Made by a program: the position numbers and the translations under genes. Positions 1 through 41,923 of a stretch of DNA of 41,923 nucleotides are shown here, piece by piece. Below the pieces are notes generated by a model. The model was not told the origin of the DNA. It ran no database searches and worked only from the letters and a program-made list of their open reading frames with translations. The DNA is taken from the IMG/VR virus record IMGVR_UViG_2630968543_000002, one strand, 5' to 3'. Source of the stretch: a virus (taxonomy: Duplodnaviria > Heunggongvirae > Uroviricota > Caudoviricetes). Numbering within the stretch: position 1 is the first letter of the stretch; each line of letters begins with the position of its first letter.

Positions 1-1251
1 GTGCTTACCGATACAAAATTAAAGAACCTCAAGCCACAGGACAAACTGTACAAAGTTTCCGATCGTGACGGGCTGTATGTAGCTGTGCTTACGTCAGGTA
101 CGGTCTCGTTTCGCTATGACTACCGTATCAACGGTCGCCGCGAAACACTGGTAATCGGGCAGTATGGGCGTGACGGTATCAGCCTGGCAGAAGCGCGAGA
201 AGAACTGATTGCTGCAAAGAAGCTGCTTAAAGCAGGCCAGTCGCCGGCTGCGGCTAAACGTGACGGTATCAAAAAGATTCGTGGTGCCGAGACGTTTGCG
301 GTACATACCGACAGTTATATGAAACACGTCATCCTGGCTGACAGTACCCGCGCAATGAAACAGGCGGTGATCGACCGTGACATACTTCCGGTTCTTGGCA
401 ATAAAATGATGGCTGAAATTACCACATCGATGGTTCGTGATTTGTGTGACCGGATTGTCGAACGCGGTGGCCGGGCAACAGCAGTGCAGGCCAGGGAGAT
501 CATCAGTAGCGTATACCGTCACGCCAATGACCGTGGTCATGGTTTGTTTAATCCTGCGGCTGACATTAAACCTTCGTCTATCGCCATATTTAAACCAAGA
601 GAGCGAACACTGACACCAGAAGAAATTGGCCTGTTCTTCCGCACGCTGGATGCCATTGGTGCTATGGGCACTATGAAAATGGCTTTAAAGCTGGTGCTTA
701 TCACTATGGTTCGTAAAGGCGAATTCACCAACGCAACGTGGGATGAAATAGATTTTAAAAAATGGACATGGACCATTCCTTCAGACCGCATGAAGGGAAG
801 CCGGGCGCACGTTATTTACCTGCCTAAACAGGCTCAGGATATATTGGTCGGATTGCAGATGTGCGCTGGTGGAAGTGAATATCTGGTTCCTGGTCGTTAC
901 AATTTCCGGAAGCCATTATCTAATGCCGCGCTGAACTCTCTGATCGACAGAACGGTGAAAATAATAAATGAAGATGGTGAGCATATTCAGGGCTTCACCG
1001 TACACGATATGCGCCGTACAGCCAGTACATTGTTGCATGAGGCTGGTTATCCTTCAGACTGGATTGAAAAGGCTCTGGCACATGAGCAGAAAGGTGTGCG
1101 CGCCGTATATAACAAAGCGGAATACGCCAGACAGCGCGCCTACATGTTGCAGCAGTGGGCCGATATGATTGATTCCTGGATTGACGGGGAGCATACGGAT
1201 CTGATTCCGTTCTCCCCGTCGAAGTTTGAGAAGTGGATGGCGGGGGAATAA
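1..1251 (+). CDS. int: Tyrosine recombinase / phage integrase, P4-like family; begins with GTG at window position 1, so the true N-terminus may lie outside the window
   Basis: 416-aa ORF; N-terminal LTDTKLKNLKP...DGLYV arm-binding-like region and C-terminal HDMRRTASTLLHEAGY...YNKAEY region typical of P4-type integrases (recognised from memory). Confidence 0.9.
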   Translation: MLTDTKLKNLKPQDKLYKVSDRDGLYVAVLTSGTVSFRYDYRINGRRETLVIGQYGRDGISLAEAREELIAAKKLLKAGQSPAAAKRDGIKKIRGAETFAVHTDSYMKHVILADSTRAMKQAVIDRDILPVLGNKMMAEITTSMVRDLCDRIVERGGRATAVQAREIISSVYRHANDRGHGLFNPAADIKPSSIAIFKPRERTLTPEEIGLFFRTLDAIGAMGTMKMALKLVLITMVRKGEFTNATWDEIDFKKWTWTIPSDRMKGSRAHVIYLPKQAQDILVGLQMCAGGSEYLVPGRYNFRKPLSNAALNSLIDRTVKIINEDGEHIQGFTVHDMRRTASTLLHEAGYPSDWIEKALAHEQKGVRAVYNKAEYARQRAYMLQQWADMIDSWIDGEHTDLIPFSPSKFEKWMAGE

Positions 1252-1254
1252 CGT

Positions 1255-1449
1255 TTAATTATTCTGCTGATTTTCTTCCATCTCGGCTTCTGCTGCCAGT
1301 GATTCAATTTTATCTGTGAATATTGCTGACAGTGTTGCAAATTCAGCATCAGTGACAGCGGGAATTGGAACAAACCTGATCCCGCTGTGTGCAAGCATGT
1401 TTGCAGTTTCAAGGCATTTCCTTAAATCTGCTGGTGATGCCCTGTTCAT
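1255..1449 (-). CDS. Hypothetical small protein (64 aa), translationally coupled to the upstream methyltransferase
   Basis: Internal ATG at 1449 of ORF 1255..1569 forms an ATGA overlap with the methyltransferase stop (1446-1448); acidic C-terminus; convergent with int. Confidence 0.45.
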   Translation of the reverse strand: MNRASPADLRKCLETANMLAHSGIRFVPIPAVTDAEFATLSAIFTDKIESLAAEAEMEENQQNN

Positions 1450-2096
1450 GCTGCACGCTCCCGCCCCTGGTTGTCTGTTGGTGACAGCGGAGCATTGCTG
1501 AATGCATTTGTTAATCCGGCAATATACAACGCGTATCCAGGGTGTAGTTGCACTGCTGGGTCTTCGCACTGATTACCCCAAACATCGAAGCCATGAGACG
1601 TCTGGCGGGCGAACAGTTCAATGCGAGAAACATCGCCTAACAATTGCACAAGTTTTTCACGAACGACATCTGGTTTTCTTGAATGCTCAAGCCGCGGTGC
1701 GGTAAATGACTGAACGATCCCTGCATTAATGCGCGGAGGTAGTTTTCCCTTAACTGCAAACAGGCAATCTTCACTATTGGCGCGAGTCATGTGTCCCATA
1801 CCCATAACCAGTTTATCTGGTTGTCGACTACCACATTTTATCCACGTGAAGCCCTTCATGGTCATCAGACGGAACCCCCAGGCTTCAACAACTTTTAGTG
1901 CTTCGAGTGGTTGTGTTGGCACCCACCACATGGCCAACAGACAGTTTTCATCGGCCAAATCCCACACAGGAAGGCGGCAGATATCCATCACACTCATAAC
2001 CGGATATTTAAAACCGGCACCGCGATTACCATCTGCGGCTTTGTCCCGGTATACCCAGGGTGGATCTGCATAGATTAGTGTGTATTTCTTAGTCAT
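1446..2096 (-). CDS. MT-A70 family N6-adenine DNA methyltransferase (orphan, no restriction partner seen)
   Basis: 216-aa ORF with N-terminal DPPW catalytic motif (YADPPWVY) and overall MT-A70-like layout. Confidence 0.85.
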   Translation of the reverse strand: MTKKYTLIYADPPWVYRDKAADGNRGAGFKYPVMSVMDICRLPVWDLADENCLLAMWWVPTQPLEALKVVEAWGFRLMTMKGFTWIKCGSRQPDKLVMGMGHMTRANSEDCLFAVKGKLPPRINAGIVQSFTAPRLEHSRKPDVVREKLVQLLGDVSRIELFARQTSHGFDVWGNQCEDPAVQLHPGYALYIAGLTNAFSNAPLSPTDNQGRERAA

Positions 2097-2355
2097 AAAC
2101 CACCCCGCAACATCCTATACCGCTATAGTCTCCACGGCGAAGGCCGTTACCTTTTGTGATACATTGGTCCCTGCGAACCGCGATCCTTGCACGCTCAACA
2201 TCACCAGAAGCAACATCCATACACTGAAGCCAAAGGTGAGCGGCAATGCGGAACTGCCCTTTTTTCTCTCTTTCAATCGCGCGTTTTTCGATCTCTATCG
2301 CCGCAGGAGTAACGGCGACAATCTTTGACGGACTGCGCATTGAAACCTTGTTCAT
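2089..2355 (-). CDS. Hypothetical protein (88 aa) upstream of the methyltransferase; start uncertain (2355 or 2340)
   Basis: ORF 2089..2388; its stop overlaps the methyltransferase start by 8 nt (ATGACTAA), suggesting co-translation. Confidence 0.4.
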   Translation of the reverse strand: MNKVSMRSPSKIVAVTPAAIEIEKRAIEREKKGQFRIAAHLWLQCMDVASGDVERARIAVRRDQCITKGNGLRRGDYSGIGCCGVVYD

Positions 2356-2497
2356 GTGATATTTTTCAAGTCGGCTTAACTTTCTCACTTAATCCAACCC
2401 TCTCTGAAAATTAATGCCAGCAGATAAAGCCATGCTGAAACAGAGGCCAGGAATAAGTACCATCCTGACCATTTGCTCCAGTGCCTTAGCAGCACAC

Positions 2498-2746
2498 TCA
2501 TGCCGCGTTGCTCACAGGACGATATACACGTTGCTGAACAGGAGGTTTTTTACCCTGGAACTCTGCCGGGCTTGCTGCCTGACGTTCATCAAGCCAACGC
2601 TCAACTTCGTCACGGTTCCATGCGCAGCGTTTGTCAGTGATATACCAGCGTTTAGGAAATTCACCTGCGCGCTCCATACGGTCGATAGTGCTCCATGACA
2701 GTGGCACCACCGCCAGGAGTTCCTTCTTACCTAATGCACCTTTCAT
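2498..2746 (-). CDS. AlpA-family DNA-binding protein / putative excisionase
   Basis: 82-aa ORF with winged-HTH signature (LSWSTIDRMERAGEFPKRWYI...WNRDEVERWL); GAGG Shine-Dalgarno 6 nt upstream of ATG. Confidence 0.8.
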   Translation of the reverse strand: MKGALGKKELLAVVPLSWSTIDRMERAGEFPKRWYITDKRCAWNRDEVERWLDERQAASPAEFQGKKPPVQQRVYRPVSNAA

Positions 2747-2795
2747 AAATACCTCTCTTGGTTGCAGTGCGGCGCGCGTGGCGCCGCGGTGGTGG

Positions 2796-3818
2796 TTACT
2801 CGAATTCTGTACGCATATCGTTAAGCGTCATCATGAATTTTTGGTGATATTCATCACCGAGCTTTTCAGCCATGGTGTTAATTTCATTTTCAGCGCGCTT
2901 GAACATCGTTTTTGCATCTTCAGCAGATGGATCCAGGCTATTAAGTATCGCGATGATATATTCTCGAGCTTCTTCTCGTTCTGAATCTGAAATTGGCGAT
3001 AGGTGTTGACGCTCATCGTCAACTACGGAATATTCACCAGTGATAACAGCTGCGTTATCTTGGCTAAGTCCAGCTTCAGCGCGCTCATCCATAACAACAG
3101 CCTTCTGCATCTCAATAGAAACAGGAAGATATTTGAACAGTCGGCGAATTACTGTTTTTTTAGCCATCTCATCGAAGTGATCAACCCATGGGCCACTGCT
3201 ACCGGCTTTGCTCAGTGCACGAACTTTCTCAACGTCTGCCCGGCTCATAACTTCAAATTGGACTCCACCATCTTTCAGTCGTGCAACGGCGTAAACGTGC
3301 GTTAATTCTCCGCGGTCACCTGTTTCGCAAGGTAAATGCTCGAGCGTTTCTTCCAGGCCGTATGAGTAGCTGAATTTGTCGTTTGTATGTACGGTACGAG
3401 CCGAGATACTCAGGATCTGCCCAGAGCGGCGGGCAAGGTCAATCATTCCGCGATAGCCGATAATCAGCTGTGCTTCTGTAGATACGGTTTCCCATCTTCC
3501 ATTTACTTTCTGGCGTTTGTCGAACGGTATCAGGTAAGCGTGTCCAAGAGCTCCACCTGGTTCAAGACCCAATTGGGCACATTGCATAATTGCCCCCAGG
3601 AAGCTGGCTTGGTCGCATGATGCAAGTTTTGGAACCTTTCGGATCTCTGTGGTTGCTATGCGCGCCAGACGGTCTGCTGTCATGTGCTTTGGAAGTGCCA
3701 AAGCCATCTGGGCTTTTATTTTTGGGTCTGCCAGAAGTCCGGCCAGAGTTGTTGGTTTCTCATTATGATGTGCAACTTGGTTACCGGTAGCCGCTGCCTT
3801 AAGTGCATTGATAGACAT
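2796..3818 (-). CDS. recT: RecT-family single-strand annealing recombinase
   Basis: 340-aa ORF with strong RecT signature (RIATTEIRKVP...LGLEPG...GHAYLIPF...QLIIGYRGMIDLARRSGQI...THVYAVARLKDGG...FEVM...GPW...EMAKKT.IRRLFKYLPVSIE). Confidence 0.9.
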   Translation of the reverse strand: MSINALKAAATGNQVAHHNEKPTTLAGLLADPKIKAQMALALPKHMTADRLARIATTEIRKVPKLASCDQASFLGAIMQCAQLGLEPGGALGHAYLIPFDKRQKVNGRWETVSTEAQLIIGYRGMIDLARRSGQILSISARTVHTNDKFSYSYGLEETLEHLPCETGDRGELTHVYAVARLKDGGVQFEVMSRADVEKVRALSKAGSSGPWVDHFDEMAKKTVIRRLFKYLPVSIEMQKAVVMDERAEAGLSQDNAAVITGEYSVVDDERQHLSPISDSEREEAREYIIAILNSLDPSAEDAKTMFKRAENEINTMAEKLGDEYHQKFMMTLNDMRTEFE

Positions 3819-3827
3819 TTTTTCTCC

Positions 3828-4727
3828 TTACTTCATTCTGAAGACGCGTTGTGTCGTTGTTGTTTTGAATTTTTCGAATAACTCAGGGTGTACTGACTGG
3901 AATAGCTTCTGGTCGAATCTGTTGCTGATCTGAGATTTCCATGTGCAGAGCGGCTTTCCGTCCAGGGTCAGGACTGAGTGCTCTTGCATGTACATCTTCA
4001 GCTTCTCTTCTGATATAGCTATTTCTTCTTCCAGTGATTTTCTGCGTGACTTCATGTCTCGTAGATCGTTGAATAGTGCGAGTGCCTTTCCGTCAGCCTC
4101 GATACTTGTCCCGGCATCTTTCTCAAACATCAGCGATACATCGCTTACGCTGGTAGCTTCCGGCGGGTTAAGATTTTTCACTCGGTCCCAGAAAGCGATT
4201 TCTTTTTCTAAGATCGCCTGGATAGTTTCTTCATCACGCTCAACCCGATAGATTCGGAAGTCGTCGCCACCGATAAGCACACCGAAAACGCATACCTGTT
4301 TGTTTGTAACCATCAACCCGTGCATGGCCTGGGCCGTGTAATGCACAGGAATTGCATCTGTCTGGATTTCTCCCCATTCTTTGGCTTTGAACGGACTAAC
4401 TGTTTTGATCTCAATGTTCTCGCCTGACGCTGCTTCTGCATCGATCTCAGCTGCAATAAAATCGTAATCACGGTGGATATAGCGGTTTCCGCGATGAACG
4501 ATTTCCATCCCTGTTTCCTCAGAAAGCAGGTCTATTACGTATGGCTCCATACGCTGGCCACGCGTGAAAACTTTCTGCTTGCTTGGGTCTACTGGTTTGA
4601 CACGTGGCTGGACTTTATCCAGATAAACCTCAAGCGGGGTGCGCCATGGGCTAATTCCAAGAATCCCTGCAACATCGCTTCCTCCGATGTATTTTGTTCT
4701 ATCCATGATTCCAGCGTTCCGCATCAT
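3828..4727 (-). CDS. YqaJ-like phage exonuclease (lambda Exo-type PD-(D/E)XK), partner of RecT
   Basis: 299-aa ORF directly upstream of recT; N-terminal GGSDVAGILG motif typical of YqaJ recombination exonucleases; ATGA overlap with the preceding gene. Confidence 0.8.
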   Translation of the reverse strand: MMRNAGIMDRTKYIGGSDVAGILGISPWRTPLEVYLDKVQPRVKPVDPSKQKVFTRGQRMEPYVIDLLSEETGMEIVHRGNRYIHRDYDFIAAEIDAEAASGENIEIKTVSPFKAKEWGEIQTDAIPVHYTAQAMHGLMVTNKQVCVFGVLIGGDDFRIYRVERDEETIQAILEKEIAFWDRVKNLNPPEATSVSDVSLMFEKDAGTSIEADGKALALFNDLRDMKSRRKSLEEEIAISEEKLKMYMQEHSVLTLDGKPLCTWKSQISNRFDQKLFQSVHPELFEKFKTTTTQRVFRMK

Positions 4728-5023
4728 GCCGCGTCCCTCTGCCCATCAAGCTGATCCGCCAGATCCCAGCGGGCGATAATTGCCATTGCATCTCGCCGGT
4801 AGGCATCCATCAGTTCTTCGAACTCAGGGCTGTCTTTAGCAGCCTCCAGTACTTCCTGACGAACGCCTTTGCCTGTTACAACGTCGAAAGTTGAGGACAG
4901 TTGATGAAGTCGGACGCTCTCAATCAGTTCAACTTGTCGGTCATATAGCTGTTCTGACAGGCGGTAGTCCTTGTCGAATGCCAGCATGATTTTTTGAAGA
5001 TTTTTCTGCTGATTAACGTTCAT
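4724..5023 (-). CDS. Hypothetical early protein (99 aa); sits where lambda carries gam (possible anti-RecBCD, positional inference only)
   Basis: ATG at 5023 preceded by GGAGGG Shine-Dalgarno; stop overlaps the exonuclease start. Confidence 0.55.
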   Translation of the reverse strand: MNVNQQKNLQKIMLAFDKDYRLSEQLYDRQVELIESVRLHQLSSTFDVVTGKGVRQEVLEAAKDSPEFEELMDAYRRDAMAIIARWDLADQLDGQRDAA

Positions 5024-5025
5024 TA

Positions 5026-5178
5026 TCAGCCCTCCCATATCTCGTTATCGTTGGCTACATCGCGAGCTTCTTTGCTGACGAAAGCCCACTTGATGCCTTC
5101 CTGTAAGGTGCGGAACTTCCAGCTCATGAATCCGCATGCAGTAACGCAGTACCAACCGTTGATGATTTTCCACTGCAT
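5026..5178 (-). CDS. Small Cys/Trp-rich ORF (50 aa), first gene of the leftward early operon; not in the ORF track (under 60 aa)
   Basis: Hand translation MQWKIINGWYCVTACGFMSWKFRTLQEGIKWAFVSKEARDVANDNEIWEG; GAGG about 9 nt upstream; lies just downstream of the OL operators. Confidence 0.3.
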   Translation of the reverse strand: MQWKIINGWYCVTACGFMSWKFRTLQEGIKWAFVSKEARDVANDNEIWEG

Positions 5179-5184
5179 AACTTG

Positions 5185-5274
5185 TTACCTCGGCTTGTTA
5201 CCGTTGAGGTAATGGTTATGCGTATTTGGTTTGATGTCAATAGATATGAGTTAAAAAAATTACCCATAAGGTAA
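5185..5274. promoter_or_regulatory. Left operator/promoter region (OL-like): two perfect TTACC-N5-GGTAA palindromes (5198..5212, 5260..5274) plus a TTACC half-site at 5185..5189
   Basis: Direct reading; a minus-strand TTGACA -35 hexamer lies between the two sites (plus 5235..5240, as tgtcaa). Confidence 0.65.
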
Positions 5275-5287
5275 TCTTGATGGCAAT

Positions 5288-5309
5288 AAAAAAGCCGCCA
5301 TGAGGCGGC
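5288..5309 (-). terminator. Rho-independent terminator downstream of the repressor gene
   Basis: GCCGCC-ATGA-GGCGGC hairpin (5294..5309) followed on the minus strand by a 6-U tract (plus A-run 5288..5293). Confidence 0.6.
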
Positions 5310-5331
5310 TTACTTGCTGAAAACTATAGTT

Positions 5332-5916
5332 TTATTGTTTATTTTTTTCGTTCTGGTTGATGACAAATTCAATGTAACTTTCGATCTTTGCTTTCTCGGT
5401 TTCGGGTAACAATGCGTAGCGCGAGCGGTCATAGTTGATGGTCGCAGGGTCGTGCGGGTGAATCAGTAATTCATAGCCGTGACGCCCGAATGCGGATGCA
5501 ACATTCTCCAGGGTGGAAATGGAAACGCTGACCTCATTGTTTAACAGGCGGCTGATTGTTACCTGGGCGACGCCGGATGCGCGGTGAAGTTTTCCCTGTG
5601 TTGAAAGGTCGCGGCTTTCGCTCATCCAGCGTTCCAGGTTGTGAGCCGCCAGCTGACCAATGTCGCTTGGGCCGACAGGCTGAAAACCTTCCTGAGAAAG
5701 CGAGCGATCGATATCAAGCCAGTTACGGGGTTTATTGGCGGCAGCTTCAATTTTTCGCGCAACCTGGTCGCCGATAACCTTCTTGCCAAGAGCCCAGCGG
5801 TTTACCAGATTTGCCTGAGTTCCAAGTTTTTCTGCCATCCGCGTCTGAACACCATTGAATTCACGGTCGATCAAGTCGTTGAGATTTTGCCTGCGGACGT
5901 CCTGGATACTTTTCAT
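5332..5916 (-). CDS. Prophage repressor with two tandem HTH domains (CI analogue); no S24 peptidase domain evident
   Basis: 194-aa ORF with two HTH-like segments (QTRMAEKLGTQANLVNRWALGKK and GVAQVTISRLLNNEVSVSISTLENVA); divergent from the Cro-like gene across an operator-rich spacer. Confidence 0.75.
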   Translation of the reverse strand: MKSIQDVRRQNLNDLIDREFNGVQTRMAEKLGTQANLVNRWALGKKVIGDQVARKIEAAANKPRNWLDIDRSLSQEGFQPVGPSDIGQLAAHNLERWMSESRDLSTQGKLHRASGVAQVTISRLLNNEVSVSISTLENVASAFGRHGYELLIHPHDPATINYDRSRYALLPETEKAKIESYIEFVINQNEKNKQ

Positions 5917-5971
5917 TTTCTGGAAAATCGCCTCATATATGAATCAGTAGATGATTCAATTTAAAGCAATA

Positions 5972-6034
5972 TTACCCAACAGGTAAATGCACCTCATAGG
6001 TAACTATCCTTGATTTTTGTTACCTTATGGGTGA
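5972..6034. promoter_or_regulatory. Right operator region (OR-like) between repressor and cro: one perfect site (5972..5986) and two degenerate sites (5989..6003 GCACC-N5-GGTAA; 6020..6034 TTACC-N5-GGTGA)
   Basis: Direct reading; the third site lies between a TTGATT -35 (6011..6016) and a GAATAT -10 (6034..6039) of the putative rightward promoter. Confidence 0.65.
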
Positions 6035-6070
6035 ATATTTATTATCTGAAATAAATATCAGGCAATAGCT

Positions 6071-6301
6071 ATGAGCGATAACGGACATTTCGATTTCAAA
6101 AAGCACTGGCTTGCACTTACTCCGGATGAGCGTGAAGCCTTCGCACAGGAAGCCGGAACGACGAGTCACTATATCCAGACTCACTTAACAGGTAAGCGCA
6201 AAATGCCAGGTAAGGTATTGATGAATGGGCTTTTTAAAGCCTGTAAAACAAGACAATGGCTGCGCTCAAAAGCAGAACTGGCATACTTCTTCTACTCATG
6301 A
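6071..6301 (+). CDS. Cro-like small DNA-binding protein
   Basis: 76-aa ORF divergent from the repressor, followed by a terminator; putative HTH segment EAFAQEAGTTSHYIQTHLTGKRKMP. Confidence 0.65.
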   Translation: MSDNGHFDFKKHWLALTPDEREAFAQEAGTTSHYIQTHLTGKRKMPGKVLMNGLFKACKTRQWLRSKAELAYFFYS

Positions 6302-6323
6302 TATCCATCCACAACCCTCTGTA

Positions 6324-6348
6324 GACCGCCATCCGGCGGTCTTTTCAT
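6324..6348 (+). terminator. Rho-independent terminator after cro (tR1-like)
   Basis: GACCGCC-ATCC-GGCGGTC hairpin followed by TTTTCAT. Confidence 0.6.
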
Positions 6349-6356
6349 ATCTATTC

Positions 6357-6371
6357 GTACCTCAAAGGTAA
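6357..6371. promoter_or_regulatory. Operator-like site GTACC-TCAAA-GGTAA (one mismatch) just downstream of the cro terminator
   Basis: Direct reading. Confidence 0.4.
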
Positions 6372-6451
6372 TAAAAAACCAAATCTGGTTGATCTTTTTT
6401 TTGTGTCAGCACAAAATGACCGTAATCCCAATACTAATAACAGGGCTTACC

Positions 6452-6652
6452 ATGGAAATCATTACACGTATTGATGCCGCAAAGCGCGGACTTAAACGCT
6501 ACTACACCGGAAAACCATGTAAGCACGGACATGACAGTGAACGCTGGGTTTACAACGGACACTGTGTTGAGTGCACTATGGAATCAAACCGTCGCATCAG
6601 GGCAGAGATTAAGCAGATCATGATTAATTCCTCCCCACAACATTCAAGCTGA
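6452..6652 (+). CDS. Hypothetical Cys/His-rich protein (CKHGHD...GHCVEC, possible zinc ribbon); sits where lambda carries cII; start uncertain (ORF opens at 6389)
   Basis: ORF 6389..6652; internal ATG at 6452 gives a 66-aa product. Confidence 0.45.
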   Translation: MEIITRIDAAKRGLKRYYTGKPCKHGHDSERWVYNGHCVECTMESNRRIRAEIKQIMINSSPQHSS

Positions 6653-6667
6653 TAGCGGAGATTAATC

Positions 6668-7483
6668 ATGAGCAGACATGCAACAGATTGGGCCTGGGAG
6701 ACAGATCCAGGTAGCTCGTCATTAAAGCTCATACTGCTCTCGATGGCTGACAGAGCCGATGAATATAACCTCTGCTACCCCAGCATAGAACGCCTCGTTA
6801 AAGACACTTGCCTGAATAAAAAAACCGTGCAGGCCGGGCTTATATCGCTCATGAAGATGGGGCTTATTTCAGATACCGGAGAGAGAAAGGGTGCGACGAA
6901 AAGAGTGCGGGTTTTCTCTCTTAATATAACCAAAAACGGGAACATTAAAGGCAACCGGGAAGGGGGTAATGAACCCGAAAACGGTAATGTTACCGAAAAC
7001 GGGAATATACCCAAAAACGGGATGTTGAATGATCCCAAAAACGGGATGTTGAATGATCCCAAAAACGGGATCCAGAACCAGTCATATAACCAGTCATTTA
7101 ACCAAGAGAGGGAGAGCAGGACAAAAAGCGGGGATTCTGTGCCTCATGACCCCGGCGCAAACAACGCCGTGATGAATAACTTTGTTCCTCCTGGTGGGCC
7201 AGGGCAATTAGGCAAATTTGTCATGCATGAACAATGGCAGCCATCAGATGACTTTCTTCGGAAAAGCTCATTGCAGGGGATCTACCTGGACAGCCTGCCA
7301 ACGGCACAGGAGCTTGCAGAGTTCAGAATTTACTGGATGGCTGAGGGTAAGGCATACCATCAGGCACAGTGGGAGCAGAAGCTGGCAAGGCGGCTGCAGA
7401 TTAGCAGACAGAAGCAATCAACATTACCTGATAACAACGTTCCGCACTGGAACAGCCCTGAAGCGTGGGAGGATTTCTTGTGA
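6668..7483 (+). CDS. Replication initiator (lambda O analogue) with DnaT-like C-terminal domain; the gene contains the putative origin iterons
   Basis: 271-aa ORF; N-terminal winged-helix-like region (LKLILLSMADRADEYNLCYPSIERLVKDT), central NG-rich repeats encoded by the iterons, C-terminal FRIYWMAEGKAYHQAQWEQKLARRLQ; GGAG Shine-Dalgarno. Confidence 0.75.
   Translation: MSRHATDWAWETDPGSSSLKLILLSMADRADEYNLCYPSIERLVKDTCLNKKTVQAGLISLMKMGLISDTGERKGATKRVRVFSLNITKNGNIKGNREGGNEPENGNVTENGNIPKNGMLNDPKNGMLNDPKNGIQNQSYNQSFNQERESRTKSGDSVPHDPGANNAVMNNFVPPGGPGQLGKFVMHEQWQPSDDFLRKSSLQGIYLDSLPTAQELAEFRIYWMAEGKAYHQAQWEQKLARRLQISRQKQSTLPDNNVPHWNSPEAWEDFL
6929..7072. repeat. Origin-like iteron array: six copies of CC(A/G)AAAACGG(G/T)A, the last three as 24-bp tandem repeats, followed by AACCAGTCAT direct repeats
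   Basis: Direct reading (copies at about 6930, 6975, 6993, 7011, 7035, 7059). Confidence 0.7.
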
Positions 7484-8265
7484 ACAACGTTTTTACCGCG
7501 ATACAAAACCGTGACGGAGAAGCCCTTTCTCGCATGTCAGGTTATGAGCATCAGTACGTCAACAATGACAATGTGGTGAACATGTCAGCAGAGAGGCTTG
7601 TTGATGCCCTTTTCAAACAGCTGAAACAACTGTTTCCGGCGGCAGTAGTAACCAACCTGAAGACGCCAGAGCAGGAAGTTGCTGCAAAACAGCAGTGGAT
7701 TGCTGCGTTTGCCGAAGGGGGGATCCGAACCCGTGAACAGGTTTCTGCTGGTATGCGCCACGCCCGCGCCAGTGAATCTCCGTTCTGGCCGTCGCCAGGG
7801 CAATTCATCAAGTGGTGTAAAGACAGCAAGATGGTTCTTGGCGTCACCATTGACGATGTGATGGCGGAGTTTCACCGGTACAGCAAGGAAAAAAGTTTAT
7901 ATCCTGGTGGTCCCGAAAGATTCCCGTGGCGACATCCGGTTATGTACTGGGTCGTATGTGATACCCGCCGTGCAATGTATCAGCGCCAGCTTAGCGAGAT
8001 TGAGGTTGAGAAACACGCGCGCAGGCTGCTCGATGATTGGGCGAAAAAGGTAGCTTCCGGACAGCAGATACCCGATCCGGTGATCAGCATACAGGCAAAG
8101 CCAGAACCCATGAGTACGCCTCCGGACACAGGGAGAGACGTTTACCATCCACCAGGGCGAAGTTTCGGGTGCATGCCTAACGCCGCCACCCTTGGGGGAA
8201 TAACACCGGCGCAGTGGCTGATGGAGGAATACAGGCGGGGAAAGGCGGCAGGATTTATCAAGTAA
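7480..8265 (+). CDS. Lambda P-like replication protein (helicase loader)
   Basis: Matches lambda P as recalled (REQVSAGMRHARASESPFWPSPGQFIKWC versus lambda MEQVNAGMRVARRQNRPFLPSPGQFVAWC); GTG start at 7480 with GGGAGG 7 nt upstream, GTGA overlap with the O-like stop. Confidence 0.85.
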   Translation: MNNVFTAIQNRDGEALSRMSGYEHQYVNNDNVVNMSAERLVDALFKQLKQLFPAAVVTNLKTPEQEVAAKQQWIAAFAEGGIRTREQVSAGMRHARASESPFWPSPGQFIKWCKDSKMVLGVTIDDVMAEFHRYSKEKSLYPGGPERFPWRHPVMYWVVCDTRRAMYQRQLSEIEVEKHARRLLDDWAKKVASGQQIPDPVISIQAKPEPMSTPPDTGRDVYHPPGRSFGCMPNAATLGGITPAQWLMEEYRRGKAAGFIK

Positions 8266-8270
8266 TACCA

Positions 8271-8290
8271 GCGCGATAGCGCATTTTTTT
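8271..8290 (+). terminator. Weak terminator-like element after the P-like gene
   Basis: 4-bp GC stem (GCGC-GATA-GCGC) followed by seven T. Confidence 0.3.
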
Positions 8291-8302
8291 ACGTCTCGAT
8301 AA

Positions 8303-8317
8303 TTACCTGTGAGGTAA
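8303..8317. promoter_or_regulatory. Perfect operator palindrome TTACC-TGTGA-GGTAA, immediately preceded by GATAAT (-10-like)
   Basis: Direct reading. Confidence 0.55.
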
Positions 8318-8364
8318 TAAAATATTCTAAACTCTATTGATTTCGTGTCTTATGTGGTTTTTAA

Positions 8365-8379
8365 TTACCTCAGGGGTAA
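8365..8379. promoter_or_regulatory. Perfect operator palindrome TTACC-TCAGG-GGTAA, 4 nt upstream of the 8383 start codon; TATGTGGTT motif 5 bp upstream (8351..8359)
   Basis: Direct reading. Confidence 0.55.
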
Positions 8380-8382
8380 ATT

Positions 8383-8730
8383 ATGAGAAAACAGATACAG
8401 GCTCTTGGTCGACTCAAAACAGGCCAGATGAACAAAACAGAATCTGCGTATTGCCAGCACCTTGAGATGCGTAAACGTGCAGGAGAAATCGTCTGGTATC
8501 GATTTGAGGGTATCAAGCTGCGGTTAGCTGACAACACGTTCTATACGCCCGATTTTGCTGTGATGCTCGCCACCGGCGAGATGGAGCTGCACGAAGTGAA
8601 AGGGGGATTCTGGACCGACGACGCCAGGGTGAAAACCAAAGTCGCCGCAGATCAGTATCCGTTCCGAATCATCGGGGTAACGGTTAAACCAAAGAAAGCA
8701 GGTGGTGGCTGGAACATCGAAGAGTTCTGA
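8383..8730 (+). CDS. PD-(D/E)XK nuclease-like protein (resembles DUF1064)
   Basis: 115-aa ORF with putative PD...E.K motif (YTPDFAVM...ELHEVKGG). Confidence 0.6.
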   Translation: MRKQIQALGRLKTGQMNKTESAYCQHLEMRKRAGEIVWYRFEGIKLRLADNTFYTPDFAVMLATGEMELHEVKGGFWTDDARVKTKVAADQYPFRIIGVTVKPKKAGGGWNIEEF

Positions 8731-8791
8731 ATCGACGATCTTTTTAGTTATCAATGTAATCAATAAGTTATGTGGATAAGCGAGGGTAAAG

Positions 8792-9424
8792 ATGGAAAGT
8801 AATATCAAAGGGTTAGTTGCCGCCGGGCATGAGATGGCTTCGGAACTGAAAGCAGAATGTGGTGCCGTTGATATGCGCAGTGTGGCAAAGCTGCTCAGCG
8901 ATTTGGCAACGCAACTGGAAGTGCAACTGGTGCGTGCTAATGTGCTGGCCGAAGACCAGCAGAAAGCGATTGAGTCAATTAAGCAGGCTGATTCGGCTGT
9001 TAAGTTGGCACACGAGAAGTTTTCGGCGCTGGCGGCGGAGAATGCGGGGCTGAAACATGCAATGGCTGTAACTCTTGAGCATGTGTCGGTCACGGATGCA
9101 GGGCAGGCCGGAGTTGCTGCAATGATTATCAACGATGCCCTGCACCACAGCGAAACTCCAGCCACCGATGCTTTTCTGGCTGAAATTCGTGCGGAGGCTC
9201 GCAACGAGGGGATTAACTATACCGCAAGCCGTCTTGCTGCTGCTTTCAACCACGGATTTATCAATAAGTCTTTACGTGAAGTTTTCGACGTTACACGCAT
9301 GATTCTGTCAGCGAAAGAAGAGTTGGCTAATGAACCGCACCCGATTGATGGCCTGTCCGGTGAATATGCGGAGAAATCCCTTGAAGAATGGGCGGAACAG
9401 ATTCGCAAAGGAGCTGACAAGTGA
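8792..9424 (+). CDS. Coiled-coil protein, paralogue A (possibly Ead/Ea22-like; unverified)
   Basis: 210-aa ORF; C-terminal about 90 aa (TPATDAFLAEIRAEARNEGINYTA...EEWAEQIRKGADK) paralogous to the C-terminus of 9840..10640; GAGGG Shine-Dalgarno. Confidence 0.6.
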   Translation: MESNIKGLVAAGHEMASELKAECGAVDMRSVAKLLSDLATQLEVQLVRANVLAEDQQKAIESIKQADSAVKLAHEKFSALAAENAGLKHAMAVTLEHVSVTDAGQAGVAAMIINDALHHSETPATDAFLAEIRAEARNEGINYTASRLAAAFNHGFINKSLREVFDVTRMILSAKEELANEPHPIDGLSGEYAEKSLEEWAEQIRKGADK

Positions 9425-9831
9425 AGAAGATGATTTTTGTCGCGGCATTGTTGGTGAATATCCAACAAGTGCATGCTTCAGCAGCTATTGTAGCCTCTAC
9501 CGCCGCGACTACGGCTGCTGTAGCTGCTGCGAACTCTGCGAATATCGCAAACCAACAGGCACAGCGTGCTGCTAATGCATCAGCCAGCGTTCACTCAATC
9601 ACCATTAAGAGCAGTAAGCAAAATCTGGGATTCATAACGTGCGGCACGCGTTCTAATGAAGCTGTAGGTTCACTTGGATGTACGGTATATGGGGGTAGTG
9701 AGAATAGAGAAATTCCATGGAAAACGTGGCCCGGATACGTTCTTGGCTCGAAGCTCCCGGCCAGTTATGAAGTAAACGCCGTATCGTTTGATCACTATAA
9801 CGGCGTGGCAACGGTCTATTTTGCATATTGA
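9421..9831 (+). CDS. Secreted/periplasmic protein of unknown function (N-terminal signal peptide)
   Basis: GTG start overlapping the upstream stop (GTGA); MKKMIFVAALLVNIQQVHA signal-like N-terminus, then an Ala/Asn/Gln-rich segment. Confidence 0.6.
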   Translation: MKKMIFVAALLVNIQQVHASAAIVASTAATTAAVAAANSANIANQQAQRAANASASVHSITIKSSKQNLGFITCGTRSNEAVGSLGCTVYGGSENREIPWKTWPGYVLGSKLPASYEVNAVSFDHYNGVATVYFAY

Positions 9832-9839
9832 GGCTCCGC

Positions 9840-10640
9840 ATGAAATTCTCCAAATTTTCTGAGTTGGTGAATCGTATTTTGTTGAATCGTATTTTGTCCA
9901 ACAACCACAGCCATCGTCGCGATATGGATGTAACGATCGTTGTTCATTCGCCTGGCAGCATTGGTTCAACACCCTCAGTTGAGGTTCAGTCAATTCACGC
10001 TGGTTTTGATTGGGATTCCGGGAAAGTGCTGATTTTCCCAGCACAGCCACTGACCACGCTAACACCAGAACAGATTACTGATATTACTGATAGTGTGCGC
10101 AAAGGTCAGTCCTGGCACGCATATCAGGAATACAAGAAGCATCAAGAGCAGTTGGAAAAATTATCGATTGAACTTGATACCGCAAAACAGCGCATTGCAG
10201 AGCTGGAGGGTAATCGCGCGGCGCTGGCTGCGGAGAATGCGAGACTGAAGGCGATATGTGAGGATCGCCGCACGTTCATTATGAATGGCGTGCAGCTTGG
10301 TTTTATCAAGGTGCCAACAGTGGAAATAGATCCAGCTCTTGAAACAATTCGTATCGCCCTATCACCACAAAAAACCACTCCTGCGACCGACACTTTCCTG
10401 GATGAAGTGAAGACTGAAGCACGCAAGGAGGGCGCTTACTTTGTGGCGAATAGAATGCTGGCTGCCTGGGAAGCTGGTTTTATTGATGATACTGCGAAGA
10501 ACGCCGCGGATATTGCCCGGATGATTCTTACCTCTACTGAGTTTATGGCTAATGCGCGGGAAGGCGATTTTGACCGCTCATTCTCTGATGGTGTTCTCGA
10601 AGATATCGCTGAACAGCTTCGCAAAGGAGGCAGCCAGTGA
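9840..10640 (+). CDS. Coiled-coil protein, paralogue B (possibly Ead/Ea22-like; unverified)
   Basis: ATG at 9840 with GAGG upstream; C-terminus TPATDTFLDEVKTEARKEGAYFVA...EDIAEQLRKGGSQ aligns with paralogue A; shared ALAAENA(G/R)LK coiled-coil segment. Confidence 0.6.
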   Translation: MKFSKFSELVNRILLNRILSNNHSHRRDMDVTIVVHSPGSIGSTPSVEVQSIHAGFDWDSGKVLIFPAQPLTTLTPEQITDITDSVRKGQSWHAYQEYKKHQEQLEKLSIELDTAKQRIAELEGNRAALAAENARLKAICEDRRTFIMNGVQLGFIKVPTVEIDPALETIRIALSPQKTTPATDTFLDEVKTEARKEGAYFVANRMLAAWEAGFIDDTAKNAADIARMILTSTEFMANAREGDFDRSFSDGVLEDIAEQLRKGGSQ

Positions 10641-11140
10641 GCGAGCTTTACTATCAGACGTTACGTGAACGTTTTTCACCGAAACCAGCGCCTAAATGCT
10701 CTGTTTGTGGCGAGGAAATGTCAATACAGCGCATATCTGGAGCACATGTTGTTTATGCCTGTTCCGGTGAGGGTGATGACGGATATTTTAAGATAGGGCG
10801 TACTTTTGCAGACGAACATTATGAAAAATCACGCGTAACAGTAGTTGATGATAGTGATCCCGATGTGATTGCACTACTGGACGAACTGGAGGCAGCAAAA
10901 TCAAAACTCAACGAGCAGCGCGAGTATTACGAGGGAGTTATCTCTGATGGGTGCAAGCGTATTGCTGAACTGGAAGCGCGGGAAGTTCAATTACCGACTC
11001 GCTACGACCTTCGATATGGACACCCGATAAATGCAGATGAGCGACAAGTCATGATACCTAAAGAAAATGGCAGTTGGCTTTACCTGATTGACCTAGAACA
11101 CGCATTACGCGTCGCTGACATTCGCATCAAAGGAGAGTGA
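10637..11140 (+). CDS. Hypothetical protein with N-terminal Cys cluster (CSVCGEE...YAC)
   Basis: GTG start with AGGAGG upstream and GTGA overlap with the preceding stop. Confidence 0.55.
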   Translation: MSELYYQTLRERFSPKPAPKCSVCGEEMSIQRISGAHVVYACSGEGDDGYFKIGRTFADEHYEKSRVTVVDDSDPDVIALLDELEAAKSKLNEQREYYEGVISDGCKRIAELEAREVQLPTRYDLRYGHPINADERQVMIPKENGSWLYLIDLEHALRVADIRIKGE

Positions 11141-11141
11141 T

Positions 11142-11405
11142 ATGGCAACTTTGACAAAAAAAGAACAAGCATGGTTGAGCGAATTACAGGACGTTCTTGA
11201 TCGCTGCCCATCACCGAAAAAAATTGGTTTTTACACCATTGGCGATAAAAGCATTTACCTGTATGACCTGCGCCGCATGGATGAAATCATGGAGGCTCTT
11301 GATAATCGTTCGTCAATGGATTGGTGTGTTGCTGTTCATGATATGAATGCCGGATTTGATGAAAAGATTTTATTCCCCTCATCAGTTGAAAGTACAGCAG
11401 GATAA
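11142..11405 (+). CDS. Hypothetical protein (87 aa)
   Basis: ORF starts 1 nt after the upstream stop. Confidence 0.5.
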   Translation: MATLTKKEQAWLSELQDVLDRCPSPKKIGFYTIGDKSIYLYDLRRMDEIMEALDNRSSMDWCVAVHDMNAGFDEKILFPSSVESTAG

Positions 11406-11415
11406 GGACTAACAC

Positions 11416-12153
11416 ATGACCACTATTACCAAAGAGCGACTGCTGACAATCAGGCAGTGGCGCGAAACATACGGACCTGGTAGCAACGTTGTACTGCCAG
11501 CAGAAGAAGCGGAAGAACTGGCACGAATTGCTCTGGCATCGCTGGAAGCAGAGCCGATAGGTTTCCGTTGCAGGCGCAATGATAACCTTGGTGATTGGAG
11601 TTACGTATATCATCGAGAGCCAGATGATTTTGAGCGCAAACATTTAGTGATAGAGGGCATTTACGCCGCCCCTCCAGCACCGGTAGTGCCTGAAGAAGCA
11701 ACTCCGGAAAACGTAGAAATGCTCTCTGGCTATGTTTCAACGTACAAATTAACCGATAGCGAGCGCGATATTGCTGCCGAAATATGGAACGCCTGCCGCG
11801 CCGCCATGCTTCAGTCCGGAAACTTTCGGGAAAATAAGGATTCGTCAACCAATAATTTTCGGGAAACCTCGGAAACGTCAACCAACTCTCCGGTAACTCC
11901 GGATGGTTGGGTTATGGTGCCGAAGAAACTAACCGCTGAGAACGGCGCTAAGGGTGTGCTATCCGGTGAATTTTCAGAAACTACGTTTATAAGCTGCCCG
12001 GAATGCTTTGGCGATGATGATTGCGATACCTGTGACGGGAGCGGACGAATTGAAATTAAAGTACCAGTCACGTGGACGACCATAAAATCCATCTGGGATA
12101 AAGGTATTGCGCATTTTGCAGCAAAACCGCCGCAGGAGGTTAACCGTGGCTAA
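11416..12153 (+). CDS. Hypothetical protein with C-terminal zinc-finger-like motif (CPECFGDDDCDTCDGSG) and short internal repeats
   Basis: 245-aa ORF; GGA Shine-Dalgarno-like sequence upstream. Confidence 0.55.
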   Translation: MTTITKERLLTIRQWRETYGPGSNVVLPAEEAEELARIALASLEAEPIGFRCRRNDNLGDWSYVYHREPDDFERKHLVIEGIYAAPPAPVVPEEATPENVEMLSGYVSTYKLTDSERDIAAEIWNACRAAMLQSGNFRENKDSSTNNFRETSETSTNSPVTPDGWVMVPKKLTAENGAKGVLSGEFSETTFISCPECFGDDDCDTCDGSGRIEIKVPVTWTTIKSIWDKGIAHFAAKPPQEVNRG

Positions 12154-12427
12154 CCTGCAACTTGCCGTCAAAGGTGAATACTTCGATGCCATGATTCGCG
12201 GAGAGAAAACGGAAGAGTATCGCCTGTGTAATGACTACTGGAATAAGCGCCTCGTTAACCGTAAGTATGACCGCCTGATTATCACAAAGGGATATCCGAA
12301 GCGCGAAGACTTCAGTCGCAGAATTGACGTCCCGTATAACGGATATGAAATAAAAACAATCACACATCCACACTTCGGTGATAAACCGGTAAAGGTGTTC
12401 GCGATAAAGGTAAATATTGATGGCTAA
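12146..12427 (+). CDS. ASCH/PUA-like domain protein (resembles DUF3850)
   Basis: GTG start with AGGAGG 6 nt upstream; N-terminus LQLAVKGEYFDAMIRGEKTEEYR matches the ASCH-type pattern. Confidence 0.55.
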   Translation: MANLQLAVKGEYFDAMIRGEKTEEYRLCNDYWNKRLVNRKYDRLIITKGYPKREDFSRRIDVPYNGYEIKTITHPHFGDKPVKVFAIKVNIDG

Positions 12428-12758
12428 ATCAGCAGCAGAGCGCAAAGCCGCTCAGAGAGCCAGACAAGCTGCATCTGGTGTGCGTAAGCTGGAGATTGTG
12501 CTTGATGCTCAGGAAATTGAAATGCTTGAGCGTAACTGTGCCGCGCGTCGCCCCGGGCGTGCGCCTTACGAATTTGGTGAGTATATAGCGTTACTGATCC
12601 GCCAAGATGATGCACGCGTGCACGGGCGTATAAAATCGATCAGCAGAAAACGTTGCGGTAAGTGCGGCGAGAGAGTTCCTGTGAATTCATGCCCGTGTAA
12701 TGGTGACTCGCAATGCTGGGTGACTAAAGGCTGGCATGAAACGAAATTAATAGTGTGA
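12420..12758 (+). CDS. Hypothetical protein with C-terminal Cys cluster (CGKCGERVPVNSCPCNGDSQC); last gene before the late operon, possible late-gene regulator (inference)
   Basis: 112-aa ORF; its stop codon lies inside the GTGACATGTCAC palindrome. Confidence 0.5.
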   Translation: MAKSAAERKAAQRARQAASGVRKLEIVLDAQEIEMLERNCAARRPGRAPYEFGEYIALLIRQDDARVHGRIKSISRKRCGKCGERVPVNSCPCNGDSQCWVTKGWHETKLIV

Positions 12759-12766
12759 CATGTCAC
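12755..12766. repeat. Perfect 12-bp palindrome GTGACATGTCAC, copy 1 of 3
   Basis: Direct reading. Confidence 0.7.
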
Positions 12767-12807
12767 GAGTAGATTATGCATGATGAATTTGATGGGTTTT
12801 GAATACT

Positions 12808-12834
12808 GCCGCCAACTATGGCGGCTTTATTTTG
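12808..12834 (+). terminator. Rho-independent terminator between the early-right genes and the late operon
   Basis: GCCGCCA-ACTA-TGGCGGC hairpin followed by TTTATTTTG. Confidence 0.55.
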
Positions 12835-12844
12835 CATGGTACTA

Positions 12845-12877
12845 TTACCACAACGGTAACAATTACCAGGGTGGTTA
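12845..12877. promoter_or_regulatory. Late-operon control region: perfect site TTACC-ACAAC-GGTAA (12845..12859) preceded by TACTAT, plus degenerate site TTACC-AGGGT-GGTTA (12863..12877) ending 2 nt before the terS start
   Basis: Direct reading. Confidence 0.55.
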
Positions 12878-12879
12878 TA

Positions 12880-13473
12880 ATGCCTGCTGAACCTAAAACC
12901 TATAAACGCAAATCAACGCAATTTAAGCCGCTCACAGCAATGCAGGAGGCTTATTGCCAGTCATACATCAAAACGCCTGAAAACCAGACTCAGGCTGCGA
13001 TTAACGCAGGATTCTCCCCAAATACAGCGGCAGTTAAAGCCAGTGTTATGATGCGCGATGAACGCATTCAAAAACGGATTGCCGAGTTGATGGAGGAGCG
13101 CAACAAACGAATGCGCGTCAGTGCTGATTACGTTCTCATGCGCCTGGTGGAGATCGACCAGATGGACGTGATCGATATCCTCAACGACGATGGGAGCCTT
13201 AAACCAATCCGTGAGTGGCCGAAAATCTGGCGCACTACGCTTAGCGGCTTTGATCTGTCATCGACCATCATGAACATGAACGAGGACTCGATAGAGACAA
13301 TCCTCAAAAAAATTAAATGGCCTGACAAGGTGAAGAACCTAGAACTGATTGGTAAGCACGTCGACGTCAACGCATTCAAAGAACGCCTGGATGTTAATGT
13401 GAATGTGACAATTGCTGATCGCATAGCGGCAGCCAGGAAGCGACTCAAAGAACGTCAGGATGGTAATCAGTGA
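12880..13473 (+). CDS. terS: Terminase small subunit
   Basis: Position directly upstream of and overlapping the large terminase (GTGA); basic HTH-like N-terminus; ORF opens at 12799 but a terminator and operators occupy 12808..12877, so ATG 12880 is preferred. Confidence 0.65.
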   Translation: MPAEPKTYKRKSTQFKPLTAMQEAYCQSYIKTPENQTQAAINAGFSPNTAAVKASVMMRDERIQKRIAELMEERNKRMRVSADYVLMRLVEIDQMDVIDILNDDGSLKPIREWPKIWRTTLSGFDLSSTIMNMNEDSIETILKKIKWPDKVKNLELIGKHVDVNAFKERLDVNVNVTIADRIAAARKRLKERQDGNQ

Positions 13474-14945
13474 CAGATGCAGCGTTATCTCCTGAAGAGC
13501 AGTTAATCGAAGATATTGCAGGGTTCACTAACGATCCGCTTGGCTATGCCCTCTATGCGTTCCCTTGGGGGGAAGAGGGGACTGAACTGGCACATGCTAC
13601 CGGTCCACGTCAGTGGCAGGCCGATGCGTTCCGAGAGATACGTGATCACCTGCAGAATCCAGAGACGCGTTATCAGCCGCTTATGCTGGCACGTGCTTCT
13701 GGTCACGGTATTGGTAAATCCGCATTCATCTCAATGCTCATCAACTGGGGCATGTCCACTTGCGAGGATTGTAAGGTCGTGGTGACCGCCAACACCGACA
13801 ACCAGCTACGAACGAAGACCTGGCCGGAAATTATCAAGTGGTCGAACCTTGCTATCACGAAAGACTGGTTTACCTGTACCGCTACCGCGATGTACAGCAA
13901 TGACCCTGGGCACGACAAGCGGTGGCGGGCTGACGCAATACCCTGGTCTGAGCACAACACTGAGGCATTCGCCGGACTACACAACGAGCGCAAACGCATC
14001 ATCGTGGTATTCGATGAAGCGTCGAACATTGCGGATCTGGTGTGGGAAGTTGCTGAGGGTGCGCTTACGGACGAAGACACTGAGATTATCTGGGTGGCGT
14101 TCGGGAACCCGACGCGTAACACCGGGCGTTTCCGTGAATGTTTCCGCAAGTACAAACACCGCTGGAAGTGTGCGCAGATTGACAGCCGGACGGTGGAAGG
14201 CACTAACAAACAGCAGTTGCAGAAATGGGTTGATGACTACGGGGAAGACAGCGACTTCGTTAAAATCCGTGTGCGCGGCATATTCCCTGATGCATCTGAA
14301 TTGCAGTTTATCCCTACCGGTCTTACTGACGAGGCAATGAAACGGGTGGTAACCGCTGCGCAGGTTGCACATGCTCCGGTGATAATCGGCGTTGACCCGG
14401 CGTACTCCGGCGTTGATGACGCTGTGATATACCTGCGGCAGGGGCTGCACAGTAAGGTGCTATGGACTGGAAACAAGACCACTGACGATCTGATTATGGC
14501 GAAGCGTATCGCTGACTTTGAAGACCAGTACCAGGCTGACGCAGTGTTCATCGACTTCGGTTACGGAACTGGTCTGAAGTCAATCGGTGACGGCTGGGGT
14601 CGTACATGGCAACTTGTTCCGTTCGGTGGCGCGTCTACTGACCCGCAGATGCTCAATAAGCGCGGGGAGATGTTCAACTCATGCAAGACGTGGCTGAGGC
14701 TGGGCGGCATGCTTGATGACCAGGAAACAGCAGACGACCTGTCGGCGGCAGAGTACAAAGTTCGAGTGGACGGTAAAATCGTTATCGAACCGAAGGAAGA
14801 TATCAAGGAGCGGCTTGGGCGTTCTCCTGGTAAAGGCGATGCGCTACTGCTGACGTTTGCGTTCCCTGTGTCGAAGCGTCTGCGAATTCCCGGGCAGCAG
14901 AACCAGCAAGGCAAGGCCATCACAGATTACGATCCCTATGCTTAA
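13470..14945 (+). CDS. terL: Terminase large subunit (ATPase and nuclease)
   Basis: 491-aa ORF; Walker A-like GHGIGKSA, acidic motifs (IIVVFDEASN, IIGVDPA) typical of TerL. Confidence 0.9.
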   Translation: MTDAALSPEEQLIEDIAGFTNDPLGYALYAFPWGEEGTELAHATGPRQWQADAFREIRDHLQNPETRYQPLMLARASGHGIGKSAFISMLINWGMSTCEDCKVVVTANTDNQLRTKTWPEIIKWSNLAITKDWFTCTATAMYSNDPGHDKRWRADAIPWSEHNTEAFAGLHNERKRIIVVFDEASNIADLVWEVAEGALTDEDTEIIWVAFGNPTRNTGRFRECFRKYKHRWKCAQIDSRTVEGTNKQQLQKWVDDYGEDSDFVKIRVRGIFPDASELQFIPTGLTDEAMKRVVTAAQVAHAPVIIGVDPAYSGVDDAVIYLRQGLHSKVLWTGNKTTDDLIMAKRIADFEDQYQADAVFIDFGYGTGLKSIGDGWGRTWQLVPFGGASTDPQMLNKRGEMFNSCKTWLRLGGMLDDQETADDLSAAEYKVRVDGKIVIEPKEDIKERLGRSPGKGDALLLTFAFPVSKRLRIPGQQNQQGKAITDYDPYA

Positions 14946-15019
14946 TCCGCTGGTGGGGATAATGTCGTTGATATCCTCTGATGAGGATAAAACAAAGCCA
15001 GCTCATCGGCTGGCTGTTT

Positions 15020-15031
15020 GTGACATGTCAC
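15020..15031. repeat. Perfect 12-bp palindrome GTGACATGTCAC, copy 2 of 3
   Basis: Direct reading; lies between convergent terL and the minus-strand ORF. Confidence 0.7.
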
Positions 15032-15035
15032 GGTG

Positions 15036-15455
15036 TTACTTAATGGCATTAAATCCAGCGTTGATGGCTTCCGCAATATTGATGGCTCTTGTTTTATCGA
15101 AGTGCCCATTCTGAATAAGCGTCGCATGCAGGCATTGTAACTTCATGTTGTATAAGTGTTCGCTCATGTAATCATGATCACTTTTTGCTTTAGCGTAAAC
15201 AGCGCGAGAAATATCAAACATATCGCCTTTTTCCATTTCAGAACGTTGTGCTGTTATCCAGTCATGGAACGTAACGCTAGTACCATGGTCTTCGCTAAGA
15301 GTTAACCCGGCCAGTCCCTCACTCTGAATTACTTCGTAATGCATTTCATTACCAGCAAAAACGCCATAAAAAACGCAGTCTTCAGCTTGAACGATACGAG
15401 AATATTTTAATGGCCATTCATTTAGATACTTAGCCAACATATCAATTGTTTTCAT
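15036..15455 (-). CDS. Hypothetical protein (139 aa) of unknown function, encoded opposite to the structural genes (moron-like)
   Basis: ORF with AAGGTGA Shine-Dalgarno 5 nt upstream; on the same strand and downstream of the phage tRNA; no recognisable motifs. Confidence 0.6.
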   Translation of the reverse strand: MKTIDMLAKYLNEWPLKYSRIVQAEDCVFYGVFAGNEMHYEVIQSEGLAGLTLSEDHGTSVTFHDWITAQRSEMEKGDMFDISRAVYAKAKSDHDYMSEHLYNMKLQCLHATLIQNGHFDKTRAINIAEAINAGFNAIK

Positions 15456-15466
15456 GATCTCACCTT

Positions 15467-15490
15467 AAAAAAATGCCCGGCGAACCGGGC
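15467..15490 (-). terminator. Rho-independent terminator between the tRNA and the minus-strand ORF
   Basis: GCCCGG-CGAA-CCGGGC hairpin followed on the minus strand by seven U (plus A-run 15467..15473). Confidence 0.6.
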
Positions 15491-15653
15491 GAACTGGAAG
15501 CAATGAGTTATGCCTTCCGTGGCTGTACGGGTTTACAGCATGAAGTCATCGCAATGGCGTCCTGCTGTAAAAAGGGCGGTGATAGTCCTTCAAGGGAAAC
15601 CATCACCGCCAAGCACCTGGAACTTCTGGCATCACGGTCCTTAGGCGTGATTC

Positions 15654-15730
15654 TGGCGCGGCATGCAGGATTCGAACCTGCGACCAACCGCTTAGAAGGC
15701 GGTTGCTCTGTCCAACTGAGCTAATGCCAC
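15654..15730 (-). tRNA. tRNA-Arg (anticodon UCU), phage-encoded, 77 nt with encoded CCA
   Basis: Manual fold: acceptor GUGGCAU/AUGCCGC, D-arm GCUC-AGUUGGACA-GAGC, anticodon stem ACCGC/GCGGU with loop CUUCUAA, T-arm GCAGG-UUCGAAU-CCUGC; close to, but distinct from, E. coli argU as recalled. Confidence 0.85.
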
Positions 15731-16052
15731 AACGCTGAGAGCACTTAGCCTGTTAAGGCGCCACACTTTGTCGCGGCTCCATAAATGCTCTCATCGTTGT
15801 ACCCTCGTCTCTTCCGAGGTGTCACACCGAATCGCCGGGATGGTGAATCCCCGTGCGCGGAATAAAACCGCTCGACTTGCACATTCCGGCTACCTGGTTC
15901 GTTTGCCCGAGCAAGGGAGGGTGCCCCTTAAACGTATCCAGACCGCTATCGGCGCATGTGCCATACGCCGTACTGCTCAAAATAAAAGCTCACCCCACCT
16001 GTTCAATTTAACGACAAGCCAGTCAGATTAGTAACTGGAGTGAATTCTTTGA

Positions 16053-16067
16053 TTACCTGAAAGGTAA
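16053..16067. promoter_or_regulatory. Perfect operator palindrome ATTACC-TGAAA-GGTAAT upstream of the portal operon; TATGTGGTT motif 44 bp downstream (16111..16119)
   Basis: Direct reading. Confidence 0.55.
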
Positions 16068-16157
16068 TAATTCGCGCATTAAATGTCAACTGTCTACGAT
16101 AAATAAATCATATGTGGTTAAATTGGTAATAATTTAATTGCGTACGGAGTCATTGAT

Positions 16158-16364
16158 ATGTGCATGGGTAGCTCACCATCAGTGCCTGCAACACCAGAAG
16201 TTCAGGCAGCACCACAGGAGCAGGATGCCGCCGTTGTTGATGCCCGCGACGAAGAAACTCGTCGCCGTCGCGCTGCTGCTGGTCGTAGTTCTACGCTGCT
16301 TACCGGTTCTCAGGGCGACACATCAACCGCTAATACCAGCGGTAAAACGCTGCTTGGTCAGTAA
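16158..16364 (+). CDS. Small hypothetical protein (68 aa, low complexity) upstream of portal
   Basis: Preceded by GGAGTCATTGA, the same 11-nt initiation region that precedes the portal start (16367..16377). Confidence 0.4.
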   Translation: MCMGSSPSVPATPEVQAAPQEQDAAVVDARDEETRRRRAAAGRSSTLLTGSQGDTSTANTSGKTLLGQ

Positions 16365-16378
16365 CCGGAGTCATTGAA

Positions 16379-18058
16379 ATGGCGGAAACAACTAAAGAGC
16401 GATTGAACAAACAGTTCGCACAACTTGAAAGCGAGCGTCAGTCGTTCGAGCCGCACTGGCGCGAGTTGAGTGATTACATCAACCCGCGTGGTTCCCGCTT
16501 TCTGACTTCTGAGGTCAACCGTAACGATCGACGCAATACGCGCATTATTGATTCGACCGGGACTATGGCGGCGCGCACTCTCGCCAGCGGCATGATGTCT
16601 GGTATCACAAGCCCCGCCCGTCCGTGGTTTCGCCTGGCTACGCCAGATCCTGAAATGATGGATTATGGCCCTGTTAAGTTGTGGCTTGAGGCGGTGCAGA
16701 ACCGCATGAACGATATGTTCAATAAGTCGAATCTCTACCAGTCGCTGCCGCAGTTATACGGAAGCCTCGGCACATACAGCACTGGTGCAATGGCAGTGCT
16801 GGAGGATGACGAGGACATCATTCGCACAATGCCATTCCCGATAGGCAGTTACTACCTGGCTAACTCACCTCGTGGCAGTGTGGACACCTGTTTTCGCAAG
16901 TTCTCTATGACTGTTCGTCAGCTTGTTCAGGAGTTCGGGCTAAATAACGTCAGCGAATCTGTAAAAAGCATGTGGGAAAGCGGCACCTACGAGAAGTGGA
17001 TTGAAGTGATGCATTCGGTTTACCCGAACATTGACCGCGATACATCGAAGCTGGATAGCAAGAACAAGCCATTCAAATCGGTTTATTACGAGGTTGGTGG
17101 CGATAACGACAAGTTGTTGCGTGAGTCCGGATTCGATGAGTTTCCAATTATGGCTCCGCGCTGGGAAGTTAACGGCGAAGATGTTTATGGATCATCATGC
17201 CCGGGTATGCTGGCGCTTGGACCTGTTAAGGCATTGCAGCTTCTCCAGAAGCGTAAGTCGCAGTTGATTGATAAAGCCACCAATCCGCCGATGGTTGCTC
17301 CGAATTCCCTCAAGAATCAGCGCGCCTCCCTTCTTCCTGGTGACATCACGTATATCGATCAGATTACTGGTCAGGATGGTTTCAGGCCTGCTTATCTGGT
17401 TAACCCCAGTACAGCAGATTTGGTGGCAGACATTCAGGACACTCGTCAAATCATTAACAGCGCCTACTTTGTCGATCTGTTCATGATGTTGCAGAACATC
17501 AATACCCGCTCGATGCCTGTGGAAGCGGTGATCGAAATGAAAGAAGAAAAACTTCTGATGTTGGGGCCGGTTCTGGAGCGCCTGAACGACGAATGTCTTA
17601 ATCCTCTCATTGATCGCTCTTTCTCGATGATGGTGCGTAAAAACATGCTGCCGCCACCGCCAGACGTGATGGAAGGTATGCCCCTGAAGGTCGAATACAT
17701 TTCCGTCATGGCTCAGGCGCAGAAGTCTATCGGCCTGTCCAGTCTGGCGTCCACGGTTAACTTCATTGGTCAACTTGCGCAAGCGAAACCAGAAGCTCTC
17801 GACAAACTCAACGTTGATCAGGCGATCGATGCATTCGCTGATATGTCCGGAGTGTCTCCAACCGTCATTGTTCCGCAGGAACAGGTTGAGCAGGCTCGCC
17901 AGCAACGGGCACAGCAACAACAGCAGCAACAAATGATGGCGATGGGGATGGCGGCGGCACAGGGTGCTAAGACGCTAAGCGAAGCTAAAACTTCGGATCC
18001 GAGTGTTTTGTCAGCTATGGCGAATGCAGTTAGTGGTCAGGGTGGGCAATCACAATGA
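16379..18058 (+). CDS. Portal protein (T7 gp8-like head-to-tail connector)
   Basis: 559-aa ORF directly after terminase; Gln/Met/Ala-rich C-terminus (QQQQQQQMMAMGMAAAQGA) resembles the T7 gp8 C-terminus as recalled. Confidence 0.8.
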   Translation: MAETTKERLNKQFAQLESERQSFEPHWRELSDYINPRGSRFLTSEVNRNDRRNTRIIDSTGTMAARTLASGMMSGITSPARPWFRLATPDPEMMDYGPVKLWLEAVQNRMNDMFNKSNLYQSLPQLYGSLGTYSTGAMAVLEDDEDIIRTMPFPIGSYYLANSPRGSVDTCFRKFSMTVRQLVQEFGLNNVSESVKSMWESGTYEKWIEVMHSVYPNIDRDTSKLDSKNKPFKSVYYEVGGDNDKLLRESGFDEFPIMAPRWEVNGEDVYGSSCPGMLALGPVKALQLLQKRKSQLIDKATNPPMVAPNSLKNQRASLLPGDITYIDQITGQDGFRPAYLVNPSTADLVADIQDTRQIINSAYFVDLFMMLQNINTRSMPVEAVIEMKEEKLLMLGPVLERLNDECLNPLIDRSFSMMVRKNMLPPPPDVMEGMPLKVEYISVMAQAQKSIGLSSLASTVNFIGQLAQAKPEALDKLNVDQAIDAFADMSGVSPTVIVPQEQVEQARQQRAQQQQQQQMMAMGMAAAQGAKTLSEAKTSDPSVLSAMANAVSGQGGQSQ

Positions 18059-18351
18059 CAGATTACGAAGACGATCAACTGAAAGAAGAAAACGCCCGTA
18101 AGCAACGTGACATGGCACAGCGTGAAATTGATGACATTCGCTTTGTCATGAGCAGTGAACAGGGGCGTCGCGTTGTCTGGTCGGTGCTGGAGAAAGGCCG
18201 GGTGTTTTCCGCTATCTCTCCGATGGATGCCATGGCAATGGCATTTAATGAGGGGCAACGCAATCTGGCGCTGGAACTGTTTCAGCGCGTTATGGCGCAT
18301 TGCCCTGAACAGTATTTGAAGATGGCCAAAGAGGCCAGTGAACAGGAGTGA
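18055..18351 (+). CDS. Hypothetical virion-module protein (98 aa)
   Basis: ATGA overlap with the portal stop. Confidence 0.5.
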   Translation: MTDYEDDQLKEENARKQRDMAQREIDDIRFVMSSEQGRRVVWSVLEKGRVFSAISPMDAMAMAFNEGQRNLALELFQRVMAHCPEQYLKMAKEASEQE

Positions 18352-18353
18352 TC

Positions 18354-19049
18354 ATGAGTTTATTTGAGCGTTTGCTGTATCGCCGTCTTTGCAATGAGCA
18401 ACAAGTCGATGGTGGGGCAGCACCGGCTGCGTCAGAACCGTCAGCGCATGCAGGTGATAACCCTGCTCCAGCTGGTGATCCATCACAACAGGAAGGTGAT
18501 AAGCCACAACCTGTTGTTGATGTCGATAAACCTGATGATGAAAAAAAATCTGAAAACGATAAGCAGGGTGAAAAAAAGGACGGCGATAAACCAGAGGGTG
18601 CGCCGGAGAAGTACGAATTTCATGCTGCCGAAGGCGTAGAGCTGGATACAGAAGCGTTGAAGGAATTCGAGCCAGTGGCGCGAGAACTTAACCTGACCAA
18701 CGAGCAAGCGCAAAAGCTGGTTGATGCTTATCCGAAGATTCTGGCAGGTGTTCAGCAGCGCCAGGCAGAAGCCTGGCAGAAAACAACCGAGCAGTGGGCT
18801 GCGGATGTAAAAGCTGACAAAGAAATCGGTGGCGACAAGTTGATTTCTAACCTTAGCGCCGCACAGCGTGCGCTTGACCAGTTCGGGACACCTGAACTCA
18901 AAGAATATCTGAACACCACCGGGCTGGGTAATCACCCTGATCTGGTCAAAACGTTCGTGAAAATCGGAAAGGCGATGTCTGAAGATGGCATGGTCACCGG
19001 TGGTAATGAAGGCCAGCGTAGTGCGGCCGAAGTGCTCTATGGCAAATAA
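18354..19049 (+). CDS. Putative scaffolding / capsid assembly protein
   Basis: Position between portal and major capsid; highly acidic Lys/Asp/Glu-rich N-terminal half; GGAG Shine-Dalgarno. Confidence 0.65.
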   Translation: MSLFERLLYRRLCNEQQVDGGAAPAASEPSAHAGDNPAPAGDPSQQEGDKPQPVVDVDKPDDEKKSENDKQGEKKDGDKPEGAPEKYEFHAAEGVELDTEALKEFEPVARELNLTNEQAQKLVDAYPKILAGVQQRQAEAWQKTTEQWAADVKADKEIGGDKLISNLSAAQRALDQFGTPELKEYLNTTGLGNHPDLVKTFVKIGKAMSEDGMVTGGNEGQRSAAEVLYGK

Positions 19050-19057
19050 GAGAGGAA

Positions 19058-20050
19058 ATGACAATGGCTGTTAAAGGCTTAACTGCGCTAACGCTGGCTG
19101 ACTGGGGTAAGCGCGTCGATCCAGATGGGAAAGTCGATAAGATTATCGAGCTTCTCGGTCAAACTAACCCGATCCTTCAGGATATGCCTTTTGTCGAAGG
19201 TAACCTTCCTACCGGACACAAAACCACCATTCGTTCTGGTTTACCTTCAGCTACCTGGCGTTTGCTGAACTATGGCGTACAGCCAAGCAAATCAACCACA
19301 GTGCAGGTAACCGATTCCGTTGGCATGCTGGAAACCTATGCTGAAGTCGATAAGTCACTGGCTGATCTGAACGGTAATACCGCCGAATTCCGCCTGTCTG
19401 AAGACCGCGCATTTATTGAAGCGATGAATCAGCAGATGGCGCAGACGCTGTTTTATGGTGATTCCAGCGTTAACCCTCAGCAGTTTATGGGACTGTCCTC
19501 CCGCTATTCCAGCCTGTCTGCGGGTAATGCTCAGAACATCATTGATGCTGGTGGCACGGGTACAGATAACACCTCAATCTGGTTAGTGGTGTGGGGCGAA
19601 AACACCGTGCATGGCATCTTCCCGAAAGGGAAGAAGGCTGGCATCCAGATGGAAGATAAAGGCCAGGTGACACTGGAAGATGCTAATGGCGGCAAGTACG
19701 AAGGCTATCGCACCCATTACAAATGGGATAACGGACTTGCTCTGCGTGACTGGCGTTATGTTGTTCGCATTGCAAACATTGATGTCAGCAATCTTTCAGA
19801 ACCTTCCTCTGCCGCAAATATTGCGAAGTTGATGGTTAAAGCACTGCATCGCATTCCAAACCGTGGCATGGGCCGCCCGGTGTTCTACATGAACCGCACT
19901 GTAGGCCAGGCTCTTGATCTGCAGTCTCTGGAGAAAACATCTCTGGCGATTAGCGTAAAAGAGACTGAAGGCGAGTGGTGGACGTCATTCCGTGGTGTAC
20001 CAATCCGTGAAACTGATGCGCTTCTGGAAACAGAAGCCCGCGTGGTGTAA
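19058..20050 (+). CDS. Major capsid protein
   Basis: 330-aa ORF following the scaffold gene; GAGAGG Shine-Dalgarno; size and position typical of a T7-like or HK97-fold major capsid protein. Confidence 0.75.
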   Translation: MTMAVKGLTALTLADWGKRVDPDGKVDKIIELLGQTNPILQDMPFVEGNLPTGHKTTIRSGLPSATWRLLNYGVQPSKSTTVQVTDSVGMLETYAEVDKSLADLNGNTAEFRLSEDRAFIEAMNQQMAQTLFYGDSSVNPQQFMGLSSRYSSLSAGNAQNIIDAGGTGTDNTSIWLVVWGENTVHGIFPKGKKAGIQMEDKGQVTLEDANGGKYEGYRTHYKWDNGLALRDWRYVVRIANIDVSNLSEPSSAANIAKLMVKALHRIPNRGMGRPVFYMNRTVGQALDLQSLEKTSLAISVKETEGEWWTSFRGVPIRETDALLETEARVV

Positions 20051-20101
20051 CGCCTGTTATTAACCTGTGGGTCGCAACAGGCCCACTAATGGAGAAAGAA
20101 G

Positions 20102-20539
20102 ATGATCACCGACAAACTGTTGATGTTCTCCGAAGCACAGGCGGTAACTGATACCGCGGCTTCTACTGACGTAATCGATCTCGGTCCAATTGACGGAAAC
20201 CGTCGCGATATCGGCGTGGGTTATCCGCTTGAGTTTTGGGCGCTGGTTAACGAAGCCGCCACGGCAAGTGGTGAGGCAACTGTAAACATCCAGTTGCAGA
20301 CGAGTGAGAATAACAGCTCATGGTCCACTATTTATGATAGTGGCGCACTGGCAAAGGCCACCCTGACAGCAGGTAAGCGAGTTGTTTCTGCAAAGGTGCC
20401 AGCCGGTGTTCAGCGATATCTGCGTGTTAACTACTCCGTCGCAACTGGCCCACTAACGGCTGGCAAATTCACTGCGGGTATCAATCTTGATGTTGATGCC
20501 AATACGCCGTATCCGATCCGCTCAAAAGTAACTGGTTAA
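20102..20539 (+). CDS. Hypothetical structural protein (145 aa), possible capsid decoration or adaptor
   Basis: GGAG Shine-Dalgarno; position after the major capsid gene. Confidence 0.5.
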   Translation: MITDKLLMFSEAQAVTDTAASTDVIDLGPIDGNRRDIGVGYPLEFWALVNEAATASGEATVNIQLQTSENNSSWSTIYDSGALAKATLTAGKRVVSAKVPAGVQRYLRVNYSVATGPLTAGKFTAGINLDVDANTPYPIRSKVTG

Positions 20540-20549
20540 GGTGATATTG

Positions 20550-20885
20550 ATGTCAGGTGAGAAACCAAGATACCGCGTTCTGCGCCTCTCTCATATCCAT
20601 AACACTCTGTGGCCGGAGGGGGCAGAAATCGAATACGAAGGTGAGCCAGGTAGCGCACTGGAACCTGTTAACGATGCAGCCAGACAGGCAAAAGCAAAAG
20701 TTGCAGGAAAGGTGTCAATGGCAGCAACCAGCACCAAAATCATCAACGATGTGTCAGATGATGGTGAACTGGATAAGCTCCGTGAAGAGTACAAATTGCT
20801 CTTTAACGAGAAGCCACACCATAACGCCAAAGCAGAAACGCTCCGCGAGAAGATCGCAGATAAGCGTAAAGAACTGGGCGTGTAA
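20550..20885 (+). CDS. Hypothetical structural-module protein (111 aa)
   Basis: ATG at 20550 with AAGGTGA upstream; followed by a terminator. Confidence 0.5.
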   Translation: MSGEKPRYRVLRLSHIHNTLWPEGAEIEYEGEPGSALEPVNDAARQAKAKVAGKVSMAATSTKIINDVSDDGELDKLREEYKLLFNEKPHHNAKAETLREKIADKRKELGV

Positions 20886-20902
20886 GCCTCGCGAATCAGA
20901 CA

Positions 20903-20923
20903 AGGGGCTTCGGCCCCTTTATT
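20903..20923 (+). terminator. Rho-independent terminator or attenuator inside the structural module
   Basis: AGGGGC-TTCG-GCCCCT hairpin followed by TTATT. Confidence 0.55.
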
Positions 20924-20935
20924 GCAGGAGTGTAT

Positions 20936-21259
20936 ATGGAACTCGTAAACCTCAAAACCGGCACTGACAGCTACCAGGATGAGAGCGGAGAAACCAGAAC
21001 TCGCGATGAATACCCGTGGGGGCTGTGCATCACGCTGAATAACGACACATTGAATAAGCTGAAGGCGCAACCTCAGGGCGTCGGAACAGAAGTGATGATA
21101 ACTGCAAAGGCTGTTATTCGAGGCCTGTCTGCCAGAGAAACTGACGATGGTGTTAATCGCAGCGCCGATCTGCAGATCACTGATATGGCAATCGCTCCTG
21201 TTTCCGGTGATGTAGAAAAATCAGCGGCTGAAACTCTGTACGGCAATGGGGGTGAGTAA
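20936..21259 (+). CDS. Hypothetical structural-module protein (107 aa)
   Basis: GCAGGAG Shine-Dalgarno 5 nt upstream of ATG. Confidence 0.5.
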   Translation: MELVNLKTGTDSYQDESGETRTRDEYPWGLCITLNNDTLNKLKAQPQGVGTEVMITAKAVIRGLSARETDDGVNRSADLQITDMAIAPVSGDVEKSAAETLYGNGGE

Positions 21260-21864
21260 TGGCCTCTGTAGTAGAGATCTGCAATCGCGCGCTGTCCAAT
21301 ATTGGCAACAGCCGCAGCATTAACAGCCTGACGGAAGCCAGCAAGGAAGCGGGGGAATGTTCGCTGCACTTTGAGGCCTGCCGTGATGCTGTGCTTTCTG
21401 ATTTTGACTGGAACTTTGCTACCAAACGCGTGGCGCTTGCAGATACGAGCAATCCACCGCCTGACTGGGAATATGCGTACCAGTACCCGTCCGATTGTCT
21501 GCGCATTACTGAAATTATGCTTCATGGTGTACGCAATCCAACAGCAGCAATGCGCGTTCAGTACGAAGTTGGTGCAGACACCAACGGAACAGGAAAGTTG
21601 ATCTACACAGACCAGCCGCAGGCATGGCTCAAGTATGTCTCTCGCGTTACAGATGTGAACATGTTTGATGCCATTTTTATGGAGGCGCTGGCCTGGCGTC
21701 TTGCGGCAGCTATTAACATGGCGCTTACTGGGAATGCAGACCTCGGTACGTTTGCCCTCAATATGTACAATCGCGTGATTCTTAGTGCTGGCTCGCATAG
21801 CCAGAATGAATCACAGGAACCACAGCCACCGGTTGACGAGTTTACCATTGCGAGGTTGTCCTGA
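21259..21864 (+). CDS. Tail tubular protein A-like (T7 gp11 position)
   Basis: 201-aa ORF; N-terminal pattern (CNRALSNIGNSRSINSLTE) resembles T7 gp11 (VNDILASIGEPPVSTLEGD) as recalled; TAATG overlap. Confidence 0.6.
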   Translation: MASVVEICNRALSNIGNSRSINSLTEASKEAGECSLHFEACRDAVLSDFDWNFATKRVALADTSNPPPDWEYAYQYPSDCLRITEIMLHGVRNPTAAMRVQYEVGADTNGTGKLIYTDQPQAWLKYVSRVTDVNMFDAIFMEALAWRLAAAINMALTGNADLGTFALNMYNRVILSAGSHSQNESQEPQPPVDEFTIARLS

Positions 21865-24335
21865 TGGCTATCAGTTGGATCCAGCCCAGCTTTGCCGGTG
21901 GTGAGATTGGACCGTCGTTGTACGGTCGTATCGACATGGCGAAGTACCAGGTGGCATTGCGCAAGTGCGATAACTTTATCGTGCGGCAGTATGGCGGCGT
22001 TGAGAATCGACCTGGTACGCGTTTTGTCGGTGCCGCCAAATACCCAAATCGGAAATGCCGCCTGATCCCGTTCCAGTTCTCGACGGTTCAGACTTATGCT
22101 CTGGAGTTCGGACACCAGTACATGCGCGTTATCAAAGATGGTGCGTTGGTGCTGAACAGCAGCAATGTTATTTATGAAATTGCCACGCCATATACTGAAG
22201 CCGATCTGTTCCGAATTAAATTCACGCAAAGCGCCGACGTGCTTACGCTGGTTCACCCGGCATACCCGCCGAAAGAGTTGCGCCGCTATGCGCATGACAA
22301 CTGGCAACTGGTTGATGTGGTAACGAAGAACGGGCCATTTGAAGATATCAATATTGACGAGTCAGTGACGGTTTATGCCAGCGCCAGCACCGGGACAATT
22401 ACGTTAACGGCAAGCGCCTCTATTTTTGGCGCGGAGCAGGTAGGCAAATTGTTCTATCTGGAACAGCCTGCAGTGGATTCTGTGCCGGTATGGGAAACCA
22501 GCAAGAGTACGTCGATTGGCGATATTCGCCGTGCAGACAGTAACTACTATCGCGCCGTTACAGCAGGCAAAACAGGTACTTTGCGCCCTTCGCATACAGA
22601 AGGCACATCATGGGATGGCTGGGGCGGATCCGGTGATGATGATACTGGCATTGAGTGGGAATATCTGCACAGTGGTTTTGGCATTGCCCGTATCTCTGCT
22701 GCAAATGGCACTACTGCAACTGCCGAGGTGATTTCCTATATTCCTTCGCAGGTCGTTGGCGAGGATAATGCCAGCTATAAATGGGCTAAATATGCCTGGA
22801 ACAGTGTTAATGGTTATCCTGGCACTGTTGTTTATTATCAACAACGTCTTTACTTCGCCGCATCGACTGCGTTCCCTCAGACTATCTGGGCCAGCCGTAC
22901 CGGGGATTATAAGGATTTTGGCAAAAGCAATCCTACGCAGGATGACGACAGAATTATCTACACCTATGCCGGACGTCAGGTTAATGAGATCCGCCACCTG
23001 ATTGATGTTGGTTCGCTGGTGGCGCTGACTTCCGGAGGTGAGTACGTCATCACCGGCGACCAGAACAAAGTGTTAACCCCATCATCATTTGCATTCAGCT
23101 CTCAGGGATCAAATGGCTCAAGCAACGTCCCACCAATTGCTGTGGCGAATATTGCTCTGTTCGTCCAGGAGAAAGGCAGCGTTGTCCGTGATCTGGCCTA
23201 CTCATTCGATGTTGACGGCTATCAGGGGAACGACCTGACCATCCTTGCCAATCATCTTTTTCAGAAGCACAGCATTGTTGACTGGTGCTTCTCGATTGTC
23301 CCTTACTCCAGCGCCTTCTGCATTCGTGATGACGGCAAATTACTGGTGATGACCTATCTGCGTGATCAACAGGTTTTTGCATGGGCACCACAGTCCAGTA
23401 CCGGAAAATATGAAAGCACATGCAGTATCAGCGAAGGCAATGAAGATGCGGTGTATTTCGTCGTTAACCGAACTATTAACGGGCAAACAGTGAGATACAT
23501 CGAGCGACTGTCCAGCCGTTTATTTACCAGCGATGAAGATGCTTTCTTTGTTGATTCTGGCCTTAGCTATGATGGAAGAAATACGTCTGACAGAACGATG
23601 ATCATCACTGGTGGTTCTGGCGAATGGGATTACCGCGCGGAATATACAATCAGTGTTTCTGGTGGTGCGTACTTCACCAGTAGTGATGTCGGTGCTCAAC
23701 TACAGTTCCCTTATACTGGAACTGATCCTGATACTGGCGATGAAGTGTCAAAAGAATTACGTTGCGACATTATTTCTGTAACCAGCAATACCGCTGTAGT
23801 GGTTCGTGCTAACAGGAACGTCCCACCATCCCTCAGGAATGCGGCCACCACGAACTGGCAGATGGCGCGCCGGACATTTGGAGGCCTGTCTCATCTTGAA
23901 GGCCAGACCGTAAACATTCTCTCTGATGCGAACGTGGAACCACAGAAAGTTGTTTCCGGAGGTGCCGTCACGCTGGAATCACCGGGGGCTGTAGTGCACA
24001 TCGGCCTACCAATAACTGCTGAATTCGAAACACTGGATATCAACATTAACGGACAGGAAACGCTGCTGGACAAAAAACAGGTGATCCCGTCCGTTACTCT
24101 GGTTGTGAATGCCAGCCGCGGCATCTGGGCGACTACGCCCGGCGGCAAATGGTACGAATATCCACAGCGTGAATTCGAGTTCTACGATGATCCTGTTGAT
24201 GATGCTACCGGAAAAGTAGAAGTGAAACTGGACAGTAACTGGGGCAAAAACGGACGTGTAAAAATCCGTCAGCTTGACCCGTTGCCGCTGTCTGTTCTTG
24301 CCGTTATTCCTCGCCTTACTGTTGGGGGATTCTGA
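21864..24335 (+). CDS. Tail tubular protein B-like / nozzle protein (T7 gp12 position)
   Basis: 823-aa ORF following the gp11-like gene; size and order match the T7-like tail tube. Confidence 0.6.
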   Translation: MAISWIQPSFAGGEIGPSLYGRIDMAKYQVALRKCDNFIVRQYGGVENRPGTRFVGAAKYPNRKCRLIPFQFSTVQTYALEFGHQYMRVIKDGALVLNSSNVIYEIATPYTEADLFRIKFTQSADVLTLVHPAYPPKELRRYAHDNWQLVDVVTKNGPFEDINIDESVTVYASASTGTITLTASASIFGAEQVGKLFYLEQPAVDSVPVWETSKSTSIGDIRRADSNYYRAVTAGKTGTLRPSHTEGTSWDGWGGSGDDDTGIEWEYLHSGFGIARISAANGTTATAEVISYIPSQVVGEDNASYKWAKYAWNSVNGYPGTVVYYQQRLYFAASTAFPQTIWASRTGDYKDFGKSNPTQDDDRIIYTYAGRQVNEIRHLIDVGSLVALTSGGEYVITGDQNKVLTPSSFAFSSQGSNGSSNVPPIAVANIALFVQEKGSVVRDLAYSFDVDGYQGNDLTILANHLFQKHSIVDWCFSIVPYSSAFCIRDDGKLLVMTYLRDQQVFAWAPQSSTGKYESTCSISEGNEDAVYFVVNRTINGQTVRYIERLSSRLFTSDEDAFFVDSGLSYDGRNTSDRTMIITGGSGEWDYRAEYTISVSGGAYFTSSDVGAQLQFPYTGTDPDTGDEVSKELRCDIISVTSNTAVVVRANRNVPPSLRNAATTNWQMARRTFGGLSHLEGQTVNILSDANVEPQKVVSGGAVTLESPGAVVHIGLPITAEFETLDININGQETLLDKKQVIPSVTLVVNASRGIWATTPGGKWYEYPQREFEFYDDPVDDATGKVEVKLDSNWGKNGRVKIRQLDPLPLSVLAVIPRLTVGGF

Positions 24336-24799
24336 TGATCGATGTTCAAATTATTCCCGCTACCGAAGAGCATCTTCAGATGATTTTGCCGGATGTTCGT
24401 CAGGCTGATATTGACGAACTGTATGCGGTATCGCTGATGACTACCGAAGATGCGCTGCGCGTTGGTCTGCGCACTGCGACTATGGCCTGGTCAGGATTTG
24501 CGAACGGAGAACTAGTAACCATGTTTGGCGTATCTCCGGCGTCAATGATCGGTGGAAATGGTACGCCCTGGCTGGTCGGTACCAGCCGTATTGAAAAATA
24601 TCAGAAGACATTTCTTCGCCACTGCCGACCTGTATTGCAGCAGATGCTGGCAGTTTATCCGCGCCTGGAAAACTATGTCGACGAGCGAAACCATGTTGCC
24701 AAAGCATGGCTGCACTGGCTTGGATTCAGGCTTGAAGAATCCGCGCCTTATGGTGCTCTTGGTCTTAATTTCCACAGATTTCACATGGAGAGAAAATAA
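24335..24799 (+). CDS. Virion-associated protein (gp13 position)
   Basis: 154-aa ORF; TGATG overlap with the upstream gene. Confidence 0.5.
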   Translation: MIDVQIIPATEEHLQMILPDVRQADIDELYAVSLMTTEDALRVGLRTATMAWSGFANGELVTMFGVSPASMIGGNGTPWLVGTSRIEKYQKTFLRHCRPVLQQMLAVYPRLENYVDERNHVAKAWLHWLGFRLEESAPYGALGLNFHRFHMERK

Positions 24800-25344
24800 T
24801 GTGCGATCCGGTTATTGCTGGTGGCGCAATGCTCGCCATGAGTGGCATTCAGGCATACACCCAGTACCAACAGGGAAAGTATGCCTCGAAGGTTGCAGAA
24901 GCGAACGCAGATATAGCCACAGCTCAGGCAAATGATGCAATAAACAGAGGTAACGCTGAAGCTGAGCAACGGCGCAGAGAGACCCGACAGCGGCTTGGTA
25001 CACAGGCGGCGACAATGGGGGCTACCGGCGCTGATTTATCTACAGGTAACGCGCTGGATATATTTGGCGACACTGCCCAGTTTGGCGCTCTTGATTCGCT
25101 GACGACGGTGAATAACGCGCAACGCGAGGCTTACGGTTATCAGGTTCAGGCTGCCAACTATAAAGCAGAAGCCAGTTCAGCCCGTAAACAGGGGAATGTG
25201 GGAGCAGCAACAACATTGCTCACTGCGCCTCTGAAGGCATACGGTGCGTACCAGATGTTTGGTGGGACGTGGAGTCCGTTTACTCAAAGCACTCCTGCGC
25301 CAATCGGGGCAGCAGCAGGAACCAGATTACCCGGAGGATTATAA
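24799..25344 (+). CDS. Internal virion protein B-like (T7 gp14-like)
   Basis: N-terminus MCDPVIAGGAMLAMSGIQAY resembles T7 gp14 MCWAAAIPIAISGAQAISGQ as recalled; GGAGAG Shine-Dalgarno. Confidence 0.65.
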   Translation: MCDPVIAGGAMLAMSGIQAYTQYQQGKYASKVAEANADIATAQANDAINRGNAEAEQRRRETRQRLGTQAATMGATGADLSTGNALDIFGDTAQFGALDSLTTVNNAQREAYGYQVQAANYKAEASSARKQGNVGAATTLLTAPLKAYGAYQMFGGTWSPFTQSTPAPIGAAAGTRLPGGL

Positions 25345-27857
25345 TGCCAGTCGTACCAACAGTATCCGGACGTCAGGTTGAGAGCCGTGGAGTTCAGTCA
25401 GCAGGCTTGCAGACGTTTTCTCAGCCAGGTATTGGTGATGCTTTTGTTCGGGCAGGGGCAGAGGCAATTGATGTTTTTGGTCAGGCAAAACAGCGTGCCA
25501 ATATCGCTCTGGCTCAGGAGGCATCTCTTAACCTCAGTCAGATAAGCAGCGATCTGCTGAATAATCCTGAAACAGGATTGCTTAATCTGAAAGGGAAAAA
25601 TGCTATTGGAAAAGGCCATGAGTATACGCAGCAGTTTGATGCTCAGGTCGAACAACTGGCTATGTCGCTGCCGGATGAACAGGCTCGTAATGCTTTCATG
25701 CAGCAGGCGCAGCAGCAGCGCATTCAGTTCACTACGCAGGCAGGGCGGCACGAGATAGGGCAAATAAATGCCTACGAAGAAGGCCAGTTTCAGGCTACGC
25801 TGCTGAACAATGGTAAAAATGCCGCAGCATTGTATGGCGACAACGCCGCATACGTATTGGCTAATAAGCAAACTTTCCAGCAAATTGAGGATTACGGCAT
25901 TGCACATGGCTGGAGTGACGAGCAAATCCAGGCCAAGAAAATCGAGTTTAAAGAAGCAACAGCAAAAGCAACTGCTCAAAATGCTATTGGAGCAAACTAT
26001 CTTCAGGTAAGACAGCAAAACGGCGAGTTAAGCGATACTGCTGTTGGATCTCGCCGTGCTGTAGCAGATAGTGGCTCTTCCGATCGTACCCGCGGTATAC
26101 GCAACAATAACCCCGGCAATCTTGAATACAGCAAAACTAATCCGTGGGTTGGGCAGACTGGTGATGATGGTCGCTTTGCCAAATTCGAAACCCCTGAACA
26201 CGGTATTCGTGCATTAGGGCGGAACCTGATGTCGTATCAGCGGCAGGGTATTGATACCGTCAGCGAGATAATTAATCGCTGGGCACCGCCTACTGATAAA
26301 AATGACACTATGTCGTATATCAAAGCAGTGTGCGAACAACTTGGCGTTTCTGCTGATGAGCCTCTCGATGCATCAAATCCTGATACCCTGAAGGCGCTTT
26401 GTGCAGCCATTATCCATCATGAAAACGGTAGCCAGCCATACAGTGATCAGCAGTTAACTGCAGGTGTTAGTGCCGCGCTGGGGCTTTCTCAGCTACCGAC
26501 AAAAAATAAACGTTATACCGGTGTAGCCTGGTTCGATGCTTTAAGTGAATCAGATCAGGCCAGCGTGTTGCGACAGACTGATGCACTAGCCAGACAACAG
26601 CAGGCTGAATATAAAACGATGCTCGACAGTCGGGTTCGCGATGCGACGGCTGCGTATATGCGTGGCGTTGAATTTCCTAACCCACCTGGTGAGGATGATT
26701 TTATTGCAGCTTATGGAGTCAGAGAAGGAAACCTGCGATATACCGAGTTTAAGAATACGCAGATCGCCGGACAGTATATAGGCTCTTTCCGCAACATGCC
26801 GACAAGCAGCATTACAGCATATGTTGAGCAATTACGCCCGGATACTGGTGAGACAGGGGAGGGATATGCGGCACGCGCAGCTCTTTATGACAACGTTGTT
26901 TCGGCTGCAAATCAGGTGATAAAGCAGCGGCAATCGGATCCTGTGCAGTTCTCTCTTGCCGCCGGACAGGCAAAGCCTATCGACATGAGCAATAAGGATA
27001 ACTTTGGACAGAGTGTTGCCTTGCGTGCTGCTCAGGTTAGTGATCTTGCCAAGTCATATGGCACTCCACTGACGTTCTTTTCCAAAGACGAGGCCAATCA
27101 GATCGGTGTTTTCTTTCGTGATGCGCCCGTTTCCCAACAGGCAGCATATCTCGATACCATCAGGCAAAGCACTGGTGGTGGGCAGGTGTATATGTCAGCA
27201 CTACAGCAGATCAGTGCCAACGCTCCATCTGCTGCCGTTGCCGGGATACTGATGGATAAGCCTGGTGGTATTTTGGCAGAAAAAAACTGGTTTAATCCGG
27301 ATGTTTCCGTGTCTCCTGAAACCGCTGCGCAGACAATTCTTGCTGGCGCGGCGGCTCGTAAAGGTACTGATGATGCGAAAGGTATTCCGATGCCTAAAGA
27401 TGCTGATCTTCGCCTTGAGTTTTCTGACATGGTGAAGGATGCATTTGCTGGTGATGCTCAGGGGGCATCAATGGCATACGAGATCGCAAAGGACTATTAC
27501 GCTGGTGTGATGGCGAAAAAAGGCGTGGTATCAGGCGAAATTGACAATGATATCTGGAAACAGGCTGTTAACGTAGCTACAGGTGGCGTGCATGATTATA
27601 ACGGAATGGGGAATGTCCTTTTGCCGTGGGGAATGTCTGCAGAGCAATTCGATAAGCAGGTTAATCAGGCTTGGAATGAACAAGTTGTCGGCACCGGGAT
27701 AAAAACACCGCCTGGTCAGTATGGTTTGCAAAGTTACGGCGATAGTCAGTACCTGGTGAAACTTGGCACTGGTTATCTGCTGAAAGATGATGGTTCTCCT
27801 GTTGTTCTTGATCTGACACAGAAGCGTCAGAGATTCTCCGGAGATATTCCGCAATGA
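25344..27857 (+). CDS. Internal virion / ejection protein (gp15 position) with conserved GIRNNNPGNLEY motif domain
   Basis: ATG at 25344 with GGAGG 7 nt upstream (ORF opens at 25269); about 837 aa. Confidence 0.6.
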   Translation: MPVVPTVSGRQVESRGVQSAGLQTFSQPGIGDAFVRAGAEAIDVFGQAKQRANIALAQEASLNLSQISSDLLNNPETGLLNLKGKNAIGKGHEYTQQFDAQVEQLAMSLPDEQARNAFMQQAQQQRIQFTTQAGRHEIGQINAYEEGQFQATLLNNGKNAAALYGDNAAYVLANKQTFQQIEDYGIAHGWSDEQIQAKKIEFKEATAKATAQNAIGANYLQVRQQNGELSDTAVGSRRAVADSGSSDRTRGIRNNNPGNLEYSKTNPWVGQTGDDGRFAKFETPEHGIRALGRNLMSYQRQGIDTVSEIINRWAPPTDKNDTMSYIKAVCEQLGVSADEPLDASNPDTLKALCAAIIHHENGSQPYSDQQLTAGVSAALGLSQLPTKNKRYTGVAWFDALSESDQASVLRQTDALARQQQAEYKTMLDSRVRDATAAYMRGVEFPNPPGEDDFIAAYGVREGNLRYTEFKNTQIAGQYIGSFRNMPTSSITAYVEQLRPDTGETGEGYAARAALYDNVVSAANQVIKQRQSDPVQFSLAAGQAKPIDMSNKDNFGQSVALRAAQVSDLAKSYGTPLTFFSKDEANQIGVFFRDAPVSQQAAYLDTIRQSTGGGQVYMSALQQISANAPSAAVAGILMDKPGGILAEKNWFNPDVSVSPETAAQTILAGAAARKGTDDAKGIPMPKDADLRLEFSDMVKDAFAGDAQGASMAYEIAKDYYAGVMAKKGVVSGEIDNDIWKQAVNVATGGVHDYNGMGNVLLPWGMSAEQFDKQVNQAWNEQVVGTGIKTPPGQYGLQSYGDSQYLVKLGTGYLLKDDGSPVVLDLTQKRQRFSGDIPQ

Positions 27858-29656
27858 GTTACTTTGGCCTTAATCCAGTAAACCAGAATCAGCAACTTGA
27901 CGAAGCAGCATCAAATCCAGCGGGCTTTAACAGCGATGTTGGTTTTTTCGACAATGCTGTAGGAGCGGCATTGTCTGGTTTGTACTCCGGGCTGGTGGCA
28001 AAGCCAGATCAGTTGCTATGGGCAGGGATGGATAAAATCGTATCCCCGATTGCTCAGTTTATTAACGAAAACACCTCGCTCAATGACACTTCAGTTTCAT
28101 ACATTGCTGAGCAGAGAAAACTAGCAGAGCAGCAGGTTAAGCGGCTGACGCCTGATGCCGCGACAACCGGAACCGCCGGGCAGGTCCTTTATGGGTTGTT
28201 CGATATGGGCGGGCAGGCTGTTGTCGGTACAACGCTCGGTGGTCCGGTCGGAGGTGCTGCGGCGGTAACTTCTCTACAGGGTTTTTCTGAGTTTGAACGG
28301 CTGACAGCACAGGGTGTTGATTTCAGGACGGCGCAGGAAGCTGGATTAGTGCAGGGTATTACTGCTGGTGCCGGAACACTGATCCCTATGAGCCTCGGGT
28401 TACGTGCGGGTGGTGCGCTGGCGGAAGGTGTGGCGGCTCAGCTTGCGCGGACGGGTGAAAGTTCAGTGCGACGCGCTGCAGCAACAGCAGTACGTGCAAC
28501 GCCAGATATTGCCTATGCCGCAGGTACAAATATTGCGTTCGGTATGGCACAGCGTGGGCTTACTGCTAAAACGCTTCGTGATGGTGGCTATAGCGAAATG
28601 GCTAACCAGTATGATGTGTTGGATCGACAGGCAATTGCTATTGATGCTGTTCTTGGGGTGGCGTTTGGTGGTGTCGGCAGATTTATTAACTCTCGCGGCG
28701 AGTCTACAAGCGCACCAAATTTTTCACCAGTTGATATCGATGCTGCACTGGCGGCGAATGCCGCTCATCATGCTGAAATTGATATTGCTCCCGGCGTGCC
28801 GATCAACGTGCTTTCGCGTAATTCACACATTCAGGCTCTGCGAAAAGCCATGTCTGATGTTAGCCAGGGGAGACCTGTAGACGTTGCCAGCATTGTTGAG
28901 TCTGCATCTTTCAGTGAAATTCCTGGGCGCAAGAGTCTGCTGTCTCAGGCAGTTAATGAGGCTCTGTCATCAGTAGATGATGGAGTAACGGCGCGCGCTA
29001 TAGAAAATCGGTTGCTTGAAGAACAGGCCGCACAGCTTTTGCCGCGTGGCGATAGACAGGTTTACCAGTCTGAAATCGCTAATAGCCAACGAATTATTGA
29101 AAATCTCACTGAACAGCGCGCACAAATTCTTGCAGAAGATCCAACCGGTAGCGGTAAGGCTTTATCTCGTGCTCGATCAGATAAACAGGCCAGACTTCGC
29201 GATATTGACCAACGAATCAGGCAGGCACAAGAACGCCTGGAATTTTCTCGTAACGCGTTGGCACCGCATGAGCCTGGCGGTCAGTTTTTTGAAGCTCGAG
29301 CAGAACTGGCACGGCGACTGCAGGTAGAAAGTGAACTTAATGCTCAGGCTGTTTCATTCTATAAAACAGCAGAGGTCAGGACGCCAGACGAAGTAGCTCC
29401 TTTTGAGCCTGATAAAATATTGCAACAGGCAGAACAAAAAATGATGGCGGATCAGGCAGGAGATATTGATCTGCGCATAGCTGAAGACTCGCTGCTTGAA
29501 TCACCTGACATGATAATCACCGTGCTGGATGATGATGGTAATCCACAATCGCGCAGCGCGCGTGAAGTACTGGATGAAGCGAACAGGGAAAGTGAGCAGG
29601 CAATACAGGATTCCAGCCTGTTTGATGTCGCTGTGGCGTGTTTCTTGAGAGGTTAA
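27854..29656 (+). CDS. Internal virion / ejection protein (gp16-like, part 1)
   Basis: 600-aa ORF; ATGA overlap with the upstream gene; Gly/Ala-rich hydrophobic N-terminal third. Confidence 0.55.
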   Translation: MSYFGLNPVNQNQQLDEAASNPAGFNSDVGFFDNAVGAALSGLYSGLVAKPDQLLWAGMDKIVSPIAQFINENTSLNDTSVSYIAEQRKLAEQQVKRLTPDAATTGTAGQVLYGLFDMGGQAVVGTTLGGPVGGAAAVTSLQGFSEFERLTAQGVDFRTAQEAGLVQGITAGAGTLIPMSLGLRAGGALAEGVAAQLARTGESSVRRAAATAVRATPDIAYAAGTNIAFGMAQRGLTAKTLRDGGYSEMANQYDVLDRQAIAIDAVLGVAFGGVGRFINSRGESTSAPNFSPVDIDAALAANAAHHAEIDIAPGVPINVLSRNSHIQALRKAMSDVSQGRPVDVASIVESASFSEIPGRKSLLSQAVNEALSSVDDGVTARAIENRLLEEQAAQLLPRGDRQVYQSEIANSQRIIENLTEQRAQILAEDPTGSGKALSRARSDKQARLRDIDQRIRQAQERLEFSRNALAPHEPGGQFFEARAELARRLQVESELNAQAVSFYKTAEVRTPDEVAPFEPDKILQQAEQKMMADQAGDIDLRIAEDSLLESPDMIITVLDDDGNPQSRSAREVLDEANRESEQAIQDSSLFDVAVACFLRG

Positions 29657-29661
29657 ATTAA

Positions 29662-32136
29662 ATGAGACAGGAATGTATACAAGCGGTCCAGCAGGCGGCG
29701 CAGCGCACGTTAACGGCGCGAGAAATACAGAACATTGAAGACCGCATTTATCGAAATATGCGCTCCATTGCTCGTGATGACCCGATGTCGTGGAGACAAC
29801 TTTCCGAATCAGAGCGGCTATATCGTGCAGCACAATTGGCATCTGAAGAATTACAGCGAGAAGCGGCATTAAAGAAACGTCGTGTGGCCCTCACTATATC
29901 CGCACGTCAGAGATTGGATAAATTTATCAATAGCTATCAAGGGGCTGATGGGAAACTTGGCGCTCTTAACCGTACTATTGCTTTTAATGCAGACGGTAAA
30001 TCGAATTTCCTCTCTGTTGAGTCCAGAACAAAAGCCACTCGTGATTATGCATTGAGTCAATTGCAAGAGGCATTTGAAGCAGTTGATCCTCGCTTTTTTG
30101 GCCTGTTTGAAGATGAAGCTGGCGTGCGTGACCTGGTATATGAAATGCGAGGGCAAAATACTGGCAATGCTAAAGCAAGAAAAGGTGCTAAGGCGTGGAG
30201 AGAAGTGACAGATCTACTGCGCCGCCGGTTTAATGATGCTGGTGGGGACATTGGCTATCTCGAAAACTGGGGAATCCCTCAACATCATTCTATGGAAAAG
30301 GTTGGGGCGGTATCAAAGGATAAGTGGGTTAGCGATGTTATAGGTAAGCTGGATCGCAAATATTATATCCGAGCCGATGGACAACTGATGAACGATTCCG
30401 AGTTGTCTGCATTTCTTGGAGAGGCTTATAACACGATCGCTACTGGTGGGCTGAATAAGCTTACTGATACCGGAATGCGAATTTCAGGCGCACGTGCTAA
30501 CCGTGGTAATACATCACGACAGATACATTTCAAAGATGCAGATTCCTATCTGCAATATCAGCAACTTTATGGCGATCGCTCTCTATGGGAAATCATGGTC
30601 GGTCACCTGGAAGGTATCAGTAAAGATATTGCACTGGTGGAAACATATGGCCCAAACCCCGATCATGTTTTCCGCTCTCTTCTTGATCAGGTGAAGGCAG
30701 AAACGGCAACAGCTAACCCGAGTAAAACCGGTAAAGTCGAGCGGCTGGCGAACAATACAGAGAATCTGTACAACTTTATTTCCGGAAAGACACAGCCTGT
30801 AGCGAATCCGCACATCGCGCGATGGTCTGACAATATCCGCAACTGGCTGGTTGCCAGCAGACTCGGATCCGCGTTGCTGTCATCGTTCTCTGATCTTGGA
30901 ACCATGTATCTGTCTGCGAAGGTGACCAACCTTCCAATGAACCAGTTATTCCGCAACCAGCTTGAAGCTATGGACCCAACGAACCGTACAGAACTTGCGC
31001 GGGCGCGCCGCGCTGGTCTGGCGATGGAATCTCTACTTGGCAGCGTTAACCGCTGGGCGATGGATAATATGGGGCCGTCTGTGTCTCGTTGGGCTGCAAC
31101 GGCGGTAATGCGTGCCAGTGGGCTTACAGCATGGTCAGATGCGCACAAGCGCGCCTATGGCGTAACCATGATGGGAAGCTTGGGAGAAGTAGTGTCACGG
31201 ACACCAGACCTTCGTAGCCTCGATGATTCTGATTTTCGCATCCTGAAAAGCAAAGGGATTACTGACACAGACTGGAGCGTATGGAAGCTGGCGCAACAGG
31301 AGGACTGGGGGAACGGCAATAATACGATGCTGACACCGGAAAGCATTATGCGTATCCCTGATTCAGCAGTTAAACATCTTGGTGAGCCTGAACGCGTGAA
31401 ATTTGAGGCAATGCGTAAACTGCTCGGTGCCATAACTGAAGAAGTTGATATGGCTGTTATTACACCGGGAGCACGTGAGCAACTGATAACCGGTTCTGGT
31501 ATTCAGCGTGGAACATGGAAAGGTGAATTAACGAGAAGTGTTTTCCTGTTTAAATCGTTCCCTATCTCGGTGGTTATGCGTCACTGGTCACGCGCTATGG
31601 GTATGCCGTCTGCTGGTGGGCGTGCGGCATATATTGCGACGTTTATTGCCAGTACGACCATTCTTGGCGCTTTGTCGCAGCAACTTAACGACCTTGCGTC
31701 TGGTCGTAATCCTCGCGAGATGACAGGAGAAGATGCTGCTAAATTTTGGCTTGGTGCTCTACTGAAAGGTGGTGGTCTTGGCCTTTACGGTGACTTTTTA
31801 TTGTCAGATCACACTAGGTACGGAAGCGGCGCGCTGGCGTCGATGCTTGGCCCGGTAGCTGGTCTGGTTGATGACGTAGTGAAGATTGCTCAGGGCATAC
31901 CGTTAAATGCTGTGGAAGGGAAGAGTGAGCAGACTGGTGGTGATCTGGTTAAGCTGGGGAAAGGTCTGATGCCAGGTGCGAATCTCTGGTACTTGAAGGC
32001 GGCTCTCGATCACATGATCTTTAACCAGATGCAGGAGTATTTTTCACCAGGTTATTTGCGTAAAATGGAGCAACGTTCGAAGAAAGAGTTTAACCAGACA
32101 TACTGGTGGCGACCACAGGATGTCACTCCGCAATAA
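29662..32136 (+). CDS. Internal virion / ejection protein (gp16-like, part 2)
   Basis: 824-aa ORF; last gene of the core-protein operon. Confidence 0.55.
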   Translation: MRQECIQAVQQAAQRTLTAREIQNIEDRIYRNMRSIARDDPMSWRQLSESERLYRAAQLASEELQREAALKKRRVALTISARQRLDKFINSYQGADGKLGALNRTIAFNADGKSNFLSVESRTKATRDYALSQLQEAFEAVDPRFFGLFEDEAGVRDLVYEMRGQNTGNAKARKGAKAWREVTDLLRRRFNDAGGDIGYLENWGIPQHHSMEKVGAVSKDKWVSDVIGKLDRKYYIRADGQLMNDSELSAFLGEAYNTIATGGLNKLTDTGMRISGARANRGNTSRQIHFKDADSYLQYQQLYGDRSLWEIMVGHLEGISKDIALVETYGPNPDHVFRSLLDQVKAETATANPSKTGKVERLANNTENLYNFISGKTQPVANPHIARWSDNIRNWLVASRLGSALLSSFSDLGTMYLSAKVTNLPMNQLFRNQLEAMDPTNRTELARARRAGLAMESLLGSVNRWAMDNMGPSVSRWAATAVMRASGLTAWSDAHKRAYGVTMMGSLGEVVSRTPDLRSLDDSDFRILKSKGITDTDWSVWKLAQQEDWGNGNNTMLTPESIMRIPDSAVKHLGEPERVKFEAMRKLLGAITEEVDMAVITPGAREQLITGSGIQRGTWKGELTRSVFLFKSFPISVVMRHWSRAMGMPSAGGRAAYIATFIASTTILGALSQQLNDLASGRNPREMTGEDAAKFWLGALLKGGGLGLYGDFLLSDHTRYGSGALASMLGPVAGLVDDVVKIAQGIPLNAVEGKSEQTGGDLVKLGKGLMPGANLWYLKAALDHMIFNQMQEYFSPGYLRKMEQRSKKEFNQTYWWRPQDVTPQ

Positions 32137-32145
32137 GGATGAGAA

Positions 32146-32286
32146 ATGATTGCTTTTATTCTTGTTGTGTTTGCGCTTGTTGCACTTGGCGTTATGAACC
32201 GTAAATGTATCATTGACGATGGCGAATTTGCTGTTGCAGTTATTTTGATATTATCTGGTGTAGCAGGGTACATAGGCTTGTCATAA
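32146..32286 (+). CDS. Small hydrophobic peptide (46 aa, two predicted membrane helices); not in the ORF track
   Basis: Hand translation MIAFILVVFALVALGVMNRKCIIDDGEFAVAVILILSGVAGYIGLS; AAGGATGAG 5 nt upstream; followed by palindrome and terminator. Confidence 0.35.
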   Translation: MIAFILVVFALVALGVMNRKCIIDDGEFAVAVILILSGVAGYIGLS

Positions 32287-32293
32287 CGTGAGC

Positions 32294-32305
32294 GTGACAT
32301 GTCAC
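32294..32305. repeat. Perfect 12-bp palindrome GTGACATGTCAC, copy 3 of 3
   Basis: Direct reading. Confidence 0.7.
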
Positions 32306-32330
32306 AGGCCGCTTTCGCGGCCTTGTTTTT
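32306..32330 (+). terminator. Rho-independent terminator ending the core-protein operon
   Basis: AGGCCGC-TTTC-GCGGCCT hairpin followed by TGTTTTT. Confidence 0.7.
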
Positions 32331-32370
32331 AACGAATGCCACCGCCGCCCGGACGGGAATCCGCAGACAC

Positions 32371-32391
32371 AAAAAAGCCCGCGGCGCGGGC
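32371..32391 (-). terminator. Rho-independent terminator for the minus-strand two-gene operon
   Basis: GCCCGC-GGC-GCGGGC hairpin followed on the minus strand by six U (plus A-run 32371..32376). Confidence 0.6.
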
Positions 32392-32831
32392 TATTCTTCT
32401 TCATCATAAAAAAGCGGATTGTCGTTTCCATCTGATGAAAGGAAAGGTATGTGTTCTCTTGAAAATCCAACAACGACAATTTCATTATCATTTTTTGCAT
32501 AATGAATGCATTCATTAGAATGCATTCCGCCGGGGTTGAAATTTAAGTTAATGGTATAATTCTTAAATGTGTTTGGATACCATGTTGGCCCACAATGATA
32601 ATGCCAATAATTCTCTTGCTCATAATTGTCTGAGCCGGGAATTTTATCATGGTTATCATCAACCCACGATGGCTTGTTTTTTCCAACAAGCGCCCTTCCA
32701 TTGGCAACATCTTCTAAAAACCTTTGTATGATTTTTATTTCATCGTCAGTAAGGAAAGGTCCGTCTACAGCGAAAGGGGTGTTGCTTTCCCCATTTAGAA
32801 AACTATTAGATATTCTAATGTTAAACTTCAA
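32391..32831 (-). CDS. Hypothetical protein (146 aa), acidic C-terminus, no recognisable domain; second gene of the accessory operon
   Basis: TTG start with AGGAG 6 nt upstream, 20 nt after the stop of the small upstream gene. Confidence 0.5.
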   Translation of the reverse strand: MKFNIRISNSFLNGESNTPFAVDGPFLTDDEIKIIQRFLEDVANGRALVGKNKPSWVDDNHDKIPGSDNYEQENYWHYHCGPTWYPNTFKNYTINLNFNPGGMHSNECIHYAKNDNEIVVVGFSREHIPFLSSDGNDNPLFYDEEE

Positions 32832-32851
32832 GACAAACTCCTAATGTGCTT

Positions 32852-33019
32852 CTATTTGGAGCGAAATGCCGCCTTGAAGTCGCTGAAAGATGTTCCTGTC
32901 TGGTAAACCATATCCTTGTCGCGCTCTTTGCTTGCGCGGCCAAGCATAACTTTTCCAATGACATCCCAGCATTGCTTGGCTTGTTCATTGTGCTGAGTAC
33001 GATTTTTCAACGCTGTCAT
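32852..33019 (-). CDS. Small hypothetical protein (55 aa); first gene of the accessory operon; not in the ORF track
   Basis: Hand translation MTALKNRTQHNEQAKQCWDVIGKVMLGRASKERDKDMVYQTGTSFSDFKAAFRSK; GGAGG 6 nt upstream. Confidence 0.5.
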   Translation of the reverse strand: MTALKNRTQHNEQAKQCWDVIGKVMLGRASKERDKDMVYQTGTSFSDFKAAFRSK

Positions 33020-33031
33020 ATCGCGCCTCCT

Positions 33032-33075
33032 TTACCTTTAAGGTAATAGTACGCTATTCACCCCCAGTCTGCAAT
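33032..33075 (-). promoter_or_regulatory. Sigma70-like promoter (-35 TTGCAG, 17-bp spacer, -10 TACTAT) with a perfect operator TTACC-TTAAA-GGTAA (33032..33046) overlapping the -10/+1
   Basis: Direct reading of the minus strand. Confidence 0.6.
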
Positions 33076-33119
33076 CTGTACAGAATTATTTAAAGGCACA
33101 TCCCTGTGCCGCCGTTCCG

Positions 33120-33812
33120 TCAGAAAAATCCTGCTTTATCGTTGATGTACTCCGCGTGGGTCTCGATATCACGCAGGCATTTGCTCACACCGACGATGTA
33201 GCAGAACATGGTGGTCAGCTCCGCCGCCGCGCCCGATACGTCGTGCCCGTCTTCCTGTAACTGGTTCAGCAGATTCATCAGCAGTGAGTTCTCCGTCAGG
33301 CCGAGAACACCAGACGGCGAGTGAATCAGACTGCGGTAGCCGGGCTTCAGTGGGGCGCTGTAGGTTTTGTTCTCTATCTTCATTGCCTGCATCACTGCTG
33401 ACGCCGTGGCGTTGGCAACCTGGTCGGCAACCATCTTTATGCGTTCTTCCTGCGGGAGCGAGTTTTTAATGTAGCTTCCGGTGCGGCGGATCTGAGGAAG
33501 AACCTCACCTGTAACCCATTCAAGAAATCTGAATGCTCTCGTTCCCTCTGTCATTGCCTCTTTGCAACGCAGAATAAGGATGTAGAGACCTGATTCTGAA
33601 ACGATGGATAGTTCTTGTATTCCACCAGGGGTCTGTATTGAATGCAGCCCCTTTTTGTTCCAGCCTTTTTTATCAAGTTTTCTCGCTTGTGTAACATCAA
33701 TATTCAAAGCATTGCACACATCTTTGGTGACAAACCAAGGTTCTCCGTCAATCATGAACATACGGATCTGGCAGGATGACTCAAAGGAAAAGATGGAAGG
33801 TTTGGTATTCAT
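33120..33812 (-). CDS. Bro-N domain protein / putative antirepressor (Ant-like)
   Basis: N-terminal Bro-N signature (IFSFESSCQIRMFMIDGEPWFVTKDVCNALNI); AAGGTGA 5 nt upstream of ATG 33812 (ORF opens at 33857 with TTG); C-terminal domain paralogous to gene 34959..35216. Confidence 0.75.
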   Translation of the reverse strand: MNTKPSIFSFESSCQIRMFMIDGEPWFVTKDVCNALNIDVTQARKLDKKGWNKKGLHSIQTPGGIQELSIVSESGLYILILRCKEAMTEGTRAFRFLEWVTGEVLPQIRRTGSYIKNSLPQEERIKMVADQVANATASAVMQAMKIENKTYSAPLKPGYRSLIHSPSGVLGLTENSLLMNLLNQLQEDGHDVSGAAAELTTMFCYIVGVSKCLRDIETHAEYINDKAGFF

Positions 33813-33966
33813 GGCGATCACCTTTGTAGTTAGGTTAATCACCACCGCTGAGACCAATCAGATGGTGGTGAACTGTGCAGAGTTGGTCTTACCGGCTACA
33901 AAGGAACCCGGCGCACCTTTCGGTGCCCCCACACAGCCCACCATAGAATAGGTGCGCTTTACACAT

Positions 33967-34080
33967 AAAAAAACCGCTTATGCGGCATATGTGCCTCTGT
34001 AGTAATCCGGGAGACCAATCCCGGCACTGGATTTTGCCAGTGCCCGATTACTATGGCACAAGAGGAGTGCGATGTAAATT
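33967..34080 (-). ncRNA. Candidate structured leader or small RNA upstream of the Bro-N gene (tentative)
   Basis: Minus-strand promoter (-35 TTGATT, 17-bp spacer, -10 TATCAT) abutting the operator at 34080..34094; two stable hairpins (34007..34024 and 34024..34043) and a short GC stem followed by seven U (33967..33985). Confidence 0.25.
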
Positions 34081-34094
34081 TACCGAAAAGGTAA
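34080..34094. promoter_or_regulatory. Perfect operator palindrome TTACC-GAAAA-GGTAA
   Basis: Direct reading. Confidence 0.55.
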
Positions 34095-34172
34095 TGATAA
34101 GCGCGAAAAAACATTAAAATCAACCGTATTTGGTTGATTGCGTTTAACGCTTGATCACCTGAAAGCAAGATA

Positions 34173-34187
34173 TTACCTTTAAGGTAA
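34173..34187. promoter_or_regulatory. Perfect operator palindrome ATTACC-TTTAA-GGTAAT preceded by AGATAT (-10-like), 21 nt upstream of the 34208 start codon
   Basis: Direct reading; core 15-mer identical to the site at 33032. Confidence 0.55.
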
Positions 34188-34207
34188 TGTTATTGTGAGG
34201 AAAAGCA

Positions 34208-34936
34208 ATGGAAGTTTTCTGGATAGTTGTTGGTGTGGTTGCGGTGATTATTTACGTTATCAACCAGAACAAGACTAAGATCTCTGATCGTACGGTCGTT
34301 AATCAGAACAAAACGATAAAGACCGAAGATGGGGAGATAACGATTAATCGTACACAGGTGATAGAGCACACATCTACTCAGTTTCAAAAAACTGGAGGTA
34401 ACGCTCCTGATATTTCCGTACCTCCTGCTTATGATAGTGCGGTAATCCAGACATATTATAAACAGCAGGAGTTAGCAAAAGAGAGGCAACTGATTCAGCC
34501 AAAGCCGTTTACAGCTGAGCTTCCACCTGGAGTGTCAACGCGTCCGGCATATCATGGAAGATTCCCTGGTGATGACATATCGTCTCAGTCATTTAAAAAA
34601 GCACCTCAGGCAGTATCAGAGCCAGCAAGAATATCTTCTGTATCGCCGCCAAAAGAAGAATCAGCTAACAGAGTTTCAAGCGGTAGCAAGCAGTGCTTGC
34701 GATGCAGAATAAACCTTCCATATGAAAAATTCAGGAAATCGTCAAAAAATCCGGATGGATTGACTAAGTGGTGTGCAAGGTGTCTCGATGGCCCAAAGAA
34801 TACACGTCATATGAAGTGGTGCCCAATTTGTAATGTCCGCAGAAAACGAACCAGCTTTTACCCTAATAATCAAAATGCGGACGGCTTAATGGCATGGTGC
34901 AAAACGTGCTGGGACGAGCACAAAGCGAAACGATAG
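34208..34936 (+). CDS. Membrane-anchored protein with two C-terminal zinc-ribbon-like repeats (unknown function)
   Basis: N-terminal hydrophobic helix (EVFWIVVGVVAVIIYVI); two repeats of C-x2-C-x16-17-DGL-x3-WC-x2-C; GAGG Shine-Dalgarno. Confidence 0.65.
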   Translation: MEVFWIVVGVVAVIIYVINQNKTKISDRTVVNQNKTIKTEDGEITINRTQVIEHTSTQFQKTGGNAPDISVPPAYDSAVIQTYYKQQELAKERQLIQPKPFTAELPPGVSTRPAYHGRFPGDDISSQSFKKAPQAVSEPARISSVSPPKEESANRVSSGSKQCLRCRINLPYEKFRKSSKNPDGLTKWCARCLDGPKNTRHMKWCPICNVRRKRTSFYPNNQNADGLMAWCKTCWDEHKAKR

Positions 34937-34952
34937 GCCGCTCTTGCGGCCT
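34937..34952. terminator. Hairpin between convergent genes (possible bidirectional terminator)
   Basis: GGCCGC-TCTT-GCGGCC followed by TTTAAATTT. Confidence 0.45.
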
Positions 34953-34958
34953 TTAAAT

Positions 34959-35216
34959 TTACCTGGTTTGTTTTCGTAATTGTTCGGCACAATAGTCGAG
35001 ATGTGTTTGCAGATCCTGCATAGACATCTGTGAGCTGGTGACGTAGTTAATCAGTGCAGTCAGTTCGGCAAGTGGGCCATCGACATTAAATCCATCCTTA
35101 TTGAGATCCCGGAGTAATTTCATCAAGTGCGATCCCTCCACCAGTGACCTGACGCCTCCCGGCGTGTGAATCCTTTCGGTAAATCCGTCTTCCAGTGGAT
35201 AGTGATACTGCTGCAT
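34959..35216 (-). CDS. Hypothetical protein (85 aa), paralogue of the C-terminal domain of the Bro-N protein
   Basis: ATG at 35216 with GGAG upstream; TERIHTPGGVRSLVEGSHLMKLLRDLNKDGFNVDGPLAELT aligns with RSLIHSPSGVLGLTENSLLMNLLNQLQEDGHDVSGAAAELT. Confidence 0.55.
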   Translation of the reverse strand: MQQYHYPLEDGFTERIHTPGGVRSLVEGSHLMKLLRDLNKDGFNVDGPLAELTALINYVTSSQMSMQDLQTHLDYCAEQLRKQTR

Positions 35217-35292
35217 CTTATCTTCTCCATGCAATAACTGTATATTTATACAGTAGCAAATAATTTGTTTGCTATCCAGCACGTTTTGCAAA

Positions 35293-35307
35293 TTACCTGA
35301 AAGGTAA
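35293..35307. promoter_or_regulatory. Perfect operator palindrome ATTACC-TGAAA-GGTAAT between divergent gene 34959..35216 and the tailspike; TATGTGGTT motif and a GGTAAT half-site follow at 35339..35358
   Basis: Direct reading. Confidence 0.55.
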
Positions 35308-35411
35308 TATCTATTAGTATTCACAGTATTTCTATCCATATGTGGTTTTTCAGGTAATAGAATAACCAGATATGCGGCGCAACGGGTGCTGCGACTATCT
35401 GGAGATTTAAC

Positions 35412-38400
35412 ATGACGGTCTCAACCGAAGTTGACCACAACGAATACACAGGTAACGGCGTTACGACATCGTTTCCGTATACTTTTCGAATTTTCAGAAA
35501 ATCCGACCTGGTTGTTCAGGTGTCTGACCTGAACGGGAACGTAACAGAATTGGTTCTGGATACCGGTTATACGGTAACTGGGGCGGGCACTTATAGTGGC
35601 GGTTCTGTGGTTCTTCCGTCGCCGCTTGCTACTGGATGGAGAATTACGATAGATCGTGTGCTTGATGTAGTGCAGGAGACAGACCTTCGCAATCAGGGAA
35701 AGTTTTTCCCCGAAGTGCATGAAGATGCCTTTGACTACCTGACGATGCTGATCCAGCAATGTTTTGGATGGTTCAGACGTGCATTGATGAAACCATCTTT
35801 GCTTGCAAAATATTACGATGCAAAGCAAAACAGAATTTCTAACCTTGCAGATCCATCACTTGAACAGGACGCTGTAAATAATCGCTCAATGCGTAATTAT
35901 GTCGATGCTGCAATCGCCGGGGTTGTTGGTGGTTTTGGTTGGTTTATTCAGTATGGTTCTGGGGCAGTATACCGAACGTTCCAGGATAAAATGCGTGATG
36001 CTATTAGCCCCAAAGATTTTGGAGCTGTTGGTGATGGTATAAATGACGATTCTACTGCAATAAGCGCGTGCCTTGAAGCCTCATCTCCAGGTTATAAAAT
36101 TGACGGATTAGGGCTTACTTTTAAAGTATCAACTCTTCCGGATGTCAGCCGATTTAAAAATGCTCGTTTTTTATTTGAGAGAATACCGGGTCAGCCTCTT
36201 TTTTATGCTTCTGAAGATTTTATCCAGGGAGAGTTATTTAAAATTACAGATACACCGTGGTACAACGCCTGGACGCAGGATAAAACGTTTGTATATGACA
36301 ATGTCATCTATGCGCCTTTTATGGCTGGAGACCGCCATGGTGTAAATAACCTCCATGTTGCATGGGTTCGCTCAGGAGATGACGGGAAGACCTGGACAAC
36401 GCCGGAATGGCTTACAGATTTACATGAAAACTATCCCACAGTTAACTATCACTGCATGAGTATGGGGGTTGTCAGAAATCGCCTTTTTGCTGTAATTGAG
36501 ACGCGGACCGTGAGCGGAAATAAACTGCAGGTTGCAGAGTTGTGGGATCGTCCAATGAGTCGCAGCCTTCGCGTTTATGGTGGTATAACGAAAGCAGCAA
36601 ATCAGCAAGTCGCTTATATTCGCATTACTGATCACGGATTATTTGCTGGTGATTTTGTCAACTTCTCAAACTCTGGTGTTACAGGTGTTACCGGGAATAT
36701 GACGGTGACTACTGTTATTGATAAAAATACTTTTACAGTTACGACGCAAAATACTCAGGTTGTGGATCAGAATAACGAGGGTAGATACTGGAGTTTTGGT
36801 ACATCATTTCACTCGTCACCATGGAGAAAAACCAGTCTTGGAACTATTCCTTCTTTTGTTGACGGAAGCACTCCTGTTACTGAGATTCACAGTTTTGCGA
36901 CGATTAGCGATAACAGTTTTGCTGTTGGCTACCATAATGGTGATATTGGTCCACGCGAGCTTGGGATACTCTATTTCTCTGATGCTTTCGGTTCTCCTGG
37001 TAGCTTTGTTCGCAGACGCATACCTGCAGAATATGAGGCGAATGCATCTGAGCCATGTGTAAAATATTATGATGGCATTCTGTATCTGACGACCAGGGGG
37101 ACATTAAGTACTCAACCCGGTAGTTCATTGCACAGAAGCTCTGATTTAGGTGCATCATGGAATTCTCTTCGCTTCCCAAATAATGTTCATCACTCAAACC
37201 TTCCTTTTGCCAAAGTTGGCGATGAGCTGATTATTTTTGGCAGTGAGCGCGCATTTGGTGAGTGGGAAGGAGGAGAACCTGATAACCGTTATGCAGGAAA
37301 TTATCCAAGAACATTTATGACCAGAGTTAACGTCAATGAGTGGAGTCTGGATAATGTAGAGTGGGTTAATGTTACTGATCAGATTTATCAGGGCGGAATA
37401 GTTAACTCTGCGGTTGGTGTTGGTTCAGTTTGTATCAAAGACAACTGGCTGTACTACATTTTCGGTGGGGAAGACTTTCTAAACCCATGGAGCATAGGGG
37501 ATAACAACAGAAAATATCCTTATGTTCACGATGGTCACCCGGCTGATTTGTATTGTTTCAGGGTGAAAATTAAACAGGAAGAATTTGTTTCAAGGGATTT
37601 TGTCTACGGAGCCACTCCTAACAGAACGCTTCCTACTTTTATGTCGACGTCCGGCGTGAGGACGGTTCCTGTACCCGTTGATTTCACAGATGATGTTGCC
37701 GTCCAGTCACTGACTGTCCATGCAGGTACATCAGGACAAGTTCGCGCGGAAGTCAAACTGGAGGGCAATTACGCCATTATTGCGAAGAAAGTACCGTCTG
37801 ATGATGTTACCGCTCAGAGATTAATCGTTAGCGGCGGTGAAACAACGTCTTCAGCAGATGGTGCAATGATAACGTTGCATGGTTCCGGAAGCAGTACTCC
37901 ACGTCGCGCGGTATATAACGCACTCGAACATCTTTTTGAGAACGGAGATGTTAAACCTTATCTTGATAATGTAAATGCTCTTGGTGGTCCGGGAAACAGG
38001 TTCTCGACAGTTTATCTTGGCTCCAATCCTGTGGTTACCAGTGACGGAACATTAAAGACAGAGCCGGTCTCTCCTGACGAAGCATTGCTGGATGCCTGGG
38101 GTGACGTCAGGTATATCGCTTATAAATGGCTGAACGCTGTCGCTATAAAGGGAGAAGAAGGGGCGAGGATACATCATGGTGTAATCGCGCAGCAACTTCG
38201 TGATGTTCTTATTTCTCACGGACTCATGGAAGAAGAAAGCACAACATGCCGCTATGCCTTTCTTTGCTATGACGATTATCCCGCAGTATATGATGACGTC
38301 ATTACTGGCCAAAGGGAAATTCCGCTGACTGATAATGACGGGAGCATCATTGTTGATGAGGATGATAATCCAGTGATGGTAATGGAAGACATCATTGAGC

Positions 38401-38531
38401 GCGTTGAAATAACGCCAGCAGGATCTAGATGGGGGGTCAGACCTGATCTCTTATTCTATATCGAGGCAGCATGGCAGCGCAGAGAAATGGATAAGATAAA
38501 AGAGCGGATTCAGTCTCTGGAAGAACGTTAA
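35412..38531 (+). CDS. Tailspike / receptor-binding protein with predicted beta-helix and C-terminal chaperone-like domain
   Basis: 1039-aa ORF; conserved N-terminal particle-binding region (TGNGVTTSFPYTFRIF), pectate-lyase-like start (ISPKDFGAVGDGINDDSTAI); GGAG Shine-Dalgarno. Confidence 0.8.
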   Translation: MTVSTEVDHNEYTGNGVTTSFPYTFRIFRKSDLVVQVSDLNGNVTELVLDTGYTVTGAGTYSGGSVVLPSPLATGWRITIDRVLDVVQETDLRNQGKFFPEVHEDAFDYLTMLIQQCFGWFRRALMKPSLLAKYYDAKQNRISNLADPSLEQDAVNNRSMRNYVDAAIAGVVGGFGWFIQYGSGAVYRTFQDKMRDAISPKDFGAVGDGINDDSTAISACLEASSPGYKIDGLGLTFKVSTLPDVSRFKNARFLFERIPGQPLFYASEDFIQGELFKITDTPWYNAWTQDKTFVYDNVIYAPFMAGDRHGVNNLHVAWVRSGDDGKTWTTPEWLTDLHENYPTVNYHCMSMGVVRNRLFAVIETRTVSGNKLQVAELWDRPMSRSLRVYGGITKAANQQVAYIRITDHGLFAGDFVNFSNSGVTGVTGNMTVTTVIDKNTFTVTTQNTQVVDQNNEGRYWSFGTSFHSSPWRKTSLGTIPSFVDGSTPVTEIHSFATISDNSFAVGYHNGDIGPRELGILYFSDAFGSPGSFVRRRIPAEYEANASEPCVKYYDGILYLTTRGTLSTQPGSSLHRSSDLGASWNSLRFPNNVHHSNLPFAKVGDELIIFGSERAFGEWEGGEPDNRYAGNYPRTFMTRVNVNEWSLDNVEWVNVTDQIYQGGIVNSAVGVGSVCIKDNWLYYIFGGEDFLNPWSIGDNNRKYPYVHDGHPADLYCFRVKIKQEEFVSRDFVYGATPNRTLPTFMSTSGVRTVPVPVDFTDDVAVQSLTVHAGTSGQVRAEVKLEGNYAIIAKKVPSDDVTAQRLIVSGGETTSSADGAMITLHGSGSSTPRRAVYNALEHLFENGDVKPYLDNVNALGGPGNRFSTVYLGSNPVVTSDGTLKTEPVSPDEALLDAWGDVRYIAYKWLNAVAIKGEEGARIHHGVIAQQLRDVLISHGLMEEESTTCRYAFLCYDDYPAVYDDVITGQREIPLTDNDGSIIVDEDDNPVMVMEDIIERVEITPAGSRWGVRPDLLFYIEAAWQRREMDKIKERIQSLEER

Positions 38532-38537
38532 AAAAAA

Positions 38538-38557
38538 GCCCGCAATATTTTGCGGGT
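38538..38557. terminator. Strong hairpin immediately after the tailspike (orientation ambiguous)
   Basis: GCCCGCAA-TATT-TTGCGGGT; 8-A run upstream and ATCAAAAA downstream, no T-run on the plus strand. Confidence 0.4.
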
Positions 38558-38837
38558 ATCAAAAACGGAGTTGGTGAAAAGTTATCTTTGAATTCTATCA
38601 TGAATCAGTACGTATTTTAAATACATGTTCAGGTTTATTACACCATAGCATTATTAAATACAAAATTAAGTCTATGGTTCCTGTACAACTGCCCCCACTC
38701 TGCTGGCTCGTTCTGTAAAATCATTAGTACTTTTATTGAGATATATGATATGGAACAATAATGATTCATATATGGTTTACTATGCGGGTTTAGTCATCAA
38801 TAATTGACTGGCTTATAGATAGTAAACAGGAGAAAGT

Positions 38838-39242
38838 ATGTCTGCTCAAGTAACAAGTGAGCAATTAAATCAGTTGCTTAGTTTTGGTTCTCTTGCTGCG
38901 GTTATTGCAGGTGTCCCTCCGGAGGTTGCTTTAGGGGCTTTGGCTGGGGCGGTGATTTTTGTTACCTCTGCAGTAGAGTACCCCATCCGTCGCCGGGTGC
39001 TCCTGTCGATGCTCAGCTTTCTTTGCGGCCTTCTCTTTTACAAACCAGCAGCATCAATTCTTATCGGCATAGCTAGCCTGATCCCTACCATCACGCAGGA
39101 CTCTTTTGAAAAAGGGATTGTTTTCTCTGCAGGCGCATTCGTGTCAGCAATTGTCGCTGTGCGTATTGGTATATGGCTCTATCACCGTTCCGATAATCCA
39201 CGCGAGTTAATTCCGGGGAGAAAAGACGATGGTAACGCATGA
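38838..39242 (+). CDS. Holin (multi-pass membrane protein)
   Basis: 134-aa ORF with several hydrophobic segments and charged C-terminus; AGGAGAAAG Shine-Dalgarno; first gene of the lysis cassette. Confidence 0.65.
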   Translation: MSAQVTSEQLNQLLSFGSLAAVIAGVPPEVALGALAGAVIFVTSAVEYPIRRRVLLSMLSFLCGLLFYKPAASILIGIASLIPTITQDSFEKGIVFSAGAFVSAIVAVRIGIWLYHRSDNPRELIPGRKDDGNA

Positions 39243-39537
39243 GTTTTTTTTGCTTATCACCAATGCAGTTATTTGCACTGGCATAGCAATTCGCGTTGTC
39301 ACATTCCGGCGTAACGGCTCTCAACACCGAAGGTGGGGAGGATGGCTTGCTTATTTCCTGATTGTTGCTGCGGCCAGTATTCCTGTTCGAGTCGCCTATG
39401 CAATCTGGTTACGTACGCCAATGGCTGTGGATTTATCTGAGGTCATTATTAACGCTGTCATGCTTGCTGCGGTTCTTAAAACTCGCGGTAACGTCGTTCA
39501 AATTTTCAAAACAACGAGGTCTAAACATGGAGATTAA
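39229..39537 (+). CDS. Second small membrane protein of the lysis cassette (holin-like or antiholin)
   Basis: 102-aa ORF with three hydrophobic segments; overlaps the holin 3-prime end by 14 nt. Confidence 0.5.
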
Positions 39538-40156
39538 ACAATTCCAGCGTGCTGCTGGTATTAGCGAGGCGCTGGCCGAACGCTGGTTCTTGCATATAAC
39601 TTCTGCGATGAAAGAGTTTGGAATCAGCAAACCCGAAGATCAGGCAATGTTTATTGCTCAGGTCGGGCATGAGTCTGGGGGCTTCACCCGGTTGCAGGAA
39701 AATTTCAACTACAGTGTCACCGGACTGGCTAACTTCGTTCGGACTGGGCGTCTCACCCAGGGGCAGGCTAATGCACTGGGTCGCCGTGCTGGTGAAGCAG
39801 CATTACCACTTGAGCGACAGCGCGCTATCGCCAATCTGGTGTACAGCAAACGCATGGGGAACAATGCCCCTGGTGATGGCTGGAACTACCGTGGGCGCGG
39901 ACTTATCCAGATTACCGGCTTGAATAACTATCGTGACTGCGGAAACGGTCTGAAAGTTGACCTGCTGGAGAATCCTGAACTGCTGGCACAGGACGAATAC
40001 GCGGCCCGTAGCGCGGCCTGGTTCTTCTCCAGCAAAGGCTGCATGAAGTATACCGGCGATATTGCACGTGTAACTCTGATTATCAATGGTGGCCGGAACG
40101 GCATTGATGACCGTCGCGCCCGATACATCATTGCCAGTAAGGTGCTGGCTGTATGA
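39527..40156 (+). CDS. Endolysin, glycoside hydrolase family 19 (chitinase-like lysozyme)
   Basis: ATG at 39527 (ORF opens at 39362); GH19-like motifs [10 protein letters not shown] and [19 protein letters not shown]. Confidence 0.85.
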
Positions 40157-40635
40157 TCTGGGCATTCGTAAAAGCATACTGGAAACAGTTGATTATCGTG
40201 GCGATGCTTGCTGTTCTTGCCACATCAGGAGTTGTTGCCTGGAATGTGCACGGCAGTCGTCAGTACGACGCCGGGTATGCTCAGGCGAAAGAAGACCGCA
40301 AAACTGAAGATGAGAGAGTTCGTCAGCACTACGAACAGGAGAAAGCGATCAATGAACGTGAATCGCAGCAGAGGATCGACCAGGCGCGCAATGATGCTCT
40401 TGATGCTGCCGCTCGCGCTGGCCGGTTGCAGCAACAGCTCGTTGCCATCCGTGAGCAGCTCAGGCACTATAACGCCATTGTCGGCGCTGGGTCGTCAGCC
40501 GCAGACACCGGAGTTTTGCTTGCCGACGTGCTCAGCAAATCTCTCGAGAGAAACAGACAACTGGCAGAGTATGCTGACCGGGCAGCCGAAGCCGGAAGAG
40601 TCTGCGAAAAACAGTACGACACCCTGACCAGATAG
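40153..40635 (+). CDS. Rz: Rz-like inner-membrane spanin
   Basis: ATGA overlap with the endolysin stop; N-terminal transmembrane helix followed by coiled-coil. Confidence 0.7.
40352..40627 (+). CDS. Rz1: Rz1-like outer-membrane lipoprotein spanin embedded in the +1 frame of Rz
   Basis: Lipoprotein signal with lipobox ([26 protein letters not shown]); Pro-rich mature part; alternative start at 40391. Confidence 0.6.
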   Translation: MNVNRSRGSTRRAMMLLMLPLALAGCSNSSLPSVSSSGTITPLSALGRQPQTPEFCLPTCSANLSRETDNWQSMLTGQPKPEESAKNSTTP

Positions 40636-40788
40636 CATGGCATTTTTCATGGTACTGATTTCCGGTGACGGTATATAAAACGGTATGGGAAAAATTCATC
40701 TTTGGAAAAATGTTATCACTCAATTGGTTATGGTGTCCGTGAATAATTGAGTGGGAATGATTTGACCCTGCACTATGAATGAACAAAA

Positions 40789-40815
40789 CCCTCTGTTACT
40801 ACAGAGGGTTTTTTA
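40789..40815 (+). terminator. Rho-independent terminator near the right prophage boundary
   Basis: CCCTCTG-TTACTA-CAGAGGG hairpin followed by TTTTTTA. Confidence 0.6.
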
Positions 40816-40852
40816 TCTTCAAGAATTATAGGATTGAAGTTACTAACATCGA

Positions 40853-41392
40853 TTAATTAAACCAGCTGTCCGATTTGTTCTCTTCTGCTTTGCCCACGCT
40901 TTTCATCAGATCGCGACCGCCTTCAGTCATATTTCTGTTGGCGTCAGCTTCAGATTGCACCACATCGGTTTGCGCAGCTTTGTGCTTCAGTTCCTGATCG
41001 ATAAATTCGTTTTCTCGCTTAACGCGGGCTTCTTCTTTCGCCAGCGCCAGTTTTTGTTTCTGAATCTCTAAGCTGCGTAGCTCATCTTCATAACTTTGAT
41101 CGCGTTTTTTGTCCGCATAGGCTTCGGCGTCCAGTTTATCCTGACGAGCTTTCTTATTTGCCGCTGCCGTTGCCGCTCTTTTGTTAGCGGCGGCCTGGGC
41201 ATTTGCGCGACGTTGCTTCTCTTGCTGGATTTCCCTGTTGCGCTCCGCGACCCATTCGTCATGCTGCCTTTGCTCTTCATTTTTACCTTGCTGTTCCGCT
41301 TCTGCGACAGCAGAGAGTTGATCCTGCAATGATGAGGCGATAGCCGGATAGCTTAAGGAGGCTAAGATGGCGCAAAGAAAAACTTTCTTCAT
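40853..41392 (-). CDS. Secreted coiled-coil protein of unknown function (probable host flank)
   Basis: 179-aa ORF; N-terminal signal peptide (MKKVFLCAILASLSYPAIA); Lys/Ala/Gln/Glu-rich; AAGGAGG Shine-Dalgarno. Confidence 0.6.
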   Translation of the reverse strand: MKKVFLCAILASLSYPAIASSLQDQLSAVAEAEQQGKNEEQRQHDEWVAERNREIQQEKQRRANAQAAANKRAATAAANKKARQDKLDAEAYADKKRDQSYEDELRSLEIQKQKLALAKEEARVKRENEFIDQELKHKAAQTDVVQSEADANRNMTEGGRDLMKSVGKAEENKSDSWFN

Positions 41393-41407
41393 GACTCCTC
41401 CTGATTA

Positions 41408-41923
41408 TTAGCTCTTTTCAGGACATTTGGTATTTGGCTGAATACGCGTTTCGTTATACGTCGTGGTAATAACAACGGCTAAACCTGTCGTAAACTGGCA
41501 CTCTTTACCCACCTGGGTAGAGGTATACACTTTGGTGCCTTCCTTATAGGTTAAAGAAACACCTTCCACTAAGGTTTTATCATTCACCATAGAACCCGCT
41601 GCCGCGCCTACAGCTCCGCCGCCAACTGCACCTGCCGTCGTTCCGGAATTGCTGCCAGACCCGACGTTGTGGCCGATAACACCGCCAGCGACTGCGCCAA
41701 TAAGCGCGCCGAAGGCTTGTGCGTTCCGTTTATTTTGGGAGTTGTCTACGGCAACTTTTGCGGGAAGAATGGAAATAATATTAACGGTTTTAGTTTCTTG
41801 TTTGGTATTCAGTTGATCGGTTTGATAAACATCGGCAGCATGATCGTCAGCATTTGACTGGCATCCTGCCAGAGTGAATGACGCTAACATTGCCACAGGC
41901 AGAAGACATTTTTTAAATTTCAT
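41408..41923 (-). CDS. Glycine-zipper outer-membrane lipoprotein (SlyB/Pcp-like; probable host flank); start codon at the window edge
   Basis: Lipobox LAGC in MKFKKCLLPVAMLASFTLAGC; Gly/Ala-rich glycine-zipper segment. Confidence 0.65.
   Translation of the reverse strand: MKFKKCLLPVAMLASFTLAGCQSNADDHAADVYQTDQLNTKQETKTVNIISILPAKVAVDNSQNKRNAQAFGALIGAVAGGVIGHNVGSGSNSGTTAGAVGGGAVGAAAGSMVNDKTLVEGVSLTYKEGTKVYTSTQVGKECQFTTGLAVVITTTYNETRIQPNTKCPEKS

Follow-up and report, generated by a model that had tools for sequence, protein, structure and literature searches.

A small membrane-peptide gene in a swappable slot at the end of the structural operon of a phiV10-type prophage

The last ORF of the structural operon in the prophage analyzed here, 46 codons long, is almost certainly a genuine gene for a small membrane peptide, and very probably a piece of swappable accessory cargo. 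The gene as such is already known: it has been annotated in phiV10 since the 2000s and belongs to a family without an assigned function. What is new here is its context, a swappable slot at the operon end that is bounded by a palindrome and a terminator and that holds different small envelope proteins in otherwise closely related phages. The best overall explanation, to which we assign a probability of roughly 0.4, is that the gene is a promoter-less accessory cassette for an inner-membrane hairpin, most likely one that acts in entry exclusion.

Genomic setting of the 46-codon ORF

The window (the whole 41,923-nt stretch of viral DNA analyzed here) is a temperate podophage of the genus Uetakevirus (phiV10/ε15-type), present as a prophage. 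The positions of its features are collected in Table 1. The gene preceding the 46-codon ORF encodes an internal-virion, or ejection, protein of 824 aa that is homologous to phiV10p20, ε15 gp17 and T7 IVP-D, has homologues in 133 phage records (tblastn), and carries glycine-rich, hydrophobic segments in its C-terminal part. A published assignment makes ε15 gp17 the homologue of the T7 ejection protein IVP-D (gp16) (PMC4819975). Downstream of the 46-codon ORF follow the terminator, an ORF for a soluble protein of 146 aa, and a Bro-N antirepressor. The first-pass annotation of this DNA had placed the ORF at the end of a "core-protein operon"; the position at the operon end is correct, but the wording was imprecise, as the upstream product is better called an internal-virion (ejection) protein.

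The stop codon of the 824-aa gene (TAA, 32134-32136) is shared in part with the AAGGA that serves as the Shine-Dalgarno sequence of the 46-codon ORF. Translation from the ATG at 32146 to the TAA at 32284-32286 gives MIAFILVVFALVALGVMNRKCIIDDGEFAVAVILILSGVAGYIGLS. Some Salmonella copies of the gene are annotated with a 9-codon N-terminal extension, which is out of frame in the window (a TGA lies two codons upstream), and the start is therefore fixed at 32146; the resulting 55-aa forms begin at an upstream ATG within the 3' end of the preceding gene, and the core is always 46 aa. Hydrophobic ORFs of this size are rare by chance. In all six frames of the window, two ATG-initiated ORFs of 40-80 aa, the 46-codon ORF included, have a mean Kyte-Doolittle value of at least 1.5, and no equally hydrophobic ATG-ORF of that length occurred in 30 shuffles.

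As the first-pass annotation had described, a palindrome and a terminator directly follow the ORF. The palindrome GTGACATGTCAC occurs in exactly three copies in the window and in three copies in ε15, at syntenic places. The hairpin of the terminator occupies 32306-32323 and is followed by the T-run; folded as RNA, it gives -17.3 kcal/mol (z = -2.3). The stem is common to ε15, and a terminator is annotated in both the phiV10 and the ε15 records.

Table 1. Positions of the 46-codon ORF, its parts and its neighbors in the window
Feature	Position (nt)	Strand	Evidence or remark
Integrase gene	1-1251		followed by genes for MT-A70, RecT, YqaJ and an HTH repressor
Gene for 824-aa internal-virion/ejection protein	29662..32136	+	phrog_684, E = 0; last conserved gene of the structural operon
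Shine-Dalgarno sequence AAGGA	32135..32139	+	overlaps the upstream TAA, 6 nt 5' of the ATG; read from the sequence; conserved 5' edge of the slot
46-codon ORF plus stop, predicted helical-hairpin membrane peptide	32146..32286	+	ORF list; phrog_7892, E = 5.5e-33; dN/dS 0.19
Helix 1, residues 2-19	32149-32202	+	AlphaFold2
Loop K20-D24, between the two helices			AlphaFold2
Helix 2, residues 25-45	32218-32280	+	AlphaFold2
Perfect 12-bp palindrome GTGACATGTCAC	32294..32305	.	conserved 3' edge of the slot
Rho-independent terminator, AGGCCGC-TTTC-GCGGCCT then TGTTTTT	32306..32330	+	scan and fold; closes the structural operon
Tailspike gene	35412-38531		after the structural operon
Holin-like genes	38838-39537		followed by endolysin and Rz; lysis genes at about 38.8-40.6 kb

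A narrow family of known phage genes

The 46-aa ORF is the same gene as PhiV10p21 (YP_512275.1), with 98% identity to the phiV10 copy, and as SPN1S_0020, with 85% identity. The SPN1S record labels it a "putative membrane protein", and the phiV10 record calls PhiV10p21 a [quoted passage not shown] and annotates a terminator after it. The peptide also matches phrog_7892 over its full length, residues 1-46 aligning with profile positions 1-46. In position, length and terminator PhiV10p21, SPN1S_0020 and the phrog_7892 family are equal to the ORF in the window, and nothing material is different.

By tblastn, the 46-aa peptide was found in 15 phage records at 85-100% identity. A word-indexed search of 5.8 billion proteins returned 42 clusters at 74-98% identity, and the clusters that carry organism names belong to Escherichia, Salmonella, Citrobacter and Hafnia. 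With only six clusters at 50% identity in a profile search of 1.84 billion representatives, the family is very narrow. The divergent cluster members that were traced occupy the same genomic position. The place between an IVP-D-type gene and the operon terminator is shared by phiV10, SPN1S, the 47 IMG/VR loci that carry the ORF (L099-L145) and two of the three divergent members traced; in L149 a 92-aa ORF intervenes. Of 5,426 complete E. coli genomes, 53 (~1%) carry the full-length gene in the form found in the window (allele A, see below), where it is labeled by PGAP as a hypothetical protein, and 460 match part of the 231-bp query.

Searches for a functional assignment were negative. The sole Pfam result was a sub-threshold match to DUF5367 (13.5 bits against a cut-off of 25), the 46-aa peptide had no match in NCBIfam or PADLOC, and in PHROGs it matched only its own family, to which no function is attached. 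Neither the search of 5.8 billion proteins nor the profile search of 1.84 billion representatives provided a bridge to a characterized protein. No discussion of the 46-aa gene was found in the literature covered, and the slot proteins go unmentioned in the ZX5 paper. In the phiV10 reporter phage that has been described, recET was replaced rather than the slot locus.

Coding status and selection

A total of 50 DNA copies of the gene were collected for a codon test, and 27 of these were both distinct and intact. Among the 27, variable sites at codon positions 1, 2 and 3 number 26, 13 and 41, respectively, and the pooled dN/dS amounts to 0.19 for the annotated frame and to 1.24 and 2.48 for the shifted frames. 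The 46-codon ORF is under purifying selection. In the most divergent IMG/VR copies (L139 and L140, at 67-70% aa identity) synonymous sites are near saturation (about 30 of 34), yet the turn NRKGIIDDGEF is retained. The length and the loop motif NRKGII[DE]DGEF are maintained down to 44% identity, and the length, start, Shine-Dalgarno sequence and motif of the sense frame are retained in all lineages. These data confirm the earlier reading of the region as a coding ORF with a plausible Shine-Dalgarno sequence; loss of the frame in homologous regions had been named beforehand as the refuting observation, and the frame is instead conserved there.

It could still be supposed that the frame is open by chance, or that the real product is that of an antisense ORF of 106 aa (32052..32372, - strand), which is open in the window and whose wobble-aligned frame has a dN/dS of 0.22. 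The antisense value is the mirror image that constraint on the sense strand would be expected to produce, however, and the antisense frame extends across the terminator as well as into the upstream gene and is broken by stops in divergent copies (inside L139; in L140 and L132 at the border), while the sense frame is conserved. We therefore rejected the antisense product, and chance openness of the frame is ruled out by the dN/dS and by the frame kept across lineages; the probability that the ORF is not a gene is negligible.

The dN/dS of the ORF is ~10-fold above that of the neighboring gene (0.19 vs 0.018), which is compatible with an arms race and equally with weak constraint. Some copies are damaged, with 1-nt indels in six IMG/VR loci (L133-136, L138 and L145) and loss of the stop codon in three others (L129-131). 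Either dispensability of an accessory gene or sequencing errors could account for such copies.

Predicted architecture of the peptide

AlphaFold2, run on the family alignment, models the peptide as a helical hairpin with a mean pLDDT of 92.2 and a pTM of 0.65. As the first-pass annotation had described, two hydrophobic stretches are split by NRKC, which corresponds to residues 18-21. Charged residues (R19, K20, D24, D25 and E27) are confined to the turn, and the C-terminus, ...GYIGLS, bears no charge; nearly the whole peptide would therefore be buried in the bilayer. The peptide probably inserts into the cytoplasmic membrane of the infected cell. The basic residues suggest that the turn is cytoplasmic, although sequence alone cannot decide the topology.

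Conservation is concentrated in two places. In the family alignment K20, I22, I23, D25, E27 and F28 of the turn are invariant, as are G38, A40, G41 and Y42 of a small-residue motif in helix 2. The turn can be written as N-R-K-x-I-I-[DE]-D-G-E-F and the helix 2 motif as S-G-V-A-G-Y-x-G, and the patterns [NE]RKxII[DE]DGEF and GVAGYxG are present both in the alignment and in the divergent members. A Foldseek search against viral models returned the peptide's own family and generic hairpins with E values of about 1; a fold search is weak here, as a 46-aa hairpin cannot discriminate between families.

A cargo slot at the end of the structural operon

With the last 299 aa encoded by the upstream gene as query, 80 IMG/VR loci were fetched, all of them 96-100% identical over this segment. 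Across these loci the interval from the upstream stop codon to the palindrome takes three forms. Allele A, of about 157 bp, encodes the 46-aa hairpin. Allele B, of about 488 bp, encodes a 57-aa two-TM hairpin together with a 98-aa three-TM protein (phrog_3075). Allele C, of 596 bp, contains short hydrophobic ORFs and a protein with a lipobox signal, LLVGC (phrog_3716). The junction CAATAAGGA / CAATAAAAGGAG is common to all three alleles, with the first ORF beginning 9-10 nt after the stop; the Shine-Dalgarno sequence on the upstream stop codon is kept in every allele, and the palindrome GTGACATGTCAC is found 3' of every allele and also in ε15.

Further lineages extend the range of cargo. The Tyrion slot holds a 103-aa two-TM protein, those of ε15 and BUCT554 a 64-aa hairpin (gp18, phrog_29212), those of Klebsiella phages B-type or C-type cargo, and that of an Acinetobacter phage a hydrophobic ORF of 89 aa with two predicted TM segments that resembles, by eye, the 98-aa protein of allele B. 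The slot is absent from Yersinia phage YeP4, in which a reverse-strand gene comes directly next, and from the Pseudomonas, Burkholderia, Ralstonia and Vibrio relatives examined, in which the next gene is a tail-fibre gene. All of the cargo proteins are predicted membrane or lipobox proteins, and none matched a family of known function. Since sister phages have unrelated envelope proteins in this socket, the function of the cargo is taken to be accessory and to act at the envelope.

The slot hairpins of 46, 57 and 64 aa show no detectable relation to one another (hhalign probability below 1%). The ε15 protein gp18 (NP_848226.1) and the 57-aa hairpin of phiv142-3 and Klebsiella phage BUCT711 share with the 46-aa peptide the slot, the two-helix form and the hydrophobic character, but differ from it in length (64 and 57 aa) and in their loops, and have no sequence similarity to it. 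As judged from sequence comparison, the slot hairpins are positional analogues and not demonstrable homologues.

The 46-aa cassette is compositionally foreign. The GC content of allele A is 0.383 compared to 0.49-0.51 for the flanking late genes, and its GC3 is 0.30 compared to 0.45; the value of 0.383 is also below the 0.457 expected for its amino-acid composition under late-operon codon usage. In two divergent loci (L148 and L150) the peptide is 51-59% identical where the neighboring protein is 87-92% identical, and in L149 a 44%-identical member of the family lies behind a 30%-identical, 1129-aa homologue of the upstream protein and a Tyrion-type protein of 92 aa. When the window was compared with SPN1S, the third-position value was 0.72 for the ORF together with the final 150 nt of the gene before it, which is less diverged than the 0.36-0.64 of the rest of that gene; this suggests a recombination tract.

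We compared these properties with the criteria for morons in the Juhala/Hendrix sense, as summarized in PMC3594210. Presence, absence and replacement among close phages are evident from the three alleles and the slotless relatives, and the base composition is deviant, but a consensus scan found no promoter for the ORF itself. The strong terminator 3' of the ORF belongs to the socket common to all alleles and not to the cassette.

The arrangement bears on two further readings of the gene. Its place directly downstream of, and apparent translational coupling to, the 824-aa ejection protein might indicate a cognate partner of that protein: a membrane "immunity" factor or chaperone that would shield the producing cell from premature insertion of the pore-forming IVP-D-type protein, comparable to bacteriocin immunity genes, or an aid to its assembly. 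A very weak match of the Tyrion slot protein to a family of bacteriocin immunity proteins (15.6 bits where the cut-off is 50, E = 0.015) points in the same direction. Against this, identical C-terminal 299-aa segments are found with different alleles in three cases that together cover A, B and C, identical full-length upstream proteins are found with different alleles in two cases, and not one residue of the 824-aa protein is allele-specific. In addition, the slot gene is missing from many relatives that do encode a homologous ejection protein, and frameshifted copies of the gene exist. The slot allele is thus independent of the upstream protein, and we rejected the cognate-partner model as quite improbable.

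As the last gene of the internal-virion-protein block, the ORF might also encode a minor virion component, a hydrophobic peptide packaged with the internal proteins and delivered to the membrane of the recipient. We consider this very improbable: the slot may instead carry unrelated proteins, nothing at all, or a lipobox protein, which implies lipoprotein export and not packaging, and the ε15 record labels gp13-gp17 as virion proteins and gp18 only as a hypothetical protein.

Expression

A consensus scan of the + strand from 27800 to 32146 found no sigma-70-like site above background, a scan that weak or non-canonical promoters could escape. The cassette begins 9 nt before the ATG, too close for it to contain a promoter. 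The simplest reading is that the ORF is co-transcribed and translationally coupled with the ejection-protein operon. The socket would then supply the Shine-Dalgarno sequence on the stop codon of the IVP-D-type gene as well as the palindrome and terminator downstream, and the peptide would be made together with the ejection proteins whenever the operon is transcribed. In the ε15 record, repressor operators are annotated before the terminase, structural and tailspike units; by this annotation, the structural operon would be off in an established lysogen.

The predicted late expression of a two-TM peptide raises the possibility of a modulator of lysis timing, similar to an antiholin or pinholin, that tunes holin triggering or membrane energization. 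The predicted co-expression with late genes, without a promoter of its own, fits such a role, as does the two-helix hairpin of the AlphaFold model, which has the two TM segments of a class II holin or pinholin, and the 98-aa protein of allele B shows a sub-threshold match to PF16079, a family of holins (15 bits, cut-off 29; E = 0.027). However, a complete lysis cassette, with the holin-like genes followed by endolysin and Rz, is encoded elsewhere in the window (Table 1), the 46-aa peptide does not end in the charged cytoplasmic tail that holins and antiholins typically have at the C-terminus and has no holin match in Pfam or PHROGs, and the slot may instead hold a lipoprotein or nothing. A lysis modulator is therefore an unlikely identity for the peptide.

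Comparison with O-antigen modifiers

The first-pass annotation had linked small membrane peptides at this position in related podophages to modification of surface polysaccharide synthesis. Such a peptide would inhibit the host Wzy or another LPS enzyme, as does the alpha-polymerase inhibitor of ε15, and small hydrophobic peptides of this kind are found in other serotype-converting phages, such as Iap of Pseudomonas phage D3, which is comparable to the ε15 inhibitor. The window peptide is likewise a small two-TM peptide from an O-antigen-specific, serotype-converting lineage. The polysaccharide link was not supported by comparison with ε15, in which the inhibitor is at another locus. The ε15 inhibitor (NP_848230.1; gp21-type) is a 66-aa protein with two TM segments that is encoded at 24462-24662 on the opposite strand, downstream of the tailspike and about 5 kb from the ε15 slot position, beside a gene of the O-antigen ligase family (Wzy-like). 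It has a long charged C-terminal tail and is paired with a replacement polymerase gene; the window peptide has no such tail, and no polymerase gene adjoins its ORF. BLASTP gave no alignment between the two at E <= 100, and ε15 carries both the inhibitor and a separate slot gene, gp18.

The hosts of phages with the 46-aa peptide include E. coli O157 and O146, Salmonella Typhimurium and Heidelberg, as well as Citrobacter and Hafnia. The peptide is 85-100% conserved over hosts with different O antigens, in phages whose tailspikes differ. This distribution does not follow O-antigen type, and the peptide is therefore unlike a serotype-specific Wzy inhibitor. Taken together, we regard O-antigen modification as very improbable. 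Of the earlier suggestion that the peptide is a surface-modification or exclusion factor, the polysaccharide part is thus unsupported, and exclusion is left as the most plausible functional class.

A possible role in entry exclusion

An entry-exclusion function for the 46-aa peptide, drawn by analogy with known systems, is possible but tentative. According to this proposal, the peptide would act at the inner membrane to keep out the DNA of related phages, a mode of superinfection exclusion known from T4 Imm, HK97 gp15 and P22 SieA. Of the three, T4 Imm and HK97 gp15 are small inner-membrane proteins that prevent entry of the genome of an incoming phage.

The comparison with P22 is mainly one of position. 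The sieA gene lies 22 nt after the last ejection-protein gene of P22, in an antirepressor-containing region before the tailspike, much as the slot does in the window. SieA, an inner-membrane protein, blocks DNA injection via the ejection-protein conduit, mutations that escape it lie in the ejection proteins, and it occurs in dissimilar sequence types (PMC10883804). Unlike the 46-aa peptide, however, P22 SieA has 162-164 aa and 3 TM segments and is expressed in the prophage; its gene is read from the opposite strand under a promoter of its own, which makes the positional parallel loose. The three SieA types (about 160-200 aa, 3-4 TM segments, motif FxRYPxEAxxFNK) have no homology to the peptide, which lacks the motif (hhalign probability 0.2%).

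A second comparison is with HK97 gp15, a small inner-membrane exclusion protein that is encoded inside the structural operon by a gene of deviant composition, has its own promoter and terminator, is expressed in the prophage and derives from the host YebO family (PMC3594210). The 46-codon ORF resembles gp15 in encoding a small and probably inner-membrane protein, in its place in the structural operon and in its deviant composition, and differs from it in that no promoter of its own was detected. No homology between the two was found, the profile search having returned only the peptide's own family.

Several observations count against exclusion. The peptide has no homology to any characterized protein in Pfam, NCBIfam, PADLOC, PHROGs, the fold search or the hhalign comparison with SieA. 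It has almost no extramembrane mass, so that its contacts would be limited to the bilayer or to a turn of roughly 10 residues. Classical exclusion genes and morons have their own promoters and are active in the repressed prophage, and no such promoter was detected here; as the ORF appears tied to the structural operon, its product may be missing from lysogens, the cells in which exclusion would count most. For classical exclusion expressed from the prophage, the lack of a detected promoter is the chief difficulty.

A further reading is that the slot is a dedicated plug-in socket through which promoter-less envelope cassettes are exchanged by recombination, with the hairpin as a minimal exclusion protein that would bind, within the bilayer, either a membrane-inserting segment of incoming IVP-D-type proteins or a conserved host inner-membrane partner. 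We put this forward as speculative and rather doubtful. If it is true, no smaller phage exclusion factor would be known, and this one would be used during the lytic cycle and not from the prophage.

Implications

Taken alone, the 46-codon ORF is ordinary. Its value lies in its context, a hotspot for accessory envelope functions in near-identical phages. If any of the cassettes blocks DNA entry, it would provide a tiny, tractable probe of how ejection proteins cross the inner membrane, and it would be relevant to the host range of the reporter and biocontrol phages that are based on phiV10 and SPN1S.

Slot contents and damaged copies

Among ATG-initiated ORFs of 40-80 aa, only one in the window besides the 46-aa predicted membrane hairpin (allele A of the cargo slot) has a mean hydropathy of at least 1.5. 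This second ORF (MKFVLLRRTLWFIAVLFF...) lies antisense within a plus-strand ORF and is probably spurious. Some IMG/VR copies of the 46-aa ORF are damaged, with 1-nt indels (L133-L136, L138 and L145) or loss of the stop codon (L129-L131); either pseudogenisation in prophages or faulty assembly could account for them. In phage ZX5 (L005) the slot holds a different content, allele C, where two hydrophobic ORFs in different frames (41 and 43 aa) overlap in the first ~170 nt past the upstream stop. These look like one two-helix hairpin gene split by a frameshift. The allele-C loci are identical (9/9).

Genes between the ejection operon and the tailspike

Comparison with phiv142-3 (L003, 3860-4100) shows that 192 bp of that phage are absent from the window at 32324-32375, between two terminators. 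The extra segment codes on the minus strand for a small signal-peptide protein (MKKAFAALFVLLSLVASTQAFAGRCQHDSD...), and the matching DNA of Stx phage TL-2011b carries the annotation "transmembrane anchored protein". Only a 3' remnant of this gene is retained in the window.

The stretch from the ejection genes to the tailspike holds a second cargo gene of foreign composition, the convergent, soluble 146-aa ORF, whose GC content is very low. Searches of Pfam, NCBIfam and PADLOC returned no match for this ORF; its counterpart in the phiv142-3 ORF list is longer, at 193 aa. The immI region of P22 has the order sieA-mnt-arc-ant and is flanked by gene 16 and gene 9; because an antirepressor gene sits between operon and tailspike in the window as well, the two regions resemble each other in layout.

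Past the lysis cassette, the DUF5384 and glycine-zipper genes are candidates either for phage cargo adjoining the attachment site or for flanking host genes. A TraT-like match of the glycine-zipper protein fell below threshold (28 bits vs a cut-off of 31).

Features of the window discussed in the text
Feature	Coordinates	Strand	Remarks
Palindrome, exact	12755-12766		just 5' of small-terminase-like ORF
Palindrome, exact	15020-15031		just 3' of large-terminase-like ORF, adjoining terminator
Palindrome, one mismatch	18107-18118
Hydrophobic 46-codon ORF	ATG at 18623, running leftward	-	inside plus-strand ORF 18348-19049
Palindrome, exact	32294-32305		end of cargo slot
146-aa ORF	32391-32831	-	phrog_5954; GC 0.358
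Bro-N/Ant-type antirepressor gene	33120-33857	-
DUF5384 protein	40853-41392	-
Glycine-zipper protein	41408-41923	-

A palindrome repeated in the window and in ε15

The perfect palindrome that closes the cargo slot, GTGACATGTCAC, occurs in three exact copies in the window, where by our estimate ~0.003 copies of an exact 12-mer would be expected by chance per genome. Phage ε15 (L147) also has three exact copies (39612, 2142 and 19517), which are syntenic with those of the window; the positions are thus kept despite an identity of only ~28% in gp17, the ε15 homologue of the upstream ejection protein. The palindrome is unlike the annotated operators of the ε15 repressor (ATTACCnnnnnGGTAAT). Its possible roles include that of a binding site for a protein, or of a module-boundary element, at places where operons end.

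Follow-up and report, generated by a model that had tools for sequence, protein, structure and literature searches.

A putative toxin–antitoxin-like gene pair under predicted immunity-repressor control in a swappable cassette of epsilon15-like prophages

The window analysed here is the whole 41,923-nucleotide stretch of the Caudoviricetes record IMGVR_UViG_2630968543_000002. Between an antirepressor gene and an intrinsic terminator, its minus strand carries two consecutive genes encoding proteins of 55 and 146 residues. A sequence-only reading had described this locus as an operator-controlled operon of unknown function. Its placing of the two ORFs with their Shine-Dalgarno sites, of the 20-nt gap, TTG start and terminator, and of the palindrome is confirmed on the minus strand. 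The features are as follows.

33120..33857, minus strand: Bro-N antirepressor gene, the upstream neighbour, with its own operator-overlapped promoter at 34080..34123
33095..33110, minus strand: hairpin GGCACA-GGGA-TGTGCC, 3' of the antirepressor stop codon (read directly)
33069..33074, minus strand: -35 hexamer TTGCAG, 3/6 to consensus (read directly)
33046..33051, minus strand: -10 hexamer TACTAT, 4/6 to consensus, 17 nt past the -35; its last T is the operator's first base
33032..33046, no strand: operator TTACCTTAAAGGTAA, a perfect 7+7 palindrome (TTACCTT-A-AAGGTAA) overlapping the end of the -10 and the predicted start site
about 33039, minus strand: predicted transcription start, under the operator
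33026..33030, minus strand: Shine-Dalgarno GGAGG, 6 nt 5' of the ATG (read directly)
32852..33019, minus strand: 55-aa ORF, ATG at 33019, phrog_8607, putative antitoxin partner
32838..32842, minus strand: Shine-Dalgarno AGGAG, 6 nt 5' of the TTG (read directly)
32391..32831, minus strand: 146-aa ORF, TTG start at 32831, phrog_5954, RelE/ParE-superfamily fold, putative YafO-like endoribonuclease toxin
32368..32392, minus strand: intrinsic terminator AGCCCGCGCCGCGGGCT plus T-run (terminator scan), common to relatives with other cargos
5332..5916, minus strand: CI-type HTH repressor gene, candidate operator binder (Pfam HTH_3 and site layout)

The elements of the promoter (TTGCAG, a 17-nt spacer and TACTAT) are in place, but calling it near-consensus was too generous, the two hexamers matching at 7/12 positions. 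A sigma-70 consensus scan of the window did not call the promoter at 33046..33074. It is supported because it is identical in relatives with different cargos and because several operator-bearing promoters of the window have equal geometry; at promoters 8365, 34080 and 5198, the -10 hexamer also ends on the first T of an operator. At the other end of the operon, the terminator hairpin (32392..32376) comprises 7 bp, 6 of them GC, and is followed by TTTTTTGTGTC. The hairpin at 33095..33110, which falls short of the T-run threshold of the terminator scan, is a weak terminator-like element between the antirepressor gene and the cargo promoter. An Rfam scan of the region returned sub-threshold chance matches only. 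Judged from sequence comparison, both ORFs are real genes under purifying selection: between genera, synonymous sites are saturated (pS 0.72-0.91), with pN at 0.25-0.41.

The palindrome at 33032..33046 covers the end of the -10 box and the predicted start site, which agrees with the earlier description of a perfect operator overlapping the minus-strand promoter. In the window, it has nine matches at ≤2 mismatches versus 0.11 expected, and its core motif ATTACC-N5-GGTAAT (≤1 mismatch) occurs at 14 sites, some of them between cI and cro. Epsilon15 (NC_004775.2) carries this motif too, under the annotation 'protein_bind repressor'. By its sequence, the palindrome is the operator of the Uetakevirus prophage repressor and is not private to the 55-aa/146-aa operon. 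An autoregulatory role for it, with the 55-aa protein as ligand, was ruled out by those 14 sites and by its persistence when the cargo is swapped. Operators surround the CI-type repressor gene, two downstream (5198 and 5260) and two (5972 and 6020) towards a cro-like gene (6071..6301). The repressors of phiV10 and phiv142-3 have the same sequence as that of ZX5, whose overexpression shut off lytic genes (PMC9782041). Co-variation of operator and repressor relative to epsilon15 was not discriminating, the motif being shared although the epsilon15 repressor is reported to be only 42% identical. Since the operator is that of the prophage repressor, the prediction is that the pair is repressed as long as lysogeny is stable and comes on when the phage infects or is induced. 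Such predicted gating is hard to square with constitutive expression of an addiction or abortive-infection module. As an observation against a toxin-antitoxin reading, repressor control would be an odd design for a module of either kind.

The operon had also been credited with its own regulated promoter. This claim has to be abandoned, as promoter, operator and terminator are phage backbone common to other cargos. The promoter is identical in phiv142-3, TL-2011b and E. coli prophages carrying other cargos, and the terminator is kept downstream of other cargos in relatives. This operator-gated cargo cassette is present in E. coli, Serratia and Pectobacterium relatives and, in the Serratia and Pectobacterium prophages, the operator motif also lies upstream of their own copy of the pair. 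The element in the window is an epsilon15-like (Uetakevirus) E. coli prophage, and the two-gene module sits in a swappable accessory cassette. In TL-2011b, the slot between the identical promoter/operator and the terminator holds a Pfam YafO_toxin protein (gp44; 26.3 bits for a threshold of 25) and a 59-aa basic ORF (gp45; pI 10), and BLASTP of the 55-aa and 146-aa proteins against these cargo proteins found no similarity. In epsilon15-like prophages, a fixed promoter-operator-terminator cassette, presumably wired to the immunity repressor, thus swaps cargos, at least two of which are toxin-type, and this wiring would make the timing of toxin expression directly testable.

Expression and mutant data come from phiv142-3. 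In its lysogen, there is detectable RNA over a gene annotated 'orf10', with a 2^4.12-fold rise in serum that is matched only by orf41 and orf40 (log2 4.56 and 3.68 versus 4.12 for orf10) (PMC7724020). All three genes lie downstream of operators, and the large-gene RNA is co-induced with early genes in this lysogen. According to one interpretation, the functional unit would be the published 52-aa 'Orf10', a lysogenic-conversion factor raising K1 capsule expression and serum resistance, with the 146-aa frame being incidental. The Δorf10 mutation indeed lowers serum survival and kps transcripts, and colonisation is restored by a plasmid with 'orf10' and its putative promoter, the limits of the complementing fragment not being given (PMC7724020). 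This interpretation is nonetheless very improbable. Orf10 is a frame within the 146-aa gene, with 6 stops in the window copy, 5 in phiv142-3 (leaving an open stretch of only 56 codons) and 6-13 in orthologues of other genera, whereas the 146-aa frame is conserved and evolves as expected under purifying selection. Furthermore, mapping of the published deletion showed that it took codons 44-96 of the 146-aa gene, two invariant motifs included. By this mapping, 'orf10' is annotated in the wrong frame and Δorf10 disrupted the 146-aa gene, so that the published serum-resistance phenotype of this avian pathogenic E. coli prophage gene can be reinterpreted as disruption of a RelE-fold gene. The mutant grows normally in LB (PMC7724020), as is expected when a toxin, and not an antitoxin, is removed.

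Identification of the two proteins relied on profile and structure comparisons. Scans with Pfam, NCBIfam and PADLOC models gave no significant match for either protein, and PHROGs contains both only in families of 'unknown function'. Similarly, a Pfam scan of 89 relatives of the 146-aa protein found no toxin-family match, YafO_toxin included; the YafO_toxin HMM (PF13957) matched none of 17 diverse family members even at E up to 10; and the family profile returned chance matches only against PDB sequences. The sequence-only reading had likewise recognised no motif in either protein. By hhalign, the 146-aa family has a moderate profile link to a YafO alignment. This alignment consists of nine toxins, eight plasmid proteins annotated as YafO or YafO-family and TL-2011b gp44. 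The comparison gave 69.5% (E 4.3e-5, 84 columns) with a 17-sequence family alignment and 33.9% (E 4.3e-4, 91 columns) with an 89-sequence one, and in both cases GRNK was paired with GRD, WHYH with HIH and TS..VIHY with TSD.LVY. Against single YafO sequences, hhalign gave only 1-2%, and against a single YafQ sequence nothing. YafO is one of 13 Pfam families of BECR-fold toxins, and its genes are in antitoxin-then-toxin order (PMC11980606).

The AF2 model of the 146-aa protein (pLDDT 92.2, pTM 0.87) predicts an antiparallel sheet packed on N-terminal helices, as in the RelE-type fold. A Foldseek search of the PDB with this model gave a correct ranking, short of significance, and one of BFVD viral structures gave no match. 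Only three residues, H77, H79 and H127, are invariant among the 89 relatives (down to 22% identity), with G50, N52, K53, S55, Y78, Y111 and F130 conserved in at least 90% of them. In the model, H77 and H79 belong to the predicted 75-79 strand, Y111 to the neighbouring strand, and H127 lies just past the last strand. The positions of H77, H79, H127 and Y111 correspond to those of the catalytic residues of YafQ (H50/H63/H87/F91) and YoeB (H83/Y84). Together with K53 and Y111, the three histidines most likely make up the active site of an endoribonuclease. The 146-aa protein is probably a remote sister of YafO with a RelE/ParE (BECR) fold, representing a previously unmodelled family.

It could be argued that the protein has the RelE/ParE fold but no RNase activity, being a ParE-like gyrase poison or a protein binder whose conserved histidines would hold a metal or ligand. 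RNases and gyrase inhibitors are not told apart by the BECR fold alone (PMC11980606), and an acidic surface is atypical for binders of the ribosomal A site. This alternative is improbable in view of the three invariant histidines and Y111 at the catalytic positions of YafQ and YoeB, and because the closest sequence family, YafO, degrades mRNA (PMC11980606, PMC2814082). The 146-aa protein is indeed acidic (pI 4.7), and the median pI of its family is 5.0, versus 9.65 for the partner family. This acidic large protein with a basic partner is the reverse of RelE/RelB and speaks against a toxin-antitoxin pair, an observation weakened by the pI of YafO-family toxins (5.2-8.7) and by that of gp45. Charge reversal was also considered as a bar to toxin function, and was dropped since YafO-family toxins are neutral to acidic as well.

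The 55-aa protein is basic (pI 9.8) and helical, AF2 predicting one long helix with modest confidence (pLDDT 74). It has no DNA-binding domain and no Pfam or NCBIfam domain, and resembles no known antitoxin. Antitoxin DNA binding with autoregulation is common but not universal among type II systems; here, the only operator found at the promoter is that of the prophage repressor. A further type II feature, an adjacent and co-oriented pair kept across unrelated contexts, is present. The 55-aa partner is conserved beside the large gene in Serratia, Pectobacterium, Erwinia, Pantoea and Proteus and, more broadly, nearly all loci examined, whether in prophages or elsewhere, have a partner gene adjoining the large one on its upstream side. 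These loci comprise six Enterobacterales contexts (one of them chromosomal and non-phage), Pasteurellaceae, Aeromonas, Neisseriaceae and distant relatives. The small upstream gene abuts or overlaps the large one in Serratia, Pectobacterium, Pantoea and Proteus and in distant relatives, and in the Erwinia chromosome the pair stands between accA and an IF-2B-family gene, away from phage genes. Pasteurellaceae have a longer partner, with a C-terminus that matches the small-protein HMM; its length there and in Neisseriaceae is 159-211 aa, and its N-terminus is hydrophobic, an unusual trait in an antitoxin. BLAST detected no significant similarity between the long Pasteurellaceae partners and the ~180-aa partners of plasmid YafO proteins. 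One distant member with every family motif, in a CRISPR-Cas locus, overlaps with a gene for a RelB antitoxin (PF04221, 49.5 bits). The weak TTG/GTG start is conserved on the large gene. The large-gene family occurs in 77 of 5426 complete E. coli genomes (about 1.4%) and extends across Enterobacterales, Pasteurellaceae, Aeromonas and Neisseriaceae, with members labelled 'hypothetical' in every database.

The pair might instead be a non-antagonistic early phage effector, in which a RelE-fold nuclease would hit host or competitor RNA upon infection or induction, much as T4 RegB does, with the small protein serving as cofactor, specificity subunit or chaperone. Such a function is consistent with operator control, which groups the operon with the antirepressor and early genes in the regulon of the repressor, with a partner devoid of DNA-binding domain or antitoxin signature, with the long, multi-part Pasteurellaceae partners, and with the near-constant prophage location of the family (beside antirepressors, in tail clusters, after a MuF polyvalent protein). 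Against it speak the isolated copy of the pair in the Erwinia chromosome, the partnership of one family member with a genuine RelB antitoxin, the YafO-family toxin that is the alternative cargo of the slot, and the conserved weak start on the large gene, which fits control of a toxin:antitoxin ratio. An effector function is thus unlikely, although less so than the lack of RNase activity considered above.

The reading which we favour, with a probability of roughly 0.55, is that the locus is a type II toxin-antitoxin-like cargo, repressor-gated, in a conserved accessory cassette of epsilon15-like (Uetakevirus) prophages. The resemblance to toxin-antitoxin modules noted from the sequence is strengthened by the RelE/ParE fold, the histidine triad, the moderate link to YafO, the conserved partner, the RelB-paired member and the YafO pair in the TL-2011b slot; the part of that claim which invoked an own promoter is lost. 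PADLOC-DB 2.0 defence models matched neither protein, nor the TL-2011b pair. Mechanistically, the 146-aa protein would act as a putative endoribonuclease via His77, His79 and His127 (with K53 and Y111), and the 55-aa basic helical protein, its constant partner, most likely neutralises it by direct binding. Because the small protein has no DNA-binding domain, the module would not be autoregulated. Transcription would start from the backbone sigma-70 promoter, where a consensus repressor operator spans the -10 box and start site, so that little expression of the pair is predicted in a stable lysogen. When the repressor is absent or inactivated, upon infection or induction, the pair would come on together with the antirepressor and early operons, and a strong Shine-Dalgarno/ATG on the partner with a TTG on the toxin would bias synthesis towards the partner. 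What the analysis establishes is the structure and coding status of the genes, the fold, the invariant residues, the conservation of the partner, the identity and number of operators and the limits of the cassette; toxicity, RNase activity, neutralisation and repression by the repressor are all putative. The biological role could be growth control coupled to stress or induction, exclusion of other phages, or host shut-off.

More speculatively, the cassette may be a repressor-gated 'tripwire' slot, in which interchangeable toxins (the 146-aa family, YafO and others) would stay silent under the immunity repressor and fire upon its loss or inactivation, for example by SOS, serum stress or the antirepressor of an invading phage. 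This proposal is tentative and well short of the favoured reading in likelihood. If true, immunity loss would be coupled to RNA-level shut-off, as an induction-linked host takeover or an abortive response to heteroimmune phages, and toxin modules would have a general wiring to the lysis-lysogeny switch instead of antitoxin autoregulation.

With respect to known systems, the pair is a new family of a familiar kind, toxin-antitoxin, and not a new kind of system; it is a candidate fourteenth sequence family, with a new partner family, for RelE/ParE toxins, for which there is no Pfam, NCBIfam or PADLOC model. Compared with epsilon15, the operators share the same motif and recur at syntenic positions, namely OL, ahead of the terminase and portal regions, at gp19/tail fibre and ahead of the resolvase gene, but between gp18 and gp19 epsilon15 lacks both an antirepressor and a cargo slot. 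The gp45-gp44 pair of TL-2011b has an identical promoter, operator and terminator and the same arrangement, with a small basic ORF ahead of an acidic toxin-family protein, while neither protein is pairwise similar and gp44 is above the YafO_toxin threshold, the 146-aa protein below it. At the yafNO promoter, a LexA box covers the -10 box and start site (PMC2814082), which gives the favoured reading a precedent of external gating in a YafO-type module. The window pair resembles YafN-YafO in this gating by a repressor from outside the module (LexA versus the prophage repressor), in its BECR/RelE-superfamily toxin of similar size and neutral to acidic charge, in its antitoxin-then-toxin order and in its motif order (G-R/K-D/N, H-x-H strand, TS..h-h-Y strand, C-terminal His). 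It differs in that the YafO_toxin HMM detects no member of the 146-aa family, which has WHYHCG and GKNKPSW motifs and, in its Enterobacterales branch, a ~25-residue loop between the WHYH and IHY strands. In addition, the 55-aa helical partner is unrelated to YafN, a Phd/YefM-type antitoxin. With RelBE, DinJ-YafQ and YefM-YoeB, the pair shares histidines in the sheet and past the last strand, as in YafQ and YoeB, and one family member is partnered with a RelB-domain antitoxin; in contrast, the 146-aa protein has no sequence-profile similarity to these toxins, is ~50 residues longer and acidic instead of basic, and the 55-aa partner lacks an RHH or Phd DNA-binding domain. PaaR2-PaaA2-ParE2, from E. 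coli O157:H7 prophages, likewise combines a prophage-borne RelE/ParE-fold toxin (ParE-type, with no known His triad) with a very small antitoxin that has no known DNA-binding domain, transcription being under a separate phage-type repressor. In that system, the repressor gene belongs to the module, whereas the regulator of the window pair is the immunity repressor of the prophage, with its many operators.

The 55-aa/146-aa operon is most readily read, with a probability of about 0.55, as a type II toxin-antitoxin-like cargo under delegated repressor control. The large protein would be the putative toxin, a YafO-like, RelE-fold, His-dependent endoribonuclease, and the small helical protein an inhibitor without its own DNA-binding domain. 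Control would be delegated to the prophage immunity repressor via the backbone promoter, with little of the pair made while lysogeny is stable and its expression rising upon infection or derepression.

The window represents a Uetakevirus prophage of E. coli that resembles epsilon15 and phiV10; its operon region is 100% identical to the corresponding stretch of E. coli VR50, while phages phiv142-3 and HEMP4 match it at 96-97%. All the elements described in the sequence-only reading were found on the minus strand where it had placed them. Its "near-consensus" promoter proved weaker than described, with hexamers matching at 3/6 and 4/6 positions, and was missed by a consensus scan.

Features of the operon and of the immunity region
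33074..33069, minus: -35 TTGCAG, 3/6 to consensus
between -35 and -10, minus: 17-nt spacer
33051..33046, minus: -10 TACTAT, 4/6 to consensus
33046..33032: palindrome TTACCTT-A-AAGGTAA
33030..33026, minus: GGAGG upstream of the 55-aa ORF
33019 (ATG start) to 32852, minus: 55-aa ORF
32842..32838, minus: AGGAG within the 20-nt gap between the ORFs
32831 (TTG start) to 32391, minus: 146-aa ORF
32392..32376, minus: GC-rich hairpin, then T-run
5332..5916: CI-type HTH repressor gene (Pfam HTH_3)
6071..6301: cro-like gene
5198, 5260, 5972, 6020, 6357, 8303, 8365, 12845, 12863, 16053, 33032, 34080, 34173, 35293: core-motif sites

Judged by their substitution patterns, both ORFs are real genes: in comparisons with the copies from Serratia, Pectobacterium, Erwinia and Pantoea, synonymous change has reached saturation (pS 0.72-0.91), whereas pN stays at 0.25-0.41 in the small gene as in the large one. 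In five of six contexts the start codon of the large gene is TTG or GTG, which would hold its translation below that of its partner. The hairpin at 32376..32392 scores terminator-like on both strands and may also stop the convergent structural-gene transcript (824-aa gene ending at 32136). At 32367|32368, the window lacks ~190 bp carried by phiv142-3 and TL-2011b, which encode a 53-aa "transmembrane anchored protein" 3' of the cassette terminator.

The Pfam profile search proposed as a check on the 146-aa protein gave no family, and NCBIfam and PADLOC scans returned no match; the protein belongs to phrog_5954, of unknown function, and is hypothetical in every source database. Its AlphaFold2 model (30 homologues) is confident (pLDDT 92.2, pTM 0.87), and the Foldseek ranking agrees with the RelE-fold assignment, but the matches are not significant. 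Searching 1.84 billion representatives with a profile retrieved 117 relatives. In an alignment of 89 relatives (down to 22% identity), none of which matched a Pfam family, H77, H79 and H127 are the sole invariant columns, while G50, N52, K53, S55, Y78, Y111 and F130 are conserved in at least 90%. The family was compared by hhalign with nine YafO toxins, namely eight plasmid proteins annotated YafO or YafO-family and TL-2011b gp44. The probability was 69.5% (E 4e-5) with a 17-sequence family alignment and 33.9% with the 89-sequence one, both runs pairing GRNK/GRD, WHYH/HIH and TS..VIHY/TSD.LVY; the Pfam YafO model detects no family member. These alignments are suggestive of a relationship to YafO, one of 13 Pfam BECR-fold toxin families, which degrades mRNA and is encoded in antitoxin-then-toxin order (PMC11980606). 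That the large protein has the RelE fold without being an RNase appears improbable beside the invariant histidines and the link to YafO. The family is acidic (median pI 5.0) and its partner basic (9.65), the reverse of RelE/RelB; because YafO-family toxins are neutral to acidic (pI 5.2-8.7) and the TL-2011b small ORF has a pI of 10, this pattern fits the YafO branch and is no strong argument against a toxin.

The basic 55-aa protein (phrog_8607) is modelled, with modest confidence, as a long helix and has no detectable DNA-binding domain. In each of the six Enterobacterales contexts covered, a homologous gene of 55-62 aa lies ahead of the large gene; in an Erwinia chromosome, accA and an IF-2B-family gene flank the pair, and there are no phage genes in the vicinity. 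The pair of Pasteurellaceae and Neisseriaceae is located in a P2/HP1-like tail cluster and its upstream gene encodes 159-211 aa, the C-terminal ~40 residues of which match the small-protein HMM (18 bits in H. influenzae, weaker in others), which is suggestive of homology to the small proteins in the equivalent position. These long partners (loci L018-L032) share a hydrophobic-N-terminus architecture with the unannotated ~180-aa proteins preceding YafO-family toxins on IncF and other plasmids (L042-L050), and no sequence similarity is detectable between the two groups. Distant relatives have upstream genes of 64-103 aa, abutting or overlapping the large gene. One of them, P0171, keeps all family motifs, and its gene is overlapped by 8 nt by a 92-aa gene with a Pfam RelB antitoxin domain (49.5 bits). 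Type II systems typically swap antitoxin types while conserving the toxin. P0171 is a short, 125-aa member, and its pair (L039, 2730..3378) sits in a type III CRISPR-Cas locus between Cas_NE0113, itself just 3' of a CARF/Card1 gene, and cas2/cas1.

The operon palindrome has nine occurrences in the window at up to two mismatches, against 0.11 expected, and its core, TTACC-N5-GGTAA, 14 (15-bp sites). Two sites and a degenerate third lie between the divergent repressor and cro-like genes, and two more downstream of the repressor gene, ahead of leftward recombination genes. The remainder precede other operons, including the Bro-N antirepressor gene directly upstream of the operon (34080) and two of its neighbours (34173, 35293). 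Several operator-bearing promoters have a TTGAYW -35, a spacer of 17-18 nt and a -10 that shares its final T with the start of the operator, and the operon promoter has this -10/operator geometry. At syntenic places, the epsilon15 RefSeq record carries "protein_bind, repressor, lysogeny" sites, ATTACC-N5-GGTAAT. The operator, recurring across the window and equal to these sites, is therefore that of the prophage repressor, which is predicted to bind it; the "perfect operator" is a perfect palindrome and a consensus copy of a site kind already annotated. The operon thus falls within the prophage repressor regulon.

The 14 dispersed sites front early, antirepressor, packaging and structural-region operons, a scattered regulon reminiscent of phage P1, where the C1 operators are likewise dispersed. 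A second perfect consensus operator (34173..34187) is immediately followed by a gene (34208..34936, plus), divergent from the antirepressor gene, for a 242-aa protein with repeated Zn-ribbon/endonuclease VII-like motifs (phrog_6762). For the 126-aa ORF at 34959..35339 (minus), the true start is probably an internal Met, which would yield a phrog_450 protein of 85 aa. As phrog_450 also matches residues 162-243 of the Bro-N antirepressor (33120..33857, minus), the locus would hold a free-standing copy of the antirepressor C-terminal domain with its own operator (35293).

On one side, homology to TL-2011b begins again precisely at the operator (33031), and on the other it spans the terminator. 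The interior is entirely different, TL-2011b having there a basic ORF of 59 aa and a protein of 181 aa above the Pfam YafO_toxin threshold. By this comparison, promoter, operator and terminator are phage backbone and the two genes cargo. Behind an identical promoter/operator, other E. coli prophages have a hypothetical protein of 210 aa. In one further prophage a distinct 211-aa protein follows a different copy of the operator, and in another the cargo is a DUF4760 protein; the phiV10 slot carries nothing. In L051-L054, E. coli prophages with a slot equivalent to window 32415..33030, two versions of the 210-aa protein occur, and neither these nor the 211-aa protein has a Pfam domain. The slot behaves as an accessory-gene hot spot. 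Of 5426 complete E. coli genomes, 534 (~10%) match part of the region and 77 have the full pair. Serratia and Pectobacterium prophages with the pair beside a Bro-N gene have TTACC-N5-GGTAA just upstream of it.

The phiv142-3 copy has been studied as "orf10" (PMC7724020). GenBank Orf10 is a 52-aa ORF in a different frame inside the 146-aa gene (L001, MN187550.1, 3291..3731; window 32391..32831), which is intact, with its TTG start, yet unannotated in that record. Its frame holds 6-13 stop codons in orthologues from other genera, and Orf10 is very unlikely to be the true gene. The published deletion arms, as mapped, remove codons 44-96 of the 146-aa gene, including GKNKPSW and YWHYHCG, so the Δorf10 mutant lacks this part of the RelE-fold gene. 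Growth of this mutant in LB was normal, and its fitness was reduced in serum and in chickens (PMC7724020). Complementation does not decide between the frames, because the fragment held an unspecified "putative promoter region" (PMC7724020). qRT-PCR detected "orf10" RNA in the lysogen and showed a 2^4.12-fold increase in serum, the sole comparable rises being those of orf41 (2^4.56) and orf40 (2^3.68) (PMC7724020). These two genes come first after the cro-like gene and have an operator directly upstream, as does the orf9-"orf10" operon. This co-induction supports the view that the operon is transcribed and that it is co-regulated with repressor-controlled early genes. It would also suit an early phage effector complex of two cooperating proteins, which is rather unlikely beside the RelB-domain partner of P0171.

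As a toxin-antitoxin-like cargo, the pair could link growth control to stress or induction, exclude other phages or shut off the host. What is new is the large-protein sequence family with its partner family, its His triad, the swappable repressor-gated cassette and the reinterpretation of the phiv142-3 "orf10" phenotype. Prophage accessory loci that combine a RelE-superfamily toxin with an upstream partner are already familiar, and the operator motif was known from epsilon15. Delegated control has a precedent in the yafNO promoter, whose -10 box and start site are covered by a LexA box (PMC2814082).

Follow-up and report, generated by a model that had tools for sequence, protein, structure and literature searches.

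A predicted IsrK/C4 antisense RNA immunity module ahead of the Bro-N antirepressor-like gene of an Escherichia coli prophage

In the immI region of bacteriophage P1, the C4 RNA is excised from a primary transcript, with RNase P acting at its 5' end, and control is reportedly exerted via translation of icd and Rho polarity. The GenBank record of P1 annotates a1, b1, C4, a2 and b2. In satellite phage P4, the small RNA CI pairs with seqA. A related arrangement is isrK-orf45(STnc1160)-anrP of Salmonella Gifsy-1, where IsrK provided in trans increases anrP translation more than 100-fold, with Hfq binding and trans-activation of antirepressor translation described for the IsrK of Gifsy-1 only (Hershko-Shalev et al. 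2016, PMC4825925). In the sections considered, that report compares the locus to P4 seqA/CI, with no description of C4 a/b targets. Lysogens of Gifsy-1 express both IsrK and STnc1160 in every condition examined (PMC7067206).

Here we analyze the region upstream of a Bro-N antirepressor-like gene (hereinafter ant) in a virus sequence of 41,923 nucleotides (IMG/VR record IMGVR_UViG_2630968543_000002; this entire stretch is referred to as the window). What a preliminary description considered a long structured leader is a copy of a known phage immunity module, in which an IsrK small RNA and, after it, a C4 antisense RNA precede the antirepressor gene. The locus is very probably the immI-type secondary immunity module of an E. 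coli prophage resembling epsilon15 and phiV10 (Uetakevirus), homologous to P1 c4-icd-ant and to Gifsy-1 isrK-STnc1160/orf45-anrP. All the features listed in the preliminary description are present in the sequence, small coordinate errors aside, and are real but ordinary because they belong to a copy of the known IsrK and C4 module; the module type is already known, and no new principle is involved. The features are as follows.

33120..33812, minus strand: ant, Bro-N antirepressor-like gene, 230 aa (ATG at 33812, stop at 33120)
33810..33829, minus strand: ant translation initiation region (b2, 33829-33821; SD, 33825-33818; AUCGCC-AUG, 33818-33810)
33837..33870, minus strand: a2-presenting hairpin, in which UCACCACC (approximately 33870-33863) can pair with GGUGGUGA (33846-33839)
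33861..33948, minus strand: C4 antisense RNA (Rfam RF01695, 78.6 bits against a threshold of 45, full-length match to model positions 1-87)
33967..34043, minus strand: IsrK small RNA, equivalent of the c4-a1b1 unit (Rfam RF01394, 74.7 bits against a threshold of 50)
34050..34078, minus strand: probable IsrK/C4/ant promoter (TTTACA, 34078-34073; 17-nt spacer; extended -10 TGcCATAGT, 34058-34050)
34080..34094, palindromic: operator TTACC-N5-GGTAA, overlapping the last base of the upstream -10 and ending 1 nt before the downstream -35
34094..34123, minus strand: upstream promoter-like site (TTGATT, 34123-34118; 18-nt spacer; TATCAT, 34099-34094; 9/12 match)

We propose that transcription would start near 34043, from a promoter adjoining an operator of the prophage repressor, and that most transcripts would end at the intrinsic terminator, yielding a 77-nt IsrK in which the loop of a hairpin would present a1 and a single-stranded stretch would present b1. 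The read-through transcripts would contain the 88-nt C4 RNA, presumably released by processing, followed by the ant mRNA; the a' and b' sites of C4 would then bind their complements in ant, where a2 occupies the loop of a hairpin and b2 covers the Shine-Dalgarno sequence, and would block ant translation. Such a block would keep the antirepressor off in the lysogen and set a sequence-specific immunity type. IsrK, which carries the same two sites as the target, would compete for C4 as an anti-antisense decoy, so that the ratio of IsrK to C4 would decide Ant production.

The families and structures of both RNAs were computed in this analysis. The IsrK match spans model positions 1-77, with two 5' hairpins and a Rho-independent terminator, and the minimum free energy (MFE) fold coincides with the Rfam structure (z=-2.8). 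The two stable hairpins noticed previously are hairpins 1 and 2 of this model: GCACUGG..CCAGUGC at 34043-34024, and the hairpin at 34023-34008, for which Rfam pairs CGGGA..UCCCG and the flanking C and G can extend the stem to CCGGGA..UCCCGG. The a1 site (AUUGGUCUC, 34019-34011) is located in the loop of hairpin 2, and b1 (CUACAGAGG, 34002-33994) is single-stranded. The folding and covariance check proposed in the preliminary description shows these hairpins to be conserved in relatives, with 96% of the pairs retained and compensatory changes in 10 of the 12 pairs. The reported GC stem with seven U is the terminator (GCCGC-AUAA-GCGGU and the U-tract, 33986-33967), also matched by a terminator scan, and the suggestion of a separate small RNA ending at the U-tract at 33967 agrees with the IsrK prediction. 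The c4-a1b1 model (RF03163) missed its threshold (39.9 bits against 46.7, E=1e-8, 34056-34004), its bases in the window being claimed at a higher score by isrK; in P1 the order is reversed (c4-a1b1, 51 bits; isrK, 35 bits). A tRNA or tmRNA reading of the structured region was discarded: ARAGORN finds only an unrelated tRNA-Arg at 15654-15730.

The C4 RNA, the proposed principal regulator located between the terminator and the gene (33948-33861), was overlooked in the earlier reading. Its MFE fold is the Rfam structure (z=-4.5), in which a closing stem (33943-33927 with 33882-33866) encloses two hairpins, the second of which bears b' (CCUUUGUAG, 33904-33896) in its loop, and a' (AGACCAA, 33889-33883) is single-stranded. 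Across the relatives, base pairing is retained at 99% in the closing stem and at 95-99% in the inner hairpins; in 14 of the 27 pairs, both sides have changed.

The 9-mer repeat pointed out previously corresponds, with its inverted copy, to the a1, a2 and a' sites of the P1 immI scheme, and the motif identified from the sequence is the core of the proposed RNA-RNA control of the antirepressor. The direct copies of GAGACCAAT are exact, the first one being at 34011-34019 rather than at 34013 and the second one at 33850-33858, while the inverted copy at 33883-33889 extends over only 7 of the 9 bases. The a1 and a2 sites are identical (9/9), and a' AGACCAA pairs with a2 UUGGUCU. A second complementary trio, also overlooked in the earlier reading, consists of b1, b' and b2 (CUACAAAGG, 33829-33821); b2 is the exact complement of the b' loop, and b1 differs from b2 by one base, with a G-U pair with b' retained.

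This three-way complementarity is maintained when the sites change. The a trio and the b trio of 82 Uetakevirus-like loci change in concert, giving five combinations, with a single exception (locus L018), in which a1 is unmatched to its own a' and a2; the window has the type GGUCU/CUACAAAGG, and phiV10 has GGCGU/CUAAAAGG. In an alignment-free k-mer test of 50 distinct C4 cores from IMG/VR phage contigs, comprising 14 a' types, exact cognate complements of at least 7 nt were found for a1 in 86%, a2 in 98%, b1 in 76% and b2 in 88%, compared to 0.1-6% for non-cognate sites. The k-mer test is a better measure for the b sites than the MAFFT pair counts (58-69%), which are lowered by loop indels. 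In 42 sequences, the pairing of a1 with a' is complete (100%), and both sides vary at 5 of the 7 pairs.

Whole-molecule cofolding of C4 with the ant leader gave no gain over the separate folds because programs limited to nested structures cannot model loop-loop kissing; therefore, segment duplexes and comparative evidence were used. The duplex of the C4 core with the ant leader reaches -28.5 kcal/mol, compared to -18.5 +/- 3.5 for shuffled sequences (3 of 300 as stable), and the duplex energy of C4 with IsrK was reached by none of 300 shuffles. The a1/b1 sites are as well conserved as a2/b2, and b1 ends only 7 nt ahead of the terminator stem, which is compatible with termination control of the P4 kind, whereby C4 would pair with nascent a1/b1 and promote the stop at the IsrK terminator, so that a1/b1 would provide negative autoregulation rather than a decoy. 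The authors of the Gifsy-1 study raise this possibility and liken IsrK to P4 SeqA; the same source, however, reports that STnc1160 co-expressed with IsrK deepened rather than relieved the IsrK-mediated growth arrest (PMC4825925). Furthermore, we saw no strong antiterminator alternative to the terminator hairpin, only 3-4 bp being possible, and the placement of b2 exactly on the SD is left unexplained by this kind of control. Hence we consider such control unlikely, although it can be compatible with translational repression at a2/b2.

The preferred scheme, translational repression by C4 countered by IsrK, places its target at the start of ant. The b2 site overlaps the ant SD (AAAGGUGA, 33825-33818), and the upper stem CUGA/UCAG of the a2-presenting hairpin holds a2 (AUUGGUCUC, 33858-33850) in the loop. 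The read-through transcript contains this hairpin in its MFE fold. The hairpin is found also in P1, APSE-7 and Mcat4 with different stem sequences, and is 89.6% paired in 42 sequences, with seven pairs changed on both sides (0 of 500 shuffles), the covariation evidence for its lower stem being limited given that the search pattern fixed the C4 3' strand. In addition, UCGCC-AU (33817-33811) can pair with GUGGUGA (33845-33839, minus strand), and the computed fold contains a local hairpin over the ant SD and AUG. Of 66 distinct downstream regions, 80% retain the start-codon pairing, against a background of 9.7% that is an overestimate, the control set including cognate start sites.

These helices could indicate a mainly cis-acting switch resembling 'structure A/B' of Gifsy-1, in which alternative long-range folds of the mRNA (a1/b1 with a'/b', the C4 3' strand with GGUGGUGA, and GGUGGUGA with the pre-AUG sequence) expose or hide the ant start codon, free IsrK tips the balance, and free processed C4 has a minor role. 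The MFE fold of the whole leader (-100.5 kcal/mol, z=-5.0) indeed pairs a1/b1 in cis with a'/b', a preference of simple energy models that counts against the preferred scheme. Conservation of the alternative helices (pairing of 89.6% and 84%) points the same way, and two conformers are backed by native gels and mutants in Gifsy-1 (PMC4825925). Against a cis-acting switch stand the annotation of P1 C4 as a separate RNA of 77 nt repressing through a2/b2, the mainly one-sided changes in the GGUGGUGA/pre-AUG helix, for which shared descent is possible, and the fixed C4 3' strand mentioned above; on balance, a mainly cis-acting switch seems rather doubtful.

The module may also be more than a simple antisense block: as a further possibility, less likely than not, four strands could make up an attenuator-like chain of mutually exclusive helices, combined with a combinatorial a/b address. 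The chain could consist of the C4 5' strand AUGGUGGG, the C4 3' strand UCACCACC, GGUGGUGA just after a2, and CAYYAU(G) ending in the ant start codon; pairing of the first and second strands would give the folded C4, that of the second and third the a2-presenting hairpin, and that of the third and fourth a hidden start codon. If so, the folding or excision of C4 would alone suffice to hide the start codon, and IsrK would expose it by unfolding C4 via a1/b1. As to the address, the a types, of which there are at least 14, combine freely with several dozen b types; should the combinatorial reading be correct, many phages in one cell could run orthogonal copies of the same switch.

The start of the Bro-N gene at 33812, as given in the preliminary description, was confirmed as an ATG, and the product matches Pfam Bro-N (E=9.9e-14) and PHROG 130, 'anti-repressor Ant' (E=2.8e-50); in E. 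coli VR50, RefSeq labels it 'BRO-N domain-containing protein'. These family names suggest that the Bro-N protein is the antirepressor. Several other reading frames were rejected: a TTG-extended form of ant from 33857, whose TTG lies inside the a2 site, and a 69-aa frame at 33959-34168 have no supporting evidence, and 1-nt indels in relatives disrupt a frame of 28 codons within C4. The latter observation bears on the earlier proposals of an attenuator-type leader and of an analogy with P22 immI, that is, a sar-type antisense RNA with Arc and Mnt. The leader does contain a terminator, an operator does adjoin the promoter, and there is a weak plus-strand promoter-like site within the 5' coding region of ant (33727-33755). 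However, no conserved leader peptide is present, the plus-strand site is at chance level, no Pfam match, and thus no Arc/Mnt-like domain, was found in the neighbouring small ORFs, no P22-type Rfam match was obtained, the P22_AR_N match of the ant protein is sub-threshold (17.8 bits against a cutoff of 30.7), and both RNAs match families of the P1/Gifsy type. A classical attenuator or a P22-like setup is therefore highly improbable, and 'attenuator-type leader' describes the locus less well than does antisense pairing, in trans or in cis, at two short sites.

With respect to transcription, the best-supported promoter is probably TTTACA-17-TGnCATAGT, which is nearly invariant across all related loci. 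Its predicted start, at approximately 34043, is position 1 of the Rfam isrK model, predicting an IsrK of 77 nt, and its -10 aligns with TATAGT of P1c4 (formerly P51b), the annotated sigma-70 promoter of P1. The preliminary description favored instead the minus-strand hexamers TTGATT and TATCAT as the source of an RNA of about 110 nt. Both hexamers exist, separated by 18 rather than 17 nt and matching at 9 of 12 positions, and the promoter scan as a whole is at chance level (five sites against 4.7 expected). An RNA of about 110 nt from this site is less likely than the 77-nt IsrK from the conserved downstream promoter aligned with P1c4. Nevertheless, in related prophages, three unrelated upstream variants (TTGCAA-17-TATATT, TTGAAA-N17/18-TATTAT and TTGATT-18-TATCAT) keep the -35 and -10 at an equal distance from the operator. 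Given these conserved hexamers, the upstream candidate may work as well, in the manner of the tandem promoters of P1, and may correspond to the second of these, P2c4/P51a. Read-through past IsrK into ant is suggested by the gene order.

The operator reported at 34080..34094 was corroborated: TTACC-N5-GGTAA occurs in 14 copies in the window, against 0.73 expected (0 of 100 shuffles), two of them between the divergent genes for a 194-aa HTH_3 repressor (5332-5916, minus strand) and a Cro-like protein (6071-6301). The half-sites show no variation across more than 80 related loci, whose N5 spacers do vary. A palindrome search with an N6 spacer yielded nothing relevant, the actual spacer being N5.

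Of the E. coli genomes that are complete, 467 of 5426, or approximately 9%, carry the leader. In RefSeq and in the phage records of this group that were examined, only 'BRO-N domain-containing protein' is annotated and the two RNAs are unmarked; among the titles listed in a literature search on the epsilon15 group, none concerned a C4-type RNA in these phages. The main value of the present assignment is in annotation: it makes the Bro-N gene the predicted output that a secondary immunity system would control, and two short sequences would predict which prophages are mutually hetero-immune.

Among the known systems, P22 immI (ant, sar, Arc, Mnt) resembles the present locus as a secondary immunity region over an antirepressor, located between the injection/tail genes and the tailspike gene. 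In P22, though, the opposite strand encodes sar, a true cis-antisense RNA, and the Arc and Mnt proteins exercise control, none of which was found here, so the analogy drawn in the preliminary description was misplaced; the homologues are P1/P7 immI and Gifsy-1 isrK. The P4 seqA-CI-seqC system shares a processed small RNA that pairs with two sequences, upstream and downstream of itself, in one transcript, but there the outcome is premature termination of replication-gene transcription, not occlusion of an antirepressor SD.

The likeness to Gifsy-1 (PMC4825925) includes an IsrK of the same family with three hairpins and a terminator, a read-through mRNA for an antirepressor-like protein, pairing of the middle of IsrK with downstream RNA, and a stable RNA, STnc1160, from the read-through transcript. 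According to the same source, basal expression that had been raised was brought down in part, and the wild-type conformer regained, in the mutant pairs G28A/C162U and G31A/C159U, which supports the pairing of the IsrK middle with downstream RNA; judging from the Rfam consensus and the numbering in the paper, G28/G31 and C159/C162 would map onto a1 and a', respectively. Unlike the present locus, which lacks orf45, Gifsy-1 exerts control via orf45 translation, coupled to anrP, and pairing of IsrK in cis leads to a translationally silent mRNA (PMC4825925), so the sign and details of IsrK action may differ here. The first AUG of orf45, at nt 107 of that transcript (PMC4825925), is approximately equivalent to the C4 5' strand AUGGUGGG, at nt 101 here; the equivalent frame in the window stops 47 nt before ant and is unconserved.

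An identical layout, with isrK, C4 bearing a' and b', and a BRO-N gene, is annotated in the APSE phages of Hamiltonella defensa (LR794147; Rouil et al. 2020, PMC7313666), where the a and b sites likewise match upstream and downstream; the sites themselves (UUGAGAC/CUAACAAGG), the phage group and the host differ, and the a'/b' labels in LR794147 are swapped relative to P1.

The closest analogue is P1 immI, rather than P22 immI. P1/P7 and the window share the order of parts (repressor operator, promoter(s), hairpin 1, hairpin 2 with a target copy, single-stranded second copy, terminator-like hairpin, C4, and two targets before the start codon), the hairpin 1 loop GCAAA(A/U)UC, the C4 fold, a hairpin formed with the C4 3' strand that presents a2, and, in the promoter region, an operator for the scattered-operator repressor of the phage itself. 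In contrast to P1, the a1/b1 unit of the window possesses a canonical terminator and an IsrK score of 74.7 bits (35 bits for the a1/b1 region of P1), the antirepressor is a Bro-N protein, and the phage is a podovirus-type Uetakevirus rather than a plasmid prophage. Moreover, there is no icd-like ORF between C4 and ant and b2 covers the ant SD itself, which points to a direct block of translation instead of control via icd translation and Rho polarity. Taken together, P1 c4, Salmonella IsrK/STnc1160 and P4 CI would be the names that three literatures have given to one device.

The minus-strand leader of the Bro-N antirepressor gene (ant) harbors two known RNAs. When the whole window was searched with Rfam at the curated thresholds, exactly two non-tRNA matches were obtained, both within this region and both full-length: the small RNA isrK (RF01394) at 34043-33967, with 74.7 bits (gathering score 50), and C4 antisense RNA (RF01695) at 33948-33861, with 78.6 bits (gathering score 45). 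The single-sequence minimum free energy folds coincide with the Rfam consensus structures (z-scores of -2.8 for IsrK and -4.5 for C4). A permissive search added, at 34056-34004, the c4-a1b1 model (RF03163; 39.9 bits, slightly below the threshold of 46.7), which Rfam describes as 'a1, b1 targets of C4 antisense RNA' and assigns to the clan of C4. In the a1/b1 region of phage P1, the ranking is the reverse of that in the window, the c4-a1b1 model scoring 51 bits and the isrK model 35 bits; therefore, IsrK and the P1 a1/b1 unit are one element represented by two models. The region is laid out as follows.

34139-34118, minus strand: palindrome AAUCAACC-N6-GGUUGAUU (spacer AAAUAC), overlapping the -35 of the next feature and otherwise just upstream of it
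34123-34094, minus strand: promoter-like pair TTGATT-18-TATCAT
34094-34080, read on the minus strand: palindrome TTACC-N5-GGTAA
34078-34050, minus strand: second promoter-like pair, with an extended -10, TTTACA-17-TGcCATAGT
34043-34024 and 34023-34008, minus strand: two neighbouring hairpins
Between hairpin 2 and the terminator stem, minus strand: single-stranded stretch
33986-33967, minus strand: GC stem of 5 bp, then seven U
33948-33861, minus strand: strongly folded 88-nt segment
Between the folded segment and the ant SD, minus strand: small hairpin
33812 (ATG, preceded by an SD) to 33120, minus strand: ant, Bro-N protein of 230 aa
33095-33110, minus strand: hairpin GGCACA-GGGA-UGUGCC, then UUUAAAUAAUU, 10 nt past the ant stop codon

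The last hairpin may be the operon terminator; immediately beyond it lie an operator copy (33046-33032) and a 55-aa ORF. The palindrome at 34118-34139 could be a terminator of upstream transcription or a further protein site, and xAACC-N6-GGTTx-like palindromes are seen at the equivalent place in related prophages with otherwise unrelated upstream variants. The host element is an epsilon15/phiV10-like Uetakevirus prophage with a tRNA-Arg(TCT) (15654-15730, minus strand) and a tailspike (35412-38531, plus strand) that is a complete endosialidase with K1 capsule depolymerase domains (Pfam E=2.5e-233). E. coli VR50 carries the region with 100% identity, and 467 of 5426 complete genomes of E. coli contain the leader.

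Using the site labels of the P1 GenBank record, six pairing sites can be assigned.

34019-34011, minus strand: a1 AUUGGUCUC, loop of IsrK hairpin 2
34002-33994, minus strand: b1 CUACAGAGG, IsrK linker ahead of the terminator
33904-33896, minus strand: b' CCUUUGUAG, loop of the second C4 hairpin
33889-33883, minus strand: a' AGACCAA, C4 single strand adjoining the b' hairpin
33858-33850, minus strand: a2 AUUGGUCUC, hairpin loop downstream of C4
33829-33821, minus strand: b2 CUACAAAGG, overlapping the ant SD AAAGGUGA

Duplex energies of the C4 core are -28.5 kcal/mol with the ant leader (shuffles -18.5 +/- 3.5; 3 of 300 equally good) and -33.7 kcal/mol with IsrK (shuffles -21.9 +/- 3.2; 0 of 300). 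In addition, the C4 3' strand, which was preset by the search pattern, can pair with GGUGGUGA to form an a2-presenting hairpin (89.6% paired, with both-sided changes in seven pairs) that appears in the minimum free energy fold of the full leader. GUGGUGA can alternatively pair with the bases directly 5' of the start codon and the AU of AUG; this helix is 84% paired in the alignment, and of 66 distinct downstream regions 80% keep at least six consecutive pairs, its changes being largely one-sided. Because of the one-sided changes and the fixed strand, we offer the added structural switch that these two extra conserved helices suggest only as a hypothesis.

The layout is kept in all 80 IMG/VR loci encoding relatives of the protein and in phages phiV10 and TL-2011b. 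Across these 82 loci, the three a sites change type in concert, being either GGUCU/AGACC or GGCGU/ACGCC, and the three b sites likewise change in concert among four sequences, yielding five a/b combinations, one of them an apparent recombinant; the sole exception, locus L018, combines a GGCGU-type a1 with an a' and a2 of the GGUCU type. The architecture recurs, with different site sequences, in P1, APSE-7, VT2-Sakai, SfV, Klebsiella phage Kp4865-1, Moraxella phage Mcat4, an Stx2a phage and Salmonella phage sal3. When IMG/VR was scanned with a pattern that fixed the C4 closing stem alone, 139 unique regions emerged, comprising 50 distinct C4 cores and 14 a' types. Exact complements of 7 nt or longer were present in cognate versus non-cognate pairs at 86% versus 0.1% for a1, 98% versus 0.2% for a2, 76% versus 5% for b1 and 88% versus 6% for b2. 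In a 42-sequence alignment, pairing reaches 95% in the intramolecular helices of IsrK and C4, where both sides have changed in 25 pairs (0/500 shuffles), and 100% in the a1:a' helix, where five of seven pairs show both-sided changes; the b sites and a2 have lower pair counts (58-88%), as loop indels upset the alignment.

Among all aligned loci, from P1 (GCAAAUUC) to Mcat4, the loop of IsrK hairpin 1, GCAAAAUC (34036-34031), is near-invariant, although the stem covaries freely. No complementary partner for this loop was found within the module, and it may contact a protein or Hfq. In locus L016, the loop and top of this hairpin are inverted, with GGAUUUUGCC in place of GGCAAAAUCC. One viral contig (L105, IMGVR_UViG_2671181028_000005) carries two C4 modules 1.3 kb apart (9712-9792 and 11024-11104) that differ in a/b specificity, CUGCGAA/CCUUGAUCG versus GUUCCAA/CCGUAUGC.

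The downstream promoter, TTTACA-17-TGcCATAGT, is almost invariant across all relatives, and its -10 aligns with TATAGT of P1c4 (formerly P51b), the annotated sigma-70 promoter of P1; it puts the predicted start at position 1 of the isrK model, which implies a terminated RNA of ~77 nt. Homology between relatives frequently ends at ~34100, and a -35/-10 pair is found at a constant distance from the operator in three unrelated upstream variants; therefore, the TTGATT/TATCAT pair singled out in the preliminary description may be a second, repressor-sensitive promoter, as in the tandem P2c4/P1c4 of P1. The operator proposed there is borne out by 14 copies of TTACC-N5-GGTAA in the window, against 0.73 expected (15-bp sites at 5198, 5260, 5972, 6020, 6357, 8303, 8365, 12845, 12863, 16053, 33032, 34080, 34173 and 35293). 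These flank the HTH_3 repressor gene (5332-5916, minus strand, 194 aa) and the Cro-like gene (6071-6301), two of them lying between these divergent genes; thus, the module is wired to the main repressor of the prophage. Several genes around ant have another copy ahead of them, among these the 55-aa ORF (33019-32852) and a 242-aa ORF (34208-34936).

Tallied over 207 loci, the first gene after b2 encodes a Bro-N protein 109 times and an ORF6N protein 51 times; 21 times it is a 77-aa ORF, and occasionally it encodes a P22_AR_N or KilA-N protein; therefore, an antirepressor-like gene directly after C4, as in the window, is the common case. A 126-aa ORF (34959-35339, minus strand; PHROG 450; 85 aa in the shorter RefSeq version), with an operator copy (35293-35307) inside its 5' end, lacks the Bro-N domain and has in common with Ant the latter's C-terminal ~75 residues, at 41% identity (E=1e-18). 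A similar C-terminal motif (..DGHNV/M..) was seen by eye in Bro-N and ORF6N proteins after C4 in other phages, and the similarity suggests that this C-terminal region may be a shared functional domain.

The features of the preliminary description are present in the sequence, with three small corrections: the promoter hexamers are 18 rather than 17 nt apart, the first copy of the 9-mer repeat (a1, the other being a2) begins at 34011 rather than 34013, and the inverted copy at 33883-33889 (a') matches in 7 of 9 bases. The b1/b'/b2 trio is additional and went unnoticed there. The interpretation given there was half right: it recognized a small RNA controlling an antirepressor but missed the central C4 RNA. 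Both C4 and c4-a1b1 motifs have been listed for Proteobacteria and phages (Weinberg et al. 2010), and the APSE-7 GenBank record and Rouil et al. 2020 (PMC7313666) annotate isrK together with C4, its a'/b' regions and the BRO-N gene next to it; IsrK and C4 are unmarked in RefSeq and in the annotated records of phiV10 and TL-2011b, phages of this group. The finding is therefore a known device, correctly observed, in an unannotated copy. In VT2-Sakai (L084, 1563-1736) and SfV (L085, orf37), deposited protein genes ('hypothetical protein', 'immunity region') overlie IsrK/C4; such protein-coding annotations in Stx phages and SfV are likely a mis-annotated RNA module.

In the P1 GenBank record, C4 is annotated to bind a2/b2 and thereby repress icd and ant translation. 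According to the Gifsy-1 study (Hershko-Shalev et al. 2016, PMC4825925), the mutant pairs G28A/C162U and G31A/C159U restore the wild-type conformer and partly reverse raised basal expression, which supports pairing of the middle of IsrK with downstream RNA; IsrK in trans increases anrP translation >100-fold, and spontaneous induction requires the isrK promoter. The same study likens IsrK/STnc1160 to P4 SeqA/CI. Expression of IsrK and STnc1160 was found in lysogens (PMC7067206). In the window, C4 would block the ant SD directly, and IsrK would serve as a C4 decoy. Whereas P1 (icd) and Gifsy-1 (orf45) carry an ORF, the module in the window has no icd- or orf45-like equivalent; the frame of 28 codons within C4 ends 47 nt short of ant, and frameshifts disrupt it in relatives. 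The analogy to P22 immI drawn initially was the wrong paradigm, P1 being the right one. The operators are scattered across the prophage, rather like the C1 operators of P1, and the module is tied to the main prophage repressor, as is the P1 c4 operon to C1.

Follow-up and report, generated by a model that had tools for sequence, protein, structure and literature searches.

The open reading frame (ORF) at positions 34208-34936 of the window, which is the whole stretch of 41,923 nucleotides of viral DNA analysed here, is a real and conserved gene for a bitopic inner-membrane protein. From the N-terminus to the C-terminus the protein consists of a 2-3 residue N-terminus, a transmembrane helix, a beta-hairpin, a flexible tether of ~100 residues and two Cys4 modules. 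The gene is predicted to be controlled by the immunity repressor of the phage, and interference with DNA at the inner membrane soon after infection or induction is the function that we tentatively favour. We regard it as a good but unproven candidate, well defined and easily testable, and not as a demonstrated new mechanism.

The window is the nearly complete genome of an epsilon15/phiV10-like (Uetakevirus-type) temperate podophage, whose closest deposited relatives are TL-2011b, EC.W1-9, ZX5 and phiV10. The tailspike encoded at 35412-38531 is a K1-type endosialidase (Pfam End_* domains), and the chromosome of E. coli VR50 matches the stretch with the 34208-34936 ORF at 100% identity. A tRNA gene also lies within the phage genome at 15657-15730 on the minus strand (Rfam tRNA, 69.4 bits). 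The features on which the following sections draw are collected in Table 1.

Table 1. Positions in the window of the gene, its control elements, its protein domains and its neighbours
Feature	Position	Strand	Basis
Immunity repressor, 194 aa, HTH, no S24 domain	5332..5916	-	flanked by operator motif
Copies of the operator motif	start at 5198, 5260, 5972, 6020, 6357, 8303, 8365, 12845, 12863, 16053, 33032, 34080, 34173, 35293		
Bro-N antirepressor gene, directly downstream of isrK/C4	33120..33857	-	Pfam, PHROG
isrK-like and C4 antisense RNA elements, leader of the antirepressor operon	33861..34043	-	Rfam
Operator of the divergent isrK/C4/antirepressor operon	34080..34094	.	motif search
Sigma-70-type promoter TTGATC-17 nt-TACCTT (-35 TTGATC at 34151-34156, -10 TACCTT at 34174-34179)	34151..34179	+	read from sequence
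Operator TTACCTTTAAGGTAA, perfect copy, spans the -10 hexamer and the predicted transcription start	34173..34187	.	motif search
Ribosome-binding site GAGG, 7 nt before the ATG	34197..34200	+	read from sequence
Coding sequence, 242 aa, ATG start	34208..34936	+	ORF list; family phrog_6762 (no function annotated)
Transmembrane helix, residues 4-18 (FWIVVGVVAVIIYVI), predicted N-out/C-in anchor	34217..34261	+	hydropathy, AlphaFold2, flank charge
Conserved juxtamembrane beta-hairpin, residues 29-52	34292..34363	+	alignments; AlphaFold2 pLDDT ~75
Variable P/S/Q-rich linker, residues 61-160, low pLDDT	34388..34687	+	alignments, AlphaFold2
Zinc module 1 (C163, C166, C189, C192)	34694..34783	+	alignments, profile and structure matches
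Zinc module 2 (C205, C208, C231, C234)	34820..34909	+	alignments, profile and structure matches
Intrinsic terminator, end of the cassette	34935..34952	+	
Gene for an 85-aa protein, Ant C-terminal domain (phrog_450/15539)	34959..35216	-	PHROG; tail-to-tail with the 242-aa gene
Near-consensus LexA box TACTGTATAAATATACAGT, between the operator at 35293-35307 and the start of the 85-aa gene	35236..35254		

The gene encodes an inner-membrane protein with a basic C-terminal domain

The initial annotation, made from the sequence alone, had read this ORF as a 242-aa product with one N-terminal transmembrane helix and a duplicated, basic cysteine module at the C-terminus, and the analysis bore out each of these points. 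The ORF starts with ATG on the plus strand, and the profile of family phrog_6762 matched the product at full length (E = 6.6e-148), with residues 1-242 aligned to profile positions 1-242. Pseudogene status was considered and rejected: the TL-2011b copy is annotated merely as a misc_feature 'similar to hypothetical protein' (L001, 3826-4914), but the alignment showed an intact ORF of identical length without a frameshift.

Residues 4-18 are strongly hydrophobic, with a Kyte-Doolittle mean of 3.0 over these 15 residues and 2.33 over 19 residues, and the AlphaFold2 full-length model, built from a 30-sequence alignment, places a helix at residues 2-21 with a pLDDT of ~90. An N-terminal hydrophobic segment was present in 60/60 family members examined. 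The flank on the C-side of the helix was more positive than the 2-3 residue flank on the N-side in 56 of the 60 members, which points to an N-out/C-in topology for the family. Both the positive-inside rule and the fact that Cys4 sites must stay reduced argue for a cytoplasmic zinc domain, a placement that we infer with good support. A cleavable signal peptide and a periplasmic zinc domain were rejected on the grounds of the acidic N-terminus, the basic C-flank and the lack of an AxA site; the oxidising periplasm would also be an unlikely place for Cys4 sites.

Behind the hairpin, the region of low AlphaFold2 confidence extends over residues 54-158, and the linker ranges in length from 87 to 144 aa across the family. 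The C-terminal domain is again confident in the model (pLDDT >90). Its basic character is pronounced, as the last 82 residues contain 20 K+R versus 6 D+E, and it is a property of the family: the net charge of the zinc domain is +14 in the 242-aa protein and +14.2 +/- 2.0 over 60 members.

The tandem zinc modules have a predicted Stc1-like fold

The four CxxC pairs of the duplicated module start at residues 163, 189, 205 and 231. Conservation was assessed in one alignment of 30 relatives (A2) and in another of 34 more distant ones (A4), which reaches down to ~26% identity. All eight cysteines (8/8) were invariant in these alignments, as were K161, D183, G184, W188, D225 and W230. The repeats had been described as zinc ribbons in the initial annotation. 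Their tandem Cys4 organization stood, but the fold had to be revised: in the AlphaFold2 model each half of the C-terminal domain consists of a few short strands and then a helix, which begins at the second CxxC, so that the modules are modelled as treble-clef or beta-beta-alpha-like (Stc1-like) and not as classical two-knuckle zinc ribbons.

The sole Pfam match of the protein at E <= 1 was a weak one to Stc1 (PF12898; 21.2 bits, E = 4.4e-4, in two stretches), below the gathering cut-off of 24.8 bits, whereas multi-repeat relatives from the domain-profile search exceed this cut-off with 31.9-39.2 bits. The description of Stc1 as ~80 residues with eight conserved cysteines and two zinc-binding units fits residues 163-234. 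PHROG endonuclease VII, HNH and primase families matched the modules with E values from 4e-12 to 3e-3, and the nuclease families did so through their zinc-module region only. When the zinc-domain profile (A3) was searched against 1.84 billion representatives, 3035 proteins were found at E <= 1e-3. One group of matches consists of proteins of 150-240 aa with the anchor, hairpin, linker and double module (dozens of representatives), and a second group consists of soluble proteins with 4-12 tandem modules, as in P0034-P0046. Among the soluble relatives, the double module is also fused to HEAT repeats (P0073), an SF1 helicase (P0105), a J-domain (P0140) or a C-terminal endonuclease VII/HNH domain.

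Structure comparison gave a similar picture. A domain-only model (pLDDT 87.7) compared by Foldseek with BFVD matched 36 viral proteins at E <= 1e-3, mainly HNH, endonuclease VII or 'Stc1 domain' proteins encoded by phages and giant viruses, and single modules superposed on these matches at 0.8-1.7 A over 38-40 residues. Among solved structures (PDB), neither sequence nor structure searches gave a confident match. The sequence-profile searches returned marginal matches alone (PacI, XPA and RING proteins), and Foldseek of the full-length model returned nothing significant; the floppy linker spoils a superposition of the whole model.

The N-terminal Stc1-like modules of HNH/endonuclease VII proteins (PF12898; phrog_1035, phrog_2633 and phrog_2255) share with the phage protein the order CxxC, F, DG, (W)CxxC. 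In those proteins the module precedes a nuclease domain, whereas the 242-aa protein has a membrane anchor instead and no nuclease domain. A nuclease motif and a catalytic His/Asn are absent from it, the module alignments contain no invariant His, and Pfam yielded no nuclease-domain match; a nuclease function was rejected for the lack of a catalytic motif and of a nuclease domain. Because such modules are repeatedly paired with nucleic-acid enzymes and the high positive charge is conserved, nucleic-acid binding is the most economical reading of the zinc domain, and a plausible one. However, Stc1 of S. pombe is a protein-protein adaptor, and Stc1-type zinc modules can mediate protein-protein contacts (PMC2875855), therefore DNA binding is treated here as putative. 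The +14 charge could equally serve binding to anionic lipids.

The promoter overlaps a perfect copy of a dispersed operator motif

The initial annotation had also given the gene its own operator-linked promoter, which the present analysis recovered: the operator overlaps the -10 hexamer and stands 20 bp before the ATG, and the arrangement is kept in relatives with 45-63% protein identity. In all, the window contains 14 copies of TTACC-N5-GGTAA, versus 0.73 expected. The scatter of these copies resembles the dispersed C1 operators of P1, unlike the OL/OR pair of lambda. Copies 12845/12863 and 16053 lie at or inside genes of the morphogenesis region. At the repressor gene, two operators are found between it and a cro-like gene and two on the opposite side. 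The 194-aa repressor is 100% identical to the repressor of phiV10 and to ORF21 of ZX5, and overexpression of ORF21 shuts down lytic transcription, a global effect (PMC9782041).

In relatives with 45-63% identical proteins, the orthologues are likewise preceded by TTGAxx-16/17-TACCTT inside TTACC-TTnnn-GGTAA, and the operator is located 32-39 bp upstream of the ATG. This promoter-operator design is conserved in E. coli, Serratia, Pectobacterium and other lineages, while the remaining upstream sequence has diverged; in the Pectobacterium prophage the operator motif is also found in the immunity region. The -10 hexamer forms the left half of the operator, and the right half contains the predicted start site. 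With its -10 hexamer inside an operator of the immunity repressor, the gene should therefore be silent in a stable lysogen and switched on after infection or induction. We thus infer, again with good support, that the repressor occludes its promoter in the lysogen and that the gene is expressed once the repressor is missing or has been inactivated.

No LexA box was found at the promoter of the gene itself; the sole good box is that of the neighbouring small antirepressor gene. Between the divergent promoters, at 34118-34139, there is a perfect hairpin with an 8-bp stem (AATCAACC...GGTTGATT) followed by a T-run on the minus strand, which may be an insulator-type terminator or an extra protein-binding site.

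The gene is accessory cargo between two antirepressor units

The cassette is located in the anti-immunity region, between the C4/Bro-N antirepressor operon and the small antirepressor gene with the LexA box. On the divergent side, Rfam detected an isrK-like element at 34043-33967 (74.7 bits) and a C4 antisense RNA at 33948-33861 (78.6 bits). With its own operator, the isrK/C4/Bro-N operon resembles the antisense control unit immI of P1/P7, here in an epsilon15-like phage. Its leader has two candidate promoters, one alone of which adjoins the operator, and in the ZX5 annotation part of this leader is given as a coding sequence for an 'ash family protein'. On the other side, the 85-aa gene probably encodes an SOS-triggered small antirepressor (Tum-/Gifsy-like) directed at a repressor without an S24 cleavage domain.

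A further operator-controlled cassette occupies 32391-33046 on the minus strand, with an operator at 33032-33046 and a strong ribosome-binding site. It contains ORFs for 55 aa (33019-32852) and, from a TTG start, 146 aa (32831-32391, phrog_5954, no function annotated). The matching position in TL-2011b holds a small hypothetical protein and a YafO-family toxin, and the cassette may be a toxin-antitoxin-like pair.

In ZX5 (L009, 1340-1540) nothing occupies the slot that separates the antirepressor leader from the small antirepressor gene. In EC.W1-9 (L008, 1500-2600) it is filled by two unrelated ORFs of 139 and 168 aa, neither with a Pfam match, behind an operator-like TTTACCCTAGAGGTA. The antirepressor-flanked slot is a cargo hotspot. 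The 242-aa gene was found in 129/5426 complete E. coli genomes (2.4%); together with the polymorphism of the slot, this count identifies it as an accessory gene.

Members of the family are linked to immunity genes

The phrog_6762 family occurs across Gammaproteobacterial prophages. Neither NCBIfam nor Pfam has a model for it, none of the PADLOC-DB v2 families (0) matched the 242-aa protein at E <= 0.1, and no characterised member was found in the literature. The linkage of the family was surveyed at 39 loci drawn from genomes of isolates, phage records and IMG/VR contigs, and at 31 of them the homologue is linked to a cI or antirepressor gene. At 14/39 loci, corresponding to about six lineages after redundancy, it immediately follows a CI-type (HTH + S24) repressor gene in the same orientation, after a gap of ~15-55 bp; these lineages include Aeromonas phage phiARM81mr and prophages of Acinetobacter, Marinobacterium and Neptunomonas. 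It is convergent with cI at two further loci (2/39), one of which, in Oceanobacter (L096), has operator-like half-sites common to the homologue and the cI-cro region. A Bro-N, KilA-N, Rha or ANT-type antirepressor gene stands <=3 genes from the homologue at 15/39 loci, and neither kind of linkage was detected at 8/39 at phmmer sensitivity.

The linkage to immunity modules is strong, and it can reflect either a function in the lysis-lysogeny switch or the usual parking place of exclusion and defence cargo. Immunity regions are a usual site of unrelated accessory or defence genes, for example rexAB beside cI.

Candidate functions of the protein

A membrane-tethered nucleic-acid binder had appeared unusual in the initial annotation, but this plan has precedents in AbiP and PdpSau (PMC10127798) and in p16.7 of phi29 (PMC4974454). 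Phage accessory proteins that combine a membrane anchor with a nucleic-acid-binding domain follow a known plan; what is new is the version with zinc modules, its breadth and its linkage to immunity genes.

AbiP of Lactococcus and PdpSau of S. aureus prophages both act in abortive infection as membrane-anchored proteins that bind nucleic acid. PdpSau combines an N-terminal transmembrane helix with a positively charged cytoplasmic domain that binds DNA, and brings about abortive infection and membrane depolarisation (PMC10127798). Both share with the 242-aa protein, as predicted, one N-terminal transmembrane helix and a basic cytoplasmic C-terminal domain with presumed nucleic-acid binding, and both are likewise encoded by single accessory genes on mobile elements or prophages (PMC10127798 and its reference 50). 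No sequence relation between them and the 242-aa protein was found. Their cytoplasmic domain is OB-fold-like, whereas that of the 242-aa protein is predicted to be a tandem Cys4 zinc module, and they are expressed in the resident cell, whereas the 242-aa protein is predicted to be repressor-controlled.

By analogy with these proteins, we tentatively favour, at somewhat below even chances, an early-expressed interference with DNA at the inner membrane, of the exclusion or abortive type. The protein would be made in the first wave of derepressed genes, either on infection of a naive cell or on SOS inactivation of the repressor. Its basic zinc domain, non-specific and on a long tether, would bind nucleic acid on the cytoplasmic face of the membrane, and the protein would interfere with DNA arriving or handled there in the manner of AbiP and PdpSau. 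Its role would be to exclude superinfecting phages early in the lytic cycle or to act on competitors in an abortive-infection-like way, and for those distant relatives whose gene shares a transcript with cI this activity would be exerted in the lysogen.

A role in exclusion or defence would fit the genomic positions of the family, beside cI or beside ant. The distant homologues take the position of rexAB in lambda, downstream of cI, and the neighbourhood of the 242-aa gene is analogous to that of sieA beside ant in P22, where the order is ejection-protein gene, sieA, mnt/arc/ant and tailspike. The main internal tension lies in the expression pattern, since predicted repression in this lysogen and co-transcription with cI in distant relatives follow opposite logics and a single role must fit both. 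The broader proposal that the family is a new single-polypeptide exclusion or abortive factor, in which the tethered Stc1-like domain would recognise foreign DNA, whether incoming or replicating, and helix and hairpin would then block entry or collapse the membrane, is conceivable but rather doubtful.

The same architecture of N-terminal anchor, long tether and basic domain, with predicted early repressor-controlled expression, would also suit a tether for the DNA of the phage itself, which would recruit replicating or injected DNA or the host nucleoid to the membrane early or, in a variant, act as a host-takeover or division block. The precedent is phi29 p16.7, a DNA-binding membrane protein that draws DNA to the membrane and organises replication (PMC4974454). 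Like the plan proposed here, p16.7 is early and has an N-terminal membrane anchor and a C-terminal DNA-binding part, which is putative in the 242-aa protein. Its DNA-binding fold is unrelated to that of the 242-aa protein, and it belongs to a protein-primed replication system, whereas the 242-aa gene is an optional gene of the immunity region. We consider an own-DNA tether unlikely: the gene is dispensable and sporadic, being absent from close relatives with an identical repressor and confined to the small share of E. coli genomes given above, it is linked to immunity genes and not to replication genes, and the homologues co-transcribed with cI would be expressed without phage replication.

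The linkage to cI or antirepressor genes at 31/39 loci in unrelated phage types, and the position between two antirepressor units in the window, would accord with a modulator of the lysis-lysogeny switch, in which the zinc modules would be adaptors holding the repressor, the antirepressor or a host factor at the membrane. The adaptor function of S. pombe Stc1 (PMC2875855) offers a model for this, and the J-domain fusion of P0140 suggests that the double module can be a targeting domain. However, immunity regions commonly house unrelated cargo (rexAB by cI, sieA by immI in P22), the very high conserved positive charge suits a polyanion ligand better, and phages with the same repressor and antirepressor function without this gene (PMC9782041), all of which makes a switch modulator improbable.

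The initial annotation had put forward sensing or exclusion of incoming DNA at the membrane. In its classical form this would be superinfection exclusion by a protein made constitutively from the prophage in the lysogen, which would catch or block incoming DNA. Such a function can draw on the positional analogy with sieA of P22 (PMC10883804) and on the homologues in cI operons of Aeromonas, Acinetobacter, Marinobacterium and Neptunomonas prophages, and SieA is located in the inner membrane (PMC10883804), as is predicted for the 242-aa protein. Here and in the Enterobacterales relatives, however, a perfect repressor operator covers both the -10 hexamer and the predicted start, therefore lysogen-expressed exclusion is quite unlikely and early lytic expression would be expected. 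SieA and Rex are expressed from the prophage, whereas the 242-aa gene carries a repressor operator. SieA is also largely hydrophobic, with several hydrophobic stretches and no zinc domain, unlike the 242-aa protein. Homology to SieA was rejected for lack of sequence similarity, the best BLASTP match having E = 0.23 over 7 residues.

An anti-defence or host-takeover factor that would neutralise, for example, a host nuclease or restriction system is very unlikely: the match of phrog_5558 ('Lar-like restriction alleviation') to module 2 (E = 5e-8), the predicted early expression and the variable presence in close relatives typical of such cargo speak for it, but that match spans the generic zinc module only, Pfam matched no restriction-alleviation family, a membrane anchor is not expected on an inhibitor of cytoplasmic nucleases, and the homologues in cI operons argue against a purely lytic role.

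Implications for temperate phages

The gene adds to the dispersed-operator design of epsilon15/phiV10-like phages a case in which the -10 hexamer is built into the operator, an arrangement suited to reporter tests. The phrog_6762 family, absent from Pfam, NCBIfam and PADLOC models, resides in the part of temperate phage genomes that is usual for exclusion and defence genes. If the protein binds DNA at the membrane, the zinc-module version would join the small group of AbiP, PdpSau and p16.7, and a function would be provided for a module so far seen mainly as an appendage of homing-type nucleases. If the more doubtful proposal of a new single-polypeptide exclusion or abortive factor is true, current defence catalogues would be missing a factor that is widespread in the immunity regions of Gammaproteobacterial prophages.

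Follow-up and report, generated by a model that had tools for sequence, protein, structure and literature searches.

A small antirepressor gene beside the tailspike gene of an epsilon15-like Escherichia coli phage, and a Bro-N fusion with a homologous module

The 85-residue gene and its upstream spacer

The window (the whole stretch of viral DNA that was analysed, 41,923 nucleotides) comes from an epsilon15-like (Uetakevirus) temperate E. coli phage, with phiV10, TL-2011b, EC.W1-9, and ZX5 as the closest relatives. An open reading frame encoding 85 amino acids is present on the minus strand at 34959..35216. It lies directly upstream of the tailspike gene, in the same place as the ant gene of Salmonella phage SPC32H. 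As an earlier note on this DNA had described, it diverges from the tailspike gene; the spacer measures 195 bp. The features of the gene and its surroundings are as follows.

34959..35216 (stop codon included), minus strand: ant, small antirepressor of 85 aa, assigned by homology to SPC32H Ant, PHROG 450, and synteny
35225..35228, minus strand: Shine-Dalgarno sequence GGAG, 8 nt 5' of the ATG at 35216, read from the sequence and kept in five phages
35236..35255, unstranded: predicted LexA (SOS) box, TACTGTATAAATATACAGTT on the ant-sense strand, 18/20 identical to the E. coli consensus
35250..35278, minus strand: candidate ant promoter TGGATA-17 nt-TACTGT, with a putative -10 overlapping the LexA box
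35293..35307, unstranded: Rep-type palindrome TTACCTGAAAGGTAA in the ant-tailspike spacer, a predicted operator
35412..38531, plus strand: endosialidase tailspike gene (End_N_terminal, beta-propeller, beta-barrel, End_tail_spike, Peptidase_S74 chaperone)
34935..34952, unstranded: GC-rich hairpin between ant and the convergent 242-aa ORF, from a terminator scan of the plus strand only

The 85-aa product is ~87% identical (72 of 83 residues, 86.7%) to the Ant protein of SPC32H, which consists of 86 aa (PDB 5D50; Kim and Ryu 2013; Kim et al. 2016). Its residues 2-84 align with residues 3-85 of chain E of 5D50, deposited as 'Anti-repressor protein' (E 2e-46), and PHROG 450 matches it with an E value of 2.6e-47. 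In the GenBank record of SPC32H the syntenic gene is annotated ant and stands directly before tsp. The Pfam search returned no domain above threshold for the 85-aa protein; both Bro-N (PF02498) and P22_AR_N were absent. A length of 85 aa, a properly spaced Shine-Dalgarno sequence, and no further domain correspond to the stand-alone Ant format. A Pfam match to DUF724 (17 bits, with a cut-off of 38) and an NCBIfam match to UpsF were discarded as noise.

Judged by sequence and gene order, the ORF is the orthologue of SPC32H Ant, the already characterised small antirepressor of epsilon15-like phages, and the gene at 34959..35216 is already known, not new. RefSeq E. coli genomes and the majority of phage records list it as 'hypothetical protein', and PHROG 450 carries the label 'unknown function'. 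The finding is a corrective one, as the product of this 'hypothetical' gene is near-identical to a protein whose structure has been solved and which is known as the SOS trigger of prophage induction.

Many database entries (P0003, P0013, and P0020 among them, one cluster counting 833 members) give a version of 126 or 127 aa, at 34959..35339 on the minus strand. The 126-aa reading from the ATG at 35339 was rejected because the extension would run across the LexA box and the other regulatory sites, and because its equivalent in epsilon15 holds two in-frame stops. The longer calls are a recurrent start-codon mis-annotation, in which the added part covers the LexA box and the promoter.

The predicted LexA box has 2 mismatches to the 20-nt E. 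coli consensus and ends 9 nt before the ant Shine-Dalgarno sequence. It is the sole match to this consensus in the ~42-kb window when up to 3 mismatches are allowed (0.01 expected by chance), and a pattern search also found the CTGT-N8-ACAG core within it. The same core pattern at 15523 and 20065 was dismissed, the spacers there being GC-rich and the sites failing the 20-nt consensus search. In an alignment of five phages the box is kept in SPC32H, epsilon15, phiV10, and TL-2011b. The ant spacers of SPC32H and SPC32N differ by a single base, which lies inside the homologous LexA box (ACAG to AAAG); according to Kim and Ryu (2013), this mutation in SPC32N reportedly renders Ant constitutive. 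In respect to the candidate ant promoter, both hexamers fall within blocks that are invariant across the five phages; they are weak, and a simple sigma-70 consensus scan did not call them. With the promoter placed there, the LexA box would overlap it.

The palindrome at 35293..35307 had been taken for a shared operator region in the earlier note, and this assignment gains from three observations: the motif is over-represented in the window, it is kept at this place in four relatives, and the equivalent epsilon15 site is annotated as protein_bind 'repressor'. The palindrome stands just upstream of the candidate ant -35 and also between the two hexamers of a weak candidate for a rightward promoter. 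The hairpin on the other side of ant has a 7-bp stem with 6 GC pairs, as given by the plus-strand terminator scan, and epsilon15 has an annotated terminator at the equivalent place. From its position, the hairpin presumably acts bidirectionally and would serve ant on the minus strand as well. The tailspike gene itself has an endosialidase grafted onto an epsilon15-type N-terminus, and the phage is presumably specific for the K1 (polysialic acid) capsule.

The Bro-N fusion, its RNA leader, and the accessory insertion

Relative to SPC32H and epsilon15, the ~32.4-34.9 kb region of the window is an insertion holding ORFs of 55 aa and 146 aa, the Bro-N gene, and an ORF of 242 aa with zinc ribbons. 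A PADLOC search gave no match for any gene of the insertion.

32391..33019, minus strand: two-gene cassette (55 aa and 146 aa), PHROG 5954, no Pfam or PADLOC match
33032..33046 and 34173..34187, unstranded: further Rep-type palindromes near the Bro-N gene, from the palindrome scan
33120..33812, minus strand: Bro-N::Ant-like fusion of 230 aa, Pfam Bro-N at residues 16-106 (E 9.9e-14)
33138..33368, minus strand: Ant-like C-terminal domain of the fusion, residues 149-225, matching 5D50_E (E 2.6e-13)
33821..33857, minus strand: predicted C4 target sites on the Bro-N mRNA, CUACAAAGG at 33821..33829 and UUGGUCU at 33851..33857
33861..33948, minus strand: C4-type antisense RNA, Rfam RF01695 (78.6 bits, gathering score 45)
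33967..34056, minus strand: isrK-like RNA, or a1-b1 target element, Rfam RF01394 (74.7 bits, gathering score 50)
34080..34094, unstranded: Rep-type palindrome overlapping candidate promoters that read toward isrK, C4, and Bro-N
34208..34936, plus strand: 242-aa ORF (PHROG 6762), hydrophobic at its N-terminus, two CxxC zinc-ribbon repeats at its C-terminus

The earlier note had aligned the 85-aa product by eye with the C-terminal domain of the Bro-N protein, at about 40% identity over roughly 60 residues. BLASTP reproduces this similarity as 30 identities in 74 ungapped positions (41%), on residues 149-222 of the Bro-N protein, the noted length having been slightly low; with a pairwise E value of 2e-15, the alignment is significant. 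The paralogy is borne out by a common PHROG (450, which matches residues 147-228 of the Bro-N protein with E 6.5e-37) and by a common PDB chain, 5D50_E (E 2e-46 for the free protein and 2.6e-13 for the fusion). This chain belongs to a Rep-Ant complex, which agrees with the proposal of a target-binding domain: the module common to the two proteins is the repressor-targeting one. The Bro-N protein is additionally matched by PHROG 130 and PHROG 1760, both 'anti-repressor'. A single-sequence AF2 model of the whole Bro-N protein reached a pLDDT of 35 and was discarded.

Upstream of the Bro-N gene, the C4 loop CCUUUGUAG (C4 positions 45-53) is perfectly complementary, over 9 nt, to the segment that covers the Bro-N Shine-Dalgarno sequence. 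The AGACCAA stretch of C4 (positions 60-66) can pair over 7 nt with UUGGUCU, which is present both downstream (33851..33857) and upstream (34012..34018) of C4. The isrK-like element, placed at 33967..34043 by the 74.7-bit match, has a terminator-like hairpin of its own (33986..33973); its match to RF03163 (39.9 bits) is below the gathering score of 46.7. In the 48 nt between C4 and the Bro-N ATG there is no ORF of at least 30 aa on the minus strand. TL-2011b, phiV10, and ZX5 have the isrK/C4 leader in front of their Bro-N genes; SPC32H and epsilon15, which lack the Bro-N gene, lack the leader as well. As an observation in its own right, the leader at 33861..34056 on the minus strand places a P1-immI-like circuit in an epsilon15-like phage.

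The immI region of P1 and P7 (c4 antisense RNA, icd, ant) and the isrK-orf45-anrP locus of Gifsy-1 resemble the Bro-N locus and not the 85-aa gene. In P1 immI, Ant is under the control of C1, C4 RNA, and Icd (PMC8201110), and the layout of the Gifsy-1 locus is described in PMC4825925. The likeness consists in the isrK-like a1/b1 element, the C4 loops complementary to a ribosome-binding site, and a repressor operator over the promoter. Unlike in P1 and Gifsy-1, no icd- or orf45-like ORF was seen between C4 and the Bro-N gene, the C4 RNA would pair directly with the Bro-N Shine-Dalgarno sequence, and the C-terminal domain of the antirepressor is of the SPC32H-Ant type. P22 immI (mnt-arc-ant with sar RNA) is alike in its place between the genes for ejection proteins and the tailspike gene, and differs in that arc, mnt, and sar are absent from the window. 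By analogy with P1 and P22, the Bro-N protein is most likely a second antirepressor, of the immI type.

In respect to the remaining genes of the insertion, a Rep-type palindrome lies directly over the ribosome-binding site of the first gene of the 32391..33019 cassette. In TL-2011b, the position of the 55-aa/146-aa cassette is taken by a toxin pair of the YafO family, for which reason the cassette is possibly a toxin-antitoxin or defence moron. The 242-aa ORF, with weak matches to endonuclease VII and Stc1, is situated between ant and the isrK leader, and it is absent from phiV10 and ZX5.

The repressor, its probable operators, and the spread of the Ant module

The presumed target of Ant is encoded elsewhere in the window.

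5332..5916, minus strand: rep, repressor of 194 aa, presumed Ant target, assigned by homology to 5D50 chain A
5972..6034, unstranded: three Rep-type palindromes forming an OR-like cluster between rep and the rightward early genes
5198, 5260, 5972, 5989, 6020, 6181, 6357, 8303, 8365, 12845, 16053, 30603, 33032, 34080, 34173, and 35293, unstranded: the 16 Rep-type palindromes of the palindrome scan

Residues 1-190 of Rep match chain A of 5D50, 'Repressor', with an E value of 4e-42. The protein has HTH_3 and an N-terminal YdaS-like HTH, and the domain search found no S24 peptidase domain in it; this predicted architecture, with no domain for self-cleavage, agrees with a repressor whose induction depends on an antirepressor. 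Rep is 100% identical to that of phiV10 and 98-100% identical in all E. coli relatives, the Bro-N fusion travelling alongside. Between the window phage and SPC32H, Rep is only 41.8% identical versus 86.7% for Ant, and the binding of Ant to Rep in the window phage is extrapolated from SPC32H across this considerable divergence of the target. The gap between the two values could mean that Ant sees a conserved patch on a fast-evolving Rep, or that the two genes are separately exchanged mosaic modules. Homologues of Ant and Rep share one set of phages (35 and 36 records, respectively), with equal counts for Salmonella, Klebsiella, and Enterobacter.

The TTACC-N5-GGTAA palindrome occurs 16 times in the window at up to 2 mismatches, where 0.86 occurrences are expected. 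The sites are concentrated near rep and in intergenic stretches that resemble promoters: two are downstream of rep, four belong to the ant region (33032, 34080, 34173, and 35293), and others include 8303, 8365, and 16053. The sites at 16053 and 35293 are identical in sequence. In the epsilon15 record these palindromes carry a repressor-binding annotation, and the 16 sites probably make up all the Rep operators of the phage; those at 6181, 12845, and 30603, with 2 mismatches and inside listed ORFs, may be chance matches.

In a profile search of 1.84 billion representative proteins, only 66 matched the Ant module at E <=0.001; some are proteins of ~80-95 aa, and in the others, 150-319 aa long, the module forms the C-terminal domain. 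In the fusions it is preceded by Bro-N, AntA, pRha, or ORF6N, and TL-2011b adds P22_AR_N. The module is shuffled onto five different N-terminal domains of antirepressor type, which may be new to a modest degree; no paper linking SPC32H Ant to Bro-N was found in the literature searched, which is not proof of novelty. Two sequence subtypes of the module can be distinguished, differing mainly in the last helix. One stand-alone protein, P0135, is a natural chimera with the N-terminal half of the Ant subtype and the C-terminal helix of the subtype found in the Bro-N C-terminal domain, which suggests recombination between the paralogues. Two 95-aa proteins from Klebsiella/Raoultella (P0126 and P0130) are closer to the Bro-N C-terminal domain and were considered as a second free subtype. 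They were rejected as such: in their contigs the resemblance to the Bro-N protein extends past the called start, back to residue 102, and they border on an unrelated island, so that truncated fusions are the probable reading. TL-2011b carries, at 31060..32244 of its record, a third Ant-like domain, fused to P22_AR_N and preceded by an Arc-like repressor gene and a sar antisense RNA; this single genome has three differently controlled antirepressors with one C-terminal module.

The free gene is found without the fusion as well. In SPC32H, epsilon15, and all 12 of 12 Salmonella records ant is present, the Bro-N paralogue is absent, and the module occurs as a single copy; in SPC32H and epsilon15 ant directly follows a gene for a small membrane protein. 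The function of Ant must therefore be independent of the Bro-N protein. In phiV10 the Bro-N::Ant-like gene (2856..3511, minus strand) has a frameshift inside the Ant-like domain, with residues 1-180 in one frame and 186-230 in another, and ant is intact; the frameshift is due either to decay of the domain or to a sequencing error. Taken together, the distribution, the insertion, and the phiV10 frameshift argue that the stand-alone ant is a conserved autonomous element and the Bro-N protein a derived form, to judge by the sequences a secondary fusion of the Ant module. The relationship is thus the reverse of the earlier framing: the free ant is the core and the Bro-N protein one of several fusions.

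Proposed induction circuit and alternative readings

We take the ORF to be ant, the LexA-controlled small antirepressor of epsilon15-like (Uetakevirus) temperate phages and their core SOS switch that inactivates Rep, with a probability of about 0.88. In a lysogen, host LexA bound to the 35236..35255 box, overlapping the ant promoter, would silence ant, and Rep, devoid of a self-cleaving peptidase domain, would shut the lytic genes through the TTACC-N5-GGTAA operators. Upon DNA damage, activated RecA would bring about the self-cleavage of LexA and the transcription of ant. An Ant tetramer would then bind two Rep dimers and disrupt the DNA-binding Rep tetramer, and with Rep off its operators the prophage would enter lytic growth. 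The Bro-N fusion, two genes away from ant, would provide another input, with its promoter under a Rep-type operator followed by the isrK/C4 leader, the loop of which can pair with the Bro-N ribosome-binding site.

The window phage itself shows the homology and synteny, a LexA box, a rep gene, and the RNA elements, and the binding of Ant to Rep and the control of ant by LexA are taken from the work on SPC32H. PDB 5D50 is the Rep-Ant complex, in which SPC32H Ant was crystallised as a tetramer bound to Rep. PMC9638917 describes SPC32H Ant as a tetramer whose binding to Rep frees Rep from DNA, and PMC7380047, citing Kim and Ryu 2013, states that Ant is produced upon LexA self-cleavage and that the repressor is inhibited through protein-protein contact. 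We infer the same action of Ant on the Rep of the window phage, and likewise the role of the Bro-N fusion. The two phages are alike in the genus-level architecture of the genome, the tailspike-adjacent ant, the conserved LexA box, and the homologous, peptidase-less Rep. They differ in that the window phage infects E. coli, in the divergence of Rep given above, and in the extra fused Ant module, which only the window phage has.

There is also a likeness to Tum of coliphage 186 and to GfoA and GfhA of the Gifsy phages, where, according to PMC7380047, a small protein released from LexA control binds an uncleaved repressor. In Pfam, PHROGs, and NCBIfam, compared by family descriptions only, ant did not match any family described as Tum- or Gifsy-type. 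The SPC32H authors, for their part, are said to have described SPC32H Ant as structurally distinct.

In the earlier note the free domain was proposed as a competitor or dominant-negative regulator of the Bro-N antirepressor, which it would block by occupying the target without inactivating it, or by poisoning the oligomer. Such a role has in its favour the homologous module of the two proteins (41% identity, E 2e-15), the distance of only 1.1 kb between the genes, and the oligomeric state of SPC32H Ant, by which mixed oligomers are conceivable. It conflicts, however, with the behaviour of the 87% identical orthologue, which alone is an active antirepressor, and with the retention of ant throughout the relatives, among them the 12 Salmonella records, SPC32H, and epsilon15, these latter being without a Bro-N paralogue. 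It is also the Bro-N C-terminal domain, and not ant, that is broken by the phiV10 frameshift, and the two genes are under unrelated controls (a LexA box for ant and an isrK/C4 leader for the Bro-N gene). We consider this idea very improbable. An unlikely but milder variant keeps the action of Ant as described and adds cross-talk of the paralogues, through mixed tetramers or competition for the Rep surface, by which immI and SOS inputs would be integrated. The residues invariant in the whole family are retained in both subtypes, ant and the Bro-N gene both adjoin Rep-type palindromes, and the P0135 chimera suggests that the halves of the subtypes are structurally compatible; on the other hand, the C-terminal helix is strongly different between the subtypes, and the Bro-N paralogue is dispensable in many relatives.

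It can also be asked whether the Bro-N::Ant-like protein, and possibly Ant too, targets the repressors of other resident prophages of Uetakevirus type, for anti-immunity or cross-induction. Ant is far better conserved than Rep between clades (87% versus 42%), as would fit a broad target specificity, and the depositors of phiV10 named the Bro-N protein 'putative anti-immunity protein'. Such action in trans has been described for Gifsy antirepressors and P22 Ant, and cross-talk of antirepressors between prophages is documented (PMC7380047). Nevertheless, Rep is near-identical (98-100%) in all E. coli relatives with the fusion travelling along, so that targeting of the phage's own repressor is the simpler reading, and we regard an action on foreign repressors as quite doubtful.

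Returning to Ant as the SOS-triggered inactivator of Rep, we tentatively consider that the SPC32H-type Ant domain may be deployed two or three times in a single phage genome, each time under a different sensor, with all copies converging on one repressor, perhaps as mixed tetramers. The sensors may be LexA/SOS for the free Ant, the Rep-operator-gated isrK/C4 leader for the Bro-N fusion, and Arc/sar for the P22_AR_N fusion of TL-2011b. If true, the repressor would integrate several induction signals, and with the further fusions to AntA, pRha, and ORF6N the Ant domain would constitute an undescribed family of C-terminal 'warheads' without a Pfam entry. A single phage can hold several differently wired copies of the Ant module, which makes for a tractable setting in which to study how one repressor integrates multiple signals; the remaining interest of the locus, modest in extent, lies in this multi-input wiring and in the shuffling of the module.

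Among 5,426 complete E. coli genomes, 542 contain part or all of the stretch that joins the two copies, from the Bro-N gene to ant (32800..35420), and 73 contain 80% or more of it. The E. coli hosts of this stretch include K1-capsule strains.
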